NCBI GenBank assembly: GCA_030682385.1 | Contig: JAUXOG010000104.1 | Location: 24,023-88,022, forward strand | Direction: 5' to 3' | Origin: Bacteroidota bacterium | GTDB lineage: Bacteria > Bacteroidota > Ignavibacteria > UBA10030 > BY39 | Length of the DNA: 64,000 nt | Part shown: piece after piece, positions 1-64,000 of the stretch | Layout: the number at the start of each line of letters is the position of its first letter | Numbering within the stretch: position 1 is the first letter of the stretch | Made by a program: the position numbers and the translations under genes | The notes under the pieces: generated by a model | The model's input: only the letters and a program-made list of their open reading frames with translations | Told to the model about the DNA's origin: nothing | Database searches by the model: none

Positions 1-573
1 GAAGTTTATCCGATAGCCGGCACCCGGAAGAGGGGAAAAAACGAACAAGAGGATAAGCAACTTGAAAATGATTTATTGAACGATGAGAAAGAATTGGCTG
101 AACACATTATGCTTGTAGATTTAGGAAGAAACGATTTAGGCAAAATTTGCAAACCGGGAACTGTTAAAGTGGATGAACTGATGAAGATAGTTAGATACTC
201 TCATGTTATGCACATCGCCTCGCGGGTTTCCGGTATTATCGAAGAGAATAAAACAGCGATTGATGTTTTGAAAGCAGCTTTTCCGGCTGGAACGGTTTCG
301 GGCGCTCCTAAAATCCGGGCTATGGAAATCATCGATGAATTGGAAAACGTTCAGCGTGGAATTTATGCCGGCGGCATCGGATACATCGACCTTTCCGGAA
401 ATTTAGATACTTGCATTGCTATTCGTACAATCTTTGCAAAAGATGACTTCCTGTATTTTCAAAGCGGTGCCGGCATAGTCGCTGATTCAATTCCGGTAAA
501 TGAATATCAAGAAACACTTCACAAATCAGAAGCAATTGTTGAAGCAATTAAATTAGCGAAAGGGTTAAAATGA
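1..573 (+). CDS. trpE: Anthranilate synthase component I, C-terminal part (the gene continues upstream of the window).
   Basis: The frame is open from position 1. The translation contains the PIAGTRKRG and [11 protein letters not shown] TrpE/chorismate-binding motifs. It overlaps trpG in an ATGA arrangement. Confidence 0.85.
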
Positions 574-1139
574 TACTCGTAATAGATAACTACGATTCTT
601 TTACTTACAACCTCGTTCAGCTTGTAGCGGCAGTTAATGACGATTACCGTGTTGTTCGCAACGATAAAATTACACTTGACGAAATCAAACAATTAAAGCC
701 AACCCATATTCTTATTTCACCGGGTCCGGGCAGACCTGAAAATGCAGGAATTTGTATTGATGTTATCAAACAATTCGGTGCCGATATTCCGATTTTTGGT
801 GTTTGTCTTGGACATCAGGCAATCGGATTTGCTTTCGGTTGCAAGATTGTTCGCTCACCTGTTTTGATGCACGGAAAAACTTCAATGATTTATCACGATG
901 CAAAGTCTATCTTTCAAAATATTGAAAATCCATTTGAGGCAACACGGTATCATTCGCTGGTAATTGAACGTCAATCCATAACAACCGATTTGGTTATTAC
1001 ATCTGAAACAAAAGAGGGTATAATTATGGGCGTGCGACATACTAAATATCCAATCGAAGGAATTCAATTCCATCCTGAATCAATATTAACAAAAGTTGGT
1101 GAAAAATTAATTAACAACTGGCTGCAAATTAATAAATGA
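570..1139 (+). CDS. trpG: Anthranilate synthase component II (glutamine amidotransferase).
   Basis: [18 protein letters not shown]-terminus, and the GVCLGHQ plus HPES class I GATase catalytic triad. Confidence 0.9.
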
Positions 1140-2155
1140 ATATGAAGGAAATACTTAAAAAAGTTTTAGAGGGACGGGATTTAGATTCCAAGGATGCCTC
1201 CGAAGTAATGAACTCTATAATGACAGGTTCGGCAACTGAATCTCAAATCGGTGCTTTTCTCGCAGCAGAAAAAATAAAAGGCGAGACAGTTGAAGAGCTA
1301 ACAGCTTTCGCGAAAGTTATGCGCGAAAAATCAGTAAAAATAAATTTGGCGGATAAAAATGCAATTGATATGTGCGGAACTGGCGGCGACGGACGAGGAA
1401 CATTTAATATTTCGACCGTAGCTTCATTTGTTGCTGCCGGAGCCGGCGTTACAGTTGCCAAGCACGGAAATAAATCTGTTTCGAGTAGCTGCGGCAGCGC
1501 CGATTTATTGAAAGAACTTGGCGTATATATTTCGATTGAACCTTTCAAAGTCGAAAAATGTATTAACGAAATCGGTATTGGTTTTATGTTCGCACCGATT
1601 TTTCACCCTGCGATGAAGTTAGTCAGTAAACCTCGATCCGAATTAGGAGTTAAAACTTTTTTTAACATTTTGGGCCCGCTAACTAATCCCGCAGAAGTTA
1701 AATACCAGATAATAGGTGCATACAATCTCGACGTTGCCAAAAAAATGATAGAAGTATTGATGCGGTTAGGCACGAAGAAATCTGCCGTCTTACATTCTTC
1801 GGATGGATTAGATGAAATATCCTTGAGCGGCAAAACATTCGTTTTTGAAATTGCTAAAGACGAAGACTTAAAATCGTTTGAAATTCACCCGAAAGATTTT
1901 GGACTTGAACTTTGCGACATTTCCGATTTAGCAGGTGGAACGCCGGAACAGAATGCGAACATGTGTCTTGAAATTCTAAATAATAGAAAAAGCCCGAAGC
2001 GCGATATAGTTTTACTGAATGCTGCTTATGCGATTTACATAAGTGGAAAAGCCGAAACGCCACGCGTTGGATTTCAAATGGCTGTCGATTCACTCGAAAA
2101 CGGAAGTGCTCTAAAAAAATTAAATCAATTAATCGAGTTCACAAAAAGTATATGA
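1136..2155 (+). CDS. trpD: Anthranilate phosphoribosyltransferase.
   Basis: GTGGDGRGTFNISTVASFVAAGAGVTVAKHGN motif. ATGA overlap with the neighbouring genes. Confidence 0.9.
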   Translation: MNMKEILKKVLEGRDLDSKDASEVMNSIMTGSATESQIGAFLAAEKIKGETVEELTAFAKVMREKSVKINLADKNAIDMCGTGGDGRGTFNISTVASFVAAGAGVTVAKHGNKSVSSSCGSADLLKELGVYISIEPFKVEKCINEIGIGFMFAPIFHPAMKLVSKPRSELGVKTFFNILGPLTNPAEVKYQIIGAYNLDVAKKMIEVLMRLGTKKSAVLHSSDGLDEISLSGKTFVFEIAKDEDLKSFEIHPKDFGLELCDISDLAGGTPEQNANMCLEILNNRKSPKRDIVLLNAAYAIYISGKAETPRVGFQMAVDSLENGSALKKLNQLIEFTKSI

Positions 2156-2934
2156 ATGTTTTAGAAAATATTATCTCCGCAAAAATTGAAGAAGTAAAGA
2201 AAAAAAAGAAAGATATCCCCATTGCTTCTCTCGAAGCGATGGAATATTTCAAACGAAATACTGTCTCTCTTTCAGCAGCTTTAAAATATAAAAACGGAAT
2301 CGGGATAATTGCTGAAATAAAAAGGAAATCCCCTTCAGCGGGTATTCTTCGAAAAGAAGTAGATATTAAAAATATGGCTGCTTCGTATCAACAAAACGGG
2401 GCTGCGGCAATTTCAGTTTTAACCGAGGAGAATTATTTTAACGGATCCTTAAATGACCTGAAAGATGCCCGTTCTGTAGTGGATATACCAATTTTACGGA
2501 AAGATTTCATCATAGATGAGTATGAAATTTATGAAGCCAAAGCTTTTGGCGCTGATGCCGTTTTGTTGATTGCCGACCTGCTTTCGAAAGAACAATTACG
2601 CCAACTCTTTTATGCTGCGAAAAGTTTGGGCTTGGAATGTTTAGTTGAAATTCACTCAACCGAATCAGTCGATAAACTCGATTTTAGTTTGATGAAACTG
2701 ATCGGAATTAATAATCGAGACCTAAATACTTTCAGTTGCAACCTCGATACTTTCGGAAAAATAGCTAAATTATTGCCGGAAGATGTTGTATTGGTGAGCG
2801 AGAGTGGAATTAAAAACGTTGATGACTTATTAAGATTACAAAATGATGGCGCCAAGGGGGCGCTCATTGGCGAATATTTCATGAAATCAGAAAATCCCGG
2901 TTCTGCACTTTCAGAATTTATTTCATCAATATGA
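2152..2934 (+). CDS. trpC: Indole-3-glycerol phosphate synthase.
   Basis: IAEIKRKSPS and NNRDL IGPS motifs, and its position in the operon. Confidence 0.85.
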   Translation: MNVLENIISAKIEEVKKKKKDIPIASLEAMEYFKRNTVSLSAALKYKNGIGIIAEIKRKSPSAGILRKEVDIKNMAASYQQNGAAAISVLTEENYFNGSLNDLKDARSVVDIPILRKDFIIDEYEIYEAKAFGADAVLLIADLLSKEQLRQLFYAAKSLGLECLVEIHSTESVDKLDFSLMKLIGINNRDLNTFSCNLDTFGKIAKLLPEDVVLVSESGIKNVDDLLRLQNDGAKGALIGEYFMKSENPGSALSEFISSI

Positions 2935-3563
2935 AGTGCCTCGTAAAAATATGTGGTATCACAAATTTAAAGGATGCTGTAGCTTCCATCGAATCGGGTG
3001 CAGATGCGATTGGATTTATTTTTTACAAAAAAAGTAAACGCTACGTATCACCTTCAATCGTCGCAGATATTATTAAAAATATTCCTTCCAATATTTTTAA
3101 GGTCGGTGTTTTTGTGAACGAGGCGGCATCGAACATCAATACAATTGTTGAACAGACAGGTATCAATATTGTCCAACTTCACGGCGACGAAAAACCGGAA
3201 GATTGTTCTCAATACAAATTATGTGTTTGGAAAGGTGTTCGCCTGAAAGACGAAACCGAAATTGAACAATTAAATTTATTCACTCAGTTTTCGGTCTGTG
3301 CGTTTGTGTTTGATTCACATTTCAACGGAGAGTATGGTGGAACTGGTGTTTTAAGCGATTGGGATTTAGCCAGACTTGCCGCCAATAATCATAGAATTAT
3401 ACTTGCGGGTGGTCTTACTCCCGATAACATTCAAGCGGCAGTGAATAAAGTTCAACCATACGGAGTAGATGTTAATAGCGGAGTTGAAGCTTCGCCCGGT
3501 AAAAAAGATTTGTTTAAAATAAAAACTTTTATAAATGCAGTTAGGAGTAAAGAATTATGTTAG
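2931..3563 (+). CDS. trpF: Phosphoribosylanthranilate isomerase.
   Basis: VKICGIT N-terminus, and PRAI-like length and operon position. Confidence 0.8.
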
Positions 3564-4585
3564 TAGTAATGAAAATTGATGCATCAAAATCTGAAATAGA
3601 TGCAGTAAAAACAAAGATTGAATCGCTCGGATATTCGGCTCACGAAATTCCGGGGGCTGAGCGTGTTGCAATAGGTATCACCGGCAATAAGGGAAAACTC
3701 GATAAAAATCTTTTTATGGGAATGCCGGGAGTTATCGATGCAATTTCGGTTTCCAAGCCATACAAACTTGTAAGCAGAGAAGTAAAACCTGATAATACTG
3801 AAATCCGTTTGGGCGATGAAATTATTGGCGGGAAAGAATTAACCATAATCGCCGGACCTTGCTCGGTTGAAAGCCGTGAACAGATTTTAGAAATGGCTGA
3901 GATGCTGACGTCGGTTGGTGTAAAGTTTTTACGCGGCGGCGCCTACAAGCCACGAACTTCGCCCTATGCGTTTCAAGGATTAAAAAAAGAAGCATTAACT
4001 TACTTGAGTGAAGTTCGCCGGAAAACAGGAATGAAAATAGTAACGGAAGTAAAAGACGTTGCAACGCTTCCTTATGTAGCCGAGGTAGCCGATGTTCTTC
4101 AAATTGGTGCGCGCAATATGCAAAATTTTTCGTTGTTAGAAGCTGTTGGCAGCCTGAAACATCCGGTTCTTTTAAAGCGGGGAATTTCTTCAACCATCGA
4201 AGAATTTTTGATGGCAGCCGAATATATTGTTAATCAAGGAAATTATAATGTGATTTTGTGTGAAAGAGGAATCAGAACGTTTGAAACAGCAACACGTTTT
4301 ACACTCGACTTAAATGCAGTTCCGGTTGTAAAGCATCTTTCGCACCTTCCAATTATAGTCGATCCAAGCCACGGTATCGGTTTGTGGGACGGAGTTTCTT
4401 CGATGTCGATGGCGAGTATTGCAGCGGGCGCCGACGGCTTGATAATCGAAGTTCATAAAAATCCGGAGACCGCACTGTCCGACGGTTATCAATCGCTCAA
4501 ACCTGAAAAGTTCAAAGTGTTAATAAATAAACTAAAACAAATTGCTGAAGTAATGGACCGGTCACTATCATTAACCAAAAATTAG
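3557..4585 (+). CDS. aroF: 3-deoxy-7-phosphoheptulonate (DAHP) synthase, type I-beta, with an N-terminal ferredoxin-like regulatory domain.
   Basis: IAGPCSVES...[28 protein letters not shown]8PS-family core. This is preceded by a roughly 90 aa extra domain. Confidence 0.8.
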
Positions 4586-4587
4586 TT

Positions 4588-5796
4588 ATGACGAATACAA
4601 AATATAATTACCCGGACAACCGCGGATACTTTGGTGAGTTTGGCGGCAAATTTGTACCCGAGACTTTAATTTACGCACTCGAAGAATTGGAAGCCAAATA
4701 TCTTGAATTAAAAAATGATCCGGCATTTCAAAAAATGTTTTATCAATTATTAAAGCATTTTGCAGGCAGGCCTACCCCGCTTTATTTTGCAGAACGCCTG
4801 ACTGAAAAATATCAAGGTGCAAAAATTTATTTAAAGCGTGAAGATTTGTGTCATACGGGGGCGCATAAAATTAATAACGCAATCGGGCAAATCTTACTTG
4901 CAAAACAATTAGGAAAAAACCGGATCATTGCTGAAACAGGTGCAGGTCAGCACGGCGTAGCTACAGCAACAGTCGCGGCGAAATTGGGTTTAGAATGTAT
5001 TGTGTATATGGGCGCCGAGGATATTATTCGTCAGAAAAGTAATGTGGGGCGGATGAAATTGTTAGCTGCTGAAGTTCGCTCGGTGGAATCCGGTACAAAA
5101 ACTTTGAAGGATGCAGCAAACGAAGCAATCCGCGATTGGGTTACAAATATTCGCAACACACATTATATTATCGGTTCAGTAATCGGTCCGCATCCGTATC
5201 CTATGATTGTGCGTGATTTTCAAAGTGTGATTGGCATCGAAGCGAAATCTCAAATTCTTGAAATCGAAAACCGTCTTCCGGATTATTTGCTTGCAAGTGT
5301 CGGCGGCGGCAGTAACTCAATAGGTTTGTTTTTTAATTTTTTGGAAGATGATGTAAAGATGATAGGTCTTGAAGCCGGTGGTGAAGGAATTTTTACGGAT
5401 AAACACGCAGCTACTTTGTCGAAAGGTTCACCCGGTGTTTTGCACGGTAATCTAAGTTATTTGTTGCAGGATGCGAACGGACAAATTTTACCAACGCATT
5501 CTATTTCAGCGGGGTTGGATTATCCGGGAGTTGGACCTGAACATAGTTATTTAAAAGCAACAGGTCGTGTTCAGTATTTTGCGGTTTCAGATGTCGAAGC
5601 TGTTGAAGCTGCAATCGAACTGACTCAAACCGAAGGTATCATCCCGGCTCTTGAATCGGCGCACGCTCTCGCTTATTTGAAAACACTGCTGCCTTCTACT
5701 TCGAAAAATGAAATCGTTATTTTGAATTTGTCGGGCAGAGGTGATAAAGATATGGATACGATATTAAAATATTTTGAAGAACGGAGGACACGATGA
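4588..5796 (+). CDS. trpB: Tryptophan synthase beta chain.
   Basis: HTGAHKINN and GGGSNS(A)IG PLP-enzyme motifs. Confidence 0.9.
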
Positions 5797-6623
5797 ATCG
5801 ACTCCTTCAGAAAATGTCTGAACTCATTAAAAATAAAAGAAAAGCGTTAGCAATGTTCGTTACGGCGGGTTATCCAACTATAAAATTAACGCCACAAATA
5901 GTTTTCGAACTTGAAAAAGCTGGCGCCGATATCATCGAATTGGGAATTCCGTTTTCCGACCCGATAGCCGATGGTCCGGTAATTCAGATTGCCTCTCAAG
6001 TTGCGTTAAATAATGGAGTTACAATAACCAAAATTTGGGAAATTGTTCGCGATATCCGTTTATCCAGTAACATTCCAATTGTTCTTATGGGTTATTACAA
6101 TCCGATTTACTGTTATGGAGTTGAAAAATTTCTCGACGCTGCTGCCAATGCGGGGGTGGATGGATTAGTTGTAGCAGACCTCCCTTTGGAAGAAGCTGAT
6201 AATTTTCGTAGATCCGCGGTGGCAAAAAATATATCTCAGATATTTTTAGCAGCACCTACAACATCCGACAAAAGATTAGTCGAGTTGGATAATGCAACTT
6301 CAGGATTTCTTTATTGTGTTTCGACTACAGGAACTACAGGAATTAGAAATAATGTGCCGGCAGAAGCGGTGGAATATTTATTGAGATGCAAACAGTTGGT
6401 AAAGAAAAATCCCATACTTGTTGGTTTCGGAATATCTTCGAGTGCAGATGTTAGAAATATTTCGAGATACGCCGACGGTGTTATCGTCGGCAGTGCATTA
6501 ATTGATTTGATTAGAAAAAATTATTTCGAAATTCCAAAAAATAATTTGTTGCAGGAAGTTTATAATTTTGTGAGTGAATTAAGAATAAGTTTAAACAATG
6601 GTGCAAACAATGAAGCCGGATAA
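5793..6623 (+). CDS. trpA: Tryptophan synthase alpha chain.
   Basis: [17 protein letters not shown] TrpA motif. ATGA overlap with trpB. Confidence 0.9.
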
Positions 6624-6906
6624 GAAGAGAACAACAGCTATCAACCAATTGAAATCTATGCGAAAACTTGTCGATCGTATAGATAGTGAACTTGTAAATT
6701 TAATTGCCGTACGTCAGCACTTAGCTGAAGCAATTGGAAAGATTAAAAAACAAAATAATCTTTCGATTACAAATCCGGAGCGAGAACAGATTATACTTGA
6801 GAGGACATCGTCAATTGCTCGCAGAAAAATGTTGGATGATAAATTTGTAAGAAAGATTTTCCAGTTAATTATAAAACAATCACGAATAATTCAGAGAAAA
6901 GCATGA
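6598..6906 (+). CDS. Chorismate mutase (AroQ class). The true start may be the ATG at 6610.
   Basis: RIDxELVNLIAVRQHLAEAIGKIKK AroQ signature. It overlaps the end of trpA and is followed by tyrA. Confidence 0.7.
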   Translation: MVQTMKPDKKRTTAINQLKSMRKLVDRIDSELVNLIAVRQHLAEAIGKIKKQNNLSITNPEREQIILERTSSIARRKMLDDKFVRKIFQLIIKQSRIIQRKA

Positions 6907-7610
6907 CAATCGGAATAATCGGGTTAGGCAGGTTTGGCAAATTAGCGGCAGAGTATTTATCTAAATATTTTACAGTTGCTGCATACGATATTAAAAAAGT
7001 TGCATTCCCCAAAAATGTAACTCGTGTTAGTTTAAAGGAAGCCGCATCTCAGTCTGTGGTTGTATTAGCAGTTCCGATTCGCAAAATGGAATCAACTCTG
7101 AAACGAATCGCGCCTTACATCAACGATGGTGCATTGGTTTGCGATGTATGTTCAGTAAAGGAAAAACCTGTTGAATGGATGAAAAAGTATTTGCCAAAAA
7201 ATACAATGATATTGGGGACGCATCCTATGTTCGGACCGGATACTGTTTTAGATGGTCTGAAAGGAAACAGTATAGTTTTGTCTTCTGTTCGTATCAAATC
7301 GAAAATTCTTGATGACATTAAAAGAGAATTAAAAAAGTTGGAACTCATAATTTATGAAAAGACCCCAACTCAGCATGATAGGCTTATGGCGGAAACACAA
7401 GCTCTAATTCATTTTATTTCAAGGGGTTATCAGTGGAGGAAAACTCAAAGCCAGGCAACAAGAAGTTATATCCAGCTTTTGGAAACATTCAACAATTTAC
7501 TAAACGATTCAAAAGAATTATTTGAGGATATCAATAGATATAACAGGTTTGCTCGTCCGGTCCGGCAGAAATTTATTAACAGTCTTTCACAGCTTGATAA
7601 AAAAATCTGA
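6903..7610 (+). CDS. tyrA: Prephenate dehydrogenase.
   Basis: MTIGIIGLGRFGK Rossmann N-terminus and the PDH family pattern. ATGA overlap with the chorismate mutase. Confidence 0.75.
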   Translation: MTIGIIGLGRFGKLAAEYLSKYFTVAAYDIKKVAFPKNVTRVSLKEAASQSVVVLAVPIRKMESTLKRIAPYINDGALVCDVCSVKEKPVEWMKKYLPKNTMILGTHPMFGPDTVLDGLKGNSIVLSSVRIKSKILDDIKRELKKLELIIYEKTPTQHDRLMAETQALIHFISRGYQWRKTQSQATRSYIQLLETFNNLLNDSKELFEDINRYNRFARPVRQKFINSLSQLDKKI

Positions 7611-7611
7611 T

Positions 7612-7645
7612 GGTTTGGGAGGGTAAAATTTTCGGATATTTTACC
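7612..7645 (+). terminator. Weak AT-rich hairpin downstream of tyrA (ggtaaaat / attttacc stems).
   Basis: An 8 bp inverted repeat with an 8 nt loop, followed by a T-rich tract at the end of the 10-gene operon. Confidence 0.3.
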
Positions 7646-7689
7646 GATTTTACTTATATTTAATCAGTTTTAAACATCTTGTTGCAAAT

Positions 7690-8343
7690 TTGTATCTAAA
7701 ATCTATAAATAAAAGTCTTGAAACTTTATCAAACGCCGACCTGAAGCGTAAGTATTCAAAGTTGAAATCAAAAATTCAACAGCGATTGGATGATTTCCTC
7801 AAAATAAAACAGTCGGATTACTTTTACGAGCTGGTTTATTGTTTGCTCACACCACAATCGAGTGCCCGAAATGCTGATAAAGTTGTAAAACTTTTACAGT
7901 CAAATAAATTTCATAAACAAGAAATCAATCCGCAGCCAATTTTATCTCACAAAGAATCTTACATCCGCTTTCATAATAATAAATCGAAGTATCTGCTTGA
8001 GTTTAAAAAGCAATATCCTTTAATCGAACTTCAATTACGGAATGGGAATTCATCCATCGATCTTCGTGAATGGCTTGTAACGAATGTGAAAGGACTTGGT
8101 TACAAGGAGGCATCTCACTTTTTACGGAACATCGGGCATCGTAATCTTGCGATACTCGACCGCCATATCTTGAAAAATTTAGTGCGGGTTGGAGTTCTTA
8201 ATGATTTACCAAAATCATTATCGAAAAATAATTATTTAAATATAGAAGAACAGTTTAAAAAGTTTTCAAAAAAAATTAACATACCTATGGATGAATTAGA
8301 TTTACTTTTCTGGAGTATGGAAACAGGAGAAATACTAAAATGA
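7690..8343 (+). CDS. N-glycosylase/DNA lyase (archaeal-type 8-oxoguanine DNA glycosylase, Ogg2-like). TTG start as given in the ORF track.
   Basis: CLLTPQSSARNA...HFLRNIGHRNLAILDRHIL motifs typical of the Ogg2 HhH-GPD family. Confidence 0.6.
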   Translation: MYLKSINKSLETLSNADLKRKYSKLKSKIQQRLDDFLKIKQSDYFYELVYCLLTPQSSARNADKVVKLLQSNKFHKQEINPQPILSHKESYIRFHNNKSKYLLEFKKQYPLIELQLRNGNSSIDLREWLVTNVKGLGYKEASHFLRNIGHRNLAILDRHILKNLVRVGVLNDLPKSLSKNNYLNIEEQFKKFSKKINIPMDELDLLFWSMETGEILK

Positions 8344-9494
8344 AGGCAGTTGTAATAGGTGCTGGGATGATGGGAAGCGCCCTTGCTTACGACATTGCAC
8401 AGGCAAGCGACATCGAAGAAGTGTTGTTGGCAGATATTAATTTTGAACGTGCGTCGAATGCTGCCAAAAATATTAATAGCAAAGTCAAGCCGGTAAAAAT
8501 TGATGCAAATTCTTATGAAGATATTGTTGGATTGATGACCGGGGCTGATGCAGTAATCAGCGCGGCGTCGTACTCGCTGAATTATATTTTGACAACTGCC
8601 GCAATTGAAGCGGGAGTTCACTTCCTTGACCTCGGCGGTAATAACGATGTAGTAAAAAAACAGCTCCTACTTAACAGGCAGGCACGCGAAGCTCAGGTTT
8701 GTGTGCTGCCGAATTGCGGCTTGGCTCCCGGACTTGTAAATATTTTGGCGATTGAGGGGGCGAAGAAGTTCGATACTGTTGACCAAATCAATCTGCGTGT
8801 TGGCGGTTTGCCGCAGCATCCGCAGCCGCCTTTGAATTATCAGCTCGTTTTTTCTGCCGAAGGGCTGCTAAATGAGTACACCGAACCGGCTGAAGTTATA
8901 AGAAATGGCAACATCATATTTATAAATTCTTTGGACGATGTGGAGGAAATAATTTTTCCGCAACCTTTTGGTGCGCTGGAAGCTTTTAATACTTCTGGCG
9001 GAATATCAACTTTGTGCGATTACTTTCGTGGAAAAGTCCGTGAACTCGATTATAAAACAATCCGCTATAAAGGACATTGCAGTAAGTTTAAGTTATTAAT
9101 CGATTTAGGATTTGCCGGCTCCGAAGCGTTGATGTTCGGAAATACAGTTAAAACAGCCCGCGAGTTGTTCATCGAATTGCTTACTAAAAAATTGGATTAC
9201 AAAGATGAAGATTGTATCTTGTTGCGTGCAACTATTAAAGGGCATATTAACGGGGAAAAAAAATCGCTCGTGTATGAGATGATAGATTACTTTGATAAGC
9301 AGACCCGTATCTCGGCAATGATGCGGACGACTTCGTTCCCGACTTCAATCATCGCACTGATGCTGATGCGTGGCGAAATAAATGCTCGCGGTGTGATGCC
9401 GCCCGAAGAATGTGTCCCTGCGGATAAACTTTTAGAAGAATTAAAAATGCGAAACATTAATATAACTCAATCGTTTGTTGAAGCTGAATTATGA
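8340..9494 (+). CDS. Saccharopine-dehydrogenase-family NAD(P) oxidoreductase (possibly a lysine or carboxynorspermidine dehydrogenase).
   Basis: MKAVVIGAGMMGSALAYDI Rossmann motif and Sacchrp_dh-like length. Confidence 0.55.
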   Translation: MKAVVIGAGMMGSALAYDIAQASDIEEVLLADINFERASNAAKNINSKVKPVKIDANSYEDIVGLMTGADAVISAASYSLNYILTTAAIEAGVHFLDLGGNNDVVKKQLLLNRQAREAQVCVLPNCGLAPGLVNILAIEGAKKFDTVDQINLRVGGLPQHPQPPLNYQLVFSAEGLLNEYTEPAEVIRNGNIIFINSLDDVEEIIFPQPFGALEAFNTSGGISTLCDYFRGKVRELDYKTIRYKGHCSKFKLLIDLGFAGSEALMFGNTVKTARELFIELLTKKLDYKDEDCILLRATIKGHINGEKKSLVYEMIDYFDKQTRISAMMRTTSFPTSIIALMLMRGEINARGVMPPEECVPADKLLEELKMRNINITQSFVEAEL

Positions 9495-9648
9495 AAAAAC
9501 CTTTATCTGTAATTATAATAACAAAAGAGACGAAATCGGAAAAAGAAATCCACCACCGTTACGATTCCGTAACATCATATCCGCGACTTGAAATTATGAA
9601 GATATTGTTCAAGTCGTTATTTAAGATAGGCACAAAAGAAAAGTAACT

Positions 9649-11256
9649 TTGCGAATGTCCATTAAAAATATAATATATCTTTTTACTATACTTATTTTTC
9701 TGAGCCTGAAAGCATTCGGACAGTACTCGACTCAGATAGAATTTTCTCAATCGCCATCCTCGAATACGGTTGTCGGAAGTTTTGTTCGAAATGATGTCCT
9801 CTATGTGTCGTTAAACGATTTGGCTTATGTCTTAAATTTGAAAACATACGTAAACAACGAAGCCAAGAAGATCGAAGTTAAAACCAAATCGTATAAAATA
9901 ATATTGAGTGCAGAAAATTCTTATGTCGTAATAACCGATACAAACGAGAAAGTCAGCGTTCTTCAACTCCAACAAAGAATATATTTTGCAGCCAATTCGT
10001 TTTTTATTCCTATCAAAAGCTTCTTCCAAATTTTCAATAAGTTTTTGGACGAAGAGATTACATTCGATATGAAGCGAAAAACGATTGTAGTCGGGAAACC
10101 AATCGTATCGCCGAAACATGATATTGTGAATATATCCTACGAACCAAAAGCTAACGGAACATTAATTCGTTTACATTCGAGGATAAATTTAACTGATTAC
10201 GATAGCTGGATAAAGTACGAACAAAACGATACCGAAAAGAAACACGGCTGGTTATACATTACTGTTGCCAATGCGAAAGTAAATCTTGATGCTCTGAAAA
10301 AAGTTAAACCATCGGGCATTATTAAAGAACTGCTGATGTTCCCGTCGCCGACCTCAGTTCAATTTACATTTAAGTTAAACGGTGCAGTATCGAATACAGA
10401 AATTATTAAAGCCGACGACAACAACGATTTACTGATTACAATCTATACACCTACCGAGCAACAGTTAGCCGAAAAAAAAGAAAGGCATTACGAAAAAAGT
10501 TTACAGCAACAGCGCGACCGTTGGAAGTTAGATGTTGTCGTAATTGATCCGGGACACGGAGGTAAAGACCCGGGAGCAATCGGCGTTACCAGAACTAAAG
10601 AAAAAGATGTTACATTGGCTGTTGCTTTAAAATTAGGAAAGCTTTTGGAAAAAAATATGCCCGATGTGAAAGTAGTTTATACAAGAAAATCGGATGAGTT
10701 TGTAGAGCTTTACAAGCGCGGGCAAATTGCAAATCAGGTGAACGGGAAGCTATTTATTAGTTTGCATTGCAACGCGGCGGCGCGCAAGCTGCATACTGTA
10801 AAAGGTTTTGAAGTATATTTACTGCGTAAGGGAAAAACAGAGCACGCACTTAAAATTGCTGAACGGGAAAATGCGGTTATTCAATACGAAGAAGGTTACG
10901 AAAACCGGTATCAGGAATTAACAGAAGAAAACTTTATTCTGTTGACGATGGCACAAAGCGCCTACCTAAAATACAGCGAACGATTTGCCGAAATTTCTAC
11001 GCAACAAGTAGCTCGATATACTAATTTAGAAATTCAAGGTGTAAAGCAGGCAGGTTTTTTTGTTCTCGTTGGCGCATCTATGCCGAATGTGCTGGTCGAA
11101 ATGGGTTATCTTTCAAATCGGAGCGATGAAAAATTATTGAAGTCATCCGTTGGACAGAACAAAATTGCCACAGCTCTTTTTAATGCAATCCAAATTTACA
11201 AGAATGAATACGAACAATCGTTGGATGAAGGTAAAACGATGGGGGCGAAGGAGTGA
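9649..11256 (+). CDS. N-acetylmuramoyl-L-alanine amidase (Amidase_3, AmiC-like) with a signal peptide. The ATG at 9655 is the likely start.
   Basis: VVIDPGHGGKDPGAIG...SLHCNA amidase_3 motifs, and a hydrophobic N-terminus. Confidence 0.85.
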   Translation: MRMSIKNIIYLFTILIFLSLKAFGQYSTQIEFSQSPSSNTVVGSFVRNDVLYVSLNDLAYVLNLKTYVNNEAKKIEVKTKSYKIILSAENSYVVITDTNEKVSVLQLQQRIYFAANSFFIPIKSFFQIFNKFLDEEITFDMKRKTIVVGKPIVSPKHDIVNISYEPKANGTLIRLHSRINLTDYDSWIKYEQNDTEKKHGWLYITVANAKVNLDALKKVKPSGIIKELLMFPSPTSVQFTFKLNGAVSNTEIIKADDNNDLLITIYTPTEQQLAEKKERHYEKSLQQQRDRWKLDVVVIDPGHGGKDPGAIGVTRTKEKDVTLAVALKLGKLLEKNMPDVKVVYTRKSDEFVELYKRGQIANQVNGKLFISLHCNAAARKLHTVKGFEVYLLRKGKTEHALKIAERENAVIQYEEGYENRYQELTEENFILLTMAQSAYLKYSERFAEISTQQVARYTNLEIQGVKQAGFFVLVGASMPNVLVEMGYLSNRSDEKLLKSSVGQNKIATALFNAIQIYKNEYEQSLDEGKTMGAKE

Positions 11257-12137
11257 GAGTGCGAATTTCTTTTTTCTTACTTTTGTTCACACTAATCGGT
11301 TGCAGTTCAGACCGATCAAAGTATGTTGAACCGTTTCTCAAAGTAAAGGATGATTTAGGACGCGAAGTACTTATTAAAGAAAAGCCAAACCGAATTATTT
11401 CGCTGGCACCTAACATAACAGAAATCCTGTTTGCACTCGATAACGGCAAAACTTTATCAGCGGTAACCGATTATTGCGATTATCCATCGGCAGTGAGTTC
11501 GAAACCGAGCATCGGCGGAATGATTGCTCCGAATTTTGAAAAAATCTCGGAGATAAAACCCGACTTGATTTTAATGACAGTTGAGGGAAATAACCAAACT
11601 GATTTTAACAAACTTTTGAGTTTGGGATATACTGTTTATGTCTTAAAACCGAAAAATGTAGAAGGAATTTTCAAATCGATTTTAGATTTAGGTAGAATTA
11701 TTTCTGCTGAAGGTTCTGCAAATCAATTGATTATTGAGATGCGAAAAAAGCAGAGTGTAATCATGAACGGCTCAATCCAGAAATCGAAGCCAAAAGTGTT
11801 TATCGTAATTTCGCTTCAGCCCTTGATAAGTGCGGGCAGAGAAACATTCATAAATGAATTAATAACATCAGCGGGTGGAATTAACATTGCAGCCGAATCG
11901 CCGCTGCAATATCCGATTATCAACAGAGAGGAAGTTCTGAAACAAAATCCCGATGTAATCATCGTGATGAGCGATGTTGTAAAAAGTATAGAAGATGTTG
12001 TAACTCATTTTCCTGAATGGAAGAAAACAGAGGCATTCAAGAAACAAAAAATAAAAATTATAGATGCAGATATACTGTCCCGACCCGGACCCAGAATTAT
12101 AGATGGTTTAAAAATGATTGCATCAGTAATTTTTTAA
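11253..12137 (+). CDS. Periplasmic substrate-binding lipoprotein of the iron-siderophore/cobalamin ABC type (BtuF/FecB-like).
   Basis: LIGCSS lipobox and the IISLAPNITEILFAL...VTDYCDYP pattern of PBP type 8. Confidence 0.7.
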   Translation: MRVRISFFLLLFTLIGCSSDRSKYVEPFLKVKDDLGREVLIKEKPNRIISLAPNITEILFALDNGKTLSAVTDYCDYPSAVSSKPSIGGMIAPNFEKISEIKPDLILMTVEGNNQTDFNKLLSLGYTVYVLKPKNVEGIFKSILDLGRIISAEGSANQLIIEMRKKQSVIMNGSIQKSKPKVFIVISLQPLISAGRETFINELITSAGGINIAAESPLQYPIINREEVLKQNPDVIIVMSDVVKSIEDVVTHFPEWKKTEAFKKQKIKIIDADILSRPGPRIIDGLKMIASVIF

Positions 12138-12178
12138 AAGTATATTAACACACAATAAAAACAATAAAGGAGAAAACA

Positions 12179-12673
12179 ATGTTAAGTAAAACTTTACAAA
12201 ACACGATTAATAATCAAATACAAGCCGAGATGTTCTCATCATATCTTTACCTGTCGATGTCGGCTTACTGCGAAACGAACAATTATTTAGGTGCCGCTAA
12301 ATGGTTTAAACTGCAGTCCGAAGAAGAATGGGAACACGCGATGAAGTTTTACAAGTTCGTAATTGATCGCGGCGGAAAAGTCCAGTTAAAAGCAATAGAC
12401 CAACCTCAGCACGATTTTAAATCGCTATTAGGCGCTTTCGAAGAAACACTATCGCACGAGAAGAAAGTTACTGCACTAATCAACAAACTATATGAACAAT
12501 CCTTAAAAGAAACAGATTATCCGGCGCAAATCTTTTTGCAGTGGTTCATAACCGAGCAAGTAGAAGAAGAGGCAAATGCTGTTGCCATCATCGAACGAAT
12601 TAAAATGGTGGGCGAAAAGGCAAGCTCATTATTATGGATTGATAAAGAATTAGGAAAGCGAGCAAAAGAATAA
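12179..12673 (+). CDS. ftn: Ferritin (non-haem bacterial ferritin).
   Basis: QIQAEMFSSYLYLSMSAYC...EEEWEHAMKF ferroxidase-centre residues. Confidence 0.85.
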   Translation: MLSKTLQNTINNQIQAEMFSSYLYLSMSAYCETNNYLGAAKWFKLQSEEEWEHAMKFYKFVIDRGGKVQLKAIDQPQHDFKSLLGAFEETLSHEKKVTALINKLYEQSLKETDYPAQIFLQWFITEQVEEEANAVAIIERIKMVGEKASSLLWIDKELGKRAKE

Positions 12674-12685
12674 ATTTGTACAGTC

Positions 12686-12740
12686 AGAATAATCACTCAG
12701 TCCTGTATTGTAAGCGGGATTGAGTGACTATTCTTTGGAT
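12686..12740 (+). terminator. Candidate rho-independent terminator after the ferritin gene.
   Basis: A 14 bp inverted repeat (agaataatcactca / tgagtgactattct, one mismatch) with a 21 nt loop and a T-rich 3' side. Confidence 0.4.
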
Positions 12741-12829
12741 GTAAAAATTGAAAGCATGATAGTAATCCTTGTTAAAATGAAGCAGATTGACGGACACTGT
12801 AGCAGTGCCATATAGTCCATCCAAATCTC

Positions 12830-13360
12830 TTAAATTATTTCGATGCCTGCATCAATCAAAGCACGATTCTCCGTTACATCAAACGTACCCACCTTCTTCC
12901 CTTTCTTAAGCCACTTCAAAACTAACCGCTCTACATTACCCTGCGGCTGAGCATACGCGACAAAGATTTCGTCGGCAATTTCTGCCATTAGTTCATTTCG
13001 TTTATTGGCATTTTCCTGTATAACACGTCGAACCTTTTCTTCAAATGGCGTGATGATAAAAATACGATTCTTTTCTAATGCTTTGGAGAGTTCTGGCTCT
13101 AGACGCTTTTTCAATCTTCGTGAAAGTGCTATTATGATTGGTTGATGACCTTTAAGTAAATAGTGGAGTACATCTTTTTCGATCTGTGAGTGAAAACCTG
13201 AAATGACACAGTTACCAGCGTTTCTTTGCTGAATTGCCCAATCGTAACATTTTAGAACTATTGAAGCAGGAACATGTCGACTGCACAAGAATGCTGTTTT
13301 TGGGAGGTTTATTAGATCAATATTTCCGCTGTATCGATATTGGAGACAAAACCCTGTCAT
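12830..13360 (-). CDS. Minimal DprA/Smf-like (SLOG Rossmann-fold) protein, 176 aa.
   Basis: AFLCSRHV...VISGFHSQIEKDV...IIIALSRRL...ANKRNELMAEIADEIFVAYAQ aligns with the DprA Rossmann core (the AIVGSR / VVSGxARGID / TIAVLG / RNRIISGLS regions). It lacks the SAM and winged-helix extensions. Confidence 0.55.
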   Translation of the reverse strand: MTGFCLQYRYSGNIDLINLPKTAFLCSRHVPASIVLKCYDWAIQQRNAGNCVISGFHSQIEKDVLHYLLKGHQPIIIALSRRLKKRLEPELSKALEKNRIFIITPFEEKVRRVIQENANKRNELMAEIADEIFVAYAQPQGNVERLVLKWLKKGKKVGTFDVTENRALIDAGIEII

Positions 13361-13399
13361 TACTTAACCATTCAAATCTCAATGTTAGATTCGTCTTTC

Positions 13400-13428
13400 A
13401 ATTATCGCGACATACTGTCGCGATAATT
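13400..13428. promoter_or_regulatory. Perfect 12 bp-arm palindrome AATTATCGCGAC-atact-GTCGCGATAATT in the promoter region of the DprA-like gene. Two or three further TGTCGCGAT-like half-sites follow up to 13500.
   Basis: Read directly in the sequence. Operator-like repeated palindromes. Confidence 0.45.
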
Positions 13429-13486
13429 GTCGCAATGATTAATTTTTGCAATATTTTAATGAGATATTGCGACATATTTGAGGATG

Positions 13487-14116
13487 TTATGTCGCGATTA
13501 TTTCGTAATACGTCGATAGCCCCGATCCTTTACTTTTAATCAGATGAAGATCAACAAGTTTCTTCATATGACGTTCTGCTTTTTTCTTTTCGTATTTAAA
13601 ATGATCTTGATATTTCTCAGTCATTTCTTTAAATGTTCTCATACCAAACCCGGTTTCTTCCATGTAATTCATAAGGTTGAATACATAAGTAAGAATGGGA
13701 TTTCTACTGATTGACGGCGCGTTGAATGTGTTCAATTGTTCCAATGAAATTGATGGTAATGGAGCCCCGGGACTCTTCACGATAATTTTCTCATTATCTA
13801 TTTCAAGTGTAGATTTTGCTCCTTCAATTGTATAATCTCTATGCATTAACGCATTGATAACGGCCTCACGAAGAACAGCAATGGGAAAGTCCGGCACATC
13901 CTTGCGTTTAAATGACGACGTATCTTTGGATAAGGAAAGGGTTTTTTTCAGCCATTCTTCTACAAGATCAGGCACCAGAACCAATGGTTGATCAAAATCT
14001 TTTGGTTCAATCTTGCTGTTCCCGTAATCCACGTGAGCTTTTAGAACAGCTTGTTTAAATTTAGCGCGTGGATTTTTTCCAAACAGAAGATAGCCTGCAC
14101 CCGTTGGGCGATACAT
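13487..14116 (-). pseudogene. 5'-truncated Schlafen-like ATPase/transcriptional regulator ('RecG-like' family). The HATPase_c_4 domain and C-terminal wHTH remain, but the N-terminal AlbA_2 domain is missing.
   Basis: INALMHRDY motif of HATPase_c_4 and a C-terminal HTH. The ORF begins in the mid-protein LLFGKNP region, only 10 nt after the upstream gene. Confidence 0.5.
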
Positions 14117-14126
14117 GTTTGCTTTT

Positions 14127-14810
14127 TCATAATGACATTTTCACTCCATTATGTTTTAACCAATTTTCATACTCACGGTAGTTGGGCATTTTCTTGTCTA
14201 ACTCATTCCAAAACTCTGCTGAGTGATTTGGATATTTTAAATGCACCATCTCATGAGTAATGATGTAGTTAAGCACCGGAACAGGTGCCATCGCACATTT
14301 CCAGTGAAAGTTCAATCCGTTTTTTGGTGTCCATGATGCCCAACGGTTTTGCAGTTCTAAAACTTTTACTGAGGTTGGTTTGAGCTGAAACTTTTCTTCA
14401 ATCAGCTTTAGTCGTTCAGCTATTTTTTGTTCTGCTTTGTCTTTGTAAAACTCTTTGAATACTTTGTCGGCTTTGCTCAGATGTTTTTTGTCTAATTGAA
14501 AATTGCCTCCGCTTATTTTTAAAGGCACTTGCTGATTTTCTACTATTGTTAAACGGTAATTACGTCCGAGATAAAGGAATGATTGTCCATTCACAAATTC
14601 ACGATTTACTTTTCCCTGATTGAGTTCTTTCCATTTCGCAAGTTTCCTGAATATCTGATACTCCTTTGCTCTTACAGCGTTTTCAATTTTTTCTTCTGTT
14701 GCTATTGCAGGTGCTAACACTCTTACCGAGCCATCCCGTTCAATAAAAATACTTACCGTTTTTCGTCTGTCGGTTTTCTCAATGATAATATCAATGTCTT
14801 CTAATTTCAT
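14127..14810 (-). CDS. M48-family/DUF45 (YgjP-like) zinc metallopeptidase, a frequent accessory gene of type I RM loci.
   Basis: HEMVHLKYPNHSAEFW HExxH motif. Overlaps the hsdR stop. Confidence 0.75.
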   Translation of the reverse strand: MKLEDIDIIIEKTDRRKTVSIFIERDGSVRVLAPAIATEEKIENAVRAKEYQIFRKLAKWKELNQGKVNREFVNGQSFLYLGRNYRLTIVENQQVPLKISGGNFQLDKKHLSKADKVFKEFYKDKAEQKIAERLKLIEEKFQLKPTSVKVLELQNRWASWTPKNGLNFHWKCAMAPVPVLNYIITHEMVHLKYPNHSAEFWNELDKKMPNYREYENWLKHNGVKMSL

Positions 14811-17800
14811 CTTAAATCTGCTTCTCTGTTTTTAGCAAGCTTCATCAACTCTGTTGTCAGTTCTTTTGCTTTTGATGATAGCCCTTCAATTCTTGCATAG
14901 TAAATTTCATCTTCAATCAATCCTTCAATTCTTTTTCTTTCTGATGCTTTATCTGTCCAGAAATTTTTAATGTCTGCTGTCTCCTGTAATAAATGAATCA
15001 AAGTATGAGTGAGTTCTTTTGTCTTGTTGATTTCAATTTCGTTTTCAGTTGTCAGATTACTTTTTAGCAAATCAAAAAACGGTGCTTCAATTATTGAGAT
15101 GCCTTCTGTTTCAAGTTTTCTTCCTTCTGCCATTTCATCTCTCAACTCTCCCAACTGTTTTACAATCTCTTCCCAATTTTCTTTGTAAGCATTCAATATC
15201 ATTTCCAGTCGATCTTTGAAACGACTGTAAAGCGTTGGGTCTTTATCCAAGTTTACTTTGATGTGCCAGCGAATGGCATGTTCCATTTCCGATGCTTTTG
15301 ATTTCGGTGTTTTGTTCAGATAATCAACCTTGCTTTTGAATTCATCTGAGAGAATAGAAACCTGTTGAACTTTTGTATCAATTCCCAATGAGAGCAAATG
15401 TTTGTCAATTAGTTTACGGACTTTTTCGGAAGCCCATTTCAAATCCATTGTATCATCCTTGTAACGGTCTTTAATTCTCCAAAGCAAATAGCCCAATCGT
15501 TTTGCCGGAATCCAATATGTTGTTCCTGCCTGCACATTAAAAAGCAAATCCAAACTATCAAAAAAACTTTTGGAGTATGTGAGCAGTTCTGCTCTGAATT
15601 TTATATTCTTCGCTTTCTCGATACACTCTTCTGCAAACTCAAATTCTTTTGCGGCATCGGTAAATTTCTGTTGCAGAAAATTGTCTATCTCTTTCAGGTT
15701 GTTGTCAACAAATAAATCTATTAATCGTTTGTATCGGGCTTCAAGAACGGGGATTTCTTTATTGATGTCACGGAACACTTCTAAAAACTCATTCAGATTA
15801 CTTTTGTCTTTGTCGGTGTAAATGGAAAGTGCAATAGCTAAATGTTTTGTAACACCAAAGTAATCAACTATCAACCCAAAAGATTTTCCTTTTTTCGTTC
15901 TGTTCACACGGGTGATTGCCTGAAACAGATCATGCTCTTTTAAGCTTTTATCTAAATACATTACCTGCTCAATGGGTGCATCAAAACCGGTAAGCAAACG
16001 GTCGCAAACGCAAATAATTCCAATGCCCGATTCAGGTTTTACGTGATTGAAATCTGATTTAAAGTTTTCAATCGCATTCATATCATACGCTTCTTTCCTT
16101 GCTTTACTGATGTAGCCGGGTTCGTTGTTTCCTAAACTTGAAACGATGGCAGCGACTTTCAAAAACTCCAGTTGTTTTAATCGTTCTGCATCCACTTCAC
16201 CTTCGGGCAATGCTGTCAGTTCTTCAATTTTATTTTTAATGGCTATTTCCAATTCGTATTTGTAGCGCACCGCTGCTACAATACTTGAAGCTACTACCTG
16301 TGCTTTAAAACCATTTACTAAAATGTCGTTGTAGTAATGCTCCACAATATCTTTTGCAATCGTGGCAATACGGTCTTTTGATTCCAAGTAAGCGATGAAC
16401 GAACCATATCTGCGTTGAATTTCTTCCCGTTCGGCTTGGGTGCGTTGCTCAAACATATCTTCAAACTCTGCATCGAATGCTTCTTTGTCCTGTAACTTGT
16501 CTTTTGAAACTTTGCCGATGTATTTTATTTCAACGGTTGCCCTGTCTTTAACTGCTTTATCAAACTTGTAGAAATCAATAAAGCCGCCAAAGCGTTCATG
16601 TGTTTTTATTTCGTGTCGTTCAGTAAGGAGGGGCGTTCCCGTAAAACCAATACGCACAGCTTTAGGGAATACCGAAAACAAATTATCTCCCATATCTCCA
16701 CCTTGTGTCCGGTGGGCTTCGTCAATCAGCAATAAAATTCTATCGCTGTTGTTGATGGTGTCAAACTTTTCAAACTTGGGAACTATGCCTGCTTCAATCA
16801 GCGATTGTGCTGAAATATTTCTTTCATCAAGAAACTTGTGAATCATCACCATGTTCACATCTCCGGTATCATCACTTAACAGATGCAATTTGTTTCTTCT
16901 GTCAATTATCCTTACGGGTTCACCAGTGAGTGCTGCGGTTTCTGAAAGCTGGTCTTCCAAATCCGTCCTGTCAATAATGAAAATAATTTTCAGATCTTTC
17001 AAATCATCACAACTGCGGAGTTTGCGAATGAGAAAAACCATTGTTAAACTTTTGCCGCTGCCTTGTGTGTGCCACACCACACCGCCTTTTTCAATGGGTG
17101 TATTTCCTGTTCTGTAATTCTTTATGATTTTTCCAACGGCACGATACTGATTATATCGTGCTACAATTTTTACTTCCACACCCTTTTTAATTTCCATAAA
17201 TAGGGTGAAGTGTTTCAGTATGTCAACCAAAATTTCTTTGTTCAACATTCCACGTATCAACACTTCCTGTCTTTCTTCATTGGGTGGATATTCAACTGTT
17301 TTGTATTCTTCGGGGAAAATGTCAACCCAATTGTTGTAGAAATCAAAATCGGCACTGATAGTTCCAACTCTTGCTTCCCTGCCGTGGGTAATGATGCTGA
17401 AAATATTGTAGTGAAATAATTTTTCTTCTCCTTCCTTAAAACCGTAGTCATCTTGCCGGGTATTGGCATAACGGGTAACCTGCAAAAATGCTTCGCTTAA
17501 AGGTTCGGCTACATCAAAATCTTTTGCCTCAACCACCACCACAGGCATTCCGTTCAGGAATAGAACAATGTCAGGGATAATTCCGGTGCGGCTTGCACCG
17601 GGCGTAAGTAATCGAAATTGATTTATGGCAACAAAAGAATTGTTATCGTAATTCTTAAAATCAACCAAACGAACCGTTGGGTCTTGTTCTCCTGTGAGTT
17701 CGTTTTTGGAAACACAGGTGCCTTTCAGCAGCATACGATGAATTTCTTTGTTTGCTTCGTGCAGGTTTTTACCGGGAAAGTTTTGTATCTCAAATAGTAT

Positions 17801-18022
17801 TCCCTCCAACTGTTTATCGGTGAGCCACTCTCTGCCATCATCAGTTTTGTTGATTGCCTTGATGTTGTCTTTAAAAACTTTTGGCAACACCACTTCCTTA
17901 AAGTTGCTACGCAAACTCTTTTCGGGTTCTTGCGGAACGCCAAGCCCTTGGTCAATTACCTGCCAACCCAACTGGCGAAGTTTATCTAAAAAGGGTTTTT
18001 CTACGTTGATGTATTCTGCCAT
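14807..18022 (-). CDS. hsdR: Type I restriction enzyme R subunit (HsdR), SF2 helicase/nuclease.
   Basis: TQGSGKSLTM (Walker A), DEAHR, and the overall 1071 aa architecture. Confidence 0.9.
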   Translation of the reverse strand: MAEYINVEKPFLDKLRQLGWQVIDQGLGVPQEPEKSLRSNFKEVVLPKVFKDNIKAINKTDDGREWLTDKQLEGILFEIQNFPGKNLHEANKEIHRMLLKGTCVSKNELTGEQDPTVRLVDFKNYDNNSFVAINQFRLLTPGASRTGIIPDIVLFLNGMPVVVVEAKDFDVAEPLSEAFLQVTRYANTRQDDYGFKEGEEKLFHYNIFSIITHGREARVGTISADFDFYNNWVDIFPEEYKTVEYPPNEERQEVLIRGMLNKEILVDILKHFTLFMEIKKGVEVKIVARYNQYRAVGKIIKNYRTGNTPIEKGGVVWHTQGSGKSLTMVFLIRKLRSCDDLKDLKIIFIIDRTDLEDQLSETAALTGEPVRIIDRRNKLHLLSDDTGDVNMVMIHKFLDERNISAQSLIEAGIVPKFEKFDTINNSDRILLLIDEAHRTQGGDMGDNLFSVFPKAVRIGFTGTPLLTERHEIKTHERFGGFIDFYKFDKAVKDRATVEIKYIGKVSKDKLQDKEAFDAEFEDMFEQRTQAEREEIQRRYGSFIAYLESKDRIATIAKDIVEHYYNDILVNGFKAQVVASSIVAAVRYKYELEIAIKNKIEELTALPEGEVDAERLKQLEFLKVAAIVSSLGNNEPGYISKARKEAYDMNAIENFKSDFNHVKPESGIGIICVCDRLLTGFDAPIEQVMYLDKSLKEHDLFQAITRVNRTKKGKSFGLIVDYFGVTKHLAIALSIYTDKDKSNLNEFLEVFRDINKEIPVLEARYKRLIDLFVDNNLKEIDNFLQQKFTDAAKEFEFAEECIEKAKNIKFRAELLTYSKSFFDSLDLLFNVQAGTTYWIPAKRLGYLLWRIKDRYKDDTMDLKWASEKVRKLIDKHLLSLGIDTKVQQVSILSDEFKSKVDYLNKTPKSKASEMEHAIRWHIKVNLDKDPTLYSRFKDRLEMILNAYKENWEEIVKQLGELRDEMAEGRKLETEGISIIEAPFFDLLKSNLTTENEIEINKTKELTHTLIHLLQETADIKNFWTDKASERKRIEGLIEDEIYYARIEGLSSKAKELTTELMKLAKNREADLR

Positions 18023-18042
18023 AATATTGTCCGAACCGTTGA

Positions 18043-18489
18043 TTAAGTTGATTGATTTGATTTAGCTGATTTATTATTGAATTTTGAATTTATCAGCCGT
18101 TTAAATTCCAAACTCTTTGTACCGAAATTTATAAGTAAGCCAATTTCTAAGTTATATGCTTCTAAATAATTAATTGCCTGAGCTAAATGCACATCTTCCA
18201 ATTTGATGATAGCTTTCAGCTCTACAGAAATAATTCCTTCAACTAAAAAATCAACCCGTCTTGTGCCAATCTGTTCTTCTTTGTAAAAAATAGGCATTTC
18301 AAATTCACGATTAAATAACAAGCCCTGCAATACCATTTCCTTTTCCATGGCTCTTTGATATATCACTTCCTGAAAACCATTGCCAAGAATTTTATGCACT
18401 TCCATTGCACAACCAATTATTTTACCTGTTAACTCAGAATATTTATAAGTTGTCTGAACCACTGATTTTTTTGATTCATTTGATTCCAT
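18043..18489 (-). CDS. GxxExxY-family protein (PD-(D/E)xK fold) embedded between hsdS and hsdR.
   Basis: CAMEVHKILGNGFQEVIYQRAM...VDFLVEGIISVELKA pattern typical of the GxxExxY family. Confidence 0.75.
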   Translation of the reverse strand: MESNESKKSVVQTTYKYSELTGKIIGCAMEVHKILGNGFQEVIYQRAMEKEMVLQGLLFNREFEMPIFYKEEQIGTRRVDFLVEGIISVELKAIIKLEDVHLAQAINYLEAYNLEIGLLINFGTKSLEFKRLINSKFNNKSAKSNQST

Positions 18490-18558
18490 TGATTATTATT
18501 AGTTTATTTTTTACAAGTTATATTTTCATTGATTTCTTTTTCAATCATAGTTAATCAT

Positions 18559-19911
18559 TTAATCAGCTTCAATCAAAGGTTCAGACACTTTCTTCCTCCC
18601 ACTCAGCAAATCACCCATCAACCCTGACTTGAGCTGCTGCAGTTTATGCAGGTAGGTTTGTTCGGTGTGGAGCTTTTGATTTAAGGAATTCAATCTTTCT
18701 GCTATTAGTTTTTGTTCTTTGAATTCGGGCTTTTTGAAAAATGCTTTTTCAAAATCTGCTTTACCAATATTACCCTGTGCACCTGAATTTACTTTATTGA
18801 ATATTTGATTTAATAATTCGCCTGCTGTTAATGTGTAGTAAAGAAAAACTTTGTCAATATCATTCTCCTTAATCTTTGGTTCAAATCTTCCGACACGGTA
18901 GTTCTGTAAAACGAGACTTGATAAACCACTCACCAAACAAGCTTTTCCTAAAGTTGCACCTGTTAAAGCCATTAGCACATCACCGTTTCTTATTGTTTCA
19001 TTTTTGAATTCTTCCATGCGTTCAGCAGATACATAAGAGCAATTTGATAAATCAACATTCTCAGGTTTTACCTGTCCGATTTTTACAACCGGAACTCCGT
19101 ATTCGGTGAAATCAAAATTTCTGAACTGGTGTCCGTGAACTAATTCTATTTGCGCTCCAAAAATTTCAACACTCCATTCATTGGGTATCATCCCTAACTT
19201 ACTCTCCCCGCCTGACGGACTGGCAGGTTTATACAACTCTGGGGCATCTTCATATTTCGGACGGAGTTTGCCTTGCCTGTCCGGCAGGCAGGCGGTTTGC
19301 AAATCAATACCACGGGTAAACAAATCGTGCAACATGCCTTGCTTAATGGCTTTGTATTTGGTTATGGCGGCTTGGGTTTTTTCTATCACCGCATCGGCTG
19401 TGCTGAGGATACGGGAGATGCGGCGTTGGTGGAGGAGTGAAGTTTTTGGGAATCTAATTTTGTAAAGCAACTCACGATTAATACTCGGGACACCCGTTGC
19501 TTCATTCAACTTCTTCAAATCAAAATTTGCCAATTGATAGTAAAGCCATTTTGCATCAACATTTTGCTTGGGTCTCACTGCATAAGCAGTATCAATTACC
19601 CAACAAGCAAGTTCAGAAAACACTGGTTTATCAAGTGTTCCTTTTCGTGCAACAACAACAAGAGGACCTTCGAACAAAAATTCTTTAGCGAAACCTACTA
19701 ACCCGCCTGTTCCAAAAATCTTAATTACAGTTTCATATTCAACACGAATTTCTTTTGGGCTTGCACCATATTCTACTTCTGCTAATTCTTTTAATGAACT
19801 ACTCATATCCCAATTGTCTGAACCCCCGCATTTGGCGGGGCAGGCATGATTCAGTTGATTTATGTGATTGCCCTGATATTTTTGTTCTTCTTTTTTTTTC
19901 ATTCTAATCAT
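18559..19911 (-). CDS. hsdS: Type I restriction-modification specificity subunit (HsdS) with two target-recognition domains.
   Basis: Two TRD halves separated by conserved helical spacer regions (e.g. RRISRILSTADAVIEKTQAAITKYKAIKQGMLHDLFT). Position between hsdM and hsdR. Confidence 0.85.
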   Translation of the reverse strand: MIRMKKKEEQKYQGNHINQLNHACPAKCGGSDNWDMSSSLKELAEVEYGASPKEIRVEYETVIKIFGTGGLVGFAKEFLFEGPLVVVARKGTLDKPVFSELACWVIDTAYAVRPKQNVDAKWLYYQLANFDLKKLNEATGVPSINRELLYKIRFPKTSLLHQRRISRILSTADAVIEKTQAAITKYKAIKQGMLHDLFTRGIDLQTACLPDRQGKLRPKYEDAPELYKPASPSGGESKLGMIPNEWSVEIFGAQIELVHGHQFRNFDFTEYGVPVVKIGQVKPENVDLSNCSYVSAERMEEFKNETIRNGDVLMALTGATLGKACLVSGLSSLVLQNYRVGRFEPKIKENDIDKVFLYYTLTAGELLNQIFNKVNSGAQGNIGKADFEKAFFKKPEFKEQKLIAERLNSLNQKLHTEQTYLHKLQQLKSGLMGDLLSGRKKVSEPLIEAD

Positions 19912-19924
19912 TAAATCAGGTTAA

Positions 19925-22654
19925 TCACAGTTCAGACTTTTCATAGCCTAATTCAATTAAAAATTTATCGAGTTGCGTAGTTTCCTTTTCTCTCTCCGTT
20001 AAAATGGAATGAAGTGGGAGAGTATATTTATTATGCAGGTTTTCTATTGCCAGCAGCAGTTGGCGGCTGTGGGTTTGCAGGTAGCCGTTAATGGTTTGGT
20101 GCAATACTCTGTTCCATCTTTTTAAAATTAGTTGTTTAGCTTCTTCGGGTGTAATGAGCAGCCGTGCCTGGTCAACTAAGTTTTGCTTTTTATCTTTTAT
20201 CTCCTTAATTATTTTTTTGCATTGCTTTAGTTCTTCTTCCAGGGCTGTGTGTTTGGCAATGCGGTTTTCATCGGCTTCTATCATAGCATCAAGGCGCTTC
20301 ACTTCGGAAGCATTTATTTCTGCTTCGGTTTGCAGTGTTGCAATTTCAGCAGCCAGTTTGGGTTGCTTTTTCAATGCTTTTTCATTGGCTTTAATCCGTT
20401 TCTGCAAATTCTTGCATTCTTTGTCTGCTTCTTTGCGTTCGCCTTTCAGTGCTTTTATGCCGTCTTTGTGTTCTTTCAACTCGTCTTTGGGCCATACATC
20501 GTAATCTTCTTCATTCCAAACAACATCTTCCAGTTCGTTCACTTCATTAAAGATGGCTTCAAGTTCTTCTTTTCTTGCTTCGTTGCTTCGCAGTTCTTTC
20601 AGCACATCTGGGAACTGGCTTTCCAAAATTTCATCATCGGGTATCAGTTCGACATTCCATCCGCTGGCAGCTACACTTTTTAAATCAAAATTCAGTTCGT
20701 TCCAATAAGCAGCTAAGGCACCACGGCTTTGGTAATTATCTAAAATGTCTGAACTGTGATTTTTTTGATTATTGTGATTAGTCTGATTACTTGACGCTTC
20801 TTTATCATGGTCATCAAGTGAATCAGATAAATCATAGTTCAGACTATTAGGTGCAATTTTTTCTGTAAATGAATTAGCAAATTTTCGGCTAAGGGCAAAA
20901 ATATTTTTGTTAACGGGGAGTGCTTCAAAATCGGGAACAACTTCATCCCACCATTCAGCCAACAAATCGGTGTAGGCATTTTGTGTGGCTTTTACTGCGG
21001 GGCTTTCATCCAACAGCTTTTTGATGTCTTCTTTTTGCGTGATGGCATCGGTAAATTTCAGGTAGTCGTTTTTCAACGGAGCAAATAATTTTTTACGCAA
21101 ACCTGGGTAAGAAGCAAAAGCATCATTCAAGGCATCTACTTCACTCACAGGAATACCACCTTGCAGGTGTGCATGCACATCGTGGGCTTCAGCCGGTGGG
21201 GCATTATCCACAAACCTGCGTATGTTCAGGTTGTATTCCTCGGCAGCCAGTTCTTCTTTGCTAACGAGTTTGCTGTATTTGTCAATTACTTTTTTGTGTC
21301 GGTAGGTGAAAGCAATTTTTTCGATGTCTTCCTGTCTCAATTTGTTTTGCACCTTGCCTTCTTTGTATTCCCGGTCAGCATTGATGAATAAAACCTTTTC
21401 TCTAAGGTGTGCATCTTTTTTATTTATCACAATCACCGAAGCCGGAATGCCTGTGCCGTAAAACAAAGCAGGCGGCAAACCAATCACGGCTTCTAAATAT
21501 CCTCTTTCAATTAACCATTTGCGGAAGTTGCGTTCGTCGCCACCTCTGAACAACACACCATGCGGCATTACCACTGCCATGCGTCCGTTATTATTCAATG
21601 AGGCAACCATGTGTTGCACAAACATGAAATCGGCTTTGCTTTTTACAGGCATCCAGTAATTGAAGCGTTCTTTAAACTTCATTCCGTCCTTGCTATAGTT
21701 CTGCGAAAAAGGCGGATTGGCAATAACGATGTCAAAAGTTTTCAGTTCGCCTTGTTCAATGTGCAAAGGGTTCATCAGTGTATCGCCATTCACTAAGTTG
21801 CTGTCGTAAATGTTATGAAACAGCAAATTCATTTTGCACAAACTCCATGTAGTTCCGTTTTTCTCCTGTCCGTAAAGTGAAAGATTACGGGCAGAACCGT
21901 AACGGCTTTCCACATAGTTTTTACTTTCAATGAGCATACCACCACTACCCACAGTAGGGTCATAAATTTCCGCATCCTGTGTTGGCTCTAAAATGTTTAC
22001 CAGCAGTCGCACCACTTCGTTGGGTGTGTAGAATTCGCCACCTTTTTTTCCAGCACTGTCGGCAAAATATTTTATCAAATACTCATAAGCGGCACCCAAC
22101 AAATCGGGGAACTCAAGGTTATCATCCGTTAATCTGATTTTATTAAACTCACGAATCAAGTCGCGTAAATCTTCATCGGTAATTTGCTTGTTGTTTTTTC
22201 CAATGCTGCGGTTGAAGTTGATGGATTTTAAAACACCTTCCAGTTTATCGAGGTTTGCATCTTCCAACGCAGCAAGTGCCTTGTTCAGGTGGTCGCCAAT
22301 TTCTTCCTGCAGGTCTTTTATGTAGGAAATTTTTTCACCTTTTTCATTTGCATCCGGGTCGCCGTCTAATTTTCTCCAACGGGCAGCAAGCGGAATAAAG
22401 AAATCGTATTCGGGTGCGTTTTGTTTTTCAAGTTCACCGTAAATCATTTCCGGATCGCTTACACCTCTGCCTTCAACAATTTTTTTCTTTCTTAAATCAC
22501 GGTGCACTTCAAACTGATCGTTCACGCGTTTGAGAAACAACATAGCAATGATGTATTCTTTGTATTCGGAAGCATCCATGTTTCCCCGTAAACTTTCGCA
22601 AGCTTCTTCAAGGAAGGTTTCTAACCGGGAGAGGGAGAGTTTATGTGTTGGCAT
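19925..22654 (-). CDS. hsdM: Type I RM methyltransferase subunit (HsdM, N6-adenine), with a roughly 350-400 aa C-terminal coiled-coil extension (909 aa in total).
   Basis: HsdM N-terminal domain and the VIANPPF catalytic motif. The C-terminal third is a long K/E-rich heptad-like region. Confidence 0.85.
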
Positions 22655-22771
22655 TAAATTAAAAACATTTTAATTTGTGAATTTACAATTATTAAGTTTT
22701 GTGGTTCTTTTCATTATCAGCAACAATACAAAATGTGTCCATGTTAATTTCAACAGGTGTTTATCTACAGA

Positions 22772-22800
22772 AGAAATACGAGGCAGTGCCTCGTATTTCT
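22772..22800. promoter_or_regulatory. 14 bp perfect inverted repeat AGAAATACGAGGCA-g-TGCCTCGTATTTCT between the divergent hsdM and hydantoinase promoters.
   Basis: Read directly in the sequence. Candidate operator or bidirectional hairpin. Confidence 0.4.
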
Positions 22801-22997
22801 GATCTGAATCTTTCAGTGCGAGTGCTATGTAAGATTTTTGTTTCGATTTCCATTTCTTTTGGCCCCATTAAGTTTAATGTTGTAATCTATTTCAATCTAA
22901 CAATTCATTTTGTGAATTTCAAGAAAATTTATAGGGATTACTCCTTTTTTCGGTTTTTGTTTAAATCTCTCAATTTGTCTATATTTACACCATCTTT

Positions 22998-24380
22998 ATG
23001 TCTGTCTTAATTAAAAACGGTCGTGTTGTTACTGCTTCGGATGATTTTCTTGCCGATGTATTCATCCAGAACGAGAAGATTACGAAAGTCGCTGAGAATA
23101 TTTCTCTTGCGACTACAACAGTAATAGACGCAGCCAATAAACTTGTTATCCCTGGCGGTATAGATGTTCACACACACATTGATATGCCTTATGGCGATAT
23201 AAAATCGACGGACGATTTTGAAACCGGAACTATCGCCGCTGCCTTCGGAGGAACAACGACGATCATAGATTTCGCGGTTCAATCGAAAGGACAATCGCTT
23301 TTTGATGCTTTGAATATCTGGAAGCAGAAAGCCGATGGCAAAGCTGTTATCGATTATGGCTTTCACATAATTATAACAGATGCGAACGAGAAATATCTCA
23401 GTGAACTTGATAAAGTTGTTAACGAAGGTGTTACAAGTTTTAAATTGTTCACAGCATATCCCGGCAGATTAATGCTAAACGATTCAGATATTTTCAGAGT
23501 GATGCAACAAGCAAAGCAAAACGGTGCCCTGATAATGATGCACGCTGAGAACGGTTACGTAATTGATAAGTTAATTCAACAGACGCTTGCTGAAGGAAAG
23601 ACCGAACCAATCTATCATGCTTTAACACGTCCGTCTGCGCTTGAGGGCGAAGCAACGAACAGAACCATTGCTCTTGCCAAAGTTGCCGATGTGCCGGTTT
23701 ATATCGTGCACGTTACTTGCAACGAAGCGATTGATGCTATCAAGCAGGCACGAATGCAAGGACAAAAAGTATTCGGCGAAACTTGTCCGCACTACTTGCT
23801 GTTGAGTGAAGATGATTTGAGAAGACCAAACTTTGAAGGTGCGAAGTATGTTCTTTCGCCGCCGCTGCGAGAAAAAAAACATCAGCAAACCCTGTGGGAT
23901 TCGCTAAATGATAATGTTCTTCAAACAATCGCAACCGACCACTGTCCTTTTAACTTCAGACAACACAAAGAGTTAGGGCGGTATGATTTTACCAAAATAC
24001 CGAACGGTGCACCTGGAATCGAGAACAGACTTCATCTCAGTTACGAGTTTGGAGTTAATCAAAAGCGTTTTTCTTTAAACCGGTGGGTCGAATTAGTATC
24101 AACCAACCCTGCAAAGATATTCGGAATGTATCCGCAGAAAGGCGAGATTGCGGCCGGCTGCGATGCCGATATTGTTATATGGAATCCTAACACCGCACAC
24201 ACCATCTCAGCACAAACTCATCACATGCGTGTCGATTATAATATGTTTGAAGGTTTTAAAGTTACAGGAAATGCTGAAACAGTTATTGCACGTGGCGAAG
24301 TAATCGTTGAGAAAAATAAATTTCTAAGTAAGCCGGGTCGCGGTAAGTTTATTAAACGTAATCTTTTCATTAAGAAATAA
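22998..24380 (+). CDS. Dihydropyrimidinase/D-hydantoinase (cyclic amidohydrolase).
   Basis: IPGGIDVHTHIDMPYG metal-binding motif, and the 460 aa DHPase family pattern. Confidence 0.85.
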   Translation: MSVLIKNGRVVTASDDFLADVFIQNEKITKVAENISLATTTVIDAANKLVIPGGIDVHTHIDMPYGDIKSTDDFETGTIAAAFGGTTTIIDFAVQSKGQSLFDALNIWKQKADGKAVIDYGFHIIITDANEKYLSELDKVVNEGVTSFKLFTAYPGRLMLNDSDIFRVMQQAKQNGALIMMHAENGYVIDKLIQQTLAEGKTEPIYHALTRPSALEGEATNRTIALAKVADVPVYIVHVTCNEAIDAIKQARMQGQKVFGETCPHYLLLSEDDLRRPNFEGAKYVLSPPLREKKHQQTLWDSLNDNVLQTIATDHCPFNFRQHKELGRYDFTKIPNGAPGIENRLHLSYEFGVNQKRFSLNRWVELVSTNPAKIFGMYPQKGEIAAGCDADIVIWNPNTAHTISAQTHHMRVDYNMFEGFKVTGNAETVIARGEVIVEKNKFLSKPGRGKFIKRNLFIKK

Positions 24381-24578
24381 TTCAAAATATTTTATGAAAA
24401 AGAAAATGTAAATCATATTATTTTACCACAAAGTATTTACCCTTTGAGAGCGTTGTGCATCCTTGGTGTCCTCTGTGTTTAAATATTATTCTAATTTGAT
24501 CAAACAATAAAAATCTTTCGCCGAAGGCGAATCCGCCTCTGGCGGAAAAATCCCAAATCATAAATCATAAATCTTATT

Positions 24579-25766
24579 ATGTCTCTACCATTATCTAAAA
24601 TTCGTGTTCTTGATTTCACAAGAATCTTAAGCGGTCCTTATTGCACAATGAAGTTAGGCGATATGGGGGCTGAAATTATAAAAATAGAAGCGCGCGGTTC
24701 GGGCGACGATACCCGCTACTGGGCTCCGCCTTATGTCGGAGAGGAGAGCGTTTACTTTTTGAGTGTCAACCGAAATAAACAAAGTATTACACTCGATTTG
24801 AAATCCAAAGAAGGCAAAGAAATCATCAAGAAGTTGATACGCAAGAGCGATATAGTTGTCGAGAACTTCCGTGCGGGTGTGATGGACAAATTGGGTTTCG
24901 ATTATAAATCTGTAAAAAAAATTAATCCTAAAATAGTTTATTGCTCTATTTCTGGTTACGGACAGACAAGTGAACAAAGTCATCAGCCGAGTTTTGATTT
25001 AGTAGTGCAAGGAGAATCGGGGTTTATGGATATCACCGGATTTCCGGATGCGAGTCCGACTAAAGCCGGAGTTTCACTCGCGGATATAGCAGCAGGTCAT
25101 GCAGCGTTTGAAGGAATTCTTCTCGCATTGTTCCATCGTCAGAAAACCGGAAAAGGGCAATACATTGACATCAGTTTGTTGGATAGTTTGATCTCGATGT
25201 TTACGTTTCAATCACAGATTGCATTATCAACAGCAACAACACCGAAACGCAAAGGCAATCTACATCCGACAATCACTCCTTACGAAACTTTCGAGACAAA
25301 GGAGGGTTACATAAACATCGCAGCGGGTAACGAGGGACTGTGGAAAAATTTCTGTAAAGCAATAAACCGGCTTGACCTGTTGAAGATTGAAAAGTTTATT
25401 GTTAATCCCAAGAGAGTTGAGAATCGAGTAGAGTTACAAAAGGAATTGATACCTGTTCTGAAGCAAAAGACAAGCGCCGAATGGTTCAAAATTTTTGCTG
25501 AGCACGATGTGCCCGTTGGAAAAATTAATACGGTGAAGGAAGCTTTAAACTTACCAACCGTTCTCGGCAGAGAAATGGTTATCGAGTTAAACCACTCAAC
25601 AATTGGTAAAATGAAGACCGTTGGTAATCCCATAAAGCTTAGCAGCGTAAAGAGTTACAATTATAAACCTGCCCCCACAATAGGTGAACATAGTGATAAA
25701 ATATTAAAACAACTTGGTTATTCAAAGAAAGAAATTGAAAAATTAAAATCACAGAAAGTTGTTTAG
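24579..25766 (+). CDS. Family III CoA-transferase (CaiB/BaiF/Frc-like).
   Basis: IRVLDFTRILSGPYCTMKLGDMGAEIIKIE N-terminus typical of CoA_transf_3. Confidence 0.85.
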   Translation: MSLPLSKIRVLDFTRILSGPYCTMKLGDMGAEIIKIEARGSGDDTRYWAPPYVGEESVYFLSVNRNKQSITLDLKSKEGKEIIKKLIRKSDIVVENFRAGVMDKLGFDYKSVKKINPKIVYCSISGYGQTSEQSHQPSFDLVVQGESGFMDITGFPDASPTKAGVSLADIAAGHAAFEGILLALFHRQKTGKGQYIDISLLDSLISMFTFQSQIALSTATTPKRKGNLHPTITPYETFETKEGYINIAAGNEGLWKNFCKAINRLDLLKIEKFIVNPKRVENRVELQKELIPVLKQKTSAEWFKIFAEHDVPVGKINTVKEALNLPTVLGREMVIELNHSTIGKMKTVGNPIKLSSVKSYNYKPAPTIGEHSDKILKQLGYSKKEIEKLKSQKVV

Positions 25767-25855
25767 AAAACCAAATCAAAGACTATCTTCAGTTGTTTTA
25801 AATACCGAAGTTTTGTAATTTTACACACATTTTTAATAAAATTTAAGGTTCAAAA

Positions 25856-26686
25856 TTGCTAAATAGTTTTTCATATTATAAACCGAAATCCGAAATTGAA
25901 ATTATTGAAACATTAAAATCTTTTGGAGACGATGCTAAAATATTAGCCGGCGGAACCGATTTGTTAGTTTATATGAAGCAGCAAATTGCAGGTCCGAAAG
26001 TATTGGTCGATATTAAAGGCGTTCCTGATTTTTCTAAAATTGACGTCGACAGTGGAGGCAATCTCATTATCGGAGCCGCTGTAACCTGCAACGACGTAGT
26101 AGAGAATCAATATATCCGAAATCATTTTCCGGTATTAGCGACTGCTGCAAAAACAATCGGGTCTTATCAAATTCGCAACCGTGCAACAGTCGTCGGAAAT
26201 ATTTGTAATGCTTCACCCGCGGCTGATATGGCGGGAGCGTTCCTCGTTTTGGATGCTGTTGTGATTATTGCAACAGAAAAAGGGAATCGTGAAATCCCAA
26301 TTAAACATTTTTTTGTTGGTGTTAAAAAAACATCGCTGCAACAAAATGAATTCGTAAAAGCAATTAAAGTTCCTGCTGATTACAAAGACGCCGAAGCAAG
26401 TTATTTAAAAGCAAGTCGCATTAAAGGACACGACCTCGGCACTTGCAACGCAGCTATGAGTCGCAGCAAAAACGGAAAAATTAAAATTGCAATTGGCTCG
26501 TGCAACATTACGCCGGTTTTACTTCCAGATTTCGACAGCAATAATATTGATTTGGCAAACATATTAACGACAGCGATGAATAGTATAAAACCGATTGATG
26601 ATTTAAGAGGTTCAAAAGAATACCGAAAACATCTCGTCCAAGTTTTTATCAAACGATTATTAAACGGAAAGGGACATAGCCATTAA
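25856..26686 (+). CDS. Molybdopterin dehydrogenase FAD-binding subunit (CoxM/XdhB-like). TTG start.
   Basis: YYKPKS...LAGGTDLLVYMK FAD_binding_5 pattern. Confidence 0.8.
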   Translation: MLNSFSYYKPKSEIEIIETLKSFGDDAKILAGGTDLLVYMKQQIAGPKVLVDIKGVPDFSKIDVDSGGNLIIGAAVTCNDVVENQYIRNHFPVLATAAKTIGSYQIRNRATVVGNICNASPAADMAGAFLVLDAVVIIATEKGNREIPIKHFFVGVKKTSLQQNEFVKAIKVPADYKDAEASYLKASRIKGHDLGTCNAAMSRSKNGKIKIAIGSCNITPVLLPDFDSNNIDLANILTTAMNSIKPIDDLRGSKEYRKHLVQVFIKRLLNGKGHSH

Positions 26687-27161
26687 GACGATAGCAGTAA
26701 CAATCAACGATAGAAGATACAGTAAAAGTGTTTCAGAAAATAGAACATTATTAGATTTTCTCCGCGAGGATTTGTATTTATTAGGTGTAAAAGAAGGATG
26801 CGGAGAAGGCGAGTGCGGCGCTTGTACAGTTTTAATGAATGGAAAACCGGTAAACTCCTGTTTGGTTTTAGCAGTTGAAGCCGACGGAACAATGATTCGC
26901 ACAATCGAAGGCGAATCGAAGAATGGAAAATTGAATCCGCTTCAGGAATCTTTTAAAAAACATCACGCAACACAATGCGGATTTTGCACTCCAGGTGTTA
27001 TAATGTCTGCAACATCACTTTTAGAGCGGAATCAAAACCCGGATGAAGAAGAAATCAAAGAAGCGATTGAAGGAAATTTTTGCAGATGCACCGGTTACCG
27101 GCAAATTATTGATGCGATAGCTGAAGCCGCTACGCTTTTAGAGAGCGAGGTAAAAAAATGA
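26682..27161 (+). CDS. [2Fe-2S] small subunit of the molybdenum hydroxylase (CoxS-like). The N-terminus begins at a non-canonical ATT/ATA codon.
   Basis: IKTIAVTINDRRY...LLDFLREDLYLLGVKEGCGEGECGACTV...CGFCTPG. The conserved N-terminus lies about 30 codons upstream of the first canonical start (TTG at 26772). There is no ATG/GTG/TTG in frame between the upstream stop and 26772. Confidence 0.7.
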   Translation: MKTIAVTINDRRYSKSVSENRTLLDFLREDLYLLGVKEGCGEGECGACTVLMNGKPVNSCLVLAVEADGTMIRTIEGESKNGKLNPLQESFKKHHATQCGFCTPGVIMSATSLLERNQNPDEEEIKEAIEGNFCRCTGYRQIIDAIAEAATLLESEVKK

Positions 27162-29527
27162 ACACTAAAAAAGAATATAAATATATCGGGAAAAGTGTTC
27201 CACGGATTGATGCGGATGAAAAAGTAACCGGACAAGCACGTTATGTTTCTGATATTTCGATGCCCGGAATGCTTCACGCAAAAATGTTAACATCGCCGGT
27301 GGCTCACGCAAAAATAAAAAAGATTGATACATCGAAAGCAAAAGCGTTGGATGGCGTGGTTGCAGTTCTTACCGGTGAAGAGTTAGACTATCATGTGGGA
27401 TTGTATCTTGTAGATAAACGGATTCTTGCCCGCGACAAAGTCCGTTATCAAGGCGAACCTGTAGCTGCGGTTGCAGCCGAAACTTTAGAAATAGCCGAAA
27501 AAGCTATCAAGTTAATCGAAGTGGAATATGAATTGCTCAAACCACTCCTTGATGTTGAAGAATCGTTTAATGAAAAAGAAAATTTAATTCATCCTGATTT
27601 AGGAAATTACAGTCATTTAAAAGCTGCCTTCTTTCCGCAGCCCGGAACTAACATCTGCCACGTTTCAAAAATCCGGAAGGGCGATATTGATAAAGGTTTT
27701 GCAGAAGCCGATGTGATTGTAGAACGTGAATACAATAATCCTTCGGTGCAGCACGTTCCTATGGAAACTCACGGCGCAATTGTTCAGTGGGGTGTTAGTG
27801 ATAAAGTAATGATTTATACAAGTGCACAATCGCCGTTCACCGTGCGAAATCTTTTTTGTTATACTTTTAAATTGCCGCATCAAAAAGTTCGTGTAGTAGT
27901 TCCCTATGTAGGCGGCGGATTTGGAGGGAAAGCCGGAATCCATTTCGAGCCGTTAGTCGGATGTCTTTCGCGCGCGGCGGGGGGCAGACCTGTAAAGTTG
28001 ATTGCCACAAGAGAAGAAGAATACAATACACTTCCGTGTCGCTGCGGACTTAAATTTAAAATCAAAACCGGTTTGAAGAAGAACGGAAAAATTACAGCGC
28101 AGAAATTAGTCCTGCTTTGGAGCGCCGGCGCTTATGCTGATTACGCTGTGAATGTTACGCGGGCTTCGGGATATTCTGCAGGCGGACCCTACTATTACGA
28201 AAATCTTTGCACTGATTCATACACCGTTTATACAAATCAGGTTTTCGGAACTGCATATCGTGGATTCGGACACGTCGAATTATTCTGGGGATTAGAGCGT
28301 CACATGGATTTGTGTGCCGATAAAATTGGAATAGATCCCTATGAATTCAAAAAAATAAATTTACTCAAACCCGACAACACAACTGCGACAGGAGAAATTG
28401 TAACCGATTCATCGGGCAGTGTACGCAAATGTTTAGATGCTGTAATAAAAGAAATTAATTGGAGCGGTCATAAAACTAACGAAGAAAAAATAACGGAAAT
28501 TAAATCGGGAAAAGTTCGCGGCAAAGGATTTGCCGTTTTGCACAAGGCGCCCGCTATGCCGACCAATACATCGAGTTCATGTGTAATTAAGATGAATGAG
28601 AATGGTTCCGTAATTTTGAATGTCTCTGCAACTGATTACGGCAATGGTACTTACACGCCATTAACTCAAATTATTGCTGAAGAGATGGATATTCCGTTAT
28701 CGAAAATACATGTAGCATTTGAAACCGATACCGACCGTGATCCATACGATTGGCAGACAGTCGCATCGAGATTTATGCCGATGGGTGGCAGGGCTGTCAT
28801 TAATGCTTGTAATGAATTGAAGAAAAAGATGTCTGAAGTTGCGGCAAAAGTTTTTGAGTGTTCGCAGGATGATTTTATTTTTGAAGATGAAAAAATAATT
28901 CTTAAAAACAATCCAGAAAAATTTATTCCGTACGAAAAATTAGCAACCGGATATGTCTTCCCGAATGGAAATGCAATTGGCGGTCCGCTGATTGGAGTTG
29001 GCGTTTACATTGCTGAAGGTTTGACGAATCTTGATAAAGAAACCGGGCAGGGTTTGCCGGCTTTCAATTGGACTTTCGGCGCTCACGGTGTTGAAGTTGA
29101 AGTCGATGTTGAAACAGGCGAGTTCACTGTTTTGAAAATAGCTTCTGCGCTGGATGTTGGAAAGGTTATGAACGAAGCATCGTTGAAAGGACAACTTATC
29201 GGCGGTGTGGTTCAAGGTTTAGGTACTGCAATTTGCGAGAGATACGTTTACAGCAGCGACGGACGACTCTTAAACAAATCTTTTACCGACAATAAAATAC
29301 CGACTGCGAAAGATATTCCAAATGTTTTTGTTCCGATTTTTATTGAAACTCCGCACGATAAAGGAGCTTACGGTTCACGGGGAGCCGCTGAACATCCGAT
29401 GATTTCTGTCGCACCCGCAATCGGAAATGCTTTGAAAGATGCTTTAGGAATTGAGTTGACTGAGATGCCTATTCGTTTCGAGGATGTTTGGTCGGCAATG
29501 CAAAAAGAGAAGACTCTTGTTGGTTAA
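27158..29527 (+). CDS. Molybdopterin-binding large subunit of a xanthine-dehydrogenase/aldehyde-oxidase-family hydroxylase.
   Basis: 789 aa with Ald_Xan_dh_C/C2 patterns (for example GGGFGGK and the AYRGFG region). ATGA overlap with the FeS subunit. Confidence 0.85.
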   Translation: MNTKKEYKYIGKSVPRIDADEKVTGQARYVSDISMPGMLHAKMLTSPVAHAKIKKIDTSKAKALDGVVAVLTGEELDYHVGLYLVDKRILARDKVRYQGEPVAAVAAETLEIAEKAIKLIEVEYELLKPLLDVEESFNEKENLIHPDLGNYSHLKAAFFPQPGTNICHVSKIRKGDIDKGFAEADVIVEREYNNPSVQHVPMETHGAIVQWGVSDKVMIYTSAQSPFTVRNLFCYTFKLPHQKVRVVVPYVGGGFGGKAGIHFEPLVGCLSRAAGGRPVKLIATREEEYNTLPCRCGLKFKIKTGLKKNGKITAQKLVLLWSAGAYADYAVNVTRASGYSAGGPYYYENLCTDSYTVYTNQVFGTAYRGFGHVELFWGLERHMDLCADKIGIDPYEFKKINLLKPDNTTATGEIVTDSSGSVRKCLDAVIKEINWSGHKTNEEKITEIKSGKVRGKGFAVLHKAPAMPTNTSSSCVIKMNENGSVILNVSATDYGNGTYTPLTQIIAEEMDIPLSKIHVAFETDTDRDPYDWQTVASRFMPMGGRAVINACNELKKKMSEVAAKVFECSQDDFIFEDEKIILKNNPEKFIPYEKLATGYVFPNGNAIGGPLIGVGVYIAEGLTNLDKETGQGLPAFNWTFGAHGVEVEVDVETGEFTVLKIASALDVGKVMNEASLKGQLIGGVVQGLGTAICERYVYSSDGRLLNKSFTDNKIPTAKDIPNVFVPIFIETPHDKGAYGSRGAAEHPMISVAPAIGNALKDALGIELTEMPIRFEDVWSAMQKEKTLVG

Positions 29528-30398
29528 TAATCAAATAGAAATAGCTTCATATTTAAATTCAATTCTTTCTAAAACCAATAATAGATTCTTTAACATACAT
29601 TCTATTTTTAATAAAGCTGTAAATTTTTATGACGGAGAAATGTTATTAACTTTTACTTCACCCGATGTGCAGTTATCTCCAACGAATATTGTTTTCAACG
29701 AGAGTCATTTGTTTAATTCTATTCATAATATATCACAAAATTCTGTCTGTGAATTAAACTATCCGATATTGAGTTTCAATTCTAGATATGGCGAATTTAG
29801 TGTTTCGCTTGAAACATGCGGTGTTGTGAAGACTGAAATCGAGACATATCATAAACTTTCGGAAACAGATATTGAACTATTCAAGTCGAATGTTTTCAAA
29901 GTAATCGATAATCGGAACAGCATACTAAATATTTATCATCATCATCAAACAGAAGATGCTTTGATGGAGAAGTTAAAAATTATCACACTTTCGATTCAGG
30001 AGAGTGTAACTGCAAACGAAGTAGATTATTTCAGAAGAGGAGTGAAAAAACTTTTAGGACTTGGGGCAGGATTGACACCTGCAGGCGATGATTTTGTGTA
30101 TGGACTTTTAGCCGTGTGGAAAACATTCGGTGGCGGCGGAATATTTAAAAAGGAATTAGAAACATTATTAGTTGAAAATAAAAATGAAACCGGAATAATC
30201 AGTTACAATATGTTGAATGCACTTATTAAAAATCATATCTACCTTCCTCTTAAAAATTTGTTTCGACAAATCAATAGCGGGAAGGAATACACGAGGGAAC
30301 TATCGGAGATTGCATCGTTCGGTGCAACTTCAGGGGCAGATATGATTGCAGGTGTATTGTTCGGATTAGAAAATCAGGAATATAAAATTGAAGCATAA
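29520..30398 (+). CDS. DUF2877-family protein (AllH/YlbF-like component of oxamate carbamoyltransferase). The start is uncertain (TTG 29520, ATG 29484 or ATG 29640).
   Basis: GLGAGLTPAGDDFVYGLL motif characteristic of DUF2877. Gene order DUF2877 - FdrA - DUF1116, as in E. coli ylbF-fdrA-ylbE. Confidence 0.6.
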   Translation: MVNNQIEIASYLNSILSKTNNRFFNIHSIFNKAVNFYDGEMLLTFTSPDVQLSPTNIVFNESHLFNSIHNISQNSVCELNYPILSFNSRYGEFSVSLETCGVVKTEIETYHKLSETDIELFKSNVFKVIDNRNSILNIYHHHQTEDALMEKLKIITLSIQESVTANEVDYFRRGVKKLLGLGAGLTPAGDDFVYGLLAVWKTFGGGGIFKKELETLLVENKNETGIISYNMLNALIKNHIYLPLKNLFRQINSGKEYTRELSEIASFGATSGADMIAGVLFGLENQEYKIEA

Positions 30399-31953
30399 AA
30401 TTATAATCAAAAAAAATTCTTACTACGATTCAGTCAGCTTGATGCAATTGTCGGATAAAGCAAAATTGTTGCCCAACGTTCTTGATGCTGTTATATCGAT
30501 GGGCACAGAGACAAATATAAATTTTTTAAAAGATATAGATTTGTTCGATGGTCATTTGGATACAGCGGGACCGAACGATTTAGTGATAGCAATTCGGGTT
30601 GAAGACGAACGAGCACTTGAGAGTTCATCGAAGTTAATCGAAAATTTATTAAACCAAAAAGAATCTTCTGAACAAAAAGCGTCTGAAGATAAACCGGTTT
30701 CGTTTGATTATACGCTGCGGAAAAATGCGGATGCGAATATGGTGCTGGTCTCAATTCCGGGCGAATATGCTTATTACGAGTCGAAAAAGGGACTTATTGC
30801 AGATAAACACGTGATGATTTTCAGCGATAATGTAAGCGTTGAACAGGAAATTCAGCTAAAAGAGATGGCGGTTTCTAAAGGTTTGCTGCTGATGGGCCCT
30901 GATTGCGGAACGGCGATAATTAATGGAGTGCCGCTGGCTTTTGCAAATGTTATTCCGCAAGGTCAGATTGGAATCGTCGGAGCTTCCGGAACCGGTAGTC
31001 AACAAGTTAGCAGTTTGATTGCAAGGATGGGTTCGGGGATAACTCAACTTATAGGAACAGGCGGCAGAGATTTATCGGAAGCTGTCGGCGGGAAAATGAT
31101 GCTGCTTGGAATTGATGCGTTGAATGAAGATCCAAAAACAAAAGTAATCGTGTTGATTTCGAAACCGCCCGCAGAAAGTGTAATGGAAAAAGTTTTAGCA
31201 TCAGCATCGAAGTGCAGTAAGCCGGTTGTTGTTTGCTTTTTAGGTGGAAGAAAAGATGTAATTGAAAAATATAAATTAATCGCAGCCGATAATCTTGAAG
31301 AGGCAGCATTAAAAGCTGTGCAGCTTGCACCGGGTAAGACTATTGGAGGTTACTCTTCTGAAAACGAATTGTCCGCCACAGGCGGATTAGCCGAAATTGA
31401 AAAAGCGAAAATGAATTCAAACCAAAAATACATCCGTGGTTTGTATGCGGGCGGAACGCTTTGCGATGAATCCATAATTTATCTGCGTCAAATATTCGGA
31501 ACAATTTATTCCAATACGACAATCGACGCTGGGACGAAACTTACCGACAGCCGTATTTCAATGAGGGATACAATTATCGACCTCGGTGATGAGGAATTTA
31601 CATAAGGCAAATGTCACCCGATGTTTGAGCCGTCGTACAGACAATTGCGTTTGCTGAACGAAGCAAAAGATTCTGAAGTTGCTGTTATTTTGCTCGATAT
31701 AGTTTTGGGATACGGTTCGCACGAAGACCCCGCCGGCGCAATGCTCGAAAGTATAAAACAAGCTAAAGCAGAGTTTGAAAAACGTGGCGGCTATCTTTCG
31801 GTGATTGCTTCCGTTTGCGGAACTGAAGAAGACCCGCAAGTTTTATCCGCACAAGAAGCAAAACTTAAACAAGTTGGCGTAATCTGTATGCCGAGCAATT
31901 ATCAGGCAGTAAAGTTAGCGGCAAAGATCAAGGAAATTGTTTTAAAAAAATAA
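30388..31953 (+). CDS. fdrA: FdrA (AllF)-like CoA-binding/succinyl-CoA-synthetase-alpha-like protein, interrupted by an in-frame TAA at 31603-31605. It is annotated as one gene made of two in-frame ORFs (30388-31605 and 31621-31953).
   Basis: N-terminus IIKKNSYYDSVSLMQLS...VISMGT...GPNDLVIAIRVE resembles E. coli FdrA. The downstream ORF continues FdrA-like sequence (GKCHPMFEP...LLDIVLGYGSHEDPAGA...SVCGTEEDPQ) in the same frame, with no RBS of its own. Confidence 0.65.
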
Positions 31954-31965
31954 TGATTTTATATC

Positions 31966-32070
31966 ATCCCTAAAGGGATTATAAATATTTTGTCTCTAAA
32001 GAGACTGTCCCAAAGGGACAGAATATTTATAAAAAGATGGAATAGAAAACAAAAAAGTCCCTTTAGGGAC
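31966..32070 (+). repeat. Array of four short stem-loops (ATCCC-TAAA-GGGAT, GTCTC-TAAA-GAGAC, TGTCCC-AAA-GGGACA, GTCCC-TTTA-GGGAC). The middle two are enclosed by a 9 bp ATAAATATT / AATATTTAT outer stem.
   Basis: Read directly in the 157 bp spacer between the fdrA-like gene and the DUF1116 gene. Confidence 0.5.
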
Positions 32071-32110
32071 GGAATAATAATCGTGATAAAATAAATTAAC
32101 AATCAAAATA

Positions 32111-33511
32111 ATGTTACAAAAAATCGAAGAATTATTCTCAAATAAACTATCGGTAATAAATTTGGGAATCGAGTCATTCTCTGCCGACTTGCAATCGCAA
32201 AATGTAAAATCGATACATGTTAGATGGAAGCCGCCGGCATCTGGAAATAAAGAGTTGCTAAATCTTTTATCTGCACTTTATACTGATGGAGTAGAATCCG
32301 CAAACCGGAAGGTTCTTGAAATCATCGCTAACGGTCATCCGAAACTTATCGGTTTAGGGATTGCTAAAGAAGTTATTCCGAATTTTACCGAGAAAACAAT
32401 TTTACACGCCGGTCCACCGATAACTTGGGAAAATATGTGCGGACCAATGCGGGGCGCCGTAATTGGCGGGTTGATATACGAAGGTCTTGCCAAAGATGTT
32501 GAAGCCGCTGAAAAAATTGTATCAACTGAAATTACTTTTTCACCCTGCCATCACTTCCATACAGTCGGACCGATGGCTGGAATTGTTACCGCCTCGATGC
32601 CGGTTTGGATTGTGAAGAATGATGCCTATGGGAACTTAGCTTATGCAACAATGAACGAAGGACTTGGAAAAGTTCTGAGGTTCGGGGCTTACGGTACGGA
32701 AGTTATACAACGATTAGACTGGATGCGCGATGAATTGTATCCAATCTTAAAACAGTCGTTAGACATAAAAGGTGAAATCGATCTGCGAATTTTAATTTCA
32801 CAAGCACTTCAAATGGGGGATGAATGTCATAACCGGAATAAAGCTTTCACATCACTTTTCCTTCGTGAAATCGCACCGGCAATCGCACGGACTGATTTTT
32901 CAAACGAACAAAAGGCAAAAGTTCTTGAGTTCATACATTCAAACGACCATTTCGGTTTAAACTTATCGATGCCTGCGAGCAAATCTATTATGGAAGCGGC
33001 TGAGGGGATCGAAAATTCTACGATCGTTACAACGATGGCGCGTAATGGAACTGAATTCGGAATTCGTGTTGCAGGATTAAAAGGCAAATGGTTTACAGCA
33101 AAATCGCCGAAAGTGCGAGGACTATATTTCCCCGGTTACACAGAAAACGATGCAGCACTCGACCTTGGCGATTCGGTGATTACCGAGACGTCAGGTATCG
33201 GCGGGTTCGCTATGGCTTGTGCACCGGCGATAGTCGGCTTCGTCGGAGGCAAAGCTTCTGATGCTCTCGACTATTCGCAACAAATGTATCAAATAACTTT
33301 ATCGGAGAGTAAACATTTTCAAATTCCAGCTTTGAATTTTCGGGGAACAGCTACGGGCATCGATATACGCAAAGTAATTGAAACCGGAATCTTACCGATA
33401 ATTAACACAGGCATTGCACACAAAAATGCAGGCGTCGGGCAAGTGGGCGCAGGACTTGTAAACCCCCCGATGGAATGTTTTGAAAAAGCATTACAAAATT
33501 TTAAAAAATAA
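32111..33511 (+). CDS. DUF1116-family protein (AllG/YlbE-like component of oxamate carbamoyltransferase).
   Basis: 466 aa with the characteristic motifs (for example the HAGPPI...GPMRGAVIGGL...SPCHHF region). Follows the FdrA-like gene. Confidence 0.6.
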   Translation: MLQKIEELFSNKLSVINLGIESFSADLQSQNVKSIHVRWKPPASGNKELLNLLSALYTDGVESANRKVLEIIANGHPKLIGLGIAKEVIPNFTEKTILHAGPPITWENMCGPMRGAVIGGLIYEGLAKDVEAAEKIVSTEITFSPCHHFHTVGPMAGIVTASMPVWIVKNDAYGNLAYATMNEGLGKVLRFGAYGTEVIQRLDWMRDELYPILKQSLDIKGEIDLRILISQALQMGDECHNRNKAFTSLFLREIAPAIARTDFSNEQKAKVLEFIHSNDHFGLNLSMPASKSIMEAAEGIENSTIVTTMARNGTEFGIRVAGLKGKWFTAKSPKVRGLYFPGYTENDAALDLGDSVITETSGIGGFAMACAPAIVGFVGGKASDALDYSQQMYQITLSESKHFQIPALNFRGTATGIDIRKVIETGILPIINTGIAHKNAGVGQVGAGLVNPPMECFEKALQNFKK

Positions 33512-33540
33512 AAAACCTAAAACGAACTAAAGGAAACAAA

Positions 33541-34320
33541 ATGAAAATAATTGATTTAACACAACGACTATCAGTAATGACACCGGCTTGGCCCACTTAT
33601 GAACCGTTGAAAGTGTATTTCTTTAAACGACTTTCTTCTAACGGTGCGAACGGACAAATCATCAGTACGAGCAATCACATCGGAACGCACATGGATGGCG
33701 AAATCCATTTCCACACCGCCGGAAGAACAATCGGTAATCAGCCGATTGAAGATTTTGTCGGTGCCGGCGTTGTCGTTGACATCTCCGACATAATGGGAGA
33801 TTACGATATTTACACATCGAAGATGCTGATGGAGCGTGCTGATATTCGCAAAGGCGACATCTTGATTATTAATACCGGCTACCATAAATATGCGTGGGAT
33901 CAACCTGAAGCTAACGAGATACGATATTTTTGCAAACATCCCGGTCCCGCAAGTGAGTTTGTTGAATGGTGCGAAGAGATGCAATTCAAATGGATTGGTG
34001 TTGACTGTGGAAGCGCCGACCATCCGATGAATACGATTATCAGAAAATGGTCGGAAGATTTATACGGATTGGCTACGGAAGCTTCGGAACACATGAAGAA
34101 AAAATATGGTAAGACGCTTGAAGAACTTTTTCCGAAAAAAGATTATCAGCAAATGCACTTTAAACTTTTCCCGAAGAAAATAATTCATGCAGAAAATATT
34201 GGCGGCGATATTAACCTATTATCCAACCAAAGAACTCACATCGGTGCGTTTCCGTGGCGGGCGATTGAACTCGAATCCTGCATCTGCCGGATTGTTGCGT
34301 TCCCCGATATAAAAGAATAA
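33541..34320 (+). CDS. Cyclase-family metal-dependent hydrolase (kynurenine-formamidase-like, PF04199).
   Basis: SNHIGTHMDGEIHF (HxGTHxD) cyclase motif. Confidence 0.7.
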   Translation: MKIIDLTQRLSVMTPAWPTYEPLKVYFFKRLSSNGANGQIISTSNHIGTHMDGEIHFHTAGRTIGNQPIEDFVGAGVVVDISDIMGDYDIYTSKMLMERADIRKGDILIINTGYHKYAWDQPEANEIRYFCKHPGPASEFVEWCEEMQFKWIGVDCGSADHPMNTIIRKWSEDLYGLATEASEHMKKKYGKTLEELFPKKDYQQMHFKLFPKKIIHAENIGGDINLLSNQRTHIGAFPWRAIELESCICRIVAFPDIKE

Positions 34321-34325
34321 TATCA

Positions 34326-35648
34326 TTGGTCGAAAATTTATCCACAAAAAATTTTGCCGTTGAACCTGAAGCCAATTCTCTAAAACGAATTGCTGATAAA
34401 CTTCGAAGCGGTGAGCTATCTTTAAAATCATACATCGATCAGATTCAAAAAAGATTTGAACTTGTAGAACCGCACATCAAAGCTTTTCTTGAAGAGCCAA
34501 ATCGTTTCGAAAGATTGCACCGGGAAGCCGAACAACTTGAAACGGAATTTGATAAACAAAGGGAGCTCCCGCTGCTTTTAGAAATTCCCGTTGGCATTAA
34601 AGATTTATTTCATGTTGAAGGTTTCGAGACGAAAGCCGGAAGTAATTTACCGTCAGATATTTTTAAATCGCCGGAAGGACAAGCTGTAAAAGCGCTCAAG
34701 TCTGCCGGTGCTTTAGTCTTAGGAAAAACTGTAACAACTGAGTTTGCATATTTTGCACCGGGACCAACCCGCAATCCGCATAATCTCAATCATACACCCG
34801 GGGGTTCATCGAGCGGCTCTGCTGCTGCTGTTGCATCAGGACTCACTCCGCTGGCGTTGGGAACGCAGACAATCGGATCGGTAATCAGGCCGGCAGCTTT
34901 TTGCGGAGTTGTTGGCTTCAAACCAAGCCAAAACCGCATTGCTACCGACGGAGTTGTGCCGTTTTCGCCAACTGTTGACCAAATTGGCTTCTTTACTTCT
35001 GATGTCGAAAGCGGTGAATTTGCTGCTTCGGTTTTGTGTGAAAAGTGGATAACTGTGGGTAAAGTTGATAAGATTAAGTTGGGGATACCTGAGGGGGCAT
35101 ATCTCGAAGAAACTTCCCCGGAAACATTAACACATTTTTGGGCAGTCGTAAAGCGATTGGAAGATACAGGTTTAGAGATTGTGCGAATGGAAGTGATGAA
35201 AAATTTTGAGGAGATAGTTCATATTCACAACAAATTGATAGCTGCTGAAGCGGCAATTGTTCATCAAAATTGGTTTGAAAAATATTCGCATTTGTATAAT
35301 CCGAAAACTGTCGAGTTGATATTGAAAGGACAAAGTGTAAAAGAGAATGAATTAAGAGATTGTAAAAACAATCGCGCTCATTTTCGTTCGGAATTAATTG
35401 AGATAATGAATCGCAACAATATAACGGCTTTCATAACACCTTCGACAGTTGGTCATGCACCTTTCGGATTGGATTCAACAGGTGATCCGATTATGAATTT
35501 GCCGTGGACATTTGCAGGATTGCCTGCGATAAATTTACCGGTTGGCAAGTTTGCAAACGGACTTCCATTCGGTTTGCAGGTTGTGGGAAATTACTGGAAA
35601 GATGAGGAATTGTTGAAAATTGCATCTGTAATTGAAACTAAAAAATAA
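34326..35648 (+). CDS. Amidase-signature family amidohydrolase. TTG start.
   Basis: GGSSSGSAAAVASG amidase-signature motif and K...S...S triad context. Confidence 0.8.
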   Translation: MVENLSTKNFAVEPEANSLKRIADKLRSGELSLKSYIDQIQKRFELVEPHIKAFLEEPNRFERLHREAEQLETEFDKQRELPLLLEIPVGIKDLFHVEGFETKAGSNLPSDIFKSPEGQAVKALKSAGALVLGKTVTTEFAYFAPGPTRNPHNLNHTPGGSSSGSAAAVASGLTPLALGTQTIGSVIRPAAFCGVVGFKPSQNRIATDGVVPFSPTVDQIGFFTSDVESGEFAASVLCEKWITVGKVDKIKLGIPEGAYLEETSPETLTHFWAVVKRLEDTGLEIVRMEVMKNFEEIVHIHNKLIAAEAAIVHQNWFEKYSHLYNPKTVELILKGQSVKENELRDCKNNRAHFRSELIEIMNRNNITAFITPSTVGHAPFGLDSTGDPIMNLPWTFAGLPAINLPVGKFANGLPFGLQVVGNYWKDEELLKIASVIETKK

Positions 35649-35753
35649 GCTACTTATAAATTTCGTGAGTACCCAATATTCTTTGTACTCCTGACTTCCG
35701 CACCTTTTTTTAAAAAACTAAAAATCTTTCTATATAACATACTACAAACATTT

Positions 35754-35896
35754 GAGTCGCCTACGGCGACCTACGGACTCGATTCTAATAGATGTCTGTA
35801 GAATATGAAAAATAAATAATACCGACTCCATTAGGAGTCGAATGTTTGTAGAAAGAAACAAAAAAAAATACCGACTCCAGCGGAGTCGAATGTTTT
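35754..35896. repeat. Three small hairpins sharing a GAGTC/GACTC core. Two are copies of a roughly 30 nt unit, AATACCGACTCC-(loop)-GGAGTCGAATGTTT, at 35819-35848 and 35868-35896.
   Basis: Read directly in the 440 bp spacer downstream of the amidase gene. REP-like or terminator-like. Confidence 0.45.
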
Positions 35897-36089
35897 ATTG
35901 AAACCCCGCAGTTGGTTTAATTTTTTTCAAGTGCCAACAACGCTTCATATTTTTTGCGAGGGAGTATCACTAAATCATCTTCTTTGATATATTTCTTGGG
36001 AATCGTTATAAGTGTCATTTTGCAATTCATAAATAAAACAATTATCTTGAAAACGAATTAATTGAATTTCAAACCAAATTTTTTCCCTT

Positions 36090-36722
36090 ATGAAAACAAA
36101 AATCTTTGCAGCGGTAGCTGGTAATATTGGATCGGGCAAATCGTCGTTAACACGACTTCTTGCAAAAGAATACGAATGGGATGCCTATTATGAATCGGTT
36201 GATGATAATCCGTATTTGAGCGATTTCTATGGTGATATGGGACGATGGTCGTTTAATTTACAAGTTTATTTTTTATCCAAACGTTTCCGCGACCATAAAT
36301 CTATTGTTGAAGGGGATAAATCGGTAATACAGGACAGATCGATTTACGAGGACGCCGAGATATTTGCAAAAAATCTGAACAAGATAGGGAAGATGGACGA
36401 CCGCGATTATAAAAATTACGTCGAGCTATATAAAGTTATGATGGAGTATCTTCAACCGCCCGGTTTACTGATTTATCTTGAAGCAAAAATAGAAACTTTA
36501 CTTGAGCAAATCGCAAAACGAGGGCGCGAGTACGAACAGAGCATCCCTCGCGCGTACTTAGAACAATTAGATGAGAACTACAAAGAATGGATCGGTAACT
36601 ACAAACTCGGTCCTCTGCTGGTGATCCCATCGGACGAAGTGGATTTCGTGCACGAGAAAGGCGACTTTAACAGAGTATTGATGTTGATACAAGCTAAGCT
36701 GATGGATTTAGGATATATTTAA
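36090..36722 (+). CDS. Deoxynucleoside kinase (dAK/dGK/dCK family).
   Basis: AVAGNIGSGKSSL P-loop and the dNK family pattern (ERS, DR motifs). Confidence 0.85.
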   Translation: MKTKIFAAVAGNIGSGKSSLTRLLAKEYEWDAYYESVDDNPYLSDFYGDMGRWSFNLQVYFLSKRFRDHKSIVEGDKSVIQDRSIYEDAEIFAKNLNKIGKMDDRDYKNYVELYKVMMEYLQPPGLLIYLEAKIETLLEQIAKRGREYEQSIPRAYLEQLDENYKEWIGNYKLGPLLVIPSDEVDFVHEKGDFNRVLMLIQAKLMDLGYI

Positions 36723-36844
36723 TATCTTTGTAATATTGACACCTCGTACTCAATAAATGATCTCAACAAAGCCGGCTCAATCCAATTTTGAAAATCCTAC
36801 TCAGGGACTTTAACCTTTTACGAAACATTAATTGTGGATACCGC

Positions 36845-38578
36845 TCACTTCAGTAACAAAAGTTTCTTTGTTTCTGTAAAAGTCTCAGTCTGTAAACGAT
36901 AGAAGTAAACACCGCTCGGAAGGGTGGAGGCGTTGAACTCAACTTCATACCGTCCTGCTTCTCGTTTCTCATTCACAAGTGTTGCCACTTCTTGCCCAAG
37001 CATGTTGTAGACTTTTAGTGTTACATAGTAAGTCGGAATACCATTCCGACCTACACTTGGCAATTGATAATTGATAATTGTTGACGGGTTGAACGGGTTG
37101 GGATAGTTTTGATAAAGCTCAAATTTATCCGGGACTGATGCGGATGTTTTTACGTCCGTTATTGATCCATTCGCATTTAGTCGTTGAGCATAAATATCTA
37201 AATTACCACCTCCACGATAATCAGCCCAGGTAAGTATCGCGCCACCACCGTCAATCGGGATGATTTTTGGAAATGATTGTGCATTAGTTGCCGTACTTAC
37301 CGGAACGCCGTTTGTCGCCCAAAGAATATTACCCGATGTATCGACCCGTTGAGCATAAATATCGTACAGATAGCCCGGATAATCAGCTGTTTCAGATGTC
37401 CTGTCGCAATGCCAGGCCATTATTGCACCACCATTGGCATCATTAATTATTTCAGGCGTAGAGCGGGCCCACTTACGAGAACATATTGGAACACCGAGTG
37501 TGTCCCACAGAACTGTTCCGTTATTACTAACCCGCTGCGCCATTATGTGATTGTCGTAATATGAGATATAGATTGAATAGACAAAAATGAGACCATTTGA
37601 GCCGTCCACAATAAAATTAGCATATCCGGATAAATCCTGAGTTTCGCTCGTCAGACGTTTGCCATTCGCGATCCACTGGTTCACACCTGAAGCGTTCAAG
37701 TGTTGCCCGTAGAATTTTCGGTTATGGGATGGTCCGCGGCTATCTTCCCAGATAATAAAGACACCGCCTTGTTTATCGGGTTGTGCTGTAGGAATTTGTG
37801 AAGAGGTTGTCAGATTAGCAATCGCGACCCCTGCTGTAGCCCACATCTTCGTACCGGCAGCATTTACGCGTTGAGCAAAAAGATTTCTTGTTGCATCAGT
37901 GCGCACATGAGTCCAGATAATTATTGCGCCGCCTGAATCATCGCTTACCATACACGATGGATATTGCACGCTTGTGGCGGTTGCTATCGCAACTCCAGTC
38001 GAGGTCCACATGATATTTCCCGAAGAGTCAACTCGCTGCGCATAAACATCGGAATGATCCATACCACCGCTACGATCATCTCTCCAGGCGATGATGGCTC
38101 CGCCAGCACCATCGGTGGTAATTTGCGTTGTATATGCCAATCCGGCTTTTACGGCTACACCGTTCGTTGCCCAAAACACTTGCCCATTTGCATCAACACG
38201 CTGGGCGTATATATTTCCGCTGGTCACACCGGTTCGTCGGTCATCCCAAACTATAATTGCCCCACCCTTCCCGTCGGAAATAATTTTTGGAGTCAATTGT
38301 TCGTACATAGTGGTACAAAGAGCAACCCCGTTCGTATTCCATCGAACACTTCCATTTTTATCTATGCGCTGCGTGTAAATATCACCTGCATCCGTTCGTT
38401 TATCCTTCCATGCAATGATGGCTCCATTGTCGCCATCACTGCATAAAACCTGGTCTCTTTGATCATTAGTAAAAGTACAAATAGGATTGTTTACTGCAGG
38501 GTTGGACGACCATTGTGCAACTCCAACATTTGAAAGAACGAACAGTAGAATAAATATAGAATACTTATAAAGTTTCAT
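36845..38578 (-). CDS. Secreted repeat protein with a T9SS (Por) C-terminal sorting domain. It has roughly eight 44 aa repeats of the form (D/N)IYAQRVDxxGxxxWxTNGV.
   Basis: Signal peptide, internal repeat periodicity, and a C-terminal ...VYFYRLQTETFTETKKLLLLK tail typical of por_Cterm domains. Confidence 0.7.
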   Translation of the reverse strand: MKLYKYSIFILLFVLSNVGVAQWSSNPAVNNPICTFTNDQRDQVLCSDGDNGAIIAWKDKRTDAGDIYTQRIDKNGSVRWNTNGVALCTTMYEQLTPKIISDGKGGAIIVWDDRRTGVTSGNIYAQRVDANGQVFWATNGVAVKAGLAYTTQITTDGAGGAIIAWRDDRSGGMDHSDVYAQRVDSSGNIMWTSTGVAIATATSVQYPSCMVSDDSGGAIIIWTHVRTDATRNLFAQRVNAAGTKMWATAGVAIANLTTSSQIPTAQPDKQGGVFIIWEDSRGPSHNRKFYGQHLNASGVNQWIANGKRLTSETQDLSGYANFIVDGSNGLIFVYSIYISYYDNHIMAQRVSNNGTVLWDTLGVPICSRKWARSTPEIINDANGGAIMAWHCDRTSETADYPGYLYDIYAQRVDTSGNILWATNGVPVSTATNAQSFPKIIPIDGGGAILTWADYRGGGNLDIYAQRLNANGSITDVKTSASVPDKFELYQNYPNPFNPSTIINYQLPSVGRNGIPTYYVTLKVYNMLGQEVATLVNEKREAGRYEVEFNASTLPSGVYFYRLQTETFTETKKLLLLK

Positions 38579-39065
38579 AAATCCTCCATAATTAATAAAT
38601 GTGAATAGCTTGAGCCCCCAAAATTACGCAGGGGATGTTATTGTAATGTTGTATCATCTCTAACCAATAATGAGTTATCTCGTGAAGCGAAAATGTTCAG
38701 TTGAACAAAACTCACGAAGAATCAACGATTGCACTATTCGGTGGTGTGATTAAACTTGGTGTTGATGAGATTCTAAGAATTCTGATGCTACCGTAGAATA
38801 ATGTGTTTAGTTTTTAATATTAAATAACGCGAGTTAGCTGCCACCTCAAATCCTATGTGCAACTTACCCTTCTCCATGATGCCCATCGAATAATTTTCTA
38901 TATTTTTCAAAAACAAAGAACTTGAAAAAACTTGATATTCTACAATCGAATATAAATAAATTAATAGATTATATCAATAGTCATCACTATTTATTTTCGG
39001 TGAACGCTTTAGTTTTAGAATGAAAAATTGTGTTTTTTAGATGAAAAACACACAATTTGGATTCT

Positions 39066-39190
39066 AAACTTTATCCTTTTTCCTCAGTTTCATAATCACT
39101 TCACTTCCGGTTGCACTAAGTTTAAATTGAACGCTATCCATAAATTGCTGTATTAAGAAAATTCCTCTTGTCTTCCGCAAACATTTTTCA
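39066..39190 (-). pseudogene. Orphan fragment (about 80% nucleotide identity) duplicating the 3' end of the anti-sigma kinase gene at 41432-41863.
   Basis: ttatcctttttcctcagtttcataatcacttca...gaacgctatccataaattgctgtattaa aligns with 41431-41545. Confidence 0.6.
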
Positions 39191-39342
39191 ATTCAAATCT
39201 ATTCCGGCTAAGGCGGAATTGTAAAATTATGCGTTAACGTCCTATGACTTATTCGACTGGGTACTGCAAGCCTGAAAACTGGAGGAACACGGATATAAAA
39301 TTTTATAGCAGGTTCCACAAAGAATTTTGGGATTTACTCTGA

Positions 39343-39382
39343 CGCTTCGTGTCTTTCGTGTCCGACTTCGTACTCTTCGTGT
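39343..39382. repeat. Four tandem 9-11 nt units, (C)TTCGTGT.
   Basis: gcttcgtgt ctttcgtgt ccgacttcgta ctcttcgtgt, read directly. Confidence 0.4.
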
Positions 39383-39509
39383 AACTAAAAAACAATTGAA
39401 CATATGAAACAATAAATCAGAAGTACATCAGGTCAAGATTCCGGGTTGATTACCGGATATATTTGTTTTCAGAACACGGGGAAATTGAAAAAAGTATTAT
39501 GGTACTGCA

Positions 39510-39655
39510 TTGCGGAAAAAAGGAAGAATTACAAAATCTGTCCGCTCCTTGTTATCCTCTCCGACGAGGTAAATTTTGTACACGAGAAGGGTGATTTTAA
39601 CCGCGTGTTGATGTTGATTCAAGTCAAATTAATGGAGATAGGATATATAGGTTAG
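39510..39655 (+). pseudogene. Orphan fragment duplicating the last roughly 40 codons of the deoxynucleoside kinase gene (about 75% nucleotide identity; amino-acid sequence conserved: PLLVILSDEVNFVHEKGDFNRVLMLIQVKLMEIGYI).
   Basis: Aligns in-frame with 36601-36722. The differences are mostly synonymous. Confidence 0.65.
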
Positions 39656-39675
39656 TTGGGGTTGGCTCTTGAACA

Positions 39676-40071
39676 TTACCATTGTTCAACTGTCAATGCG
39701 TCTATTGCATTGAAATGTTCATCGCGGGTTACCACTACGAGGCTATATTGTACACCTAATGCAGCAATCCAAAGATCGTTTTCCGGGATTGGCTTACCTT
39801 TCAGTCGTAAGGTATTCTTGATACGACCGTAATGTTGGGCTGTAAGAGTATCGCAAGCTAAGACGGAATTTTGTTGTGCAAACTCCTTAATGCGTAAAAT
39901 GTTTTCCTCAATTTTAATGGACTTGTAAGCACCATAGTAAAGTTCGCCTAAGACAATACTTGGGATGAAAACTTGTTCTGTCTGTTCCAGTCGTTGTCGA
40001 ACACTTTGATCATTAGCAAATAGTCCTATCACGATGTTGGTATCCAGGAGGATCTTACCATTCATCGGCAA
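39676..40071 (-). CDS. vapC: PIN-domain toxin (VapC-like).
   Basis: ILLDTNIVIG...D...TRDEHF acidic PIN residues. 131 aa. Overlaps the upstream antitoxin gene by 17 nt. Confidence 0.75.
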   Translation of the reverse strand: MPMNGKILLDTNIVIGLFANDQSVRQRLEQTEQVFIPSIVLGELYYGAYKSIKIEENILRIKEFAQQNSVLACDTLTAQHYGRIKNTLRLKGKPIPENDLWIAALGVQYSLVVVTRDEHFNAIDALTVEQW

Positions 40072-40285
40072 TAACTTTCTCGCACCCTTCTTCGATTGCT
40101 TGTTGTATCAATTCTAATTCATCTGGTGAAATTTTGCCGGTGAATGATAGTAAGGACTTTCCCGCTACACCTGTTTGTTTGCATAGAGCGAGTGTGCGGA
40201 TAAACTCTAGCACTTGTCGTTGCTGTTCAACGGACATTTGCAGTAATTGGTTCTCTATCTCTTCTGGGATCACATGATCGCCCAT
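40055..40285 (-). CDS. Type II antitoxin partner of the PIN toxin (76 aa).
   Basis: Small acidic protein immediately upstream of, and overlapping, vapC. Confidence 0.6.
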   Translation of the reverse strand: MGDHVIPEEIENQLLQMSVEQQRQVLEFIRTLALCKQTGVAGKSLLSFTGKISPDELELIQQAIEEGCEKVIADEW

Positions 40286-40485
40286 GGCACAATTCCTTTT
40301 TATTTGTTAAACTGATTTAATATACTGATTCTTAAAATAAATGCCAATTAACGTCTTACAAAAATACGCAATGCTGGAACGAACATATAAATCTCATTCG
40401 AGTGAGCGGAAGCACTGAGCGAGTTTTAACGATGTTCATACCAGCGACGTATTTTTGCTTGTTAGGCGCAGGCAAAGATTTATTG

Positions 40486-40821
40486 TCAACCGTCTTGTAA
40501 GTGATTTCTTAGTTCGGCTTCCAGTGCGACAATTCTCTGCGCTATTTTCGCTCCAGTAGAGTTCTTGATTCGAGACAATGTATTGTCTGCTGCTCCGATC
40601 CATACCGCTCCATTAGACCGTCGCACCGGACCGTATCGCGTTAGTTGCTTGATTATCCATTTCCAGTCTTCCCGAAGATTCGGGGGAAAGTCATCCTCTG
40701 AAATGGGATGAAATTCCATATATGCTGTCTTAAGCCTTTTCCTAACATCCCCTCCACCGACAGCTAAGTAATATACAGCATGCCCTAGTGTCTCTAAAGC
40801 ATAATTAGAGTGATTAGTCAT
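40486..40821 (-). CDS. Hypothetical protein (111 aa), with higher GC than its surroundings.
   Basis: Intact ORF inside the accessory segment. No motif recognised. Confidence 0.4.
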   Translation of the reverse strand: MTNHSNYALETLGHAVYYLAVGGGDVRKRLKTAYMEFHPISEDDFPPNLREDWKWIIKQLTRYGPVRRSNGAVWIGAADNTLSRIKNSTGAKIAQRIVALEAELRNHLQDG

Positions 40822-41295
40822 TTCTCATTTCAATCTTTGCTTGCGGCTAACATATGTAATTAAGCCATATTGCGTTATTAATATTTTTAGTTTTTTTATT
40901 TAAGAAATTTTCGTGTTGCATTGTCTATTTTATATTCGTCTATCGGTTCCAAGGTATCATAGTATTTGGTTATGCAGTATAATCTATCTTAAAAAAACTT
41001 TTCCAACGCCTTAATTTATCTCATCCAATTTTCTCAATAAGGTTGTTGAAAATTTGTTAGTTCAATATAATGCTTCCCATATTAATTGTCAATAAATTAC
41101 CCTTCCTTCTTGGGCGGAAAACATGAGATGTTTTATTTAATGACTGATGTTACGCAGAGTTATGATTTGTTGCGTAAAATCCTAAGCACGAATACCTGTC
41201 CGCCGCTTCGCTTTGGCAAGCGGGTCGAAATACTAAACAAATCCAAAATTGGAATGCTCAAAATTATAATAATCGGTGTTTTTGAAGCAGTTTTA

Positions 41296-41390
41296 CCTGC
41301 CTGCTGCAGGCAGGGATTTTAGAAATTCGAATTTGTTTCGAATTTCGCATGCCCGCCGCAGGCAGGGATTTAGGTTTTCGAATTTTTAAC
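41296..41390. repeat. Two copies of GCAGGCAGGGATTT (52 bp apart). The first is part of the palindrome CCTGCCTG-ctg-CAGGCAGG. There are also three copies of TTCGAATTT.
   Basis: Read directly, just 3' of the kinase gene. Confidence 0.4.
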
Positions 41391-41431
41391 CCCGAACACT
41401 ATTTTGCGTGACATGAGTTAATGATTCTAAT

Positions 41432-41863
41432 CTAATTTACCTTCTTTTTCCTCAGTTTCATAATTACTTCATTTCCGTTTTCAGTACGCTTGAATTTAAC
41501 GCTATCCATAAATTGTTGTATTAAAAATATACCTCTCCCGTTCTCACGTAATAAATTTTTTTCGTCTAACGGGTCAGGAATATTTTTAAGATTTATTCCT
41601 TTGCCTTCGTCGCAAACATGTATCTCAATGGCTGTGGATGTTGCAGTGGCACTAATTTCAACCAACTTTTTCGGGTCTCTCAAATTACCGTGAGTAATAC
41701 TGTTGTTTACTGCTTCGGTTGTTGCGACAAGTAAATTGTGAAATTGAATTTCATCAAATTGTATATACCGGTTCACTTTTTTTAAAAATGGTTCCACTTT
41801 TGAAATTTCTTTCGGAGTGCTTTTCAAAATTAATTTAAAATATTTTTTCTCAACTTTTACCAT
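41432..41863 (-). CDS. Anti-sigma regulatory factor (serine-protein kinase, RsbW/SpoIIAB-like GHKL ATPase).
   Basis: N-box EAVNNSITHG, G1 DEGKG, G2 GRGIF motifs. 143 aa. Confidence 0.7.
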   Translation of the reverse strand: MVKVEKKYFKLILKSTPKEISKVEPFLKKVNRYIQFDEIQFHNLLVATTEAVNNSITHGNLRDPKKLVEISATATSTAIEIHVCDEGKGINLKNIPDPLDEKNLLRENGRGIFLIQQFMDSVKFKRTENGNEVIMKLRKKKVN

Positions 41864-41864
41864 T

Positions 41865-43751
41865 TTATAAAAGTGTTTTTATGCTCATTGTTAAGTTCGT
41901 AGAATATCGAGGTTGCGTGTTTGTATATTCGATTCGTTCGTGCCAACCTTTTACGATAAGTTCAATCTTCGGTCTGAAGAAAAATGTTATAAGTGCAACC
42001 GGTCCGATACTTTGCAAATGGGTTTCTATCTGTCTCGTTTTACCGACGTAACCGAAACGTTTTTGACTAAAGTAACGAATGCCTGATGAAAAAAGCAAAT
42101 CAGCCGTTGCTTTGTAAAATGTTTGCAGCATGTAAGTCTGATCCTCGAAATAATTTATCGGTCGCCCTTTAAATGCTTTCCAGTTTAATACACCTCTTTC
42201 ATACAAACTTATGTAACTGAACCAATCGAAACCAACTCGTGGAGTTATCGAAATTCTTGTTGAATCGATGAATGAGAACTGCCTGAAGGAGAAACTTTTT
42301 ACCGGAACTTGTAAATCCTCGAAATCGTAAACCGTATAATTTGCTAAAACTTCGAATGTATTTGTTGTAGAAAAAAATTTCGATGGAATGTATTGGATGC
42401 GGGGGGAGAGGCGTAAAATTCTGTTCCAATTATTGTTGGCGCTTCGTGCACCTAACAGGTAAACTACGTGAGATAAATTAGCATCGACAGCTATTTGGGC
42501 AAACAGGTAACGGTTGATATTATGATAGGTTGTGAGATTATAAGCCATCCATAACTCGTCGCGGTCGTCGTCGTTGAGTTTGCTTGGTGTATCGTAACGC
42601 AGTATGCTGCTTGAACCTGTTAATGAAATTCTGTCGGAGTTGGTTAAATTAATTCCTACGTTTGCAGTGAGCGTTGAGCGGCGTGAATAATTGTTTTTTT
42701 TATCCTCATCACGTTTGCGTAAATCGAAAGCCGATTGAGAAATTTGGTCATCCTTTTTTATCGCATGAGTAACATCCCGTTCTCCATAAAATATTTGAAC
42801 CAAACCGTTCAAAGAGTTACTTGGCTGAAAGGCAAGCTGAGCAGCGCCCTCGATTCTAAAATCATCGATGATGTTATCGAAATAGCGTCCGGCTACCGGT
42901 TTGTATTTTATAGATTTCTGTATGTTTCGCACGAGAACTAAACCGTTTGCTGAGAATAAAAACCGGCTGCTGATGTTGTAATCGAGAGTATCCTGCACTA
43001 AATAAAAATTTTCAGTCCGTTTCTCAATATTGTTAGCGGTATTAAATTTCAATTGAACTGCAGTATCGGCAGCGAAGTAAAAATCGCGTTGATAATTTTT
43101 GTAAGTAATGTTTAAAACGTTGCGGGTTCTTTCAAAAAATATTTTATCTAACCTTAACATCAGGTTTTGTGTTTCTAAATATCGCGGGTCTAACCGGTCA
43201 ACCTGATACACCCCATTCAAAAAAGTATTGAACCCACCCAATTGCAAATCAACAGTTTTTGCACTTAAGAGATATGAAACGCCTGCATCCTGTTCAGTAA
43301 TTTGCCGGTCGATACGGAATCCAACCATCGGCTCAAAGAGGAATTTCGAAAAAGGTGCATATTCAAAACCGCCGTGCACCAAATGCGAGGCAATGCTGCT
43401 GATGCCGATTCCCTGATTATCGGAAATCACTAATGATGAAATTTTCAAAGATGTTTTAAGAGGAGACGAAATTTTATATTTTGTTGAAAAATCGACCGAC
43501 TGCTCATCGCGGATGATGTTTTTATGTGTTCTGATAAGAGAAGATTTGAAGCGTTCATCAAATTGAAAATCGAAACCCGCAAAACTTGATTTGTAAAAAA
43601 TATTTGCATCCCATCTGTGCGTGTTGATATTCTTGTCATAACCCATCGACAGATTGTTCATAGTTGATGTTGAAGTATCTGTCTGTCCATAAGAGTTCCA
43701 CATTAAAAAGCCGGTGGCAATAATAAATGTAAAAACCCGGTAGCTCATCAA
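41865..43751 (-). CDS. Hypothetical outer-membrane beta-barrel protein with a signal peptide.
   Basis: N-terminal signal peptide. 628 aa rich in alternating aromatic/Asn beta-strand patterns. Confidence 0.5.
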   Translation of the reverse strand: MMSYRVFTFIIATGFLMWNSYGQTDTSTSTMNNLSMGYDKNINTHRWDANIFYKSSFAGFDFQFDERFKSSLIRTHKNIIRDEQSVDFSTKYKISSPLKTSLKISSLVISDNQGIGISSIASHLVHGGFEYAPFSKFLFEPMVGFRIDRQITEQDAGVSYLLSAKTVDLQLGGFNTFLNGVYQVDRLDPRYLETQNLMLRLDKIFFERTRNVLNITYKNYQRDFYFAADTAVQLKFNTANNIEKRTENFYLVQDTLDYNISSRFLFSANGLVLVRNIQKSIKYKPVAGRYFDNIIDDFRIEGAAQLAFQPSNSLNGLVQIFYGERDVTHAIKKDDQISQSAFDLRKRDEDKKNNYSRRSTLTANVGINLTNSDRISLTGSSSILRYDTPSKLNDDDRDELWMAYNLTTYHNINRYLFAQIAVDANLSHVVYLLGARSANNNWNRILRLSPRIQYIPSKFFSTTNTFEVLANYTVYDFEDLQVPVKSFSFRQFSFIDSTRISITPRVGFDWFSYISLYERGVLNWKAFKGRPINYFEDQTYMLQTFYKATADLLFSSGIRYFSQKRFGYVGKTRQIETHLQSIGPVALITFFFRPKIELIVKGWHERIEYTNTQPRYSTNLTMSIKTLL

Positions 43752-44539
43752 GTTGTTCCGCGTGTAGTTCCACCATCGACGTTCATCGAAATACCTGAAA
43801 TAAAATTAGCCGCTTCCGATGCTAAAAAAACTACTGCGGATGCAACTTCTTCCGAACGGACGAGTCTTCCGAATGGATTATCAGATTTTAGCATTTGCCG
43901 CATCTCATCGGGAGTTACGTTTTGTAAGGAAGCTAATGTACCGATTGTCTGTTCGGTGAGAGGAGTATCGGTCGTTCCGGGGTTAACCGCATTAACGGTG
44001 ATATTATCTTTAGCCAATTCTAACGCCAATGATTTTGTAAAATTAAGAAGAGCTCCGTTAGTGATACCGGGAAGCATAAGAGTTGGTTTCGGCTCTTTGC
44101 CCGCTGTGCCGATTACGTTAATAATTCTTCCGCCCCCTTGCTGCCGCATATATGGAATTACTTCGCGTGCAAAACGGATATAACCTAATAATTTTAAATG
44201 GATGTGGGCTTCAAAAATTTCGTCGGTAATTTCAAAAATCCCTCCGATGTGAGCGCCGCCGGCATTGTTTACTAAAATATCGACACGCTTGTATTTTGAG
44301 ATTGCCTTCGTAACAACCCGCTTGATGTCGTTTGTTCTTGTTAGATTCGCTTTAACAAAAGTAACTTCAGTATGGAAGCGGTCTTTAATTTCAGTTTCTG
44401 TTTGCTGCAATTGTTCTTCGGTTCGGGCACATAAAATAAGCCGCACTCCTTCGTTTGCAAGTGCGAGTGCGATAGCTTTACCGATTCCCTGTGTCGCACC
44501 TGTAACGATTGCAGTTTTTCCGTTCAAACCTGTATTCAT
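43748..44539 (-). CDS. SDR-family oxidoreductase (FabG-like).
   Basis: TGATQGIGKAIA Rossmann motif, NNAG, and the S...YxxxK catalytic region. Confidence 0.8.
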   Translation of the reverse strand: MNTGLNGKTAIVTGATQGIGKAIALALANEGVRLILCARTEEQLQQTETEIKDRFHTEVTFVKANLTRTNDIKRVVTKAISKYKRVDILVNNAGGAHIGGIFEITDEIFEAHIHLKLLGYIRFAREVIPYMRQQGGGRIINVIGTAGKEPKPTLMLPGITNGALLNFTKSLALELAKDNITVNAVNPGTTDTPLTEQTIGTLASLQNVTPDEMRQMLKSDNPFGRLVRSEEVASAVVFLASEAANFISGISMNVDGGTTRGTT

Positions 44540-44544
44540 AAATT

Positions 44545-45963
44545 TTATTGAAGATTAAAAATTTCACATTGTTTAGGGATTACCGATCTATATCCCTTTG
44601 CGGCTATCTGTTGTTTTAAAATTTCTGACCGTTCAAGTTCGCCGTGAACAATAAATATATTTTCCATGATCGTTGGATCGAATTGATAAATATATTTCAC
44701 TAACTCGTTTCCGTCGGCATGAGCGCTGAACGATTCGAGGACGACAACCTCGGCTCGCAGTTTGTAAAATTTTTCGAATATTCTGACTTCCGGATTTTTA
44801 TCTACAATTTTTCTACCCAATGTATGTTCGGCGGTGTAGCCGACTATAAGAATTGTGTTGCGAGAGTCCTCAATATTATTTGCAAGGTGGTGAAGTATGC
44901 GTCCCGCCTCGCACATACCTGACGCAGATATTATAACATAAGTTCCTTCTTTTTCATTTAAAGCTTTCGAGTCGTCGGTAGATTGGATATAACGGATTTG
45001 ATTGAAGCCAAACGGGTCGTGATGTTTGAGGAGATGTGCTGCTGTTTCCTTATCAAAACATTCAGGATGTAAGCGATAAATTTCAGTTACGTTTGTTGCC
45101 AACGGGCTATCGACGAATACCGGAATTTTCGGAAGCCTGCCTGCTTCAGATAAACGAAAAAGCGAGTAAACCACATCTTGCGTTCTTCCAACACTGAAAG
45201 CCGGTATAATAATTTTACCGCCGCGCTGTAGTGTCCGCTTGATAACAGCTTCAAGTTGATTATCCATTTCAGTCGGGGGATGATGGGCGACTCCGCCATA
45301 AGTGCTCTCGCTTATCAAATAATTCGTGTCGCCCATGAATTCAGGGTCTCTGATGATTGGCAAATTCCATCTTCCGATGTCGCCGCTGAAACCGAGTGTT
45401 TTAGTTTTGCCGTTTTCCGAAATTGTTAAACGAACTCCCGCTGATCCTAAAATGTGTCCGGCATCGAAAAACTTGGCTTTCACTCCTTCGCAAACCTGAA
45501 ATTCACGATGGTACGGAAAACCCTGAAAGTATCCGAGTGTCTCTAAAACATCCTGCGGAGTATAAAGAGGCTCGACTCGCGGTTCATTGTTTTTCCTTGC
45601 TTTTTTATTTAAATACTGAGCATCCTTTTCCTGTATAAACGAGCTATCCATCAGCATAGCGCTGCACAAGTCGCGCGTAGCGGATGTTGAGTAAATTGTG
45701 CCGTTAAAACCGTTTCTTACAAGGGTTGGAAGATTTCCGCTATGGTCGATATGTGCGTGCGATAAAATTACAGCATCAATTGTTTGCGGGTCGAAAGGAA
45801 AGTTGCGGTTGCGTTCGTTCGCCTCGCTCCGTTTACCTTGATATAATCCACAGTCGAGGAGTATTTTCTTTCCGTTGATATGTAAAAGATGCATGGAACC
45901 TGTTACAGTTTGTGCTGCACCAAAAAATTCAATTTTCATAATTCTTGATTTTTCTAAAGGCAA
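44545..45963 (-). CDS. MBL-fold hydrolase of the beta-CASP RNA-metabolising family.
   Basis: HAHIDHSGNLP metallo-beta-lactamase motif. beta-CASP-like C-terminal half. Confidence 0.7.
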   Translation of the reverse strand: MPLEKSRIMKIEFFGAAQTVTGSMHLLHINGKKILLDCGLYQGKRSEANERNRNFPFDPQTIDAVILSHAHIDHSGNLPTLVRNGFNGTIYSTSATRDLCSAMLMDSSFIQEKDAQYLNKKARKNNEPRVEPLYTPQDVLETLGYFQGFPYHREFQVCEGVKAKFFDAGHILGSAGVRLTISENGKTKTLGFSGDIGRWNLPIIRDPEFMGDTNYLISESTYGGVAHHPPTEMDNQLEAVIKRTLQRGGKIIIPAFSVGRTQDVVYSLFRLSEAGRLPKIPVFVDSPLATNVTEIYRLHPECFDKETAAHLLKHHDPFGFNQIRYIQSTDDSKALNEKEGTYVIISASGMCEAGRILHHLANNIEDSRNTILIVGYTAEHTLGRKIVDKNPEVRIFEKFYKLRAEVVVLESFSAHADGNELVKYIYQFDPTIMENIFIVHGELERSEILKQQIAAKGYRSVIPKQCEIFNLQ

Positions 45964-46174
45964 TCCTTATATTGATTCAGAAACTAAAATCTCAATTAAT
46001 TATTTTTTATTTATGGATGAAGATAAAAATCTTTTCAACGTATTAAAGTGGATCGGAATAGCAGCTCTCGTTGCCATACCTATTTATTTCATTTCTAAAC
46101 ACGTATTAGAAGAAGAACAACAAGTCGAAGATTTCGACGACGAAAACATATTCGCCGAAGAACTTCAGTAACGG

Positions 46175-48403
46175 TTAAAAATTAGTGTTTCCTTTCGAAG
46201 TTTTATGATCTTCCCAATGTGAAGACGTATGCAGGGAGCAAGGAGCGGGAAGATATTTTTTATTAAATATTTCTTCATAAGTTGAGGGACAAAATTCCGT
46301 AGCCAATCCTTTCGAATCCGAACAGATCAATTCTCGCACAATACCTTCGGGCTGCTGAAAGAATTCTAAGGGTAATCCAATTGATTTATCTTCATAAACG
46401 GAACCCATAAAACGTCCCCAAATTGGAGCTGCCGCTCTTCCGCCTTGACCATCGGCGCTTGTGAAGTGAACGCTTTTATTATCAAATCCCACCCAAACAC
46501 CCGCTGTAAGCTGAGGTGTAAAACCGATAAACCATGAATCGGCATATTCCTGTGTTGTTCCGGTTTTTCCGGCAGCGGGTAAATTGAAATAACTCCGAAC
46601 GCGCGTTCCTGTTCCGCTGTTCACGGCATCTTCTAACATACTGGTAATTATGTATGCAGTTTCTTTACTTAAAACTTCGCGCCGCTCCGATTGATTCTCT
46701 TCGATAATATTTCCATCTTTATCTTCAATTCTAATTATCGAAAAGGGTTGGACATAAACACCATCATTGGGATATACGCTGAATGCCGCAGTAATTTCGA
46801 GCGGCGAAACTTCACCCGTCCCCATCGAAAGCGATTCATAAGGAGGCAGCTTCGATTTTATTCCCATCCTGTTTGCGTATTCAATAACTTGCTGAACGGG
46901 AGCGATCTCCATAATTGCCCGGACTGCAAGCAAGTTAATTGAAAATTTTAATCCTTCTCTGATTGTATTTTTCCCGCCGAAAGTTCCATCAAAATTTTGC
47001 GGAGTCCACCTGCTTCCGTCAACCATCACTAAAGTTACAGGTTGATTTAAAATTTCGAATGAGGGGGGATAGCCATTGTCGATTGCAACCGTATAGACGA
47101 AAGGTTTAAAAGTAGAGCCGGGTTGCCTCTGTATCTGTGTGATGTGGTTCAGTCCGTATTTGAAACTACGGAAATTTGAACCGCCTACCATAGACACTAT
47201 TCCGCCGGAACGGTGGTCGATTGCAACGAAACCGACTTCAATTTGTGTGGAAGATTTTTTTAATGAGTCAATAAAAGCAGAATTGTGGCGTAAACTTTTT
47301 GCGATGCTATCCTTTGCAGATTGTGTTTTTGCCTTCCTGTAAACATCGGAGGTGCGTATTGTATGTGAAATTACGATTTCGAGGACGTCTTTGTTGCGGC
47401 TCCAATTCCATGCTTTTGTAAAATTCGGCTGATAATCTTTAAGATGTTCCTCGACCGCCCGGTTGGCATACCGTTGCATCCGGCTATCGAGTGTAGTATA
47501 AACATTTAAGCCATCACGATAAATATCGAATCCGTATGTTTCCGATTTTTGCATTAATTGCTGCCGAATGTATTCCACAAAATGAGGAGCAACTCCGGTT
47601 ATTCCTTCGCTATTTGCAGAACGGATTTGCAATTCATCGGCTTTTGCTTTTTCTGCTTCAATTTCGGTGAGATAATTATATTTCAACATCTGATCAATCA
47701 CGGTGTTACGCCGGTTAACAGCACGTTCGGGATTGTTTACGGGGTCGTATCTGCCTGGACCTTTCAATAATCCGATGAGCAGGGCGGCTTCGCTGACTGT
47801 TAAATCAGCAGGAATCTTTCCGAAGTAAATTTGCGATGCTGCCGAAATACCATAAGCACTTCTACCGTAGTAAGTTACGTTCAGATACATTTCGATGATT
47901 TCATCTTTCGTGTAGTTCGATTCAATCTGAAATGCAGTAATGAACTCTCGGAATTTACGTGTAATTTTATCGTGAAATTTTTTACGTTCTACTTTTAAGT
48001 CGTATAAATTCCGTGAAAGCTGTTGTGTGATAGTGCTTGCACCTTCCCGCATCTGAAAAGTTATGATGTTTTTTACCATCGCTCTGACAAAGCGTAAAAC
48101 ATCGACACCCCAATGTTGTCTGAAATTTTTATCTTCTGTTGCAATTAAGGCATCGATTAAGTGGGGAGGGAGTTCTTTTAAATTTGCGCGAGTTCTATTT
48201 TTTATGAAAAATTGGTCGAGAACTTCACCATCGATAGAATAAACTTTAGTGGCGAGCTCGGCTTTTGGATTCTCGAGGTCTTCCAATGAAGGTAAACCCG
48301 AGATGATGTATGGAATATAGAAAGCTAAAAATATCAGAAAAATAATGATTGCAAATATTATTTTCTTGCTATGTTTTTTCCAGAATGTTTTTTTTGCAGC
48401 CAT
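46175..48403 (-). CDS. mrcA: Class A penicillin-binding protein 1A (bifunctional transglycosylase/transpeptidase).
   Basis: N-terminal TM anchor, GT51 motifs (EDKNFRQHWGVD) and the transpeptidase STFK motif. Confidence 0.85.
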   Translation of the reverse strand: MAAKKTFWKKHSKKIIFAIIIFLIFLAFYIPYIISGLPSLEDLENPKAELATKVYSIDGEVLDQFFIKNRTRANLKELPPHLIDALIATEDKNFRQHWGVDVLRFVRAMVKNIITFQMREGASTITQQLSRNLYDLKVERKKFHDKITRKFREFITAFQIESNYTKDEIIEMYLNVTYYGRSAYGISAASQIYFGKIPADLTVSEAALLIGLLKGPGRYDPVNNPERAVNRRNTVIDQMLKYNYLTEIEAEKAKADELQIRSANSEGITGVAPHFVEYIRQQLMQKSETYGFDIYRDGLNVYTTLDSRMQRYANRAVEEHLKDYQPNFTKAWNWSRNKDVLEIVISHTIRTSDVYRKAKTQSAKDSIAKSLRHNSAFIDSLKKSSTQIEVGFVAIDHRSGGIVSMVGGSNFRSFKYGLNHITQIQRQPGSTFKPFVYTVAIDNGYPPSFEILNQPVTLVMVDGSRWTPQNFDGTFGGKNTIREGLKFSINLLAVRAIMEIAPVQQVIEYANRMGIKSKLPPYESLSMGTGEVSPLEITAAFSVYPNDGVYVQPFSIIRIEDKDGNIIEENQSERREVLSKETAYIITSMLEDAVNSGTGTRVRSYFNLPAAGKTGTTQEYADSWFIGFTPQLTAGVWVGFDNKSVHFTSADGQGGRAAAPIWGRFMGSVYEDKSIGLPLEFFQQPEGIVRELICSDSKGLATEFCPSTYEEIFNKKYLPAPCSLHTSSHWEDHKTSKGNTNF

Positions 48404-48408
48404 AAAAT

Positions 48409-49140
48409 TTATTTACTTGATGACCATTTATTTAGTGCTATTACGCCGTCAGCCATTTCTGCATAAGAAAAATGCGAAATCCAATCGCCTAAATTAACAT
48501 ACAAACCGTTCCCGATTTTCTGGAAACTCGGTTCGTGCCGGTGCCCCATAATAACGATATCGTAACCTTCCTGAATTTTTCTTTCGGCGGCTTTTTTCAT
48601 TCCGTCGTCTTCACCGAAGTGTTTATTCGAGGAATGTTTACGGCTCGTACGCGAAATTTTTTTTGCCAAAGTAACTCCTAAATCGGGATGGAGCATTCTG
48701 TAAAGTTTAATGTTAATCGGGCTTCTCAGAATTTTTTTTAGAATATTATAACCGTGGTCGTTCAACGTAAAGCCGTCTCCGTGGTGCATAAATATTTTTT
48801 TTCCATCCAGAACAATATCGAATGCGTCGAAGTGAACGCTTATTCCCAAGTCGTCCGTAAAAAAATTGTCCATCCAATAATCGTGGTTGCCTGCAAGGTA
48901 ATGAACTTTTATGTTGTTTCTGACTAACTCGTCGAGTTTTGAAATCGTGCGATGGAATCCCCGTGGTATCACGGTTTTGTATTCAAACCAGGCATCAAAC
49001 AAGTCGCCTAAAATATAGAGCGAATCGGCATCTCTTTTAATATGATCAAAAAACGAGAGCAGAAGCGTTTCTTTTTTTGCCTCTGTCTCTTTGTTCCCCA
49101 ATCCTAAGTGAGCGTCGGAAATGAAATATGCTTTTGGCAT
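48409..49140 (-). CDS. Calcineurin-like metallophosphoesterase, UDP-2,3-diacylglucosamine diphosphatase (LpxH)-like.
   Basis: YFISDAHLG...ILGDLFDAW...GNHD motifs. Confidence 0.65.
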   Translation of the reverse strand: MPKAYFISDAHLGLGNKETEAKKETLLLSFFDHIKRDADSLYILGDLFDAWFEYKTVIPRGFHRTISKLDELVRNNIKVHYLAGNHDYWMDNFFTDDLGISVHFDAFDIVLDGKKIFMHHGDGFTLNDHGYNILKKILRSPINIKLYRMLHPDLGVTLAKKISRTSRKHSSNKHFGEDDGMKKAAERKIQEGYDIVIMGHRHEPSFQKIGNGLYVNLGDWISHFSYAEMADGVIALNKWSSSK

Positions 49141-49142
49141 TC

Positions 49143-49571
49143 TTATTTTTCTACAACAATATTAAGTTGAATTGTTTGTTGAAACCGGCTGCACCATCCT
49201 TCTTCATCTGAACAATAAAAATATGTAAGTGTTCCTTTAAGTTGATGTTTTCCGGGTTTTAGTTTTTTATTCAAGGTAAAACTTTGCTTTACTGGTTTTT
49301 TCAAATTTAAATATTCGCTTCCTTTTGCTTTGGGAACATCGAGTTTACTTAATGCAGCAAATTTTTTATCTATTTCTACTTCAATAGGAGGGTCTAAATT
49401 TATGTGAATGCCTTCTTGCGTGGCGAATGTAAATAAAATTTCAGCATTACCGCCTGCTTTTATCGTTGCCGGTTTTACCGAAGTATATACCTGAACATAT
49501 TCGTTTTCGTCGTCACAGAACAGATATAATGGCAACAATAATAGTATGAAAATTGAGATTAGTTTCTGCAC
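49143..49571 (-). CDS. Small secreted/lipoprotein-like hypothetical protein. GTG start.
   Basis: Signal peptide MQKLISIFILLLLPLYLFC. No recognised domain. Confidence 0.5.
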   Translation of the reverse strand: MQKLISIFILLLLPLYLFCDDENEYVQVYTSVKPATIKAGGNAEILFTFATQEGIHINLDPPIEVEIDKKFAALSKLDVPKAKGSEYLNLKKPVKQSFTLNKKLKPGKHQLKGTLTYFYCSDEEGWCSRFQQTIQLNIVVEK

Positions 49572-49646
49572 ATTAACCTTTGTTTTTAAATAATACTACT
49601 CATTTTTACGAAAATTTAAGGGAAAAAGCAAATAGGCTATTGCTAA
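49570..49646 (-). promoter_or_regulatory. Promoter plus leader of gene 49143-49571, reading on the minus strand as TTGCTT-17nt-TAAAAAT then AAAGGTTAAT-GTG. This is copy 1 of a duplicated roughly 45 bp element.
   Basis: -35/-10-like hexamers with 17 nt spacing, and an RBS-like AAAGG 5 nt upstream of the GTG. A near-identical copy lies at 54688-54738. Confidence 0.45.
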
Positions 49647-49687
49647 TTGTATCTTTTTATATTATATATATAGTGAAAGGAAAAATT

Positions 49688-51949
49688 ATGAAAATTACAA
49701 TTCGTTTAATATTGTCGCTGCTTTTTGTCGCAATATTAGTTGCAGGCGTATTTTCATACTTTCAAATTCGCCTCGAAAGACAAGACCAGATTGAAGAACT
49801 TAATCGCCGCTGTATTTTGTTGGCTGAGAGTCTACAGGAATCCATTAAAAATTTACTTCCCCCTAATTATAAAACAAAGTTAAATCAATTAGTCGAAAAA
49901 TTTGGTAATCGGGAACGCCTTTACGGAATTGTAATATACGATGGTCAAAACGATATTTTAGCTATAACTCCAGGGCTTACAGTTAGAATTCCTGAACATA
50001 TAGCGCAGCTAAAATCTTCATTTGATGAAGACACAACAAAATATTCTGTTGAAACTTTACATAGTAAAGAAATTCATACCTATATCTATCTTATGAAGGA
50101 GGATGGGAAAGTACTCGGGAAGCTGGGGCTTTTTCATGACATTTCATACATTAACACGCGACTCGAAAACATTTGGCGATATAATTTTATTCGGCTTCTG
50201 ACTTTATCACTATTAATTATAGTTACAACAGTATTGGTTGTTCGTTGGAGTATAGTTGGCCCAATAGCTAAGATCGCTGATCGGTTAAAATATTTAAGAA
50301 TGGGTAAAAGCACAAAAAATATTGATATTCCCCAAGGAGATATTTTAGGTCCACTCGCTATCGAAGTAACTCACTTAGCAAAAAGTTTATCGATTGCAAG
50401 AGCAAAAGCTGAAGAGGAAGCCAGGTTAAGAATTATTGGCGAGAAGACGTGGACGGCAGAACGATTAAAAGAACATGTGCGTATGGAACTTGGTGAAAAG
50501 AATTTAATTTTGGTTTCAAATCGAGAACCATATATGCATATTAAAAAAGGTCGAAAAATAGAAAGCATTATCCCGGCAGGAGGTTTGGTTACGGCTTTAG
50601 ACCCGGTGCTTCGTGCTTGCGGAGGAGTGTGGGTAGCACACGGAAGTGGAGATGCCGATGTTGAGACTGCTGATAAAGATGGAAAATTAAAAGTGCCACC
50701 CGAGGAGCCACTATATACACTGAAGCGCGTTTGGTTAAACAAAGAAGAAGAAGAGGGATACTACTATGGATTTTCAAACGAAGGTATTTGGCCCCTTTGC
50801 CACATTACACATACCAGACCTGATTTCAGATTAGAAGATTGGATATATTATCAAAAAGTAAACGAAAAATTTGCTGAAGCTGTTTTAGAAGAAATAAAAA
50901 ATGAAAATGAACCATTAGTTATTATTCAAGATTATCATTTTGCATTATTACCTTTTTTGATAAAATCAAAAAGACCCGATGCTAAGGTTGCAATATTTTG
51001 GCATATCCCTTGGCCCAACCCGGAAGCGTTTAGTATATGTCCGTGGCAGAAGGAAATTTTAGTCGGTTTATTAGGTGCCGATTTGATAGGGTTTCATATC
51101 CAGTTTCACTGCAATAATTTTTTGGAAACTGTTGATAGGGTTTTAGAATCAAAAATTAATTGGGAACAATTTTTTGTAGAAAAAGGCGGTCAAACTACAT
51201 TTGTGAAACCATTTCCGATAAGTGTTGCTTTCCCAAGTCTTCTCGATGCGCAATTCGCTGAATCCAGATCAAACGAATTAATTAAATCGGAAATATTTAA
51301 TGAGTTAGGTATTGCGTCCGAGTATTTAGGTGTCGGAGTAGATAGGATCGATTACACAAAAGGAATCATCGAGCGGTTTAAAGCCATCGAAAGGTTTTTC
51401 GAAAAGCATCCCAATTACATAGGAAAATTTACTTTTGTTGAATTAGGAGCGCCAAGCCGAACTCATATAAAACGTTATCACGATTTAATTGCAGAAGTAG
51501 AAACCACGGTAGAAAAAATATGCTGGAAGTTTCAATCAATAAATTGGAAACCGATTGTTTTTCTTAAAGCACATCATAGTCACCAAGATATCAACCGTTA
51601 TTATAAAGGTTCAGATGTGTGTATGGTTACTTCGTTACACGACGGAATGAATTTGGTGGCTAAAGAATTCGTTTCCGCACGAAATGATGAAGATGGTATT
51701 TTGATTTTAAGCCAGTTTACCGGTGCATCGAGAGAATTACAGGACGCTATCATGGTCAATCCTTATGATATTGAACAAACGGCTGATGCAATATATACTG
51801 CCCTAAATATGAAAGTTGAGGAGAGGAAAGAAAGGATGCAGCATCTCCGCGGTGTAATTAGAGATCGGAATATTTACAGATGGGCTGGAAATTTGATTTC
51901 AACATTAAATCGAATTCGTATTTCAAAAGCTGTCGAAGAACCAGTTTGA
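49688..51949 (+). CDS. otsA: Membrane-anchored sensor-HAMP-trehalose-6-phosphate synthase fusion (GT20 OtsA catalytic domain preceded by TM1, a periplasmic domain, TM2 and HAMP).
   Basis: C-terminal roughly 480 aa carries the OtsA/GT20 pattern (LILVSNREPY...GGLVTAL...). The N-terminal roughly 250 aa has two hydrophobic helices flanking a roughly 145 aa loop, and a HAMP-like amphipathic segment (IVGPIAKIADRLKYLRMGK...). AAAGGA RBS before the ATG at 49688. Confidence 0.75.
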   Translation: MKITIRLILSLLFVAILVAGVFSYFQIRLERQDQIEELNRRCILLAESLQESIKNLLPPNYKTKLNQLVEKFGNRERLYGIVIYDGQNDILAITPGLTVRIPEHIAQLKSSFDEDTTKYSVETLHSKEIHTYIYLMKEDGKVLGKLGLFHDISYINTRLENIWRYNFIRLLTLSLLIIVTTVLVVRWSIVGPIAKIADRLKYLRMGKSTKNIDIPQGDILGPLAIEVTHLAKSLSIARAKAEEEARLRIIGEKTWTAERLKEHVRMELGEKNLILVSNREPYMHIKKGRKIESIIPAGGLVTALDPVLRACGGVWVAHGSGDADVETADKDGKLKVPPEEPLYTLKRVWLNKEEEEGYYYGFSNEGIWPLCHITHTRPDFRLEDWIYYQKVNEKFAEAVLEEIKNENEPLVIIQDYHFALLPFLIKSKRPDAKVAIFWHIPWPNPEAFSICPWQKEILVGLLGADLIGFHIQFHCNNFLETVDRVLESKINWEQFFVEKGGQTTFVKPFPISVAFPSLLDAQFAESRSNELIKSEIFNELGIASEYLGVGVDRIDYTKGIIERFKAIERFFEKHPNYIGKFTFVELGAPSRTHIKRYHDLIAEVETTVEKICWKFQSINWKPIVFLKAHHSHQDINRYYKGSDVCMVTSLHDGMNLVAKEFVSARNDEDGILILSQFTGASRELQDAIMVNPYDIEQTADAIYTALNMKVEERKERMQHLRGVIRDRNIYRWAGNLISTLNRIRISKAVEEPV

Positions 51950-51953
51950 CGAA

Positions 51954-52772
51954 ATGAAACCGAAGTATTTATTCGATAAAAGATATATTGCTTGGAATAC
52001 GCTCCAGATTAAATTGCTCAATTTGAATAGACCTATTTTTATTTTTCTGGACTATGACGGCACAATTGTTCCTATTCAAGAAAAACCTAAACAAGCAATA
52101 CTACCCGAATCCACAAAATTACTGCTCGACTCATTAGCTCATCATCCAAATGCTTATGTCGGGATTGTCAGCGGTAGGTCGATGAAGGATATCAGAAGAA
52201 TGGTAAAACTAACTTCTCTATTTTACATAGCCAATCATGGATATGAAATATATTCCAGAAAAATTAAATGGTCTCATCCGATAGTAACTGATATAGTACC
52301 AATACTGAAAAAACTCCGTACCAATTTTGAAAAGAGTCTTAAAGCAATCCATGGTGTTTTGATTGAAAATAAAATTATAACTTTAAGTATTCATTACCGA
52401 CAATTATCTGGAACTCCCGTTTCTACACTTAAAAAAATAATAAAAAGTAAAATGCAGGAGTATTCGCGTTGCCTGAAAATTTCTTCAGGTAAAAAGGTTT
52501 TTGAAATCAAGCCGAGAATTAATTGGAACAAAGGAAAGGCAATTTTTAAACTGATAGAATTATTTAATGTTACCGCAAAACCGCTCATCGTATATATCGG
52601 AGACGACAGAACAGATGAGGATGCCTTTCGGCTTTTGCCAAAGGAGGCATTTACTATCTATGTTGGTAGCAATTTCTCTTCGAAAGCAAAATATTTATTA
52701 AATCACCCGAATGAAGTTATTTTATTCTTAAAGAAACTGAATCATTCCCTCGTTCTTAGAAAGGAGATGTAA
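51954..52772 (+). CDS. otsB: Trehalose-6-phosphate phosphatase (HAD family).
   Basis: FLDYDGTIVPI HAD motif I and the GDDRTDEDAF motif. Confidence 0.8.
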   Translation: MKPKYLFDKRYIAWNTLQIKLLNLNRPIFIFLDYDGTIVPIQEKPKQAILPESTKLLLDSLAHHPNAYVGIVSGRSMKDIRRMVKLTSLFYIANHGYEIYSRKIKWSHPIVTDIVPILKKLRTNFEKSLKAIHGVLIENKIITLSIHYRQLSGTPVSTLKKIIKSKMQEYSRCLKISSGKKVFEIKPRINWNKGKAIFKLIELFNVTAKPLIVYIGDDRTDEDAFRLLPKEAFTIYVGSNFSSKAKYLLNHPNEVILFLKKLNHSLVLRKEM

Positions 52773-52776
52773 TAGT

Positions 52777-53451
52777 ATGGCTAAAAACGGACCATTTTAT
52801 TTCCATACCCGGCAAAACTTAATATATCTTACCGGAAGAAAAGCAAAAAATTTAAAAGAATTATTGGATGGTATTAAAGAAGCCCCCAGCTCGTCGATAT
52901 ATTATCATACTCATCATTATTTACAGCAGCACGAGTATTTATCACCCGAACCGCCAAACGATTTTGCTTATTGGATAAAAAATGTTTATCAAGAGAACGT
53001 CCTGGCTGAGAGGTTAGCGAGTATGGATTTAAGAACGTTTAATAGATTAAGAGATATTCGCTTGCGGTTAATTGAGATTATTCAAGAAGTGATTAACAGT
53101 GAAGGGTTTGCCGATCGTAACGTACCAAAGGGCATGGAATTTCATTTTATGAAAGCTCAAACATTTATTTTTCCTACAAAAAATCAAGCAAATAATTTAT
53201 TGGAATTTAAAGAGTCTCTGGCTAAGGTTTCGTTAAACTCAATTTATTTTCATATGTTTGAATCCAGACTTAGGCTTGAAAGCGACTTATGCGATTTTTC
53301 AATTTGGTTAAGAGATTCGCTTGGTGAAGATAAATTAGCCAAAGAGTTCAGCTCACTTGACCCGTACACTCACACTCTCGAAAGTTTAAGGTCTAAAATT
53401 ATCAAACTTATCACTAAACGAATCGAGGAGGCTGCAAATGTTAACAATTAG
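52777..53451 (+). CDS. Hypothetical protein (224 aa) within the trehalose module.
   Basis: Intact ORF overlapping the treT start by 14 nt. No motif recognised. Confidence 0.45.
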   Translation: MAKNGPFYFHTRQNLIYLTGRKAKNLKELLDGIKEAPSSSIYYHTHHYLQQHEYLSPEPPNDFAYWIKNVYQENVLAERLASMDLRTFNRLRDIRLRLIEIIQEVINSEGFADRNVPKGMEFHFMKAQTFIFPTKNQANNLLEFKESLAKVSLNSIYFHMFESRLRLESDLCDFSIWLRDSLGEDKLAKEFSSLDPYTHTLESLRSKIIKLITKRIEEAANVNN

Positions 53452-54658
53452 AGATTACGAACCGGTTGTTGGTGCTGATGTTATAGATGAGCTTGAGCTT
53501 TTTGCGGGCAGATTATCAGGTAAGGTCATACAGAACATAAATTCGACCGCAGTAGGAGGTGGTGTTGCAGAAATTTTAATTCGTATGATTCCGCTTCTGA
53601 AAGACATCGGCGTTGACGCCCGCTGGGATGTGATAAAAGGCGACGAGAAATTCTTCCAAGTTACCAAAAAAATGCACAATGCCTTACACGGCAGCAAGGT
53701 GAATTTTTCTAAAGAAGAAATAGAAATATTTATAGAAACAAATAAAATGAATGCGGCTAGTATGGATTTGATGGGAGATATTATGTTTATCCACGACCCG
53801 CAGCCGATTGGTCTCGTGGAAAAAAAGGTTAAAGACCAAAAGTGGATATGGAGGTGCCATATTGATTTTTCGAGACCGGACGAATTCACTTGGAATTTTC
53901 TGAAAAATTATATAGAGAAATACAACATTAGTATTTTTTCTGCTCCATCGTTTGCTCGTCAACTTGTAATCCCCCAAGTTTTGATATCCCCATCAATTGA
54001 CCCGCTGAGCGATAAGAATCGAGACTTACCGCGGGAGACAATAGACCGTGTGCTAGAGCAATTTAATATTGATAAAAACCGGCCTATCGTTACACAGATA
54101 TCACGCTTCGATTATCTCAAAGACCCGGTGGGAGTTGTAAAGGCTTATCACCAAGTTAAAAAGTATATAGATTGTCAACTCGTACTCGCCGGTGGCGGTG
54201 CTACAGATGATCCTGAGGGTGAAAAAGTACTCGCCGAAGTTCAAGAAGCTGTGGGGGTTGATAAAGATATTTTTCTATTATTACTTCCACCGGCAAGCGA
54301 TATTGAAATAAATGCTTTACAGCGAGCATCTACTGTGGTATTGCAAAAATCACTCCGCGAGGGTTTTGGATTAACAGTTGCCGAAGCGCTCTGGAAATCA
54401 AAACCGGTAATTGCTGGGGCTGTAGGTGGTATCCCTTTACAGATCACTAACAAGTACTCAGGTTTATTGACTAATACAATTGAAGGTACTGCTTTTGCGC
54501 TAAAACAATTACTGCAGAATCCAGATTATGCTAAACGCTTAGGTGAAAATGGACACGAGCATATAAAGAAAAATTATTTAATTACCCGGCATCTTAAAGA
54601 TTATCTATTGTTGTTTCTTTCGCTAGATCATCAGGGTGAGAATATAGTTAATTTATAG
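53438..54658 (+). CDS. treT: Trehalose glycosyltransferring synthase (TreT, GT4).
   Basis: NSTAVGGGVAEIL, WRCHID, SPSIDPLS, ITQISRFD, DDPEG, QKSLREGFGLTV motifs closely match archaeal/thermophile TreT. Confidence 0.8.
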   Translation: MLTIRDYEPVVGADVIDELELFAGRLSGKVIQNINSTAVGGGVAEILIRMIPLLKDIGVDARWDVIKGDEKFFQVTKKMHNALHGSKVNFSKEEIEIFIETNKMNAASMDLMGDIMFIHDPQPIGLVEKKVKDQKWIWRCHIDFSRPDEFTWNFLKNYIEKYNISIFSAPSFARQLVIPQVLISPSIDPLSDKNRDLPRETIDRVLEQFNIDKNRPIVTQISRFDYLKDPVGVVKAYHQVKKYIDCQLVLAGGGATDDPEGEKVLAEVQEAVGVDKDIFLLLLPPASDIEINALQRASTVVLQKSLREGFGLTVAEALWKSKPVIAGAVGGIPLQITNKYSGLLTNTIEGTAFALKQLLQNPDYAKRLGENGHEHIKKNYLITRHLKDYLLLFLSLDHQGENIVNL

Positions 54659-54687
54659 ACAGACTTTTATCAAGTATATTAATTTTT

Positions 54688-54738
54688 TCACATTAACCTT
54701 TATTTTTACGAAAAATTAAGGGAAAAAGCAAATGAAAA
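54688..54738 (-). repeat. Copy 2 of the promoter/leader element. It is followed on the minus strand by a degenerate remnant ORF (GTG-MKKLIYLIKVCL*) resembling the first codons of gene 49143-49571.
   Basis: cacattaacctttatttttacgaaaaattaagggaaaaagcaaat, versus 49570-49640 (with a 20 bp indel). Confidence 0.55.
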
Positions 54739-54932
54739 TTATTAACACGCGAGGTTGAGAGAAATGAACTACTTTTATGTGCGAACATTTACTGGGGTAG
54801 GTTATAATTTGCATCCTCAAATTGTGGAGCGTCATTGTTTAGCGTGTTAGGCGATTGTGGCAGCCTTCGTTCATCCCCTTCTTCTGAATAACATCAAAAG
54901 GTTTACTATATCCTTTTATCTCATCTTTGTTG

Positions 54933-55772
54933 CTAATGTTGCAAAACCAATGTTGGTGGCTGTGCTTTATCAAACTTTAATTTCGGTTGTATTTCGATTA
55001 GGCGAACTCGTTCTCTCGCAATTTTACAATACTCGTGGCTGATGTCAATACCAATGTAATTTCTATGCATTTCACAGGCTACTCTTGGCGTTGTTCCGCT
55101 GCCACACATTGGGTCAAGAACAACGTCACCGGAATTTGTCCAAGAGAAAATATGGTCTCTCACAAGTTCGCAAGGAAATGGTGCTGGGTGTCCTTTCGCT
55201 TCTTGGTCTTCTTGTCTTTTGCCGACGACATATTCCCAAATATTGCCTTTAATTTTTTTATCTTTTACTGGCTTTGCTAATTTCTCTCTTGTCTGCTCGT
55301 TCTTTGAATAGTTTTTGTAGGTTGTGCCGTTGAGTTCTAAACCTGCGTGCATACAGTCAACTAAGATTGGGTTATGTGTCTTAACTACGCCCTTGCTGAA
55401 TACGAACATATACTCAAACTCATTGGTGTATCTCTTGCGATAGATTTGAGGGATTGGATTTTTCTTTCTGAAAATCATTGTGTCGTGTAGATTGAACCCA
55501 ATTTCCTTAAAATACATAGCTTGCTTAAAACTTGTTCCAGTTTCCGTAGCGTCAATTGTTGCATCAGCAACAACCCAAACCACCACACCGCCTAGTTTTG
55601 TAATGCGGAATAATTCTTTTACTATGTCTTCAAATGGGAAAATATAGCCCTTATAGTTTCTTAAATCATCGTAAGGTGGTGAGGTAACAGTCAAGTCAAT
55701 TACGTCATCTTGAAATTTTTTCATTACTTCAACGCAATTACCTTCAATGATTTTGTTTATATATTTTTCCAT
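54933..55772 (-). CDS. Beta-class DNA amino-methyltransferase (N6-adenine or N4-cytosine), the partner of the adjacent restriction enzyme.
   Basis: LTVTSPPYDD (motif IV) after DPMCGSGTT (motif I), in the circularly permuted beta order. Confidence 0.8.
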   Translation of the reverse strand: MEKYINKIIEGNCVEVMKKFQDDVIDLTVTSPPYDDLRNYKGYIFPFEDIVKELFRITKLGGVVVWVVADATIDATETGTSFKQAMYFKEIGFNLHDTMIFRKKNPIPQIYRKRYTNEFEYMFVFSKGVVKTHNPILVDCMHAGLELNGTTYKNYSKNEQTREKLAKPVKDKKIKGNIWEYVVGKRQEDQEAKGHPAPFPCELVRDHIFSWTNSGDVVLDPMCGSGTTPRVACEMHRNYIGIDISHEYCKIARERVRLIEIQPKLKFDKAQPPTLVLQH

Positions 55773-55781
55773 ATTTTTAAG

Positions 55782-56696
55782 CTATATTATTGAGAATAAA
55801 CCATTGTCTGAAATCGCTTTAATTGTTTTAATCTTGCTTTCAATTTTGTGAACTTTAATAAGTTCTTTCAGAGCTTCTTGATGGCTCATTCGCATAATCT
55901 TTTCCCGTTCTTGTGCTAAAAAAGTCAGGGCTTCTTCCTTTGCAATGTTTATTGATTCTGTAGCTGCTTGTTTTTCAATACCCCAGAGATTTTCGATTTT
56001 TTTTGAAAATGTCAGCATAGCCTTGTTTACTGCTAACCAATAGTCGTTAGCGTTTTTAGAAGGATTGATGGCGGGAACAGTTTGAAAAATTGTTTTTAGC
56101 AGTTGTTGGGCTTTTGCTTTGCTTTCAACTTCTGAAAATGCCAAGAGTAAAGCGAGGTGTGAGTATGTAAAAACACAAACATTATAAGTAGTCGCTTGCT
56201 GATAGATTTGGCTTGAAGTGTTTGGAAGTTGATAAATTGGGCATACAACCATTGCATAGGGTTTGCCTCGTTTCCAACCGCCCATTGCCTGAACTTTAAA
56301 GTCCTTCTGGTTTTTAGCTGTTCTGCTAAGTCGGAAAGATTTAGCGTCTGCAACAAGACTGTAATCTTTAGCAAATGCTTCAACGTCTGCTGCATCGGCT
56401 CTTTCTTTCAGCACCAAACTTTTAAGCCCTAATGCTTTATAGGATAAAGAAAGTAAAGCGTCTGTGTATTTAGAGTAAAGTTTTTCTTCGCTTGTGTCGT
56501 GCCCATAAGATTCTGGTATATTACCGCAAAGTCTTAAATGGTCAATAAGTGCGGCTATTCCCGATTTTTTTATTTCTGCTTCTAATTCTTTTTCTAAACG
56601 GTCAGAGTCGTTACTGAAATTTCCGCTTAGTTTACGGATTTCGTCAACCCAATAAGCTCGCCTTTTTCCTGCTTTGTCCGATATAATATTTTTCAT
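55782..56696 (-). CDS. HindIII-family type II restriction endonuclease.
   Basis: LVADAKSFRLSRTAKNQKDFKV block, and the following Y/PxxQ...SQI region, closely resemble R.HindIII as I recall it. 304 aa (R.HindIII is about 300 aa). Confidence 0.6.
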   Translation of the reverse strand: MKNIISDKAGKRRAYWVDEIRKLSGNFSNDSDRLEKELEAEIKKSGIAALIDHLRLCGNIPESYGHDTSEEKLYSKYTDALLSLSYKALGLKSLVLKERADAADVEAFAKDYSLVADAKSFRLSRTAKNQKDFKVQAMGGWKRGKPYAMVVCPIYQLPNTSSQIYQQATTYNVCVFTYSHLALLLAFSEVESKAKAQQLLKTIFQTVPAINPSKNANDYWLAVNKAMLTFSKKIENLWGIEKQAATESINIAKEEALTFLAQEREKIMRMSHQEALKELIKVHKIESKIKTIKAISDNGLFSII

Positions 56697-56744
56697 TTCA
56701 TTTTTATTTCTTCAATGCTAATATATTAAATAAGAGAGTTATTA

Positions 56745-58016
56745 TCAAACGTTGATTGTTGTTTTCTCTTCCACTCTCTGCAGCAATATTAATCCCACGA
56801 GCATCAATACTCCAACTGAAATTATAGCAACCCGCTGGTTGAATCCCGAAGAGATAAAACCAAAAAGTAGAGGTCCGATGATAGCGGAAGCTTTTCCGAA
56901 GAAAGAATAAAACCCGAAAAATTCAGTCTTCTTTTCAAACGGTGTAATTTTCGACATCAAACTTCGGCTCGTTGATTGCGACGAACCAAGAGCCAATCCG
57001 GCAAGAACTCCTACAAAATAAAATATTACTTTGCTTGTAACAAAGTATGCAATCACCACAATAATTAACCACAAAATTAACGTGAGACTTAAAGTTCGCT
57101 TTTGCCCGAAGTGGTCAGAAAGAATTCCAAATAAAATTGAACCGATAATGGCTGAAGTCTGCACTATTGCGAAAAAGATTATGATTTCTGATATCTCGAA
57201 GTGCAAAGTTTCGCGTGCAAAAATTGAAGAGAAAATAATTATTGTATTAATCGCATCAATGTAAATGAAATAGGATAACAAAAACTTTCCGATGTTTTTA
57301 TATTTATTAAATTCTTTGAAAGTGGATTTAACTCTTTTGTATCCGATGCTCACGAAGTTTAATTTTAAACTTGCAGTTCTGTTTTTTTCCTTCAGGAATA
57401 GAAATAAGGGGATAGAAAAAATGAGAAAAAAACCGGCGCCAATCAGAAAACTTATTTGAACGTTAAAAATATTTTCAGGAACAAAACCTTTGATATAAAA
57501 AGGGAAGGCGATGAGCAAGGTAAACAGCGAGCCGATATAACCCATCGCAAAACCATAACCGGAAACTCTGCCATAACTTCGTTGAGTAGTAATTTCAGGA
57601 AGGAATGAGTCGTAAAAAACCAAACCCGCTTCGAAACCAATATTAGCAAGAATCAATAGCAAGATTCCTAATAAAACTGTTGATTCTGCCGTAAAAAATA
57701 ATCCGCTTGTTGCTAAAATACAGAGGAGAGTAAAAATAAGGAGGAAGCGTTTTTTACCGGCACCGTAATCAGCAACGGCGCCTAAAATGGGCGAAATTAT
57801 AGCAACAATCAGCATAGATATGCTGAAAGCTAATCCCCACAGGAAGTCGCCGTCTTTACCCCCTTGGTTTATAATTTCTTTAAAAAAAAGGGGGTAGCCA
57901 ACAGTTAGAATTAGAACATAAAAAGCGGTGTTTGCAAAATCGAAAAGAGCCCAGACAAAAATTTGAGAACGGTTAGAAGTATGGTGCAAATTTGCATCGG
58001 GGCTCTTATCGTCCAT
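56745..58016 (-). CDS. MFS transporter, UMF1/Atg22-like family.
   Basis: 12 predicted TM helices. N-terminal WALFDFANTAFYVLI pattern typical of PF11700. Confidence 0.7.
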   Translation of the reverse strand: MDDKSPDANLHHTSNRSQIFVWALFDFANTAFYVLILTVGYPLFFKEIINQGGKDGDFLWGLAFSISMLIVAIISPILGAVADYGAGKKRFLLIFTLLCILATSGLFFTAESTVLLGILLLILANIGFEAGLVFYDSFLPEITTQRSYGRVSGYGFAMGYIGSLFTLLIAFPFYIKGFVPENIFNVQISFLIGAGFFLIFSIPLFLFLKEKNRTASLKLNFVSIGYKRVKSTFKEFNKYKNIGKFLLSYFIYIDAINTIIIFSSIFARETLHFEISEIIIFFAIVQTSAIIGSILFGILSDHFGQKRTLSLTLILWLIIVVIAYFVTSKVIFYFVGVLAGLALGSSQSTSRSLMSKITPFEKKTEFFGFYSFFGKASAIIGPLLFGFISSGFNQRVAIISVGVLMLVGLILLQRVEEKTTINV

Positions 58017-58513
58017 TACTCTTTTGGGGGATTTGAGGGTTTCTGTGTCGGAGTTGTGGATTCAGAAATTAATCCGCGCCCCGATTTTTTCAATTTATTT
58101 TCTTGTTGTAGCTGGTCGTACACAGCATCAAGAACACCGTTAATGAACTTACCGCTTTTTTCTGTGCTGTAGTTTTTAGCAATTTCGATTGCTTCGTTGA
58201 TTGTTACTTTGGGTGGAATATCGTCGAAGTAGATAAGCTCGCATATTCCGATTCTTAGCAAAAATTTATCTATAACTGCAATCCGGCTGAATTCCCAGTT
58301 TGCTACTTTTGATTTTATAATTTCATCAAGCGTGTCTTGGTGCTGAATTACTTTATATATTATTTGTTTAGCAAAATCGAAATCGGTCTTGTTCGTTTGC
58401 AGCTCTGTTAAAACATCATCAATTACCTTTGTAATCGGTTCTTGTGATACTTCGTGAGCGTAAAGAACTTGTAGAACTTTTTCTCGTATTGCGCGTCGTT
58501 TAAATGTTACCAT
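58016..58513 (-). CDS. nusB: Transcription antitermination factor NusB.
   Basis: RRAIREKVLQVLYAHEV N-terminus and NusB-length core, with a short Pro/Ser-rich tail. Confidence 0.8.
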   Translation of the reverse strand: MVTFKRRAIREKVLQVLYAHEVSQEPITKVIDDVLTELQTNKTDFDFAKQIIYKVIQHQDTLDEIIKSKVANWEFSRIAVIDKFLLRIGICELIYFDDIPPKVTINEAIEIAKNYSTEKSGKFINGVLDAVYDQLQQENKLKKSGRGLISESTTPTQKPSNPPKE

Positions 58514-58522
58514 ACTAAATTT

Positions 58523-59638
58523 TTATTTGGATATTTCGCCTAACCTGCCGCTGAATTCAGATTTGCCTGAATAAACCTGCCGGATTTTTCCGATTGAATT
58601 TATTCTTGCTTCAGCAAGTTTGTTTGAAGCTACATGAGATGGAATTTTTTCGCTTTTTGAGATAGTTAATATCGTTTTGATTGTGTCGTAAATTTGTCCC
58701 GCCTGCTTCATCGCTCGCTCGGAATGGTATCCTTCGAGTTCATTAGCGACATTAATCAAACCGCCTGCATTGATTGCATAATCGGGAGCGTAAATAATTC
58801 CTTTATCCATCAAAATTTTTCCGTGTTTGTTCTCATCTGCAAGTTGATTGTTGGCTCCGCCGGCGATAATCTTAAATTTCATTCTATTAATTGTGTCGTC
58901 ATTAATTATTGCACCGAGTGCGCAGGGACAAAAAACGTCGGCATCAACATCGTAAATTTTATCTGGGTGAACGTATTCGGCTTTCGTATCTGCAATAATT
59001 GATTTCGCTTTATCTTCGTAGATGTCGGTAACAAATATTTTCGCACCATCTTTTGCAAGATGATCGCAAACATATTTTGCAACGTTACCGGCGCCTTGAA
59101 CTGCAACTTTTTTACCCGCTAACGAATCGCTGCCGGTTAATTCTTTCATAGCAGCTTTCATCCCAACGTAAACGCCATACGCAGTAAACGGAGACGGGTC
59201 GCCACTTCCACCCAAAGCTTTATCAATTCCGGTTACGTACTTTGTTTCCATACGAACGTATTCCATATCTTGAACCGAAGTACCAACATCTTCAGCGGTG
59301 ATGTAACGTCCCGCAAGTCCGTCAACGAATCTGCCAAAAGCTCTATACATCAATTCAGTTTTGTCTTTGTGAGGGTCTCCGATGATAACAGCTTTACCGC
59401 CGCCTAAATTTAAACCTGCAACTGCTGCTTTATAAGTCATTCCGCGTGAAAGTCGCAGAACATCAATTAATGCGTCTGTTTCCGATGCATACATCCACAT
59501 GCGGGTTCCGCCTAAAGCCGGTCCGAGCGTAGTATCGTGAATTCCGATAATTGCCTTAAGGTTTGCTTCTTCACTCGAGCAGAATACAACTTGTTCGTGA
59601 TCATATTTTCTAATTTCTTCAAATAACATACTATCCAT
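58523..59638 (-). CDS. Leucine (Leu/Val/Phe) dehydrogenase.
   Basis: [16 protein letters not shown] and [15 protein letters not shown] motifs of the Glu/Leu/Phe/Val dehydrogenase family. Confidence 0.85.
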
Positions 59639-59646
59639 CTCCTTGT

Positions 59647-60468
59647 TTAATTAATTTTATTTTTAAAATCCGGTATCAATGTTACACGTGGCGAAGTTAT
59701 TACCGGATGAGTATCAATTATTACATCTGTGCGAAATACTTCTTCTATATTTTTTTTGTTCACAACCGAAGCAGTTTTACCCACTGCGTGAACTTTACCA
59801 AAATTCAGTATTAAAATTTCATCACTAAACATCGAAGCGATATTTAAATCGTGAAATACAGCTACCACCGATATACCGTCGTTAGTAACTAATTTTTTAA
59901 TGAGTGTTAGAATTTCGATTTGATGTTGCAAATCGAGATGAGTATTCGGCTCATCGAGCAGCAAGATTGGCGCTTGTTGAGCGAGAGCGCGAGCCAAAAA
60001 TACGCGTTGGATTTCGCCGCCCGATAATTCGTTGATATAGCGTGATGATAAATGTTGAATATCGGTTTTTTTCATCGCATCTTGGGCAATATTTTTATCC
60101 TCAATGTTCTCAAAACCGAAACCCTGAAGATACGGTGAACGCCCCATCAAAACGATTTCATAAACTGTAAATGGAAAAGCAAGCGGTTGAGTTTGAGGAA
60201 CAAAAGCAATTTTTTTTGCTAAATCTTTTCGTGGTATTGTTGAATAATCTTTTTCAAAAATTTTTACCTTCCCGCTATCGGGTAATAAAATTTTACTGAT
60301 GATTTTTAATAATGTCGATTTGCCCGATCCGTTGGGTCCAACGATACTCAAAAATGTTCCTGCCGTTAACGACAAGAGTATTTTATCTAACGAAAAATGA
60401 CTACTCAACTTTTTACCTTTGTGTGCCGGGTAAGTAAAAGTTATATTTTCAACATTTATACTGTACAT
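59647..60468 (-). CDS. ABC transporter ATP-binding protein (iron-siderophore/cobalamin type). The ATG at 60468 overlaps the fbp stop as TAATG; the ORF track extends it to 60498.
   Basis: [11 protein letters not shown] Walker [10 protein letters not shown] signature, LLLDEP Walker B. Confidence 0.8.
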
Positions 60469-61478
60469 TATTCGGGGGAAGATAAAAATTCCTGGCACTT
60501 GGTTACATCTTCGCTGCTTCCGATGAAAATCGGAGTTTGTTGATGCAATGAATTTGGGGTGATATCTAAAATTCTTTGTTTTCCGTTAATTGCTTTCCCG
60601 CCGGCTTGTTCGACTATGAAAGCCATAGGATTGCATTCATACATCAATCGTAATTTTCCGTCAGGGTTCTTCTTGTCGGCAGGATACATAAAAATTCCAC
60701 CGTATAAAAGTGTGCGGTGAACATCGCCGACCATCGTTCCAATGTATCGCAGCGAATAGGGCCTTCCCGATGGGTTATCTATTTCTTTTAAATATTTGAT
60801 GTATCTCTGTATCGGAGGAGACCAATAATTGTAATTGCCTTCGTTTATGCTGTACATTTTTCCTTTCGAAGGAATTCTTATATTTTCATTCGACAATAAA
60901 AATTCACCAACCGACGGATCAAGCGTAAATCCATGAACTCCATTTCCTGTAGTATATATGAACATCGTGCTTGTTCCGTAAATTATATAACCGGCAGCAA
61001 CCTGATTGTAACCGGTTTGCAGACAGTCTTCCAAAGTTCCGACACCCGAAGGAGTAACCCGTTTAAAAATGCTGAAGATTGTACCTATCGTAATATTTGC
61101 ATCAATATTCGATGACCCGTCCAATGGGTCGAACAGCAATACATATTTTCCACTGTCACACTTTTTAGGTATCTCAATCAGCCCGTTGCTTTCTTCCGAA
61201 GCCATAGCGCAAATGTTCCCGCTGTAAAACATTGTTTTGTATATTGTTTCATCGGCGAACAAGTCTAACTTTTTTAATATATCTCCCGAAACGTTCACTT
61301 GGTCAGTCGTTCCGAGAATGTTTACCAATCCGGCTTTGCTTACCTCGCGCCAAACTAATTTTGCAGCAAGTGTTAATGCGAATAGCATGTTTGAAAATTC
61401 ACCCGATGCTGAAGGAAATTTTTCCTCCTGCTCCCGAATAAACCGCTCTAAAGTCATGATTTTTGGATTTGAAACCAT
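60468..61478 (-). CDS. fbp: Fructose-1,6-bisphosphatase class 1.
   Basis: FBPase pattern (DPLDGSSNID and the GKLRLMYE region). Confidence 0.85.
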   Translation of the reverse strand: MVSNPKIMTLERFIREQEEKFPSASGEFSNMLFALTLAAKLVWREVSKAGLVNILGTTDQVNVSGDILKKLDLFADETIYKTMFYSGNICAMASEESNGLIEIPKKCDSGKYVLLFDPLDGSSNIDANITIGTIFSIFKRVTPSGVGTLEDCLQTGYNQVAAGYIIYGTSTMFIYTTGNGVHGFTLDPSVGEFLLSNENIRIPSKGKMYSINEGNYNYWSPPIQRYIKYLKEIDNPSGRPYSLRYIGTMVGDVHRTLLYGGIFMYPADKKNPDGKLRLMYECNPMAFIVEQAGGKAINGKQRILDITPNSLHQQTPIFIGSSEDVTKCQEFLSSPE

Positions 61479-61634
61479 ATACGAATTTAATTTAAAAAAT
61501 TGAATAAAGTGGGATTATTTGATTGTAATTTAGGAAACATTTGTATAATAAGCAATTAAATTTTGCCTTTTCTAACTTTTATCAATATATTGCAACAGAA
61601 AAATTTTGAAGTAATATTTCAATCAAAAAAATAG

Positions 61635-62390
61635 GTGTTTCAAATGAAAATAGCTGTTTGTGTTAATCACGTTCCCGATACTGAAGCAAAGGTTAGAATA
61701 AGTTCCGACGGCAAAACAATCGACAAGGCGGGGATAAATTTTATTTTAAATCCGTACGATGAAATTGCAGTTGAACAGGGTTTACAATTAAAAGAAAAAT
61801 TTGGCGGCGAAGTAATTGTAGTTTCTCTCGGCGGCGACTCCAACAAGGAGACATTGCGAAAAGCCCTTGCGATGGGTGCCGATAAAGCTGTCTTGCTGAA
61901 AGACGATTCGATACGAGATTCGTTTGCAGTAGCTGCCGCACTTGCCGATGCACTAAAGGAAATCAATCCCGATGTGATATTGTTAGGTAAGCAGTCGATC
62001 GATTATGATAACTCGCAAATGGTTGGGCTTGTTGGCGAGCTTCTTAATTTACCTTCGGTTTCGGTTGTTGTGAAATTGGAAATCCAAGACAACAAAATTA
62101 TCTGTGAAAGGGAAATTGAAGGCGGACACGAAAAAGTTGAAAGCCAACTTCCAATTGTTTTAAGCGTTCAAAAGGGATTGTGCGAACCCCGCTATCCTTC
62201 GCTTAAAGGAATAATGGCAGCGAAATCGAAACCGATTGAAGAGAAACAGATACCTGCCGTTAATTCAAAAGTAGAAACAATTTCTCTGCGTATGCCTCAA
62301 TCAAAAGCGGCGGGTAAAATTGTTGGAACCGATTCTACCGCAGTAAAAGAATTGGTTCGTTTGTTACACGAAGAAGCAAAAGTAATTTGA
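61635..62390 (+). CDS. etfB: Electron transfer flavoprotein beta subunit.
   Basis: MKIAVCVNHVPDT...IDKAG EtfB N-terminus. Confidence 0.85.
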   Translation: MFQMKIAVCVNHVPDTEAKVRISSDGKTIDKAGINFILNPYDEIAVEQGLQLKEKFGGEVIVVSLGGDSNKETLRKALAMGADKAVLLKDDSIRDSFAVAAALADALKEINPDVILLGKQSIDYDNSQMVGLVGELLNLPSVSVVVKLEIQDNKIICEREIEGGHEKVESQLPIVLSVQKGLCEPRYPSLKGIMAAKSKPIEEKQIPAVNSKVETISLRMPQSKAAGKIVGTDSTAVKELVRLLHEEAKVI

Positions 62391-62424
62391 TGTTAAAATT
62401 AGAAAACTAAAAACCGGAAGAAGT

Positions 62425-63399
62425 ATGAAAATATTAGCAATAGCAGAACAACGCGAAGGTAAATTCAAGAAAACAGCATTTGAAATAACAAAAGCTGCAA
62501 AAGAAATAGCCGACAAACTTAATTGCGAGATGGTTTCGCTTGTAATAGGCAGTGCTGTAGAATCAATCGCATCAGAATTGGGCGGCTTTGGTGCAACGCG
62601 TGTAATCGTTGTTGACGATCCTCAACTTAATTATTATTCAACAACTGCTTATACTAAAATTATTTCAGAAATTGCCAAGAAAGAGTCGGCGAATATACTT
62701 TTATTACCGGCATCGCAAATAGGGAAAGATTTAGCTCCTCGTTTGGCTGTAAAACTTGATGCAGGATTGGTTTCTGACTGTACAGCATTAAAAATTGAGG
62801 ACGGAAATATTATTGCAACACGTCCGATTTTTGCTGGTAAAATAATTAGCGATGTAAAAATCGTTGCCGATGTCCAAATATTCACACTCCGTCCGAATGT
62901 GTTTACGGCAGGTTCAAGCAACGGCGCTCCCGCTACAGTTGAAAAAGTGGCTGTCGAGTTGACGCAAGCTGACTTCGCTGCTAAAGCAGTCGAAACCAAA
63001 GTCGCAGTTGGCAGACCCGATGTTACCGAAGCGAGCATTATAGTATCCGGCGGCAGAGGTATGAAAGGACCTGAAAATTTTAAATTGATAGAAGATTTAG
63101 CTGATGTACTCGGAGCTGGTGTTGGAACTTCACGTGCGGCTGTAGATGCCGGGTGGCGACCTCACGACGAACAAGTGGGGCAAACGGGTAAAACTGTTGC
63201 GCCTAATCTTTATTTTGCCTGCGGAATTTCGGGAGCAATTCAACATTTAGCGGGTATGTCGTCATCGAAGTGTATTGTCGCTATAAATAAAGATAAAGAC
63301 GCTCCGATATTTCAAATTGCTGATTATGGAATTGTTGGAGATGTGATTGAAGTTTTACCTGTACTGACTCAGGAAATTAAGACACTTTTAGGAAAATAA
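62425..63399 (+). CDS. etfA: Electron transfer flavoprotein alpha subunit.
   Basis: FAD-binding C-terminal pattern (VSGGRGM...PNLYFACGISGAIQHLAGM). Confidence 0.85.
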   Translation: MKILAIAEQREGKFKKTAFEITKAAKEIADKLNCEMVSLVIGSAVESIASELGGFGATRVIVVDDPQLNYYSTTAYTKIISEIAKKESANILLLPASQIGKDLAPRLAVKLDAGLVSDCTALKIEDGNIIATRPIFAGKIISDVKIVADVQIFTLRPNVFTAGSSNGAPATVEKVAVELTQADFAAKAVETKVAVGRPDVTEASIIVSGGRGMKGPENFKLIEDLADVLGAGVGTSRAAVDAGWRPHDEQVGQTGKTVAPNLYFACGISGAIQHLAGMSSSKCIVAINKDKDAPIFQIADYGIVGDVIEVLPVLTQEIKTLLGK

Positions 63400-63968
63400 T
63401 GGAATTAGAAAAGGTACAAGTAGATATCGTAGGACTTACAACGAGTCCGGCGAGCGGTGGTGCATACGCCTTACTGTTAAAAGAAGTAGATGGAAACCGT
63501 CAGCTTCCGATAATTATTGGCGCCTTCGAAGCTCAGTCGATTGCTTTGGAAATGGAAGGAATTAAACCACCACGCCCTTTGACACACGATTTGATTAAAA
63601 ATATTATTGATTCGATGGGATTAGAAATAACTGAAATTACTATCAGCGACCTGCGAGAGGGAACATTTTATGCGACCATCGCTTTAGACCGGGAGATGAT
63701 CGATTCACGTCCGAGCGATGCCATAGCTTTAGCAGTCCGGTGCGGAATACCAATCTATGTAATGGAAAAGGTAATGCGTGAAGCTTCGTTCTTCCCTGAA
63801 ACCGAAGATGTAGAAAAACGCCAAGCTTCACCGGTTAAAATTCCCACCGATAAACTCGGTAGATTAGATATGTTGCGGAGTCAATTGAAGGATGCTGTTG
63901 AGCAGGAAGATTATGAAACAGCTTCCCAACTGAGAGATGCGATTCGTAAAATTGAATTATCTGAATAA
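63399..63968 (+). CDS. Bifunctional nuclease family protein (DUF151) with a C-terminal UVR motif.
   Basis: DIVGLTTSPASGGAYALLLKEVDGNRQLPIIIG BFN pattern and a C-terminal YETASQLRDAIRKIE UvrB/C-like motif. Confidence 0.7.
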   Translation: MELEKVQVDIVGLTTSPASGGAYALLLKEVDGNRQLPIIIGAFEAQSIALEMEGIKPPRPLTHDLIKNIIDSMGLEITEITISDLREGTFYATIALDREMIDSRPSDAIALAVRCGIPIYVMEKVMREASFFPETEDVEKRQASPVKIPTDKLGRLDMLRSQLKDAVEQEDYETASQLRDAIRKIELSE

Positions 63969-64000
63969 ATTAATATCAACTTAATGAGGTAAAATATGAA

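Follow-up and report, generated by a model that had tools for sequence, protein, structure and literature searches.

A conserved gene cluster of Ignavibacteria and other anaerobes combines an AllHFG-type carbamoyltransferase with a cyclase-family hydrolase and may serve pyrimidine oxidation

Positions 22998-35648 of the window, the 64,000-nucleotide stretch of DNA analysed here, hold an operon-like set of catabolic genes from an Ignavibacteria genome. Three elements form its conserved core: a molybdenum hydroxylase of three subunits, a carbamoyltransferase of the AllH-AllF-AllG type and a metal hydrolase of the cyclase family. The AllH-AllF-AllG-cyclase core, usually with the molybdenum hydroxylase, recurs in anaerobes of about ten phyla. 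We propose, with a probability of about 50%, that the cluster encodes an energy-conserving oxidative route for uracil and/or thymine, every step of which we infer from gene context. In agreement with the original prediction that the gene combination was undescribed, we found no published account of the cluster, the combination or the route.

Ten co-directional genes in an Ignavibacteria genome

Pfam and NCBIfam profile searches identified ten genes in eleven open reading frames, all on the + strand. The original prediction had listed nine co-directional genes; the shared direction held, the count did not, and every gene family that it had named was found where it had been placed. The features, in order, are as follows.

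22998..24380, + strand, dihydropyrimidinase / D-hydantoinase, 460 aa (Amidohydro_1; TIGR02033)
24579..25766, + strand, family III CoA-transferase, 395 aa (CoA_transf_3 PF02515, 430 bits)
25856..26686, + strand, FAD subunit of the molybdenum hydroxylase, 276 aa (FAD_binding_5 PF00941 and CO_deh_flav_C PF03450)
26682..27161, + strand, 2Fe-2S subunit, ~159 aa (Fer2_2 PF01799)
27158..29527, + strand, molybdopterin subunit, 789 aa (Ald_Xan_dh_C PF01315, MoCoBD_1/2 PF02738 / PF20256)
29484..30398, + strand, AllH-like (DUF2877) subunit, 304 aa (AllH PF11392, 68.7 bits)
30388..31953, + strand, AllF/FdrA-like subunit, split by an in-frame TAA (CoA_binding and Ligase_CoA; NF004760)
31603-31605, + strand, in-frame TAA in allF, inside the conserved motif DxFTxG[RK][PA]HPMI[DE]P
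31954..32110, no strand, allF-allG spacer with four short hairpins
32111..33511, + strand, AllG-like (DUF1116) subunit, 466 aa (AllG PF06545, 326.6 bits)
33541..34320, + strand, cyclase-family metal hydrolase, 259 aa (Cyclase PF04199, 115 bits)
34326..35648, + strand, amidase-signature amidase, 440 aa (Amidase PF01425, 241 bits)
35823..35888, no strand, two copies of a CGACTCC-loop-GGAGTCG hairpin, 3' of the last gene

Purifying selection acts on all cluster genes, with dN/dS values of 0.04-0.23 relative to the related genome L001. It is possible that the paired hairpins downstream of the amidase gene mark the end of the operon. Searches of the whole window by tblastn with E. coli AllK and a cluster-linked carbamate kinase found no carbamate kinase, as had been predicted, and the 64 kb also lack a permease, a regulator and a decarboxylase. 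Allantoin genes are likewise absent from the window: the one tblastn match of E. coli AllB is the dihydropyrimidinase (30% identity), which passed the dihydropyrimidinase/D-hydantoinase equivalog TIGR02033 (632 bits; cutoff 393) and failed the allantoinase model (292 bits; cutoff 358). This agrees with the earlier view that the cluster is not an allantoin operon.

Recurrence of the core across genomes

The full gene order is retained in other Ignavibacteria genomes (L001, L002 and L006), and a shorter form is found in L004 and L005. In gene-neighbourhood comparison, the cyclase comes immediately after AllH, AllF and AllG in 47 of 80 loci found via AllG, the carriers being Ignavibacteria, Chloroflexota, Spirochaetota, Bacillota, Thermotogota, Bacteroidota and Desulfobacterota; five of six loci found via the cyclase share this core and add Hydrogenedentota, Elusimicrobiota and Riflebacteria. 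Because the order is kept among Ignavibacteria relatives and the core in these wider sets, the cluster is more than a chance arrangement. Of the 47 cyclase loci, 31 also have the molybdenum hydroxylase. In none of the 47 does the cyclase occur together with AtzD (cyanuric acid/barbiturase family) or an isochorismatase-type hydrolase, both features of sister allHFG clusters, which suggests that the cyclase takes their place in opening the ring or forming the ureide. As ring-opening enzyme, the cyclase-family protein is conserved alongside the trio and the hydantoinase is not: orthologues of the latter were found only in the Ignavibacteria versions L001 and L006. The original prediction had set the trio beside ring-opening amidohydrolases, which holds for this cluster; the dihydropyrimidinase is a lineage-specific accessory without a role in the uracil-to-malonate model, a point against that model.

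Genes that handle carbon skeletons are almost confined to the cyclase-type loci. An amidase occurs in 14 of these against one AtzD/isochorismatase locus, and the CN-hydrolase (four loci), CoA-transferase (nine) and Mmd decarboxylase (three) occur in no AtzD/isochorismatase locus. In 15-16 cyclase-type loci, the amidase and CoA-transferase are replaced by a conserved module of three proteins: one thiolase-like, one of the DUF35 family and one of ~233-251 aa without a Pfam match. This module is not explained by the uracil-to-malonate model and counts against it, as does the absence of a molybdenum hydroxylase from Lachnospiraceae cyclase-type clusters.

Enzymes of the cluster

The molybdenum hydroxylase fell short of the NCBIfam cutoffs of the Xdh and HcrA models. 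Its molybdopterin subunit scored 519 bits for XdhA (cutoff 780) and 499 for HcrA (cutoff 995), and its FAD subunit scored 185 bits as XdhB-like (cutoff 310) and could be aligned to the 4-hydroxybenzoyl-CoA reductase beta model in two disjoint stretches only. The closest solved structure to the molybdopterin subunit is 1rm6_A (6e-104), 4-hydroxybenzoyl-CoA reductase; as this is a reductive enzyme, the direction of the reaction in the cluster is not certain. The motifs GGGFGGKAG, AYRGFGH and GARGxxEHPMI are kept across cyclase-type clusters, including the motif with an alanine at what we take to be the position of Glu802 of xanthine dehydrogenase (bovine numbering). We propose that the enzyme is a uracil/thymine dehydrogenase. 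Its 2Fe-2S subunit probably starts at ATT 26682, overlapping the stop of the FAD subunit, as judged from frame and conservation with L001, L006 and L004, because the first canonical start, TTG 26772, would remove the conserved N terminus.

The cyclase-family protein retains the metal-binding motif HxGTHxDxxxH, and its predicted structure (pLDDT 85.7) adopts the fold of kynurenine formamidase and isatin hydrolase (TM 0.60-0.67); both motif and fold are those of ring- or amide-opening hydrolases. Members of this family include isatin hydrolase and dihydrophloroglucinol cyclohydrolase (PMC10470551). We propose that it opens barbiturate to ureidomalonate. The amidase is a candidate malonamidase: its closest solved structure is malonamidase E2 (1ock, 5e-50), with which it shares the motif GS[VI]IRPAA (Ser-Val-Ile-Arg). 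Against this reading, its match to malonamidase E2 (MAE2) exceeds its GatA match by only ~15 bits. The CoA-transferase, found also in Anaerolineae and Sporomusa clusters, lies below every NCBIfam equivalog cutoff, including those of Frc and YfdE, contrary to its earlier description as Frc-type. Its top matches all act on dicarboxylates, its closest solved structure is SUGCT (9br7, 8e-98), and it is 36% identical to YfdE and 31% to Frc. We propose that it is an acyl-CoA:malonate (dicarboxylate) CoA-transferase.

The AllHFG trio and a stop codon in allF

In E. coli, AllFGH has been assigned to oxamic transcarbamylase, as the original prediction stated, and its phosphorolysis of the N-acylurea oxalurate is established (PMC11326118). 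The AllH-like subunit of the cluster shares 24% identity with the C-terminal portion of E. coli AllH, and the AllG-like subunit is 48% identical to E. coli AllG, which, as root of a neighbour-joining tree, lies outside the clade of cluster AllG proteins. The N-terminal 56 residues of the cluster AllG match what in E. coli is the end of AllF (residues 3-56 against AllF 502-554). About 93 nt of the allF-allG spacer are missing in L001.

The in-frame TAA in allF had escaped the original prediction. The pieces flanking it match NF004760 with 384 and 102 bits (FdrA model positions 4-384 and 386-493) and share 39% and 36% identity with E. coli AllF. The codon reflects either a nonsense mutation or a fault in the assembly, so the carbamoyltransferase step of this genome may be broken unless the latter applies. 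A decaying cluster, with a real stop and the step lost, is a serious possibility that we nevertheless do not favour. The aligned codon is AAA or AAG in L001, L002, L004 and L005 and AGA in L006, thus Lys or Arg in all five relatives, and two more odd substitutions lie within eight codons of an otherwise nearly invariant motif (Cys where others have Pro or Ala, and Phe in place of an Ile invariant in 76 of 76 homologues); the missing carbamate kinase, permease and regulator would also fit decay. However, the N-terminal part of allF has a dN/dS of 0.19 relative to L001, all other cluster genes are intact and under constraint, similarity to L001 switches at the stop, and the independent contig L089 begins 27 nt downstream of it, both of the latter being typical of assembly junctions in strain mixtures.

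A proposed route to malonate and its alternatives

In the proposed route, the molybdenum enzyme would hydroxylate uracil or thymine at C6 to give barbiturate or 5-methylbarbiturate, which the cyclase-family hydrolase would open to ureidomalonate. Like oxalurate, this product (N-carbamoylmalonamate) is an N-acylurea, and AllHFG would use phosphate to convert it to carbamoyl phosphate and malonamate, by analogy with the cleavage of oxalurate in E. coli, although oxalurate is the substrate of the only characterised AllFGH. Carbamoyl phosphate would yield ATP, CO2 and NH3 through a carbamate kinase encoded elsewhere; the malonamidase-E2-like amidase would release malonate and NH3 from malonamate; and the CoA-transferase would form malonyl-CoA (or methylmalonyl-CoA), to be decarboxylated elsewhere. 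Against this route stand the interrupted allF and the absence from the window of a permease, a regulator, a carbamate kinase and a decarboxylase.

Permeases and decarboxylases of related loci, together with the amidase, point to this series of intermediates. NCS2 permeases of cyclase-type clusters were UraA-like in nine of nine tested, with two from Sporomusa passing the uracil-permease equivalog (699 and 661 bits; cutoff 477), whereas those of AtzD-type clusters were PbuX-like in five of five. Four loci carry Na+-pumping (methyl)malonyl-CoA or malonate decarboxylase genes. MmdA and the Na+-decarboxylase beta subunit lie inside the clusters of Sporomusa rhizae (L053), a Sporomusa MAG (L025) and Alkalispirochaeta (L015), with a gamma-like subunit in L053 (weak, below the Pfam cutoff) and L015 and a biotin carrier in L053; in L085, a cyclase orthologue 76-78% identical to those of Sporomusa immediately precedes a complete set of Na+/biotin malonate decarboxylase genes.

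This context favours pyrimidine-to-malonate over oxamate-to-oxalate chemistry. The latter had been predicted, and would have a hydantoin-like, parabanate-like or purine-derived ring yield oxalurate, AllHFG form carbamoyl phosphate and oxamate, the amidase give oxalate and the CoA-transferase oxalyl-CoA. Oxalurate is the sole proven AllFGH substrate, YfdE (acetyl-CoA:oxalate CoA-transferase; 313 bits) and Frc (296 bits) are among the near-equal top CoA-transferase matches, a hydantoinase adjoins, and isatin hydrolase opens a five-membered alpha-keto lactam resembling parabanate. We nonetheless consider this route improbable: neither the window nor any of 86 related loci holds an oxalyl-CoA decarboxylase homologue, the decarboxylases inside related clusters are of the biotin/Na+ (methyl)malonyl-CoA or malonate type, the amidase is malonamidase-like, the permeases are UraA-like, the hydantoinase is no conserved part of the module, and the cluster AllG is distant from that of E. 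coli. The earlier expectation of a substrate other than allantoin stands, as the trio with a hydroxylase and ring-opening hydrolases points to another N-heterocycle.

Among NCBIfam models, XdhA, XdhB and XdhC rank at or near the top for the three hydroxylase subunits, PucR-family regulators occur in 13 cyclase loci, and some Lachnospiraceae clusters carry 8-oxoguanine-deaminase-like genes. The regulators and XdhA-like matches would also fit a purine substrate and so count against uracil. Even so, a xanthine/urate-type dehydrogenase, with the cyclase and AllHFG acting on a purine-derived ureide, seems very unlikely, given that all Xdh cutoffs are missed widely, imidazole-ring-handling enzymes, uricase and allantoin genes are absent, xanthine-type permeases accompany AtzD-type clusters, and an end product of the malonyl type would not be expected from purine carbon skeletons. 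The GGGFGGKA motif also lacks Glu, presumably a feature of xanthine dehydrogenase at that site. The same enzyme logic (hydroxylation, opening to an N-acylurea, phosphorolysis, amide hydrolysis) could act on another heterocycle, such as a substituted pyrimidine (6-aminouracil or 4,6-dihydroxypyrimidine) or a triazine, or include a C-C-cleaving retro-Claisen opening to acetylurea. Cyclase-family enzymes can cleave C-C bonds in cyclic 1,3-diones (PMC10470551), several clusters have deaminase-type amidohydrolases, and both the unexplained thiolase/DUF35 module and the lack of the molybdenum enzyme in Lachnospiraceae versions speak for this reading. We regard this as unlikely but worth keeping in mind, since the UraA-equivalog permeases, Mmd/Mad decarboxylases and MAE2-like amidase most simply fit conversion of uracil or thymine to malonate or methylmalonate. 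If the uracil/thymine route is correct, these anaerobes would break down the pyrimidines in a way that yields carbamoyl phosphate as a source of ATP, together with malonate.

Gene content and surroundings of the cluster

Eleven ORFs run in one direction on the + strand between positions 22998 and 35648 of the window, and were identified with Pfam and NCBIfam profiles.

22998-35648, + strand: the cluster, with the members listed next
Dihydropyrimidinase/D-hydantoinase, passing the TIGR02033 equivalog (632 bits, cutoff 393)
Family III CoA-transferase (Pfam/NCBIfam)
FAD, 2Fe-2S and molybdopterin subunits of a xanthine-dehydrogenase-family enzyme (Pfam/NCBIfam)
AllH, DUF2877 (PF11392, 68.7 bits)
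FdrA/AllF, in two pieces (NF004760, 384 and 102 bits)
AllG, DUF1116 (PF06545, 326.6 bits)
'Cyclase', a member of the PF04199 family
Amidase-signature amidase, the last gene

Because these identities agree with the gene list of the original prediction, we take that list to be correct for all the families it named. Its statement that fdrA, ylbE and ylbF of E. coli encode the oxamic transcarbamylase AllFGH is documented (PMC11326118). As it also stated, the window contains no allantoin genes and, in our search, no carbamate kinase; the same search of the whole window found no homologues of NCS2 permeases, PucR, Mmd, AtzD, CN-hydrolases or thiolases. Two points had been overlooked, an in-frame TAA in allF and the start of the 2Fe-2S gene.

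The flanks are unrelated to the cluster, with a type I restriction-modification system upstream and a deoxynucleoside kinase and a T9SS-tailed protein downstream. Synteny with L001, the related locus closest in AllG, starts exactly at the hydantoinase start, and the restriction system is therefore strain-specific.

14127-22654, - strand: directly upstream, hsdR, a PD-(D/E)XK protein, hsdS, a 909-aa hsdM and a YgjP-like metallopeptidase gene; this restriction-modification system is missing at the corresponding position in L001
35823-35888: after the amidase gene, two copies of a CGACTCC-N3/4-GGAGTCG hairpin, 49 nt apart
36090-36722: deoxynucleoside kinase gene, which also follows the cluster in the related loci L001 and L002
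39527-39649: 41-residue copy of the kinase C-terminus, 83% identical, 2.8 kb further on
39676-40285, - strand: PIN-toxin/antitoxin pair adjoining that copy
1-6600 and 49580-54658: housekeeping genes (tryptophan/aromatic biosynthesis with a TrpD-like gene, DAHP synthase and a PALP enzyme; trehalose synthesis with GT20 and TreT-like genes)

The copy of the kinase C-terminus looks like the scar of an insertion, and the hairpin pair may act as a terminator in both directions or be a small repeat. In a promoter and terminator scan, counts were near the shuffled expectation, with terminator-like sites modestly above it, and the only hairpins worth noting were this pair and those in the allF-allG spacer. 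Rfam gave no match in 22400-36300 at E <= 1 and none across the whole window at gathering score, and there were no tRNAs in the whole window; no riboswitch or other RNA element thus hinted at what the substrate is.

Conservation of the core in diverse phyla

An AllG search of a species-level genome collection returned at least 435 relatives, from which we retrieved 80 loci, called ORFs and clustered them. The closest relatives by AllG identity are Ignavibacteria MAGs (L001, 98%; L002, 95%; L004 and L005, 76-78%; L006, 73%). The complete gene order from hydantoinase to amidase is kept in L001 and L006, and from the CoA-transferase onward on the shorter contig of L002; hydantoinase and CoA-transferase are missing from L004 and L005. 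Pairwise dN/dS against L001 was 0.04-0.23 in every cluster gene. AllH, AllF and AllG occurred together in all 80 loci, with AllF and AllG fused in Sphaerochaeta (Spirochaetota), and carbamate kinase was linked in 28. A cyclase-family gene lies directly after allG in 47 of the 80, and 31 of these 47 also carry the three Mo-hydroxylase genes. The hosts of the 47 are Ignavibacteria, Anaerolineae, Spirochaetota, Lachnospiraceae and other Clostridia, Sporomusa, Thermotogota, Bacteroidota and a deltaproteobacterium. In an independent sample of six cyclase homologues, picked regardless of AllG, five adjoin AllG and AllF, among them those of Hydrogenedentota, Elusimicrobiota and Riflebacteria; AllH was called in two of these five and the Mo enzyme in three. 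What is observed directly is which genes are present, how they are linked, which motifs are conserved and that selection on the genes is purifying.

The N-terminus of AllG (32111-32280 in the window) corresponds to the last ~55 residues of E. coli AllF. In some phyla this segment stands as an ORF of its own, 59-63 aa long (L082, 8459-8638; L084, 2676-2867), and in Sphaerochaeta loci (for example L033, 8246-11377) it lies within the fused AllF-AllG protein. It has moved between allF and allG.

An interrupted allF and a non-canonical start

The in-frame TAA at 31603-31605 interrupts allF, which is intact in L001, L002 and L004-L006. The stop is one base change from a Lys/Arg codon and falls inside the motif DxFTxG[RK][PA]HPMI[DE]P, in which the window also has Cys where others have Pro or Ala, and Phe in place of an Ile found in 76 of 76 homologues. 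The stop coincides with a jump in similarity to L001: protein identity is 83-84% before it (AllH and the N-terminal part of AllF) and 97-99% after it (the C-terminal part of AllF, AllG, cyclase). An independent Logan contig, the sole one with an identical AllG, is identical to window 31632-35914 and thus begins 27 nt past the TAA. The exact 405-aa truncated AllF product is not on record in the databases. The TAA is either a real nonsense mutation or an artefact of a chimeric assembly.

The allF-allG spacer (31954-32110) contains four short hairpins, TCCCTAAAGGGA, TCTCTAAAGAGA, GTCCCAAAGGGAC and GTCCCTTTAGGGAC, with no further copies elsewhere in the window. About 93 nt of this spacer is missing in L001, and the spacer is longer in L002.

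No canonical start precedes the conserved N-terminus of the 2Fe-2S gene; the first one, TTG at 26772, would cut ~30 conserved residues. Translation probably starts at a non-canonical ATT (26682-26686) overlapping the stop of the FAD-subunit gene (cATTAAg). The ATT is kept in L001 and L006, and L004 has ATG.

Weighing known functions for the cluster enzymes

One reading considered was an allantoin or purine operon. PucR regulators in related clusters are compatible with a purine substrate too. We reject this reading because allantoin genes are absent and the Mo enzyme misses the cutoffs of the xanthine dehydrogenase equivalogs (XdhA, 519 against 780; XdhB, 185 against 310; XdhC, 161 against 217); the first gene also misses the AllB equivalog (292 against 358) and is 30% identical to E. 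coli AllB. The closest solved structure to the Mo subunit is nevertheless 4-hydroxybenzoyl-CoA reductase, a reductive enzyme. We reject that identity on the scores (alpha subunit, HcrA, 499 against a cutoff of 995; beta, 122 against 405, matched in two stretches) and on a beta subunit of only 276 aa, compared with the enlarged beta subunit that carries the Fe-S insert. The motifs GGGFGGKAG and AYRGFGH and the catalytic-Glu motif of the Mo subunit are kept across cyclase-type clusters. In the window and its orthologues GGGFGGK is followed by Ala, presumably at the position of the substrate-binding Glu of xanthine dehydrogenases (bovine Glu802), as mapped by motif rather than by alignment to the bovine enzyme. 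Conversion of uracil to barbiturate by a Mo hydroxylase is the known uracil/thymine dehydrogenase activity (EC 1.17.99.4).

The original prediction suggested that the CoA-transferase and amidase could lead from oxamate through oxalate to oxalyl-CoA. The window does encode a family III CoA-transferase and an amidase, as that route would require, but an oxalyl-CoA decarboxylase (Oxc) homologue is found neither in the window nor in any of the 86 related loci, which argues against the oxalate route. The CoA-transferase misses the Frc (296 against 504) and YfdE-type (313 against 522) equivalogs, and resembles dicarboxylate CoA-transferases (SUGCT, YfdE and mesaconate-type). Among solved structures, the amidase is most similar to malonamidase E2 of Bradyrhizobium (PDB 1ock; 5e-50, 174 bits), aligned over residues 53-405 of 412 and with the Ser-Val-Ile-Arg-Pro-Ala motif (GSVIRPAA) in common; this match is only moderately higher than that to GatA (159 bits), in a family that has no curated model. 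In malonamidase E2, the Arg of the Ser-x-x-Arg variant (Arg158) binds the substrate carboxylate. In the clusters of Anaerolineae and Clostridia, the amidases fall into a different subfamily.

The cyclase-family hydrolase appears to supply the ureide

The cyclase retains the metal motif HxGTHxDxxxH (His/His/Asp/His), and its structure model (pLDDT 85.7) has the kynurenine formamidase/isatin hydrolase fold. It misses the kynurenine formamidase equivalog TIGR03035 (49 bits against 223), leaving only the broader PF04199 membership. Phloroglucinol is the carbocyclic analogue of barbiturate. PF04199 includes ring-opening hydrolases such as dihydrophloroglucinol cyclohydrolase, which opens the reduced phloroglucinol ring (PMC10470551); with this enzyme, kynurenine formamidase and isatin hydrolase the window cyclase shares fold and metal motif, but it is just 14-21% identical to solved members and belongs to a tight subfamily of its own, with 2881 proteins at E <= 1e-20 and 61-66% identity across phyla. 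Database names in this subfamily are only 'cyclase family', 'kynurenine formamidase' and 'arylformamidase'. Some homologues are ~445 aa long (440-454), almost twice the usual length (L005, L006, L007, L016, L019, P0005-P0007 and P0019; another, L087, adjoins AllF and AllG), and may hold a tandem or extended domain.

In 20 loci allHFG lacks the cyclase and has instead an AtzD-family ring-opening amidohydrolase or an isochorismatase-type hydrolase. The Moorella AtzD-family representative scores 591 bits with the cyanuric acid amidohydrolase equivalog, above its cutoff of 360; the Enterocloster, Hungatella and Flavonifractor carriers were assigned by sequence clustering with this one profile-tested protein. 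None of the 47 cyclase loci has an AtzD or isochorismatase-type hydrolase, and in a neighbour-joining tree, built without bootstrap, AllG largely sorts by context type, with E. coli AllG as root on a long branch. Because the cyclase never co-occurs with these hydrolases and AllG sorts by context, the cyclase appears to take the place of whichever enzyme makes the ureide substrate of AllHFG.

Genes that could act on a carbon skeleton are nearly confined to the cyclase-type loci: amidase-signature amidases (14 cyclase loci against 1 AtzD/isochorismatase locus), CN-hydrolases (4 against 0), family III CoA-transferases (9 against 0), Mmd-type decarboxylases (3 against 0) and thiolase/DUF35 genes (15 against 0). 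This fits a product that keeps carbon; cyanurate or biuret would leave no carbon skeleton. The NCS2 permeases are uracil-permease-like in nine of nine cyclase-type clusters tested, two from Sporomusa passing the UraA equivalog (699 and 661 bits, cutoff 477), whereas those of five AtzD-type clusters resemble the xanthine permease PbuX.

Inside the clusters of Sporomusa rhizae (L053), a Sporomusa MAG (L025) and Alkalispirochaeta (L015) we found MmdA and a Na+-decarboxylase beta subunit, with a gamma-like subunit also in L053 (weak) and L015, and a biotin carrier in L053. The sixth homologue of the cyclase sample, at locus L085 (10001-20334), is an orthologue 76-78% identical to those of Sporomusa. 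It is followed by an M42/M20 peptidase-type hydrolase, and the two immediately precede a full set of Na+/biotin malonate decarboxylase genes (OAD_beta, biotin carrier, MdcA-like, ACP, two carboxyltransferases, MadH, MdcG and CitG), with no AllFGH genes within 10 kb on either side. In L053 a methyl-accepting chemotaxis protein (3538-5589) lies between the uracil permease and a PucR regulator; its Cache-domain match is weak, below the Pfam cutoff, and it may mediate chemotaxis towards the cluster substrate.

A proposed route from uracil to malonate

We consider this a non-allantoin ureide or heterocycle catabolic cluster built on an AllFGH-type enzyme, with a probability of about 0.8. From gene context we infer each substrate and reaction of the following route. 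The Mo hydroxylase would convert uracil (thymine) to barbiturate (5-methylbarbiturate), and the cyclase-family hydrolase would open the barbiturate ring to ureidomalonate, an N-acylurea like oxalurate. AllHFG would then cleave ureidomalonate with phosphate, by AllFGH-type phosphorolysis, to carbamoyl phosphate and malonamate. A carbamate kinase encoded elsewhere in the genome could draw ATP from the carbamoyl phosphate; the amidase would convert malonamate to malonate, the CoA-transferase would activate this to malonyl-CoA, and an enzyme encoded elsewhere would decarboxylate it. The downstream genes (amidase, CoA-transferase and Mmd/Mad decarboxylases) fit malonate as the product. We regard uracil or thymine to malonate as the route of this cluster with roughly even odds, and the larger proposal, an undescribed ATP-yielding anaerobic oxidative pathway for pyrimidines spread over about ten phyla, as tentative, somewhat short of even.

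Several observations fit the uracil-to-malonate route poorly. The dihydropyrimidinase, limited to Ignavibacteria, has no role in it; one may speculate that it brings in dihydropyrimidines or cyclic imides by a side route, or serves as a redox-balancing reductive branch. In Sphaerochaeta (L030, L033, L038-L042 and L045), other Spirochaetota and Riflebacteria, the amidase and CoA-transferase are replaced by a module of a ~233-251 aa protein without a Pfam match, an SCP-x-type thiolase and a DUF35/OB_ChsH2 protein. Outside Sphaerochaeta this module is seen in L012, L013, L047, L056, L071, L079 and L084, with the thiolase also in L083; Thermotogota (L017-L019) have only the ~233-251 aa protein, after the cyclase. 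Lachnospiraceae versions are without the Mo enzyme and have cytosine-deaminase-like and TRZ/ATZ-type amidohydrolases instead.

Relation to known systems

Pyrimidine breakdown is recognised to follow three or four routes: the reductive, Rut and URC routes and a little-studied oxidative one. The classical oxidative pathway of Rhodococcus and Mycobacterium comprises uracil/thymine dehydrogenase (EC 1.17.99.4), barbiturase (EC 3.5.2.1) and ureidomalonase (EC 3.5.1.95); to our knowledge, no gene is assigned to its first enzyme, uracil dehydrogenase. The route proposed here would share its intermediates, barbiturate and ureidomalonate, and its end product, malonate. It would differ in opening the ring with a cyclase-family metallohydrolase rather than an AtzD-family barbiturase, AtzD genes being found only in the sister clusters without cyclase, and in cleaving the ureide by phosphorolysis to carbamoyl phosphate and on to ATP rather than by hydrolysis to urea. 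Its hosts are strict or facultative anaerobes, unlike those of the classical pathway.

Compared with E. coli AllF-AllG-AllH and AllK (PMC11326118), the three subunits are homologous (AllG 48%, AllF 36-39% and AllH 24% identity) and the chemistry is presumably alike, phosphorolysis of an N-acylurea to carbamoyl phosphate and an amide. The three genes are adjacent, as in oxamic transcarbamylase, but their frames are not all intact owing to the allF TAA. The gene order is H-F-G rather than F-G-H-K, the F/G domain boundary is offset by ~55 residues, and E. coli AllG falls outside the window clade when used as root. The window trio is not linked to allB, allC, allD, allE or allK, but to a Mo hydroxylase, a cyclase-family hydrolase, an amidase and a CoA-transferase, and its predicted substrate is ureidomalonate instead of oxalurate.

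The AtzD- or BiuH-linked allFGH(K) clusters of Moorella, Enterocloster, Hungatella and nitrifiers (PMC12625717) have the same scaffold of AllHFG, carbamate kinase, PucR and NCS2 permease, with a ring-opening or ureide hydrolase adjoining the trio in both types. The cyclase, Mo hydroxylase and carbon-skeleton enzymes set the window type apart; AtzD/isochorismatase clusters have, save for one amidase, no amidase, CoA-transferase or decarboxylase genes. The report on nitrifiers describes allFGHK co-located with biuret genes and mentions neither a cyclase/Mo type nor a link to pyrimidines (PMC12625717). With the reductive uric acid cluster of E. coli and Clostridia (XdhD-YgfM, YgfK, SsnA, HyuA, YgeW and YqeA; PMC12507026) the window shares a logic but not the proteins. 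The common scheme, found in anaerobes, joins a Mo enzyme to ring-opening amidohydrolases (a hydantoinase among them) and to a carbamoyltransferase, with a carbamate kinase for ATP. AllFGH has no relationship to YgeW, the carbamoyltransferase of the uric acid cluster; YgfK, SsnA, YgeX and YgeY lack counterparts in the window; and neither the cyclase nor AllFGH is mentioned in that work (PMC12507026). The cluster is thus akin to AllFGH/AllK in ureide cleavage and to the classical oxidative pathway in its proposed intermediates, and is a member of neither: it is without allantoin genes and an AtzD-type barbiturase, and the scores of its Mo enzyme fall below the Xdh and Hcr cutoffs. Full-text searches of a collection that leaves out most subscription journals gave no published description of it.

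Implications

If the uracil-to-malonate route is true, it would provide genes for the orphan uracil/thymine dehydrogenase and a barbiturase, from the cyclase family, that is non-homologous to the known one. It would add ureidomalonate to oxalurate as an AllFGH substrate, which amounts to N-acylurea phosphorolysis in general, and give functions to most non-enterobacterial AllFGH homologues and to the 2881-protein cyclase subfamily, now auto-annotated as kynurenine formamidase. The cultured carriers of this cluster type, Sporomusa rhizae DSM 16652 and Sphaerochaeta halotolerans, make the model directly testable. The route would also link pyrimidine breakdown to Na+-pumping decarboxylation of malonate and methylmalonate. 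Carriers include gut Lachnospiraceae, Sporomusa, Sphaerochaeta, Anaerolineae and Ignavibacteria, and many anaerobes could, if the route holds, draw ATP and a Na+ gradient from uracil and thymine via carbamoyl phosphate and malonyl-CoA.

Follow-up and report, generated by a model that had tools for sequence, protein, structure and literature searches.

In Escherichia coli, the proteins AllF, AllG, and AllH together constitute oxamic transcarbamylase, and the deletion of allF alone abolishes oxamate formation (PMC11326118). The 64-kb window analyzed herein (the whole stretch of DNA), from an uncultured Ignavibacteria-type bacterium, carries a gene of the same family, allF/fdrA, that resembles E. 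coli AllF (FdrA; PDB 3DMY) in that it aligns with the motif DLGDD.(F/Y)T.G(R/K)(P/A)HPMIDP and has allH- and allG-like genes on its two sides. It differs in that its frame is broken by a TAA codon and three invariant residues of the motif are altered. The genetic setting also deviates from the E. coli allantoin regulon; specifically, an XDH-like Mo-hydroxylase, a cyclase, an amidase, a CoA-transferase, and an amidohydrolase are encoded here, and no carbamate kinase was found near the cluster.

Beyond the enzyme itself, the locus can be compared with known kinds of in-frame stop. It shares with programmed recoding a stop that is followed by an intact, conserved downstream frame, but TAA serves for neither Sec nor Pyl, relatives lack the stop, and no cis-element or tRNA was found in the window. 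With nonsense pseudogenes and MAG assembly errors, it shares a single private internal stop where the orthologues are intact, as well as a strain-mixed metagenome in which contigs of an independent assembly break at that site. A simple point mutation, however, would not be accompanied by five further private transversions within 37 nt, and the resulting patch also differs from the usual assembly error, an indel or a chimera. The disruption of allF/fdrA is private and non-conserved, and it is ordinary in kind.

An in-frame stop within allF/fdrA

The TAA divides a 521-codon FdrA/AllF gene (30388-31953; Table 1), and the local reading is GAT GAG GAA TTT ACA TAA GGC AAA TGT CAC CCG ATG TTT GAG CCG. 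The original prediction held that the ORFs on either side of this codon, 30388-31605 and 31621-31953, share one reading frame, and this was confirmed: the five codons between them encode GKCHP, the second ORF (110 codons) starts at an ATG that corresponds to Met412, the M of the invariant HPM motif, and the natural terminator of fdrA is the TAA at 31951-31953. The accompanying statement that no ribosome-binding site precedes the second ORF was fair, with merely a weak AAGG lying 13-16 nt upstream of ATG 31621. At the other end of the gene, the TTG start of fdrA overlaps the stop codon of allH, and the N-terminus read from that TTG (LKHKIIIKK) is identical in the window, in one of the nearest relatives (L001), and in the 521-aa FdrA of a related MAG (P0001). 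The latter protein is colinear with the read-through product of the window at 89% identity and 100% coverage.

When the two parts are joined, the 521-aa product matches NF004760 (“acyl-CoA synthetase FdrA”) across residues 6-514 in one stretch, with 505.7 bits, which is above the NCBIfam cutoff of 433 bits. Pfam places a CoA_binding domain (PF02629) at residues 192-284, followed by a Ligase_CoA domain (PF00549) at residues 352-513, and the alignment with 3DMY (3dmy_A) spans residues 104-513 (E = 7.1e-79); the C-domain profile matches only 3DMY in the PDB. The equation of the HPM histidine with the phosphohistidine of succinyl-CoA synthetase was considered and rejected, as the similarity to the alpha subunit of that enzyme covers only residues ~104-292. 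Against this background of overall family membership, the FdrA motif D-x-G-x-D-x-F-T-x-G-x-x-H-P-M-I is broken in the window at E402, at the stop at 406, at C409, and at F413. As written, allF/fdrA is a disrupted member of its family.

All six frames were scanned for stops flanked by 90 or more open codons in each direction, and three further sites emerged in the window. Two of these separate unrelated neighbors (a Glu/Leu dehydrogenase from NusB, and a HindIII endonuclease from a methylase), while the third (1603-1605, minus strand, 93/119 open codons) presumably belongs to a spurious antisense frame. The TAA at 31603 is therefore the sole stop found within a recognized gene. Further, TAA is the commonest terminator in the window, ending 32 of 60 non-nested ORFs of at least 100 aa, among them allH, allF, allG, the cyclase gene, and the amidase gene. 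The frequent use of TAA as a terminator agrees with the earlier view that no global code change is involved.

Table 1. Coordinates of the allF/fdrA locus in the window, the base changes around its internal stop, and the matching contigs of an independent assembly.
Feature	Position	Strand	Details
allH-like gene, directly upstream of fdrA	29484..30398	+	PF11392; listed ORF 304 aa
5' part of allF/fdrA	30388..31605	+	TTG start, codons 1-405, then TAA
In-frame TAA in place of Lys406	31603..31605	+	AAA or AAG in nearest relatives
3' remainder of allF/fdrA, same frame	31606..31953	+	codons 407-521
Intact allG, downstream of fdrA	32111..33511	+	PF06545; 466 aa
Patch of six window-private substitutions, all transversions	31593..31629 (37 nt)	+	from alignments with relatives
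Patch change C>G	31593		D402E
Patch change A>T	31603		K406stop
Patch changes G>T and C>G (GC>TG)	31612 and 31613		A409C
Patch change A>T	31624		I413F
Patch change C>G	31629		D414E
Logan contig L033	23373-26439		100% identical
Logan contig L005	26417-30908		identical to 30861, then five differences at 30862-30897
Logan contig L004	31632-35914		100% identical
Logan contig L030	35980-41406		100% identical

Relatives, selection, and translational readings of the stop

The comparison of orthologues at the aligned position, which had been proposed together with the original prediction, gave a sense codon in 179/179 homologues in a protein alignment, where the residues aligned with the stop are V, R, K, Q, L, and others, with neither a gap nor a protein end at that position. 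The same was true of 23/23 fetched relative loci that span the site (counted from 21 GTDB hits plus L001, L002, L003, and L027-L029), including two Carnobacterium loci with a variant motif. The relatives compared at the locus level include the Bacteroidota MAG GCA_030017895.1 (L001), GCA_964532125.1 (L002), a locus from Logan run SRR27457922 (L003), and a set made up of the Ignavibacteriae MAG GCA_947085405.1 and Logan contigs of two further runs (L006/L027, L007, L028, and L029, of which L028 spans fdrA and L029 has only its 3' part). Lys is encoded by AAA or AAG at codon 406 in L001, L002, L003, L006/L027, and L007, the nearest of these. The sequence of the nearest relatives at the motif is DLGDDEFTKGKAHPMID, and their protein motif, DLGDDEFTKGKAHPMIDP, has become DLGDEEFT-stop-GKCHPMFEP in the window. 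Among the best 120 full-length hits, all are unbroken at 500-677 aa, and 119/120 fall within 500-549 aa. As judged from these alignments, the stop is private to the window sequence. The earlier description of GKCHPMFEP as a continuation of conserved FdrA-like sequence was half right, given that C409 and F413 occur in 0/179 homologues; E414 is present in 30/179.

These comparisons bear directly on a functional split gene, in which translation would end at the TAA and resume at ATG 31621, 15 nt farther on, with polypeptides 1-405 and 412-521 reassembling. Such an arrangement would draw on the in-frame ATG and the intact frame behind it, and short stand-alone C-domain FdrA-like proteins do exist in databases. 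However, those proteins begin near residue 345, at the domain border, and include the motif in full; none has the HPM methionine as its start, and no split at this position was found among the orthologues examined. Moreover, G407-P411 would be lost, including His410 and Pro411 (each 179/179 among the homologues, as is Met412), the flanking residues are altered too, and the re-initiation codon has only the weak AAGG before it. We therefore regard a functional split as very unlikely.

The original prediction offered three alternatives, of which a very recent nonsense mutation and a sequencing or assembly error stand as the sole serious candidates, whereas programmed readthrough or recoding is unsupported. 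In the latter case, readthrough, a suppressor tRNA, or a reassigned TAA would yield the full-length protein, a scenario favored only by the intact downstream frame and by the position of the stop within a conserved motif. TAA is neither the Sec codon (TGA) nor the Pyl codon (TAG), the stop is conserved in no relative (0/179 proteins, 0/23 loci), and the same codon is the commonest terminator in the window. Further, invariant residues beside the stop are altered, which would be intolerable for a functional recoded protein. The 64-kb window contains no tRNA genes and no Rfam families at the gathering threshold, and the MFE of 31570-31700 is no better than that of shuffles (z = -1.2). Programmed stop-codon recoding at TAA 31603 is not supported, and we give it the smallest of probabilities.

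Selection on the gene was estimated as Nei-Gojobori dN/dS for the window versus L001/L002/L003. The values were 0.17-0.19 before the stop (fdrA codons 2-395) and 0.06-0.13 after it (codons 417-521), alongside 0.03-0.22 for allG, the Mo subunit, the cyclase, and the FAD subunit; the 110-codon downstream frame is intact, as originally claimed. When changes were polarized with L027 as the sister and L001-L003 as outgroups, the N:S ratio was 46:65 on the window lineage (40:65 without the patch described below) versus 70:141 on the sister lineage (P = 0.45), and no further stop or frameshift was found in fdrA. An old, established pseudogene was rejected on these grounds, namely, no relaxed selection, no other disruption, and constrained neighbors. 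Decay of the whole cluster was likewise rejected, as a cluster of substitutions in the amidase gene proved to be a misalignment around a private 13-aa deletion and the lineage N:S was not elevated. On this sequence evidence, the lesion and the changes around it would be either very recent on an evolutionary scale or not biological.

A patch of six private substitutions

A feature overlooked by the original prediction is that the TAA is one of six private changes in 37 nt, all of which are non-synonymous and five of which are C>G or A>T. L001, L002, L003, L007, L027, and L029 are mutually identical at all six sites. Across ~12.1 kb of aligned synteny, where a substitution was called private if the window differed and L001-L003 agreed, there are 202 window-private substitutions (124 transitions and 78 transversions), 196 of them outside the patch. 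At this density, 0.6 private changes are expected per 37 nt, and the probability of at least six is 3.8e-5 per 37-nt interval, or ~0.012 over the region. Six transversions out of six, relative to a background of 37%, has P = 0.0025. For the ancestral bases concerned, the local natural spectrum would yield three C>G together with two A>T with a probability of 4.5e-5, and uniform error would do so with a probability of 4e-3. The patch is the sole such cluster within DNA that is otherwise conserved among relatives; elsewhere, clustered private changes fall in variable DNA, include both transitions and transversions, or reflect misalignment around an indel.

The patch also strikes residues that the family holds nearly constant. 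Among the 179 homologues, position 402 is D in 178, position 409 is A or P in 178, and position 413 is I in 178. The window deviates at 3/106 columns of at least 95% conservation (T109, E402, and F413), and while T109 is common to 6 homologues, E402 and F413 are found in none, and both lie at most 7 codons from the stop. C409, in the A/P column, is likewise unshared and within 7 codons of the stop.

Several origins by rearrangement or templating were considered and rejected. Template switching or gene conversion would call for a donor, and no donor copy of the patch of at least 12 nt occurs anywhere in the 64-kb window, nor do the changes create or perfect any inverted or direct repeat within ±400 nt. 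A diversity-generating retroelement target does not fit either, as the window has no template copy of the patch and its changes are not restricted to adenines (the ancestral bases being C, A, G, C, A, and C). Finally, segment identities first hinted at a jump in affinity to L027 at the patch, as expected of a recombination or chimera breakpoint. This was rejected upon base-level alignment, in which the low left-hand identity to L027 is due to a hypervariable linker (31330-31400), with affinity rising gradually from ~31400.

An independent assembly of the same organism was available in the form of four Logan contigs of run SRR13727541, obtained via exact-protein look-ups, whose identity to the window is 100% across more than 17 kb in total (Table 1). 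None of the retrieved contigs covers 30909-31631, the patch included, and L004 starts 3 nt past the last changed base; the chance of a contig end so near is ~0.003. At 30862-30897 (L005 4446-4481), the window encodes EM, an L001-like allele, whereas L005 encodes NL, an L003-like allele. At least two haplotypes are present in SRR13727541, identical over 4.4 kb (26417-30861) and diverging inside fdrA, which indicates co-occurring mosaic strains. Given that a patch at normal depth in all reads would let a k-mer assembly pass, the patch is either poorly supported or one of two alleles, and its allele may sit in Logan contig(s) of 30909-31631 beyond those retrieved. Exact look-ups in the protein collection recorded neither of the two fdrA ORF fragments nor the predicted partial product of 30832-31602, and 300-aa and 117-aa sub-queries found no fragment of at least 90% identity. 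Exact pattern searches of GTDB species genomes and JGI metagenomes matched neither patch allele, with the window itself also unmatched there, and a literature search on the run and assembly accessions found nothing.

The TAA is an ordinary lesion and not a signal; our preferred reading of it, held with modest confidence, is a local read, consensus, or assembly error. Specifically, the six-change patch would most likely never have been present in a cell, and would instead be a local error built into the metagenome-assembled contig at a point of divergence between two co-occurring strains, where each strain would be thinly covered by reads. On this reading, allF/fdrA would in truth be an unremarkable, intact gene: codon 406 would be AAA (Lys), the motif would be the normal DLGDDEFTKGKAHPMIDP, and the product would form one subunit of an AllFGH-type (oxamic-transcarbamylase-like) complex. 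With respect to a technical cause, an assembler could have bridged a low-coverage gap with a single read, or a two-color Illumina error burst with a fading red channel could have turned C into G and A into T, which would cover five of the six changes. In two-color Illumina chemistry, C is red, T is green, A is both, and G is dark, such that C>G and A>T are exactly the miscalls of a lost red signal; single-read paths across low-coverage gaps are rescued by some assemblers, for example, through the mercy k-mers of MEGAHIT.

An error is favored by the privacy, the clustering, and the transversion-only spectrum of the changes, by the fact that no retrieved independent contig crosses the site, and by invariant residues being struck at random rather than avoided while the rest of the gene and cluster is undamaged. 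Other considerations weigh against it. First, the G>T at 31612 is unlike a loss of red signal, and the fit assumes a two-color platform. Second, k-mers seen once are usually discarded unless rescued, such that an error normally needs at least two concordant reads, and read tails seldom give an error-rich stretch with correct sequence on both sides. Third, a true polymorphism, as a bubble in the assembly graph, would likewise break a contig at the patch.

The last of these points leads to the alternative of a real allele, very recent or still segregating, in which a single clustered multi-nucleotide event caused loss of function; we assign it a lower, though still considerable, probability. For example, a short tract of error-prone repair synthesis would have replaced six bases in 37 nt, converting Lys406 to a stop and damaging the invariant loop, and the strain carrying it would make a 405-aa AllF fragment and lose AllFGH-type activity, while a co-occurring strain would keep the intact allele. 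SOS/Pol V-type synthesis is biased toward transversions, and error-prone polymerases give clustered, transversion-rich mutations. In addition, the sequence as given carries the patch, a minority allele among the two co-occurring haplotypes could break the independent assembly at this point, and the unrelaxed selection downstream fits a very young lesion. Nevertheless, six changes in 37 nt with zero transitions are far from what the local natural spectrum would give, the search for a templating donor was negative (as a repeat within ±400 nt or a copy of at least 12 nt in the 64 kb), the patch allele has no independent record, and there is no sign of pathway loss, with all of the neighboring genes intact and constrained.

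If the allele is real, the stop after residue 405 would remove about two thirds of the Ligase_CoA domain, and both the invariance of the altered residues and the phenotype in E. coli, where an allF deletion abolishes oxamate formation, point to a loss of function with a clear phenotype (PMC11326118). A more specific form of this idea, which we put forward tentatively and consider rather unlikely, is that the six transversions arose together within 37 bp, as one “mutation shower” in a wild population of Ignavibacteria type, and knocked out the invariant HPM loop of AllF, with the intact allele surviving in a co-resident strain. If true, it would offer a natural snapshot of error-prone-polymerase-type clustered mutagenesis and of the loss of an AllFGH-type pathway under way. 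In a weaker variant of this idea, the two halves of AllF would still function by way of re-initiation.

The biological weight of the site is small, and its chief value lies in annotation. The proper label is allF/fdrA with an internal stop (possible assembly error or pseudogene allele), neither two genes nor a recoding candidate. For in-frame stops in MAGs more generally, a useful check is to look at the accompanying private changes, at the base-change spectrum, and for an independent assembly through the site. Were the patch real, it would be a modest curiosity regarding clustered mutagenesis and microdiversity in an uncharacterized cluster for the catabolism of N-compounds.

The gene cluster and its neighbors

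The disrupted gene sits in a cluster of 11 genes (22998-36722) that is conserved in several Ignavibacteria-type MAGs, in the order amidohydrolase, family-III CoA-transferase, XDH-like Mo hydroxylase (FAD, 2Fe-2S, and Mo subunits), AllH-like, AllF/FdrA, AllG, cyclase-family protein, amidase, and deoxynucleoside kinase. L001-L003, GCA_947085405.1, and the Logan contigs of two further runs share this gene order and have an unbroken fdrA, and the allH-allF-allG adjacency is kept in L001-L003 and L027-L029. The cluster probably serves the catabolism of an N-heterocycle or ureido compound by a route unlike the E. coli allantoin pathway. AllH is 292-293 aa in relatives and in Logan contig L005, implying a start near 29517, downstream of that of the listed ORF. 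At the N-terminus of AllG (32111-32280), residues 7-56 match NF004760 positions 505-554; thus, in this lineage AllG carries the ~50 residues that end E. coli FdrA, the segment having moved between subunits.

The spacer between allF and allG (31954-32110) contains four short GC-core hairpins, TCCCTAAAGGGA twice, GTCTCTAAAGAGAC, and GTCCCAAAGGGAC. This palindrome pattern is found four times there, where 0.09 are expected, and nowhere else in the window, and the spacer itself varies in length among relatives (181 nt in L002 and L003, 52 nt in L027, and 5 nt in L001). These features suggest that a small repeat or terminator-like element has been inserted.

Upstream of its Fer2 domain, the 2Fe-2S subunit of the XDH-like enzyme (26683-27161) lacks any ATG, GTG, or TTG. 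Conservation across the window and four related sequences (L001 6290-6774, L002, L003, and L005) extends over GGAAAGGGACATAGCC ATT AAG ACG ATA GCA GTA, which implies that the subunit would start at an ATT (26683) or an ATA (26692), overlapping the TAA of the FAD subunit (ATTAA). Gene callers place the start at the ATA (L001, 156 aa) or at an internal TTG (129 or 108 aa).

Farther downstream, the amidase (34326-35648) carries its private 13-aa deletion in a variable loop, together with a Glu for the Gly that precedes IPVGIKD in the aligned L001-L003. Both features are reproduced exactly in the independent contig L004, unlike the fdrA patch. Outside the cluster, on the minus strand at 54933-56696, a HindIII-type restriction endonuclease (PF09518, E = 8e-116) adjoins an N6/N4 DNA methylase in the same frame, with 9 nt between them.

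Follow-up and report, generated by a model that had tools for sequence, protein, structure and literature searches.

The junction between a deoxynucleoside kinase gene (D) and an RsbW-like kinase gene (K) in an uncultured Ignavibacteria genome raises the question of how 4.7 kb of accessory DNA came to lie between two tail-to-tail genes, together with a second, diverged copy of the 3′ end of each. The window, namely the whole stretch of 64,000 nucleotides that was analysed, contains the following features at this locus.

36090..36722, + strand: D, intact deoxynucleoside kinase gene, 210 aa (Pfam dNK, 9e-58)
36597-36718, + strand: last 122 nt of D, the reference copy of the D repeat
36845..38578, − strand: X, 577-aa repeat protein with a T9SS C-terminal sorting domain (Por_Secre_tail, 5.9e-10), cargo of unit 1
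38579..39062: 'ig', native intergenic stretch downstream of the kinase gene, from sequence comparison
38891-39023: segment 'a' within 'ig', remnant of an 88-aa ORF, which L093 has in intact form
39063..39129, − strand: distal part of K′, apparently the displaced native kinase 3′ end (…VQFKLSATGSEVIMKLRKKDKV*), 89% identical to the K end of L093
39130..39147, − strand: K′ copy (left) of an 18-nt identical run, AACGCTATCCATAAATTG on the + strand, encoding QQFMDSV; the site type switches across it
39148..39198, − strand: proximal stub of K′, probably the insert's truncated, decayed kinase-like arm, L090-like, with a 3-4-nt indel
39199..39526: linker, 328 bp of orphan sequence joining the truncated 5′ edges of both arms
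39527..39655, + strand: D′, putative passenger copy of the last 41 codons and stop of a foreign dNK allele, decaying, from comparison with L011
39676..40285, − strand: VapC (PIN, 131 aa) and VapB-like (76 aa) toxin-antitoxin pair, cargo of unit 2 (PIN, 2.5e-17)
40486-40821, − strand: 111-aa hypothetical gene, within an inverted-repeat bracket (40460..40852)
40460-40480 and 40832-40852: the 21-nt inverted repeat around this gene, 90% complementary
41013..41094, − strand: segment 'b', conserved promoter-like stretch TTGACA-17-TATATT (promoter scan 11/12)
41291..41371: two copies of a 29-nt GC-rich palindromic repeat (…GCAGGCAGGGATTT), a repeat family
41432-41863, − strand: K, RsbW-like kinase gene, 143 aa (HATPase_c_2, 4.6e-27)
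41432..41497, − strand: 3′ end of K, foreign-type and probably insert-derived (…VKFKRTENGNEVIMKLRKKKVN*), resembling the K end of L090 / P0013
41498..41515, − strand: K copy (right) of the 18-nt run, the crossover interval by the alignments
41516..41863, − strand: native-type body of K; its 60 nt next to the core match L009 at 100%

Both gene-end copies of the original prediction are real, and their similarity is far beyond chance. The D end (36597-36718) aligns with 39527-39648 over 122 nt without gaps at 76% identity (BLAST E ~7e-20, also found by local alignment); 15 of the 41 codons are identical, 19 differ only synonymously and 7 change the amino acid, and the ORF of the fragment ends in ...PLLVILSDEVNFVHEKGDFNRVLMLIQVKLMEIGYIG*. 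The K end (41431-41536) matches 39063-39168 at 82% (E ~2e-26), with weaker similarity to ~39198, the copy being ~110-135 nt long (39063-39198). The predicted order and strands, D(+), X(-), K′(-), ~330 bp, D′(+), VapC/VapB(-), 111-aa ORF(-), repeats and K(-), hold as well, and the arrangement as two tandem 'gene-end/cargo/gene-end' units is borne out. The hypothetical gene said to be of higher GC is the 111-aa gene, whose region has 45-46% GC vs ~38% nearby.

A metagenomic locus with two versions of the same gene ends could be an assembly artefact, that is, a chimeric path through two co-occurring strain haplotypes. Assemblies of the relatives often break here (in one MAG, L010 stops 266 nt past D and L090 160 nt past K), and so do the Logan contigs from the window's own sample, at 41380-41406. 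However, a mis-join at shared k-mers cannot yield arms that are truncated and decayed, with 328 bp of unique sequence between them. Moreover, one Logan contig (SRR13727541; L004) reproduces 35980-41406 at 100% identity, including the K′-linker-D′ joint, in a separate assembly, which used a different assembler on possibly the same reads; all sequences compared here are metagenome assemblies. We regard an artefact as very improbable.

The prediction of a true insertion hotspot was supported by comparison of 13 related Ignavibacteria loci. The empty site exists: D and K are uninterrupted in 6 relatives (L012, L014, L048, L078, L015 and L088), their stop codons overlapping by 4 nt in the first four and by 18 nt in L015. 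D and K are an ancestral tail-to-tail pair with overlapping stop codons, and since there is no intergenic space between them, accessory DNA here must bring its own versions of the gene ends. The occupied junctions show at least six different cargo arrangements: X only in L009 (D-X-ig-K), VapBC and X in L011, VapBC with a 1046-aa T9SS protein and an 88-aa ORF in L093, the same up to the contig end in L013 (the same species as L093), a 623-aa T9SS protein in L095 and a 299-aa secreted protein in L094. The D gene itself is mosaic among lineages; L010 and L012 are 98-100% identical over nt 120-420 and 77% over nt 0-120. X of the window is 90% identical at the nucleotide level to that of L011 (87% to that of L009), yet the kinase gene of L011 is only 68% identical, and the 628-aa neighbour protein of L011 shares 53% amino-acid identity with its window counterpart. 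With X and VapBC ~90% identical to L011 and K diverged, islet content evidently moves across lineages, as judged from these comparisons. The junction appears to be a flexible islet of the clade, with cargo that differs by lineage and is swapped by homologous recombination in the conserved flanks.

The closest relative (L001/L009) has the arrangement D-X-ig-K, with both flanks 92-96% identical to the window and an identical D protein. Its 'ig' is 96-99% identical in pieces (87-92% for L011 and 91% for L093). Window positions 39169-41443 have no counterpart in L001/L009. Thus, because this relative is D-X-K without anything else, the extra 2,368 bp of the window are an insertion into the kinase 3′ end. 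The insert is bordered by direct repeats that stem from the target gene's 3′ end (K′, 39063-39198; K end, 41432-41536).

Several parts of the inserted DNA match relatives. D′ is 84-85% identical to L011 and 83% to L010 vs 76% to the resident D, and it shares with L011 an identical C-terminus (MEIGYIG*) and the 27 nt that follow. Window 39527-40365 corresponds to L011 10508-11348 at 90.6% (841 nt) and to L013/L093 at 88.6%, and in these relatives the counterpart block is an intact D gene end followed directly by VapC-VapB. The pair itself is 91-92% identical in nucleotides to the pairs of L011 and L013/L093. VapC matches PF01850 (2.5e-17) and the NCBIfam VapC models, the latter below curated cut-offs; the two genes overlap at 40055-40071, with the small antitoxin gene immediately upstream of the PIN toxin gene. 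The identity of D′ to L011 (85%) is lower than that of VapC and VapB, and 5 amino-acid changes private to D′ affect positions that do not vary among 10 intact genes; selection on D′ has probably been relaxed. Segment 'b' is 79% identical to L093 9242-9323, where it precedes the first cargo gene. The 111-aa gene belongs to a rare family of 12 members with homologues in defence-island contexts, and none of these homologues is flanked by the inverted repeat. The palindromic repeat is related to this inverted repeat, and its motif has 4 matches vs 0.29 expected and is absent from all other loci. The insert is thus best described as an allelic chromosomal islet of a related lineage, to which D′ and VapBC point by their foreign allelic origin. 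A dedicated element with its own cargo was rejected, the unit being an allelic copy of such an islet.

The two kinase ends bear on how the islet entered. We compared informative sites, which distinguish L009 (native-type allele) from L090 (foreign-type allele). Before the 18-nt core, K is of native type at 8/8 sites, while the K′ stub is foreign at 5 of 7 and native at 2. After the core, K (41432-41497) has 9 foreign-type vs 5 native-type sites, and K′ (39063..39129) has 13 native, 2 foreign and 1 neither (Fisher p 0.006-0.014 for the switch). The peptides agree: the K′ distal part (…QFKLSATGSEV…) matches the C-terminus of L001 K (…QFKRSATGSEV…), and window K (…KFKRTENGNEV…) ends like P0013/L090 (…KFKRCENGNEV…). 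By these site patterns K is a native body with a foreign end and K′ a foreign stub with a native end, a reciprocal exchange confined to the 18-nt identical run (interval ≤18-19 nt). Among the origins first proposed, the integration of one unit with 3′-end replacement is therefore upheld, as K′ has the native L001/L009-type end and the intact K the foreign one.

Tandem duplication with differential cargo gain, the other origin first considered, fails because D′ is nearer to L011 and contiguous with that lineage's VapBC block, and because two alleles are combined reciprocally in K and K′. Duplication in situ with later divergence was likewise rejected: the copies are not mutual closest relatives, the K end being of L090 type and K′ of L009/L093 type, and D′ lies away from the resident D. 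A multi-step version would start with the D-end-to-K-end segment being duplicated in tandem in one lineage at an earlier time, the linker marking the joint between the copies, and continue with later replacement of one unit by a foreign allele through more crossovers. The interleaving D…K′…D′…K is formally the order of a tandem duplication, and recombination and gene conversion are frequent at the D-K locus. Nevertheless, at least one extra crossover is needed for a native-type K body with a foreign-type K′ stub, D/D′ (76%) and K/K′ (82%) are far more diverged than host lineages without the structure (92-96%), and D′ is closer to L011 than to D. Moreover, no relative among the compared loci carries a duplicated junction. 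We consider this history unlikely.

We favour, at roughly 60% probability, a history in which homologous recombination integrated a circular allelic islet through a single crossover; the hotspot where this took place would resemble a 'minimal mobile element'. The circle would have carried another lineage's complete D-K islet closed by the 328-bp linker, namely the last 122 nt of dNK, VapC, VapB, the 111-aa gene, the promoter segment, the palindromic repeats and the last ~170 nt of the kinase gene. One reciprocal crossover with the resident kinase gene inside the 18-nt run would insert the entire circle (2,368 bp) in the Campbell manner. The resident K would thereby keep its body and gain a foreign end, its native end would be left as K′, fused to the truncated kinase stub of the circle, and the foreign dNK end would come in as the passenger D′. 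Serial integration of elements, also proposed originally, is not needed, because one crossover in K explains everything, D′ being a passenger arm rather than a second integration scar. From this fit we infer the circular intermediate, the origin of circle and linker, and the action of host homologous recombination rather than a site-specific enzyme. Against this reading, an arm of ~170 nt with 82% identity and a longest identical run of 18 nt is a poor RecA-type substrate, a short identical core would suit a site-specific recombinase equally well, and the linker matches nothing and holds the heptamer array described below. We found neither a circular form nor a donor genome, nor the joint a second time.

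A linear foreign fragment might have entered instead by homology-facilitated illegitimate recombination, the K homology anchoring one end, the other being joined illegitimately inside the resident K, and the linker being filler. This requires neither circle nor recombinase, and filler DNA at illegitimate joints could explain an orphan linker, even if 328 bp would be unusually long. On the other hand, the part of K′ that lies upstream of the core is decayed and of foreign type rather than a duplicate of resident sequence, which is the prediction of reciprocal exchange with a circle and not of end-joining to resident DNA. Such an event seems quite unlikely.

The short, diverged homology arm also suggests a possibility that the insert is a non-autonomous integrative element that moves in trans with the help of a site-specific recombinase, of the tyrosine or serine type, whose gene lies elsewhere. 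Its attP would be the kinase-like arm, its core the 18-nt run, and D′ a second or former attachment arm. The attL/attR architecture is exact, the target 3′ end is replaced with exchange within ≤18-19 nt, and both arms have sharp edges. Moreover, the linker contains four direct heptamers YTTCGTR (39346-39381, ~10-nt spacing), a pattern unique in the window with 0.03 expected; this non-random array looks like a protein-binding array and could represent putative arm-type recombinase-binding sites. The linker gave no RNA fold signal. Against this, as the original prediction had noted for an integrase, we found no recombinase in the 4.7 kb between D and K, in the syntenic relative's annotation of 10 kb to either side, or among 20 further window ORFs; the insert ORFs (VapC, VapB-like, 111-aa) had no recombinase match in Pfam, PHROG or NCBIfam, and the cassette is without dedicated mobility genes. 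The linker matched nothing in the window, 95 loci, plasmids, phages, Rfam or IMG/VR, and the K′-linker-D′ joint was absent from the 95 loci, plasmids, phages and viral contigs. The other occupied D-K sites (L009, L011 and L093) have no relic repeats, and neither the cargo nor either arm is element-specific DNA, all of them being ordinary alleles from the chromosomes of relatives. Trans-mobilisation is a possible but doubtful alternative to the integrated circle. If the latter is correct, an ordinary gene-swapping process has been caught as a rarely seen intermediate, with two allelic versions of an islet side by side.

Integrase-mediated islands, prophages and mobilisable elements can enter a gene at its 3′ end and substitute an end of their own, the targets being tRNA/tmRNA and protein genes, as for the NBU-type elements of Bacteroides. 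The present insert shares with them the direct repeats from the target 3′ end, an intact gene apparently rebuilt with an element-derived end, a native end left as a fragment at the far border, and exchange in a short identical core. It differs in lacking an integrase, an excisionase and element-specific genes; reuse of the core in other insertions was not found in our small sample of relatives, and the inserted DNA appears to be an allelic chromosomal islet that also bears the end of the other flanking gene. The integration of circular DNA through one crossover, of the Campbell type, is familiar from laboratory suicide-plasmid merodiploids. Here too, two tandem alleles have a 'backbone' between them and hybrid homology arms on each side, and a second crossover could resolve the structure to either allele; unlike the laboratory cases, this one arose in nature, with a 'backbone' of just 328 bp and with very short, diverged arms. 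The cargo resembles type II VapBC modules on genomic islets, in which a PIN toxin gene and the small antitoxin gene upstream of it overlap and border a variable region, and VapBC may have a role in stabilising the insert, but this likeness covers the cargo only. Finally, a 2007 study, as described in PMC3787668, concerns cassettes of the minimal mobile element type between two conserved genes. That system resembles ours in the varied whole-gene cassettes between the same two conserved genes in close relatives, the lack of mobility genes in the cassettes, flanking genes that are recombination mosaics, and the same cassette in distant lineages. On the other hand, the flanking genes here overlap, so that the cassettes carry gene ends, the host is an uncultured Ignavibacteria lineage, and instead of a clean replacement two alleles are kept in tandem with relic gene ends and an orphan linker.

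Between the convergent genes for the deoxynucleoside kinase (dNK; D) and the RsbW-like kinase (K), the window carries accessory genes as follows.

36090-36722, plus strand: D, dNK gene (Pfam dNK, 9e-58)
36845-38578, minus strand: X, 577-aa repeat protein with a T9SS sorting tail (Por_Secre_tail)
39676-40071, minus strand: VapC, PIN toxin (PIN)
40055-40285, minus strand: VapB-like antitoxin overlapping VapC (by position and size)
40486-40821, minus strand: 111-aa ORF, domainless (no family match)
41432-41863, minus strand: K, RsbW-like HATPase_c_2 kinase (Pfam, 4.6e-27)

The original prediction of fragment copies of both gene 3' ends proved correct. The end of D at 36597-36718 recurs as D' at 39527-39648 over 122 nt ungapped with 76% identity (BLAST E ~7e-20), and the end of K at 41431-41536 recurs as K' at 39063-39168 with 82% identity (E ~2e-26). 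Most of the divergence between D and D' built up when both copies were in working genes, since the 41 shared dNK codons show 19 synonymous-only differences and 7 amino-acid changes. In the Logan assembly of run SRR13727541, 35980-41406 lies on a single contig with 100% identity, including the joint of K', the linker and D'. An assembly chimera fits the arrangement less well, as it could not produce arms that are truncated and decayed with unique sequence between them. Just beyond the K stop codon, at window 41380-41406, one Logan contig of this sample gives way to the next (L004 and L007), with a 27-nt overlap. This break suggests an assembly-graph branch, and thus possibly a co-occurring haplotype with different cargo beside the same K.

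Relatives were gathered by exact-protein look-ups, a genome-collection scan with D and a metagenome scan with K, the last of which added just two more empty sites and distant homologues. Among the 13 informative Ignavibacteria loci compared, the D/K junction is empty in six (L012, L014, L048, L078, L015 and L088). At empty sites the two genes have neither a terminator nor a spacer between them, and their stop codons overlap, in tail-to-tail orientation, over 4 nt in L012 (917-920), L014/L048 (10633-10636) and L078 (2679-2682), and by 18 nt in L015 (10619-10636). The occupied junctions are varied (ig, intergenic stretch).

L001 = L009: D-X-ig-K
L011: D-VapC-VapB-X-ig-K
L093: D-VapC-VapB-1046-aa T9SS protein-88-aa ORF-K
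L013 (same species as L093): D-VapC-VapB-T9SS protein, then end of contig
L095: D-623-aa T9SS protein-ig-K
L094: D-299-aa secreted protein-K

The contigs of one MAG break off 266 nt past D (L010) and 160 nt past K (L090). The six empty sites and the varied cargo of the others establish the junction as a real insertion hotspot, as had been proposed. No relic gene ends were found at any other occupied D/K site among the loci compared.

The T9SS cargo proteins of 577, 1046 and 623 aa are encoded by otherwise unrelated genes with a common 3' segment for the sorting domain (84% nucleotide identity; window 36860-37024, L013 3648-3812, L093 12512-12676), which could provide anchoring homology within the genes for exchange of the variable N-terminal parts. 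A second small variable spot flanks D on its other side, where relatives carry a HigB/YafQ-like toxin and antitoxin pair between an amidase gene and D (L001 9346-9817; window 35673-36030). The window retains only a 118-nt remnant of it (35903-36020, 93% identical), overlapping a 37-aa remnant ORF (35917-36030), and L093 has kept the antitoxin alone. Within D of the window (36090-36722), the last 120 nt switch back and forth between tracts resembling L011 and tracts resembling L009.

The closest relative, L001/L009, has flanks 92-96% identical to the window, an identical D protein and the simple arrangement D-X-ig-K, and lacks any counterpart of window 39169-41443. The C-terminal peptides of the kinases fall into two types: that of L001 is found in K', and that of another close lineage (L090/P0013) in the intact window K.

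L001 K: …VQFKRSATGSEVVMKLRKKDKAFTENK
Window fragment K': …VQFKLSATGSEVIMKLRKKDKV*
Window intact K: …VKFKRTENGNEVIMKLRKKKVN*
L090/P0013 K: …VKFKRCENGNEV…

We then took as informative the nucleotide positions that differ between L009 (native type) and L090 (foreign type). In both copies the type switches within an 18-nt identical run (the core; 39130-39147 and 41498-41515), which encodes QQFMDSV (Fisher p 0.006-0.014).

Intact K: native 8/8 before the core; foreign 9, native 5 after it
K': foreign 5, native 2 before the core; native 13, foreign 2 after it

Judged from these sites, the reciprocal mosaic is probably the mark of one crossover, in which the resident kinase gene recombined with a kinase-like arm of an incoming molecule and 2,368 bp were inserted at K. 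The tandem state narrows the crossover point to 18 nt and tells the native end from the foreign one. The idea of 3'-end replacement integration is in this way borne out for one event, at K. The reverse polarity, with D-X-ig-K' incoming via a crossover in D, was rejected because the reciprocal mosaic sits at K, D-like sequence is absent upstream of the D' edge, and the closest relative holds D-X-ig-K alone. An in-situ tandem duplication of the junction fits less well, since extra crossovers would be needed for the same mosaic, and the earlier proposal of such a duplication followed by differential cargo gain is not supported.

The content of the insert points to its source. Window 39527-40365 is 90.6% identical over 841 nt to L011 10508-11348 and 88.6% identical to L013/L093, where the same block is the final 122 nt of an intact dNK gene followed directly by VapC and VapB. 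The C-terminus of D', MEIGYIG*, is exactly that of the L011 dNK, and 27 nt past the stop are also common to L011. Moreover, segment 41013-41094 is 79% identical to the stretch that lies upstream of the first cargo gene in L093, and it has a near-consensus predicted promoter on the strand of the cargo. By these likenesses, the insert is most probably an entire D-K islet from a different lineage, running from dNK end to kinase end, rather than a dedicated element. Identity of D' is 84-85% with L011 and 76% with the resident D; for VapC and VapB it is 91-92% with L011. The lower value for D', together with five private substitutions at residues invariant across ten intact genes, indicates that D' is a decaying passenger under relaxed selection. 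Viral relatives of the cargo were sought in IMG/VR and none was found, and when the 111-aa protein, VapC and X were looked up by exact sequence, the same contig only or no match was returned.

The family of the 111-aa gene is rare (12 members). Its homologues adjoin AbiGi, AAA_15/21, resolvase and restriction-specificity genes, and we treated the gene as cargo. A role as recombination directionality factor was rejected, since the protein is domainless and its homologues lie in defence-island contexts beside AbiGi or AAA_15/21 genes. A 21-nt inverted repeat (40460-40480 / 40832-40852; 19/21 complementary) encloses this gene and is akin to a GC-rich palindromic motif, GCAGGCAGGGATTT, with two copies near K (41291-41371). 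The motif has one weak match in the remaining window and none in all related loci, and homologues of the gene elsewhere are without such flanking repeats. The gene and its repeats may be a small cassette or a hairpin-associated insertion. Elsewhere, the window contains two restriction-modification systems: a probable type I system at 14807-22654, with an HsdS specificity protein (18559-19911) flanked by 1071-aa and 909-aa ORFs, and a HindIII-like endonuclease (55782-56696) with an N6/N4 methylase (54933-55772), together at 54933-56696.

If the insert were closed at the crossover core, the resulting circle would carry the linker, the D' arm, the cargo and the kinase arm, and a single crossover with the resident K would reproduce the window arrangement exactly. 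One such event would suffice, and the suggested serial integration is not supported. It would also explain the foreign-type K' stub with its indel, which a one-sided illegitimate joining does not predict; such joining therefore fits less well. Four observations favour homologous recombination as the agent. Across lineages, D itself has a mosaic structure (L010 and L012 share 98-100% identity over nt 120-420 and 77% over nt 0-120). Island content crosses lineages with very different flanks: X and VapBC are ~90% identical to L011, although the L011 K is only 68% identical (nt) and its 628-aa neighbour protein 53% (aa). No recombinase was found in the insert, in 10 kb on each side or in 20 other window ORFs, in agreement with the absence of an integrase noted at the outset. 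Finally, the joint of K', linker and D' has no other copy in all loci and databases searched. A site-specific enzyme acting in trans is a less probable agent, but one that would suit the shortness of the kinase arm, its identity of only 82% and the core-like size of the exchange interval. The insert is not a tRNA-targeting island, as no tRNA gene lies within the window.

At their truncated 5' edges, ~39198 and 39527, the two arms oppose each other across the 328-bp linker (39199-39526). The linker matches nothing in the window or the 95 loci, nor in PLSDB, INPHARED, Rfam and a pattern scan of IMG/VR, and searches with the insert likewise gave no match there. Folding z-scores of +0.85 and +0.37 for the two strands give no structured-RNA signal, its small ORFs lack Pfam matches, and the linker shows no coding signal. 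It contains four direct YTTCGTR heptamers at 39346-39381 with ~10-nt spacing, the sole such array in the window (0.03 expected), which looks like a protein-binding array. At the edges of the linker, a 21-nt inverted repeat (39160-39180 / 39510-39530) was rejected as terminal repeats, because p ~0.026 against shuffles and genomic windows is only marginal and it is probably due to chance in purine-rich coding sequence. Speculatively, the linker may be a vector-backbone remnant. It is even conceivable, but in our judgement unlikely, that the joint marks where a small circular shuttle without a recombinase was closed, with the linker and heptamers as a remnant replication, transfer or packaging site; the gene-end arms of the shuttle would deliver whole islets into overlapping D/K junctions of related genomes by host recombination. 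If true, this would be a natural 'allelic-exchange vector'.

The locus shows accessory-gene turnover where intergenic space is nil, in an uncultured phylum, the cargo being T9SS surface proteins, a toxin-antitoxin pair and a defence-island-associated gene. These cassettes bring their own gene ends and apparently move by flank recombination. Short orphan gene-end fragments between convergent genes can signal allelic islet exchange, not integrase-driven islands, which calls for caution in annotation. The insert does resemble the attL/attR of an integrase-driven island with 3'-end replacement, but differs in two defining respects: a recombinase is absent, and neither its core nor its backbone recurs in the loci searched. 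The hotspot behaves like the minimal mobile elements of Neisseria, variable cassettes between conserved flanking genes swapped by homologous recombination, as they are summarized in PMC3787668 (citing work of 2002 by Saunders and Snyder and of 2007 by Snyder et al.). The tandem is an ordinary known process, well resolved, in an unusual and rarely preserved intermediate state, and its topology is that of a natural Campbell-type merodiploid.

Follow-up and report, generated by a model that had tools for sequence, protein, structure and literature searches.

The question raised by this locus is whether a trehalose operon flanked by two direct copies of a short, promoter-bearing element is an inserted or recombined cassette bounded by that repeat, as a first-pass annotation of the window (the whole 64-kb stretch of DNA analysed) had proposed. 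The two copies of the repeat both lie on the minus strand, and they stand among the following features (loci from related genomes are designated below by L numbers):

49143..49571, minus strand: secP, encoding a 142-aa secreted protein with an invariant GIHINLDPP + YCS..GWC.RF motif
49558..49633, minus strand: copy 1 of the repeat, the long form (76 nt), with core, leader, GTG and the first 4-5 codons of secP
49569-49571, minus strand: GTG start of secP
49572-49601, minus strand: 30-nt leader of copy 1, with AAAGG
49602-49633, minus strand: conserved 32-nt core of copy 1, TTGCTT-17-TAAAAAT
49634..49687, plus strand: otsA upstream region, outside the repeat and back to back with copy 1
49688..54658, plus strand: trehalose block otsA-otsB-DUF5752-treT, assigned by Pfam
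49688-51949, plus strand: otsA, a GT20 protein with a 270-aa N-terminal extension
51954-52772, plus strand: otsB, trehalose phosphatase
52777-53451, plus strand: DUF5752 gene, assigned by Pfam
53438-54658, plus strand: treT, encoding TreT
54653..54691, minus strand: 12-codon remnant ORF (M)KKLIYLIKVCL*, downstream of copy 2
54678..54733, minus strand: copy 2 of the repeat, the short form (56 nt), with the core, then AAAGGTTAAT, GTG and 4-5 codons
54702-54733, minus strand: core of copy 2, the same as that of copy 1 with one A>T change
54734..54932, no strand: spacer from the stop codon of M to copy 2, its first ~90 nt common to L002
54933..56696, minus strand: HindIII-type RM pair, M at 54933-55772 (N6_N4_Mtase) and R at 55782-56696 (RE_HindIII)
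56745..58016, minus strand: MFS/ATG22-type transporter, the conserved left-hand neighbour of secP in relatives

A repeat search of the window returned two collinear matches between the copies, one joining 49558-49588 to 54678-54708 (31 nt, 87%, spacing 5120) and the other joining 49583-49633 to 54683-54733 (spacing 5100, with one difference in the last 27 nt). The two spacings mean that copy 1 carries 20 extra bases, and a gapped alignment of the copies gives 52/56 identical positions and a single gap, of 20 nt, in copy 2. Each copy has, on the minus strand, the hexamers TTGCTT-17 nt-TAAAAA(T). The duplicated element described in the first pass is thus present where it had been placed, with slightly different limits: the earlier ranges overshot by 13 nt at copy 1 (49646 against 49633) and by 5 nt at copy 2 (54738 against 54733), and they missed about 10 nt that reach into the first codons. 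Each half of the repeat occurs exactly twice in the 64-kb window at up to 3 mismatches, for chance expectations of 0.08 and 0.35 matches. Copy 2 is no assembly artefact: the same run gave an independently assembled Logan contig (SRR13727541_166189, 5224 nt) that reaches from otsB and treT through copy 2, M and R to MFS, and window positions 54640-54940 recur in it with 100% identity. The element is not a generic motif either: there are two copies in the window and one per related locus, and a search of 241 million JGI metagenome records yielded 2 matches, both 5' of secP. Folding energies at both copies are no better than those of shuffles (z from -1.1 to +1.0), an Rfam search of the window gave no matches, copy 2 shows nothing resembling a terminator, and there is no tRNA at the site.

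The element belongs to secP. About 20 related Ignavibacteriales loci (L001-L020, L093 and L094) have its near-invariant 32-nt core, ATTTGCTTTTTCCCTTAAATTTTCGTAAAAAT, with 0-6 mismatches, each of them once and in every case directly 5' of secP; they include L010, L016, L018 and L020, which never had the trehalose block nearby. The conservation starts sharply at ATTTG and ends at TAAAAAT, the flanks being unalignable, and the homology of the window with L009, L012 and L016 begins exactly at 49633. This position and conservation show the element to be the promoter region of secP, and we read the 32-nt core as the native core promoter of that gene. In L016 and L018 an ATG stands 7-8 nt past TAAAAAT, a spacing that agrees with a leaderless transcript and speaks for TAAAAAT being the -10 element. 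This -10 matches sigma-70 at 5/6 positions and the -35, TTGCTT, matches TTGACA at just 3/6, so the site is absent from a consensus promoter scan, whose consensus does not cover the Ignavibacteria promoter type. A Bacteroides-type -33/-7 motif was also considered and rejected, TTTG and TAAATTTT being merely 10 nt apart as read from the sequence. The earlier suggestion that the secreted-protein gene has had its 5' end and the region ahead of it duplicated is supported, and copy 1 is probably the working, orthologous copy. The secP protein itself has weak similarity to DsbD_N.

The trehalose genes were identified by Pfam matches that all lie above the cut-offs (GT20, 2e-117; trehalose phosphatase, 8e-45; TreT_GT1 and GT1, 3e-56), and no literature on DUF5752 was found. 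In the otsA upstream region, TTGCTA-17-TATATA is a candidate promoter of otsA and AAAGGA its putative RBS; TTGCTA/TTGCAA also occurs in L019 and L017. The block of the window and that of L019 occupy the same site and share 93.7% nucleotide identity over 4977 nt, with flanks about 70% identical, and a block that is ~94% identical within such flanks indicates horizontal transfer. In about 55 related loci the block is absent and MFS directly adjoins secP, the ancestral gene order GDH-NusB-MFS-secP-Mphos-PBP1 being kept. These loci and the L019-type lineage, which has the block, bear out the earlier view of a variable 5-kb insert between secP and MFS/nusB. Pfam assigned the block trehalose-pathway genes and nothing else, and Pfam and a repeat search found no integrase, transposase or terminal inverted repeats in it.

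On the other side of copy 2, Pfam confirms the HindIII-like RM that had been placed just past the block (PF09518 at 8e-116 and PF01555 at 2e-44, both ORFs intact). In L002 and L009 the two genes have decayed, and relatives further away lack them; AAGCTT is not depleted, with 20 sites for 21 expected. The species group has at least four haplotypes at this site. That of the window runs R-M-copy 2-block-copy 1. L002 has the decayed RM, the block and the secP promoter; L097 and L012 have the block, then a cargo with an integrase fragment and DUF4365, then the promoter; L009 and L014 have RM remnants followed by the promoter, without the block. The integrase C-terminal fragment of L012 and L097 was detected at E = 0.0056, below the Pfam cut-off. 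All the breakpoints fall at most 5 nt from the 5' edge of the element.

The comparison of related genomes does not bear out the claim that the repeat delimits a cassette. L002/L013, L097 and L019 carry the block at the site with copy 1 only, so that the arrangement which the first-pass annotation had itself named as refuting its claim, the block without the repeat, occurs three times, and these block-bearing genomes imply that the repeat is not a cassette end, an att site or a regular target duplication. Copy 2 is absent from them, as well as from L003 and L006, and is known from one genome only. The junction between the block and copy 1 is common to L019 and L017, lineages just ~70% identical, and therefore predates copy 2. 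Since copy 2 carries an RBS/start-codon region specific to this species group, it must be much younger than the residence of the block at the site.

The structure of copy 2 gives some hints as to where it came from. Its 20-nt gap corresponds to a deletion between the 7-nt direct repeats TAAAAAT of the L009/L014 allele, the missing 20 nt being those found between the two TAAAAAT in that allele; this deletion takes out the native leader. A junction specific to copy 2 reads CGTAAAAATAAAGGTTAATGTGAAAAAATTAATATAC. Among the 4/56 positions at which it differs from copy 1, copy 2 has the outgroup state GTGAAAAAA (MKK) where copy 1 has GTGCAGAAA (MQK), and the TTC directly upstream of the element agrees with L009, L012 and L014, not with copy 1. 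These states imply that copy 2 is not a fresh copy of copy 1. Copy 2 is nearly equidistant from all the alleles of the species group (3-5 differences in 56-60 nt), so that arguments about its allele of origin rest on two or three sites. The 12-codon remnant reported in the first pass is present, its last sense codon (codon 12) overlapping the treT stop codon, and only its first 4-5 codons are clearly homologous to secP. Homology beyond codon 5 was rejected, the identities to database homologues being at most 6/12, which is typical of signal peptides. By eye, and not by computation, the remnant resembles the N-termini of L019 and L015 (MKKLVYLI and MKILVYLI), a likeness that is suggestive only.

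The 15 nt past the treT stop codon (54659-54673) are shared exactly with L002, with two substitutions with L097, and not with L019. The 114 nt at 54734-54847, which adjoin copy 2 upstream, have no detectable relative. Patches of similarity to the spacers upstream of the promoter in L009 and L012 were seen by eye and rejected as homology, their alignment scores lying within those of shuffles (z = 1.5 and 1.0). In place of 170 nt of the window, among them copy 2, L002 and L097 have a 59-mer of unrelated sequence, and the 59-mer of L002 shows no homology to these 170 nt (p = 0.4). Either state, the 59-mer or copy 2, could be ancestral.

Copy 2 is probably, though far from certainly, a strain-specific and decaying recombination scar left by homology-facilitated illegitimate recombination. 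In that case, the parental arrangements would have been RM-promoter-secP and block-promoter-secP, and a segment with the promoter and first codons of secP at its end would have become attached, by an illegitimate joint, to the trehalose operon at its 3' end. The partner crossover would have taken place in the homologous flanking DNA, giving one homologous crossover and one illegitimate joint, and the product would keep the promoter and 5' codons of the recipient (copy 2), a full promoter-secP coming in together with the block (copy 1), or vice versa. Both of the proposed parental arrangements have been observed among the haplotypes of the species group. The right side of the site is continuous homologous DNA; where the 5' codons of secP meet the 3' end of treT, homology stops after codon 5. 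Against this reading, a parental haplotype with the exact spacer of the window was not found among the related loci, the 114 nt next to copy 2 align with nothing, copy 2 is about as far from one species-group allele as from another, and it is known from a single genome. The recombination route, the order of events and the functional inertness of copy 2 are what we infer from this structure. A broader idea, possible but doubtful, is that the secP core (32-39 nt) acts as a recombination anchor that steers mobile cargo to one intergenic site across Ignavibacteriales. The core is identical in lineages whose flanking genes are just ~70% identical, and an identical stretch of 32-39 nt is long enough for strand invasion. 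The cargo would then include the trehalose operon, the RM genes and the integrase-fragment island, and copy 2 would be the footprint of an event whose illegitimate joint fell inside secP and not upstream of the promoter.

Several other scenarios may explain the repeat. One possibility, which we consider unlikely, is that the block entered an RM-promoter-secP genome without a mobility gene and that its insertion left 56-76 bp of the target (promoter and first codons) duplicated at either end. Such an event would be expected to give direct repeats of more than 30 bp (here 56 and 76 nt) around a 5.0-kb insert without integrase or transposase, L009 (and L014) could represent the empty site, with one copy, no block and a collinear right side, and in published cases the repeats measure 46 to ~420 bp and mobility genes are lacking (PMC2853133). 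Nevertheless, L002, L019 and L017, which have no copy 2, already show the block joined to copy 1; the block thus seems to have arrived with its own promoter copy and the target was not duplicated. The left flank of copy 2 (114-180 nt) is also not collinear with the empty-site genome, and the copies differ at 7% of positions and by a 20-nt indel. It is likewise improbable that copy 2 is old, the product of some kind of duplication in the common ancestor of the species group that was lost everywhere except here, and that the L009-type genomes arose when the two copies recombined and the block was deleted. The outgroup-like states of copy 2 at two polymorphic sites are consistent with this scenario, L009 and L014 have RM remnants followed by a single promoter and no block, as a deletion between the copies would leave, and the sequence past the treT stop codon (15 nt) is the same in L002 and has two substitutions in L097. 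Yet several independent losses would be required, the spacers of L009 and the window are unalignable, and the 59-mer of L002 and L097 is a replacement and no clean deletion.

Copy 2 could alternatively have been maintained as a promoter, either for an antisense RNA across the 3' end of treT or for insulating the convergent RM and trehalose units. All the core positions that are invariant across relatives are intact in copy 2, and there is no terminator-like site on the minus strand between copy 2 and treT, so far in keeping with a working promoter. However, copy 2 occurs in one genome only and is missing from L002, L097 and L019, its leader has been deleted and the sequence has decayed past codon 5, RNA folding in the region is not significant (z = -0.6 and -1.1), and a generic sigma-70 scan does not flag the site (TTGCTT against TTGACA, 3/6), which makes this reading decidedly improbable. 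Antisense transcription into treT from copy 2 is in itself possible, to judge from its intact hexamers. Finally, we give hardly any credence to the copies being the attL and attR of an integrative element that inserts site-specifically, or to the repeat being a generic motif or due to chance. Direct repeats do flank a variable block, and an integrase C-terminal fragment is found at the hotspot in L012 and L097, but the block contains no recombinase domain and the other block-bearing genomes (L002, L097 and L019) have one copy. A generic motif is at odds with an element known solely 5' of secP, where both of its matches among the 241 million metagenome records lie, and a chance match with an expectation of at most 0.35 per half.

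The locus offers an example, from uncultured Ignavibacteriales, of a single small intergenic site that gains and loses a stress-protection operon and a defence system, and it provides a clear case of a whole trehalose operon passing between lineages into the same position. It also calls for caution when a flanking direct repeat is read as a cassette boundary with one genome alone available. As a candidate source of antisense transcripts, the orphan promoter can be tested cheaply. These results do not point to any new mechanism, and the finding is an ordinary one.

The closest known process would be homology-facilitated illegitimate recombination (de Vries & Wackernagel 2002; Prudhomme et al. 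2002; Meier & Wackernagel 2003, as cited in PMC5361080; PMC3240628), described in PMC5361080 as one end being anchored by homology and the other joined illegitimately, which adds foreign genes. The same paper mentions orphaned fragments of displaced resident sequence, such as Vibrio T6SS orphan immunity genes and orphaned Rhs 3' regions. The likeness lies in an event with an anchor and an illegitimate join that leaves an orphaned fragment. Nevertheless, the orphan is here a promoter with 5' codons, not a 3' gene fragment, and the mechanism is deduced from structure only. Insertion with long target duplication (Nobusato et al. 2000; Furuta et al. 2010, PMC2853133) has been described from Helicobacter, Haemophilus and other bacteria, where the gene blocks concerned are mostly RM systems (PMC2853133). 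It resembles the present locus in its direct repeats of more than 30 bp, a block of a few kb without mobility genes, an intraspecific empty site with one copy and the presence of RM at the locus. It differs in that the repeats here flank a trehalose operon and not RM genes, that the block carries its own "target" copy in genomes without the second copy, and that the flank by copy 2 is not collinear with the empty site. Lastly, the locus is similar to chromosomal integration hotspots, or variable islets amid conserved core genes, one intergenic site between the syntenic MFS and secP receiving a cargo that varies by strain: the trehalose operon, a type II RM, the integrase-fragment/DUF4365 island and decayed remnants. 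Unlike such hotspots, it has no tRNA or recombinase associated with it, and it is very small, with all the breakpoints abutting the 5' edge of a 32-nt ultraconserved promoter core.

The trehalose genes and their neighbours lie in an Ignavibacteriales-type "Bacteroidota bacterium" MAG, where the following features were delimited (protein families from Pfam, except for secP):

46175-48403: class A PBP
48409-49140: metallophosphoesterase
49143-49571, minus strand: secP, secreted protein
49558-49633: copy 1 of the repeated element (76 nt), 5' of secP
49688-51949: GT20 OtsA with an N-terminal extension of about 270 aa
51954-52772: trehalose phosphatase (OtsB)
52777-53451: DUF5752 protein
53438-54658: TreT
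54678-54733: copy 2 of the element (56 nt), beside the treT 3' end
54734-54932: spacer
54933-55772: N6_N4 methyltransferase (M)
55782-56696: RE_HindIII endonuclease (R)
56745-58016: ATG22/MFS transporter (MFS)

The duplicated element claimed by the first-pass annotation is borne out by the repeat search of the window, which returned two collinear direct matches: 49558-49588 with 54678-54708 (31 nt, 87%) and 49583-49633 with 54683-54733. Since their start-to-start spacings are 5120 and 5100, copy 1 has 20 extra bases, and the gapped alignment of the copies has 52/56 identities and one 20-nt gap. Each half of the repeat occurs only twice in the window with three mismatches permitted (chance expectation 0.08 and 0.35). 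The minus strand of both copies reads ATTTGCTTTTTCCCTTAA(A/T)TTTTCGTAAAAAT. In copy 1, this is followed by a 30-nt leader, AAAGG and the GTG of the 142-aa ORF; in copy 2, AAAGGTTAATGTG follows at once, and then a 12-codon ORF, (M)KKLIYLIKVCL*, whose final sense codon runs into the stop codon of treT. An assembly artefact of the MAG was ruled out as the source of copy 2, because a Logan contig assembled independently from the same run, covering otsB, treT, copy 2, M, R and MFS, is identical to the window across 54640-54940. Two further Logan contigs from different samples (L004 and L011) both start, at their position 1, at the same base within the element (TTCCCTTAAATTTTCG...); in those communities, the assembly graph thus seems to branch at the promoter, owing to strain heterogeneity or to a second copy.

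The element was studied in 97 related loci, a few of which repeat a contig already represented; they came from exact-protein look-ups, a secP-alignment scan of species-representative genomes and a search of metagenomes with the element as query. Wherever secP is about 47% identical or more, the locus has one 32-nt conserved core, always directly 5' of secP and with 0-6 mismatches, including four (L010, L016, L018 and L020) where trehalose genes are not nearby; the core was not found elsewhere in these loci. A search of 241 million JGI metagenome records gave two exact matches to the core, both in front of secP. In the multiple alignment, conservation starts abruptly at ATTTG and stops at TAAAAAT, and both flanks are unalignable. 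The ATG of L016 and L018 stands 7-8 nt past TAAAAAT, as expected if a leaderless transcript were to start just downstream of the -10 box. From its position and conservation, we conclude that the element should be the native core promoter of secP, possibly overlapped by an operator. With only 3/6 positions of TTGCTT agreeing with TTGACA, the element escapes a generic sigma-70 scan. Both strands of both copies fold no better than shuffled sequence, and an Rfam search of the window had no matches.

The secP family has the invariant motifs GIHIN..P and YCS..GWC.RF and a weak, sub-threshold similarity to DsbD_N (PF11412, E about 1e-3). Throughout Ignavibacteria, secP lies in synteny with the metallophosphoesterase and class A PBP genes, and the family reaches Acidobacteriota and Kryptonia. 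Immediately past the PBP gene, the gene calls of all close relatives and of L010 place a 52-aa ORF on the other strand, for which Pfam has no hit (L002 13401-13559; window near 46000-46170). The N-terminal extension of OtsA (residues 1-270, 49688-50500) begins with a hydrophobic N-terminus and also lacks a Pfam match; it is kept in L017 (76% aa identity over residues 1-749). A 789-aa TTG-start ORF, present in the ORF listing and in one gene caller, would extend through copy 1 and is probably an over-extension of otsA.

The order GDH-NusB-MFS-secP-metallophosphoesterase-PBP1, with MFS directly adjoining secP, was found in about 55 loci of the tblastn synteny table, which agrees with the earlier claim of an inserted or recombined block (otsA-otsB-DUF5752-treT) between secP and MFS. 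The block is present there in only a few: the window, L002/L013 (GCA_947085405.1, flanks about 95-97% identical to the window at the nucleotide level), L097 (GCA_030017895.1, about 94%), L019 (an Ignavibaceriaceae MAG, flanks about 70%) and L017/L093. Partial evidence comes from L012, where the otsA 5' end lies at the contig start, and from L015. The complete block of L019 (4841-9817) is 93.7% identical to the window (54661-49685) over 4977 nt, from 3 nt before the otsA ATG at 49688 to 3 nt after the treT stop. Identity falls within a few bases of both ends (from 85-98% to 55-75% at the otsA start in a 250-nt sliding profile), and the block occupies the same MFS/secP site. This points clearly to horizontal transfer of the whole trehalose operon between lineages into the same site. 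The block of L017 is no closer to the window than are its flanks, at about 70% identity each, which fits vertical descent. L015, otherwise without the block, has a decayed OtsA N-terminal fragment (9431-9795; aa 1-122, 43-57% identical) between MFS and the promoter, which reads as a deletion scar and thus as evidence of block loss. The block is thus a long-standing resident beside the secP promoter, and it has been repeatedly lost and exchanged between lineages.

Four arrangements were seen in the species group, that is, among loci with secP 90-100% identical:

Haplotype 1 (window): MFS-R-M-spacer-copy 2-block-copy 1-secP
Haplotype 2 (L002/L013, L003, L006): palindrome array replacing R, split M, unrelated 59-mer, block, single promoter
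Haplotype 3 (L097, L012): block, different cargo, spacer, then promoter
Haplotype 4 (L009, L014): R and M remnants, spacer, single promoter, without block

The 59-mer of L002 type also adjoins treT in L097. The cargo between otsA and the secP promoter (L012 248-3052; L097 15875-16363) encodes a DUF4365 protein, three hypothetical proteins and a 79-aa fragment that weakly resembles the C-terminal part of phage integrases (E = 0.0056). In L002, an array of short palindromes (3440-3780; ATCCCTGAAGGGAT, ATCCCTATCGGGAT, TCCCAAAGGGA and others) takes the place of the R.HindIII gene, and a GC-rich palindromic insert of some 100 nt (4332-4430) interrupts M; these may be REP- or MITE-like elements. The methyltransferase of the RM pair (54933-56696) has >7000 database relatives at E < 1e-60, many of them 80-89% identical, and the few source-named ones come from several Bacteroidota/Chlorobi-type lineages, which suggests that this HindIII-type RM is mobile. 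The window has 20 AAGCTT sites vs 21 expected, and thus no depletion.

No second copy of the element was found in haplotypes 2-4 of the species group, nor in L019. Those among them with the block share the arrangement but lack the repeat, an outcome that the first-pass annotation itself had named as a refutation; the repeat therefore does not belong to the cassette as such. The duplication proposed in the first-pass annotation stands, and its reading as a cassette boundary does not. All breakpoints fall within 5 nt of the element's 5' edge: window homology with L009, L012 and L016 begins at 49633, and that with L097 on the otsA side stops at 49638. Such clustering is what one would see if selection kept the promoter intact at a site of frequent insertion.

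The species-group-specific AAAGGTTAATGTG region is present in copy 2 and absent from L017 and L019, and the block-promoter junction is common to the window, L017 and L019; copy 2 thus arose within or near the species group, long after that junction. It is no fresh duplicate of copy 1: 4/56 positions differ; in place of the GTGCAGAAA of copy 1 it has GTGAAAAAA, as do the outgroups L019, L015 and L094; and the TTC that immediately precedes the element is found in L009, L012 and L014 as well. The 20-nt gap matches exactly a deletion between the two TAAAAAT direct repeats of the L009/L014 allele. The simplest route would be recombination between two haplotypes: block-promoter-secP DNA would have entered an RM-promoter-secP genome, or the reverse, with one crossover within homologous DNA and an illegitimate joint linking about codon 5 of secP to the treT 3' end, which would orphan the promoter and 5' codons of the resident secP. 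Each of the two parental arrangements occurs among the genomes sampled, and homology-facilitated events are known from experiments and from genome comparisons, with orphaned fragments seen at T6SS and Rhs loci (PMC5361080; PMC3240628). We only lean towards this route, because nothing related to the 114 nt adjoining copy 2 was detected, the species-group alleles all stand at almost the same distance from copy 2, and the 59-mer of L002/L097 has no homology with the window's 170 nt. It seems unlikely that copy 2 is an old duplication kept only in the window, and equally so that it reflects a true insertion with long target duplication; against the latter, genomes without copy 2 already have the promoter at the otsA end of the block.

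The core of copy 2 retains every position that is invariant among relatives, and no terminator-like site lies between it and treT on the minus strand, so that copy 2 could drive transcription antisense to the treT 3' end, as earlier suggested; read-through from the RM genes would equally do so. The intact core positions would be compatible with a maintained function, but copy 2 is found in one genome only, its leader is deleted and the sequence past codon 5 is decayed, which makes such a function very improbable.

Among known systems, an att-site identity of the repeat was rejected, the test for att sites of an integrative element having failed outright. The likeness to insertion with long target duplication (PMC2853133) is superficial, as in that case the repeat is the duplicated target, unlike the repeat of the window. 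The ultraconserved promoter core might be a homology anchor that targets cargo to the site across lineages about 70% identical, although we hold this to be a rather doubtful idea. The MFS/secP site resembles chromosomal insertion hotspots between conserved core genes, and copy 2 resembles the scars of homology-facilitated recombination; nothing observed requires a new mechanism, and the locus is an ordinary but well-documented example.
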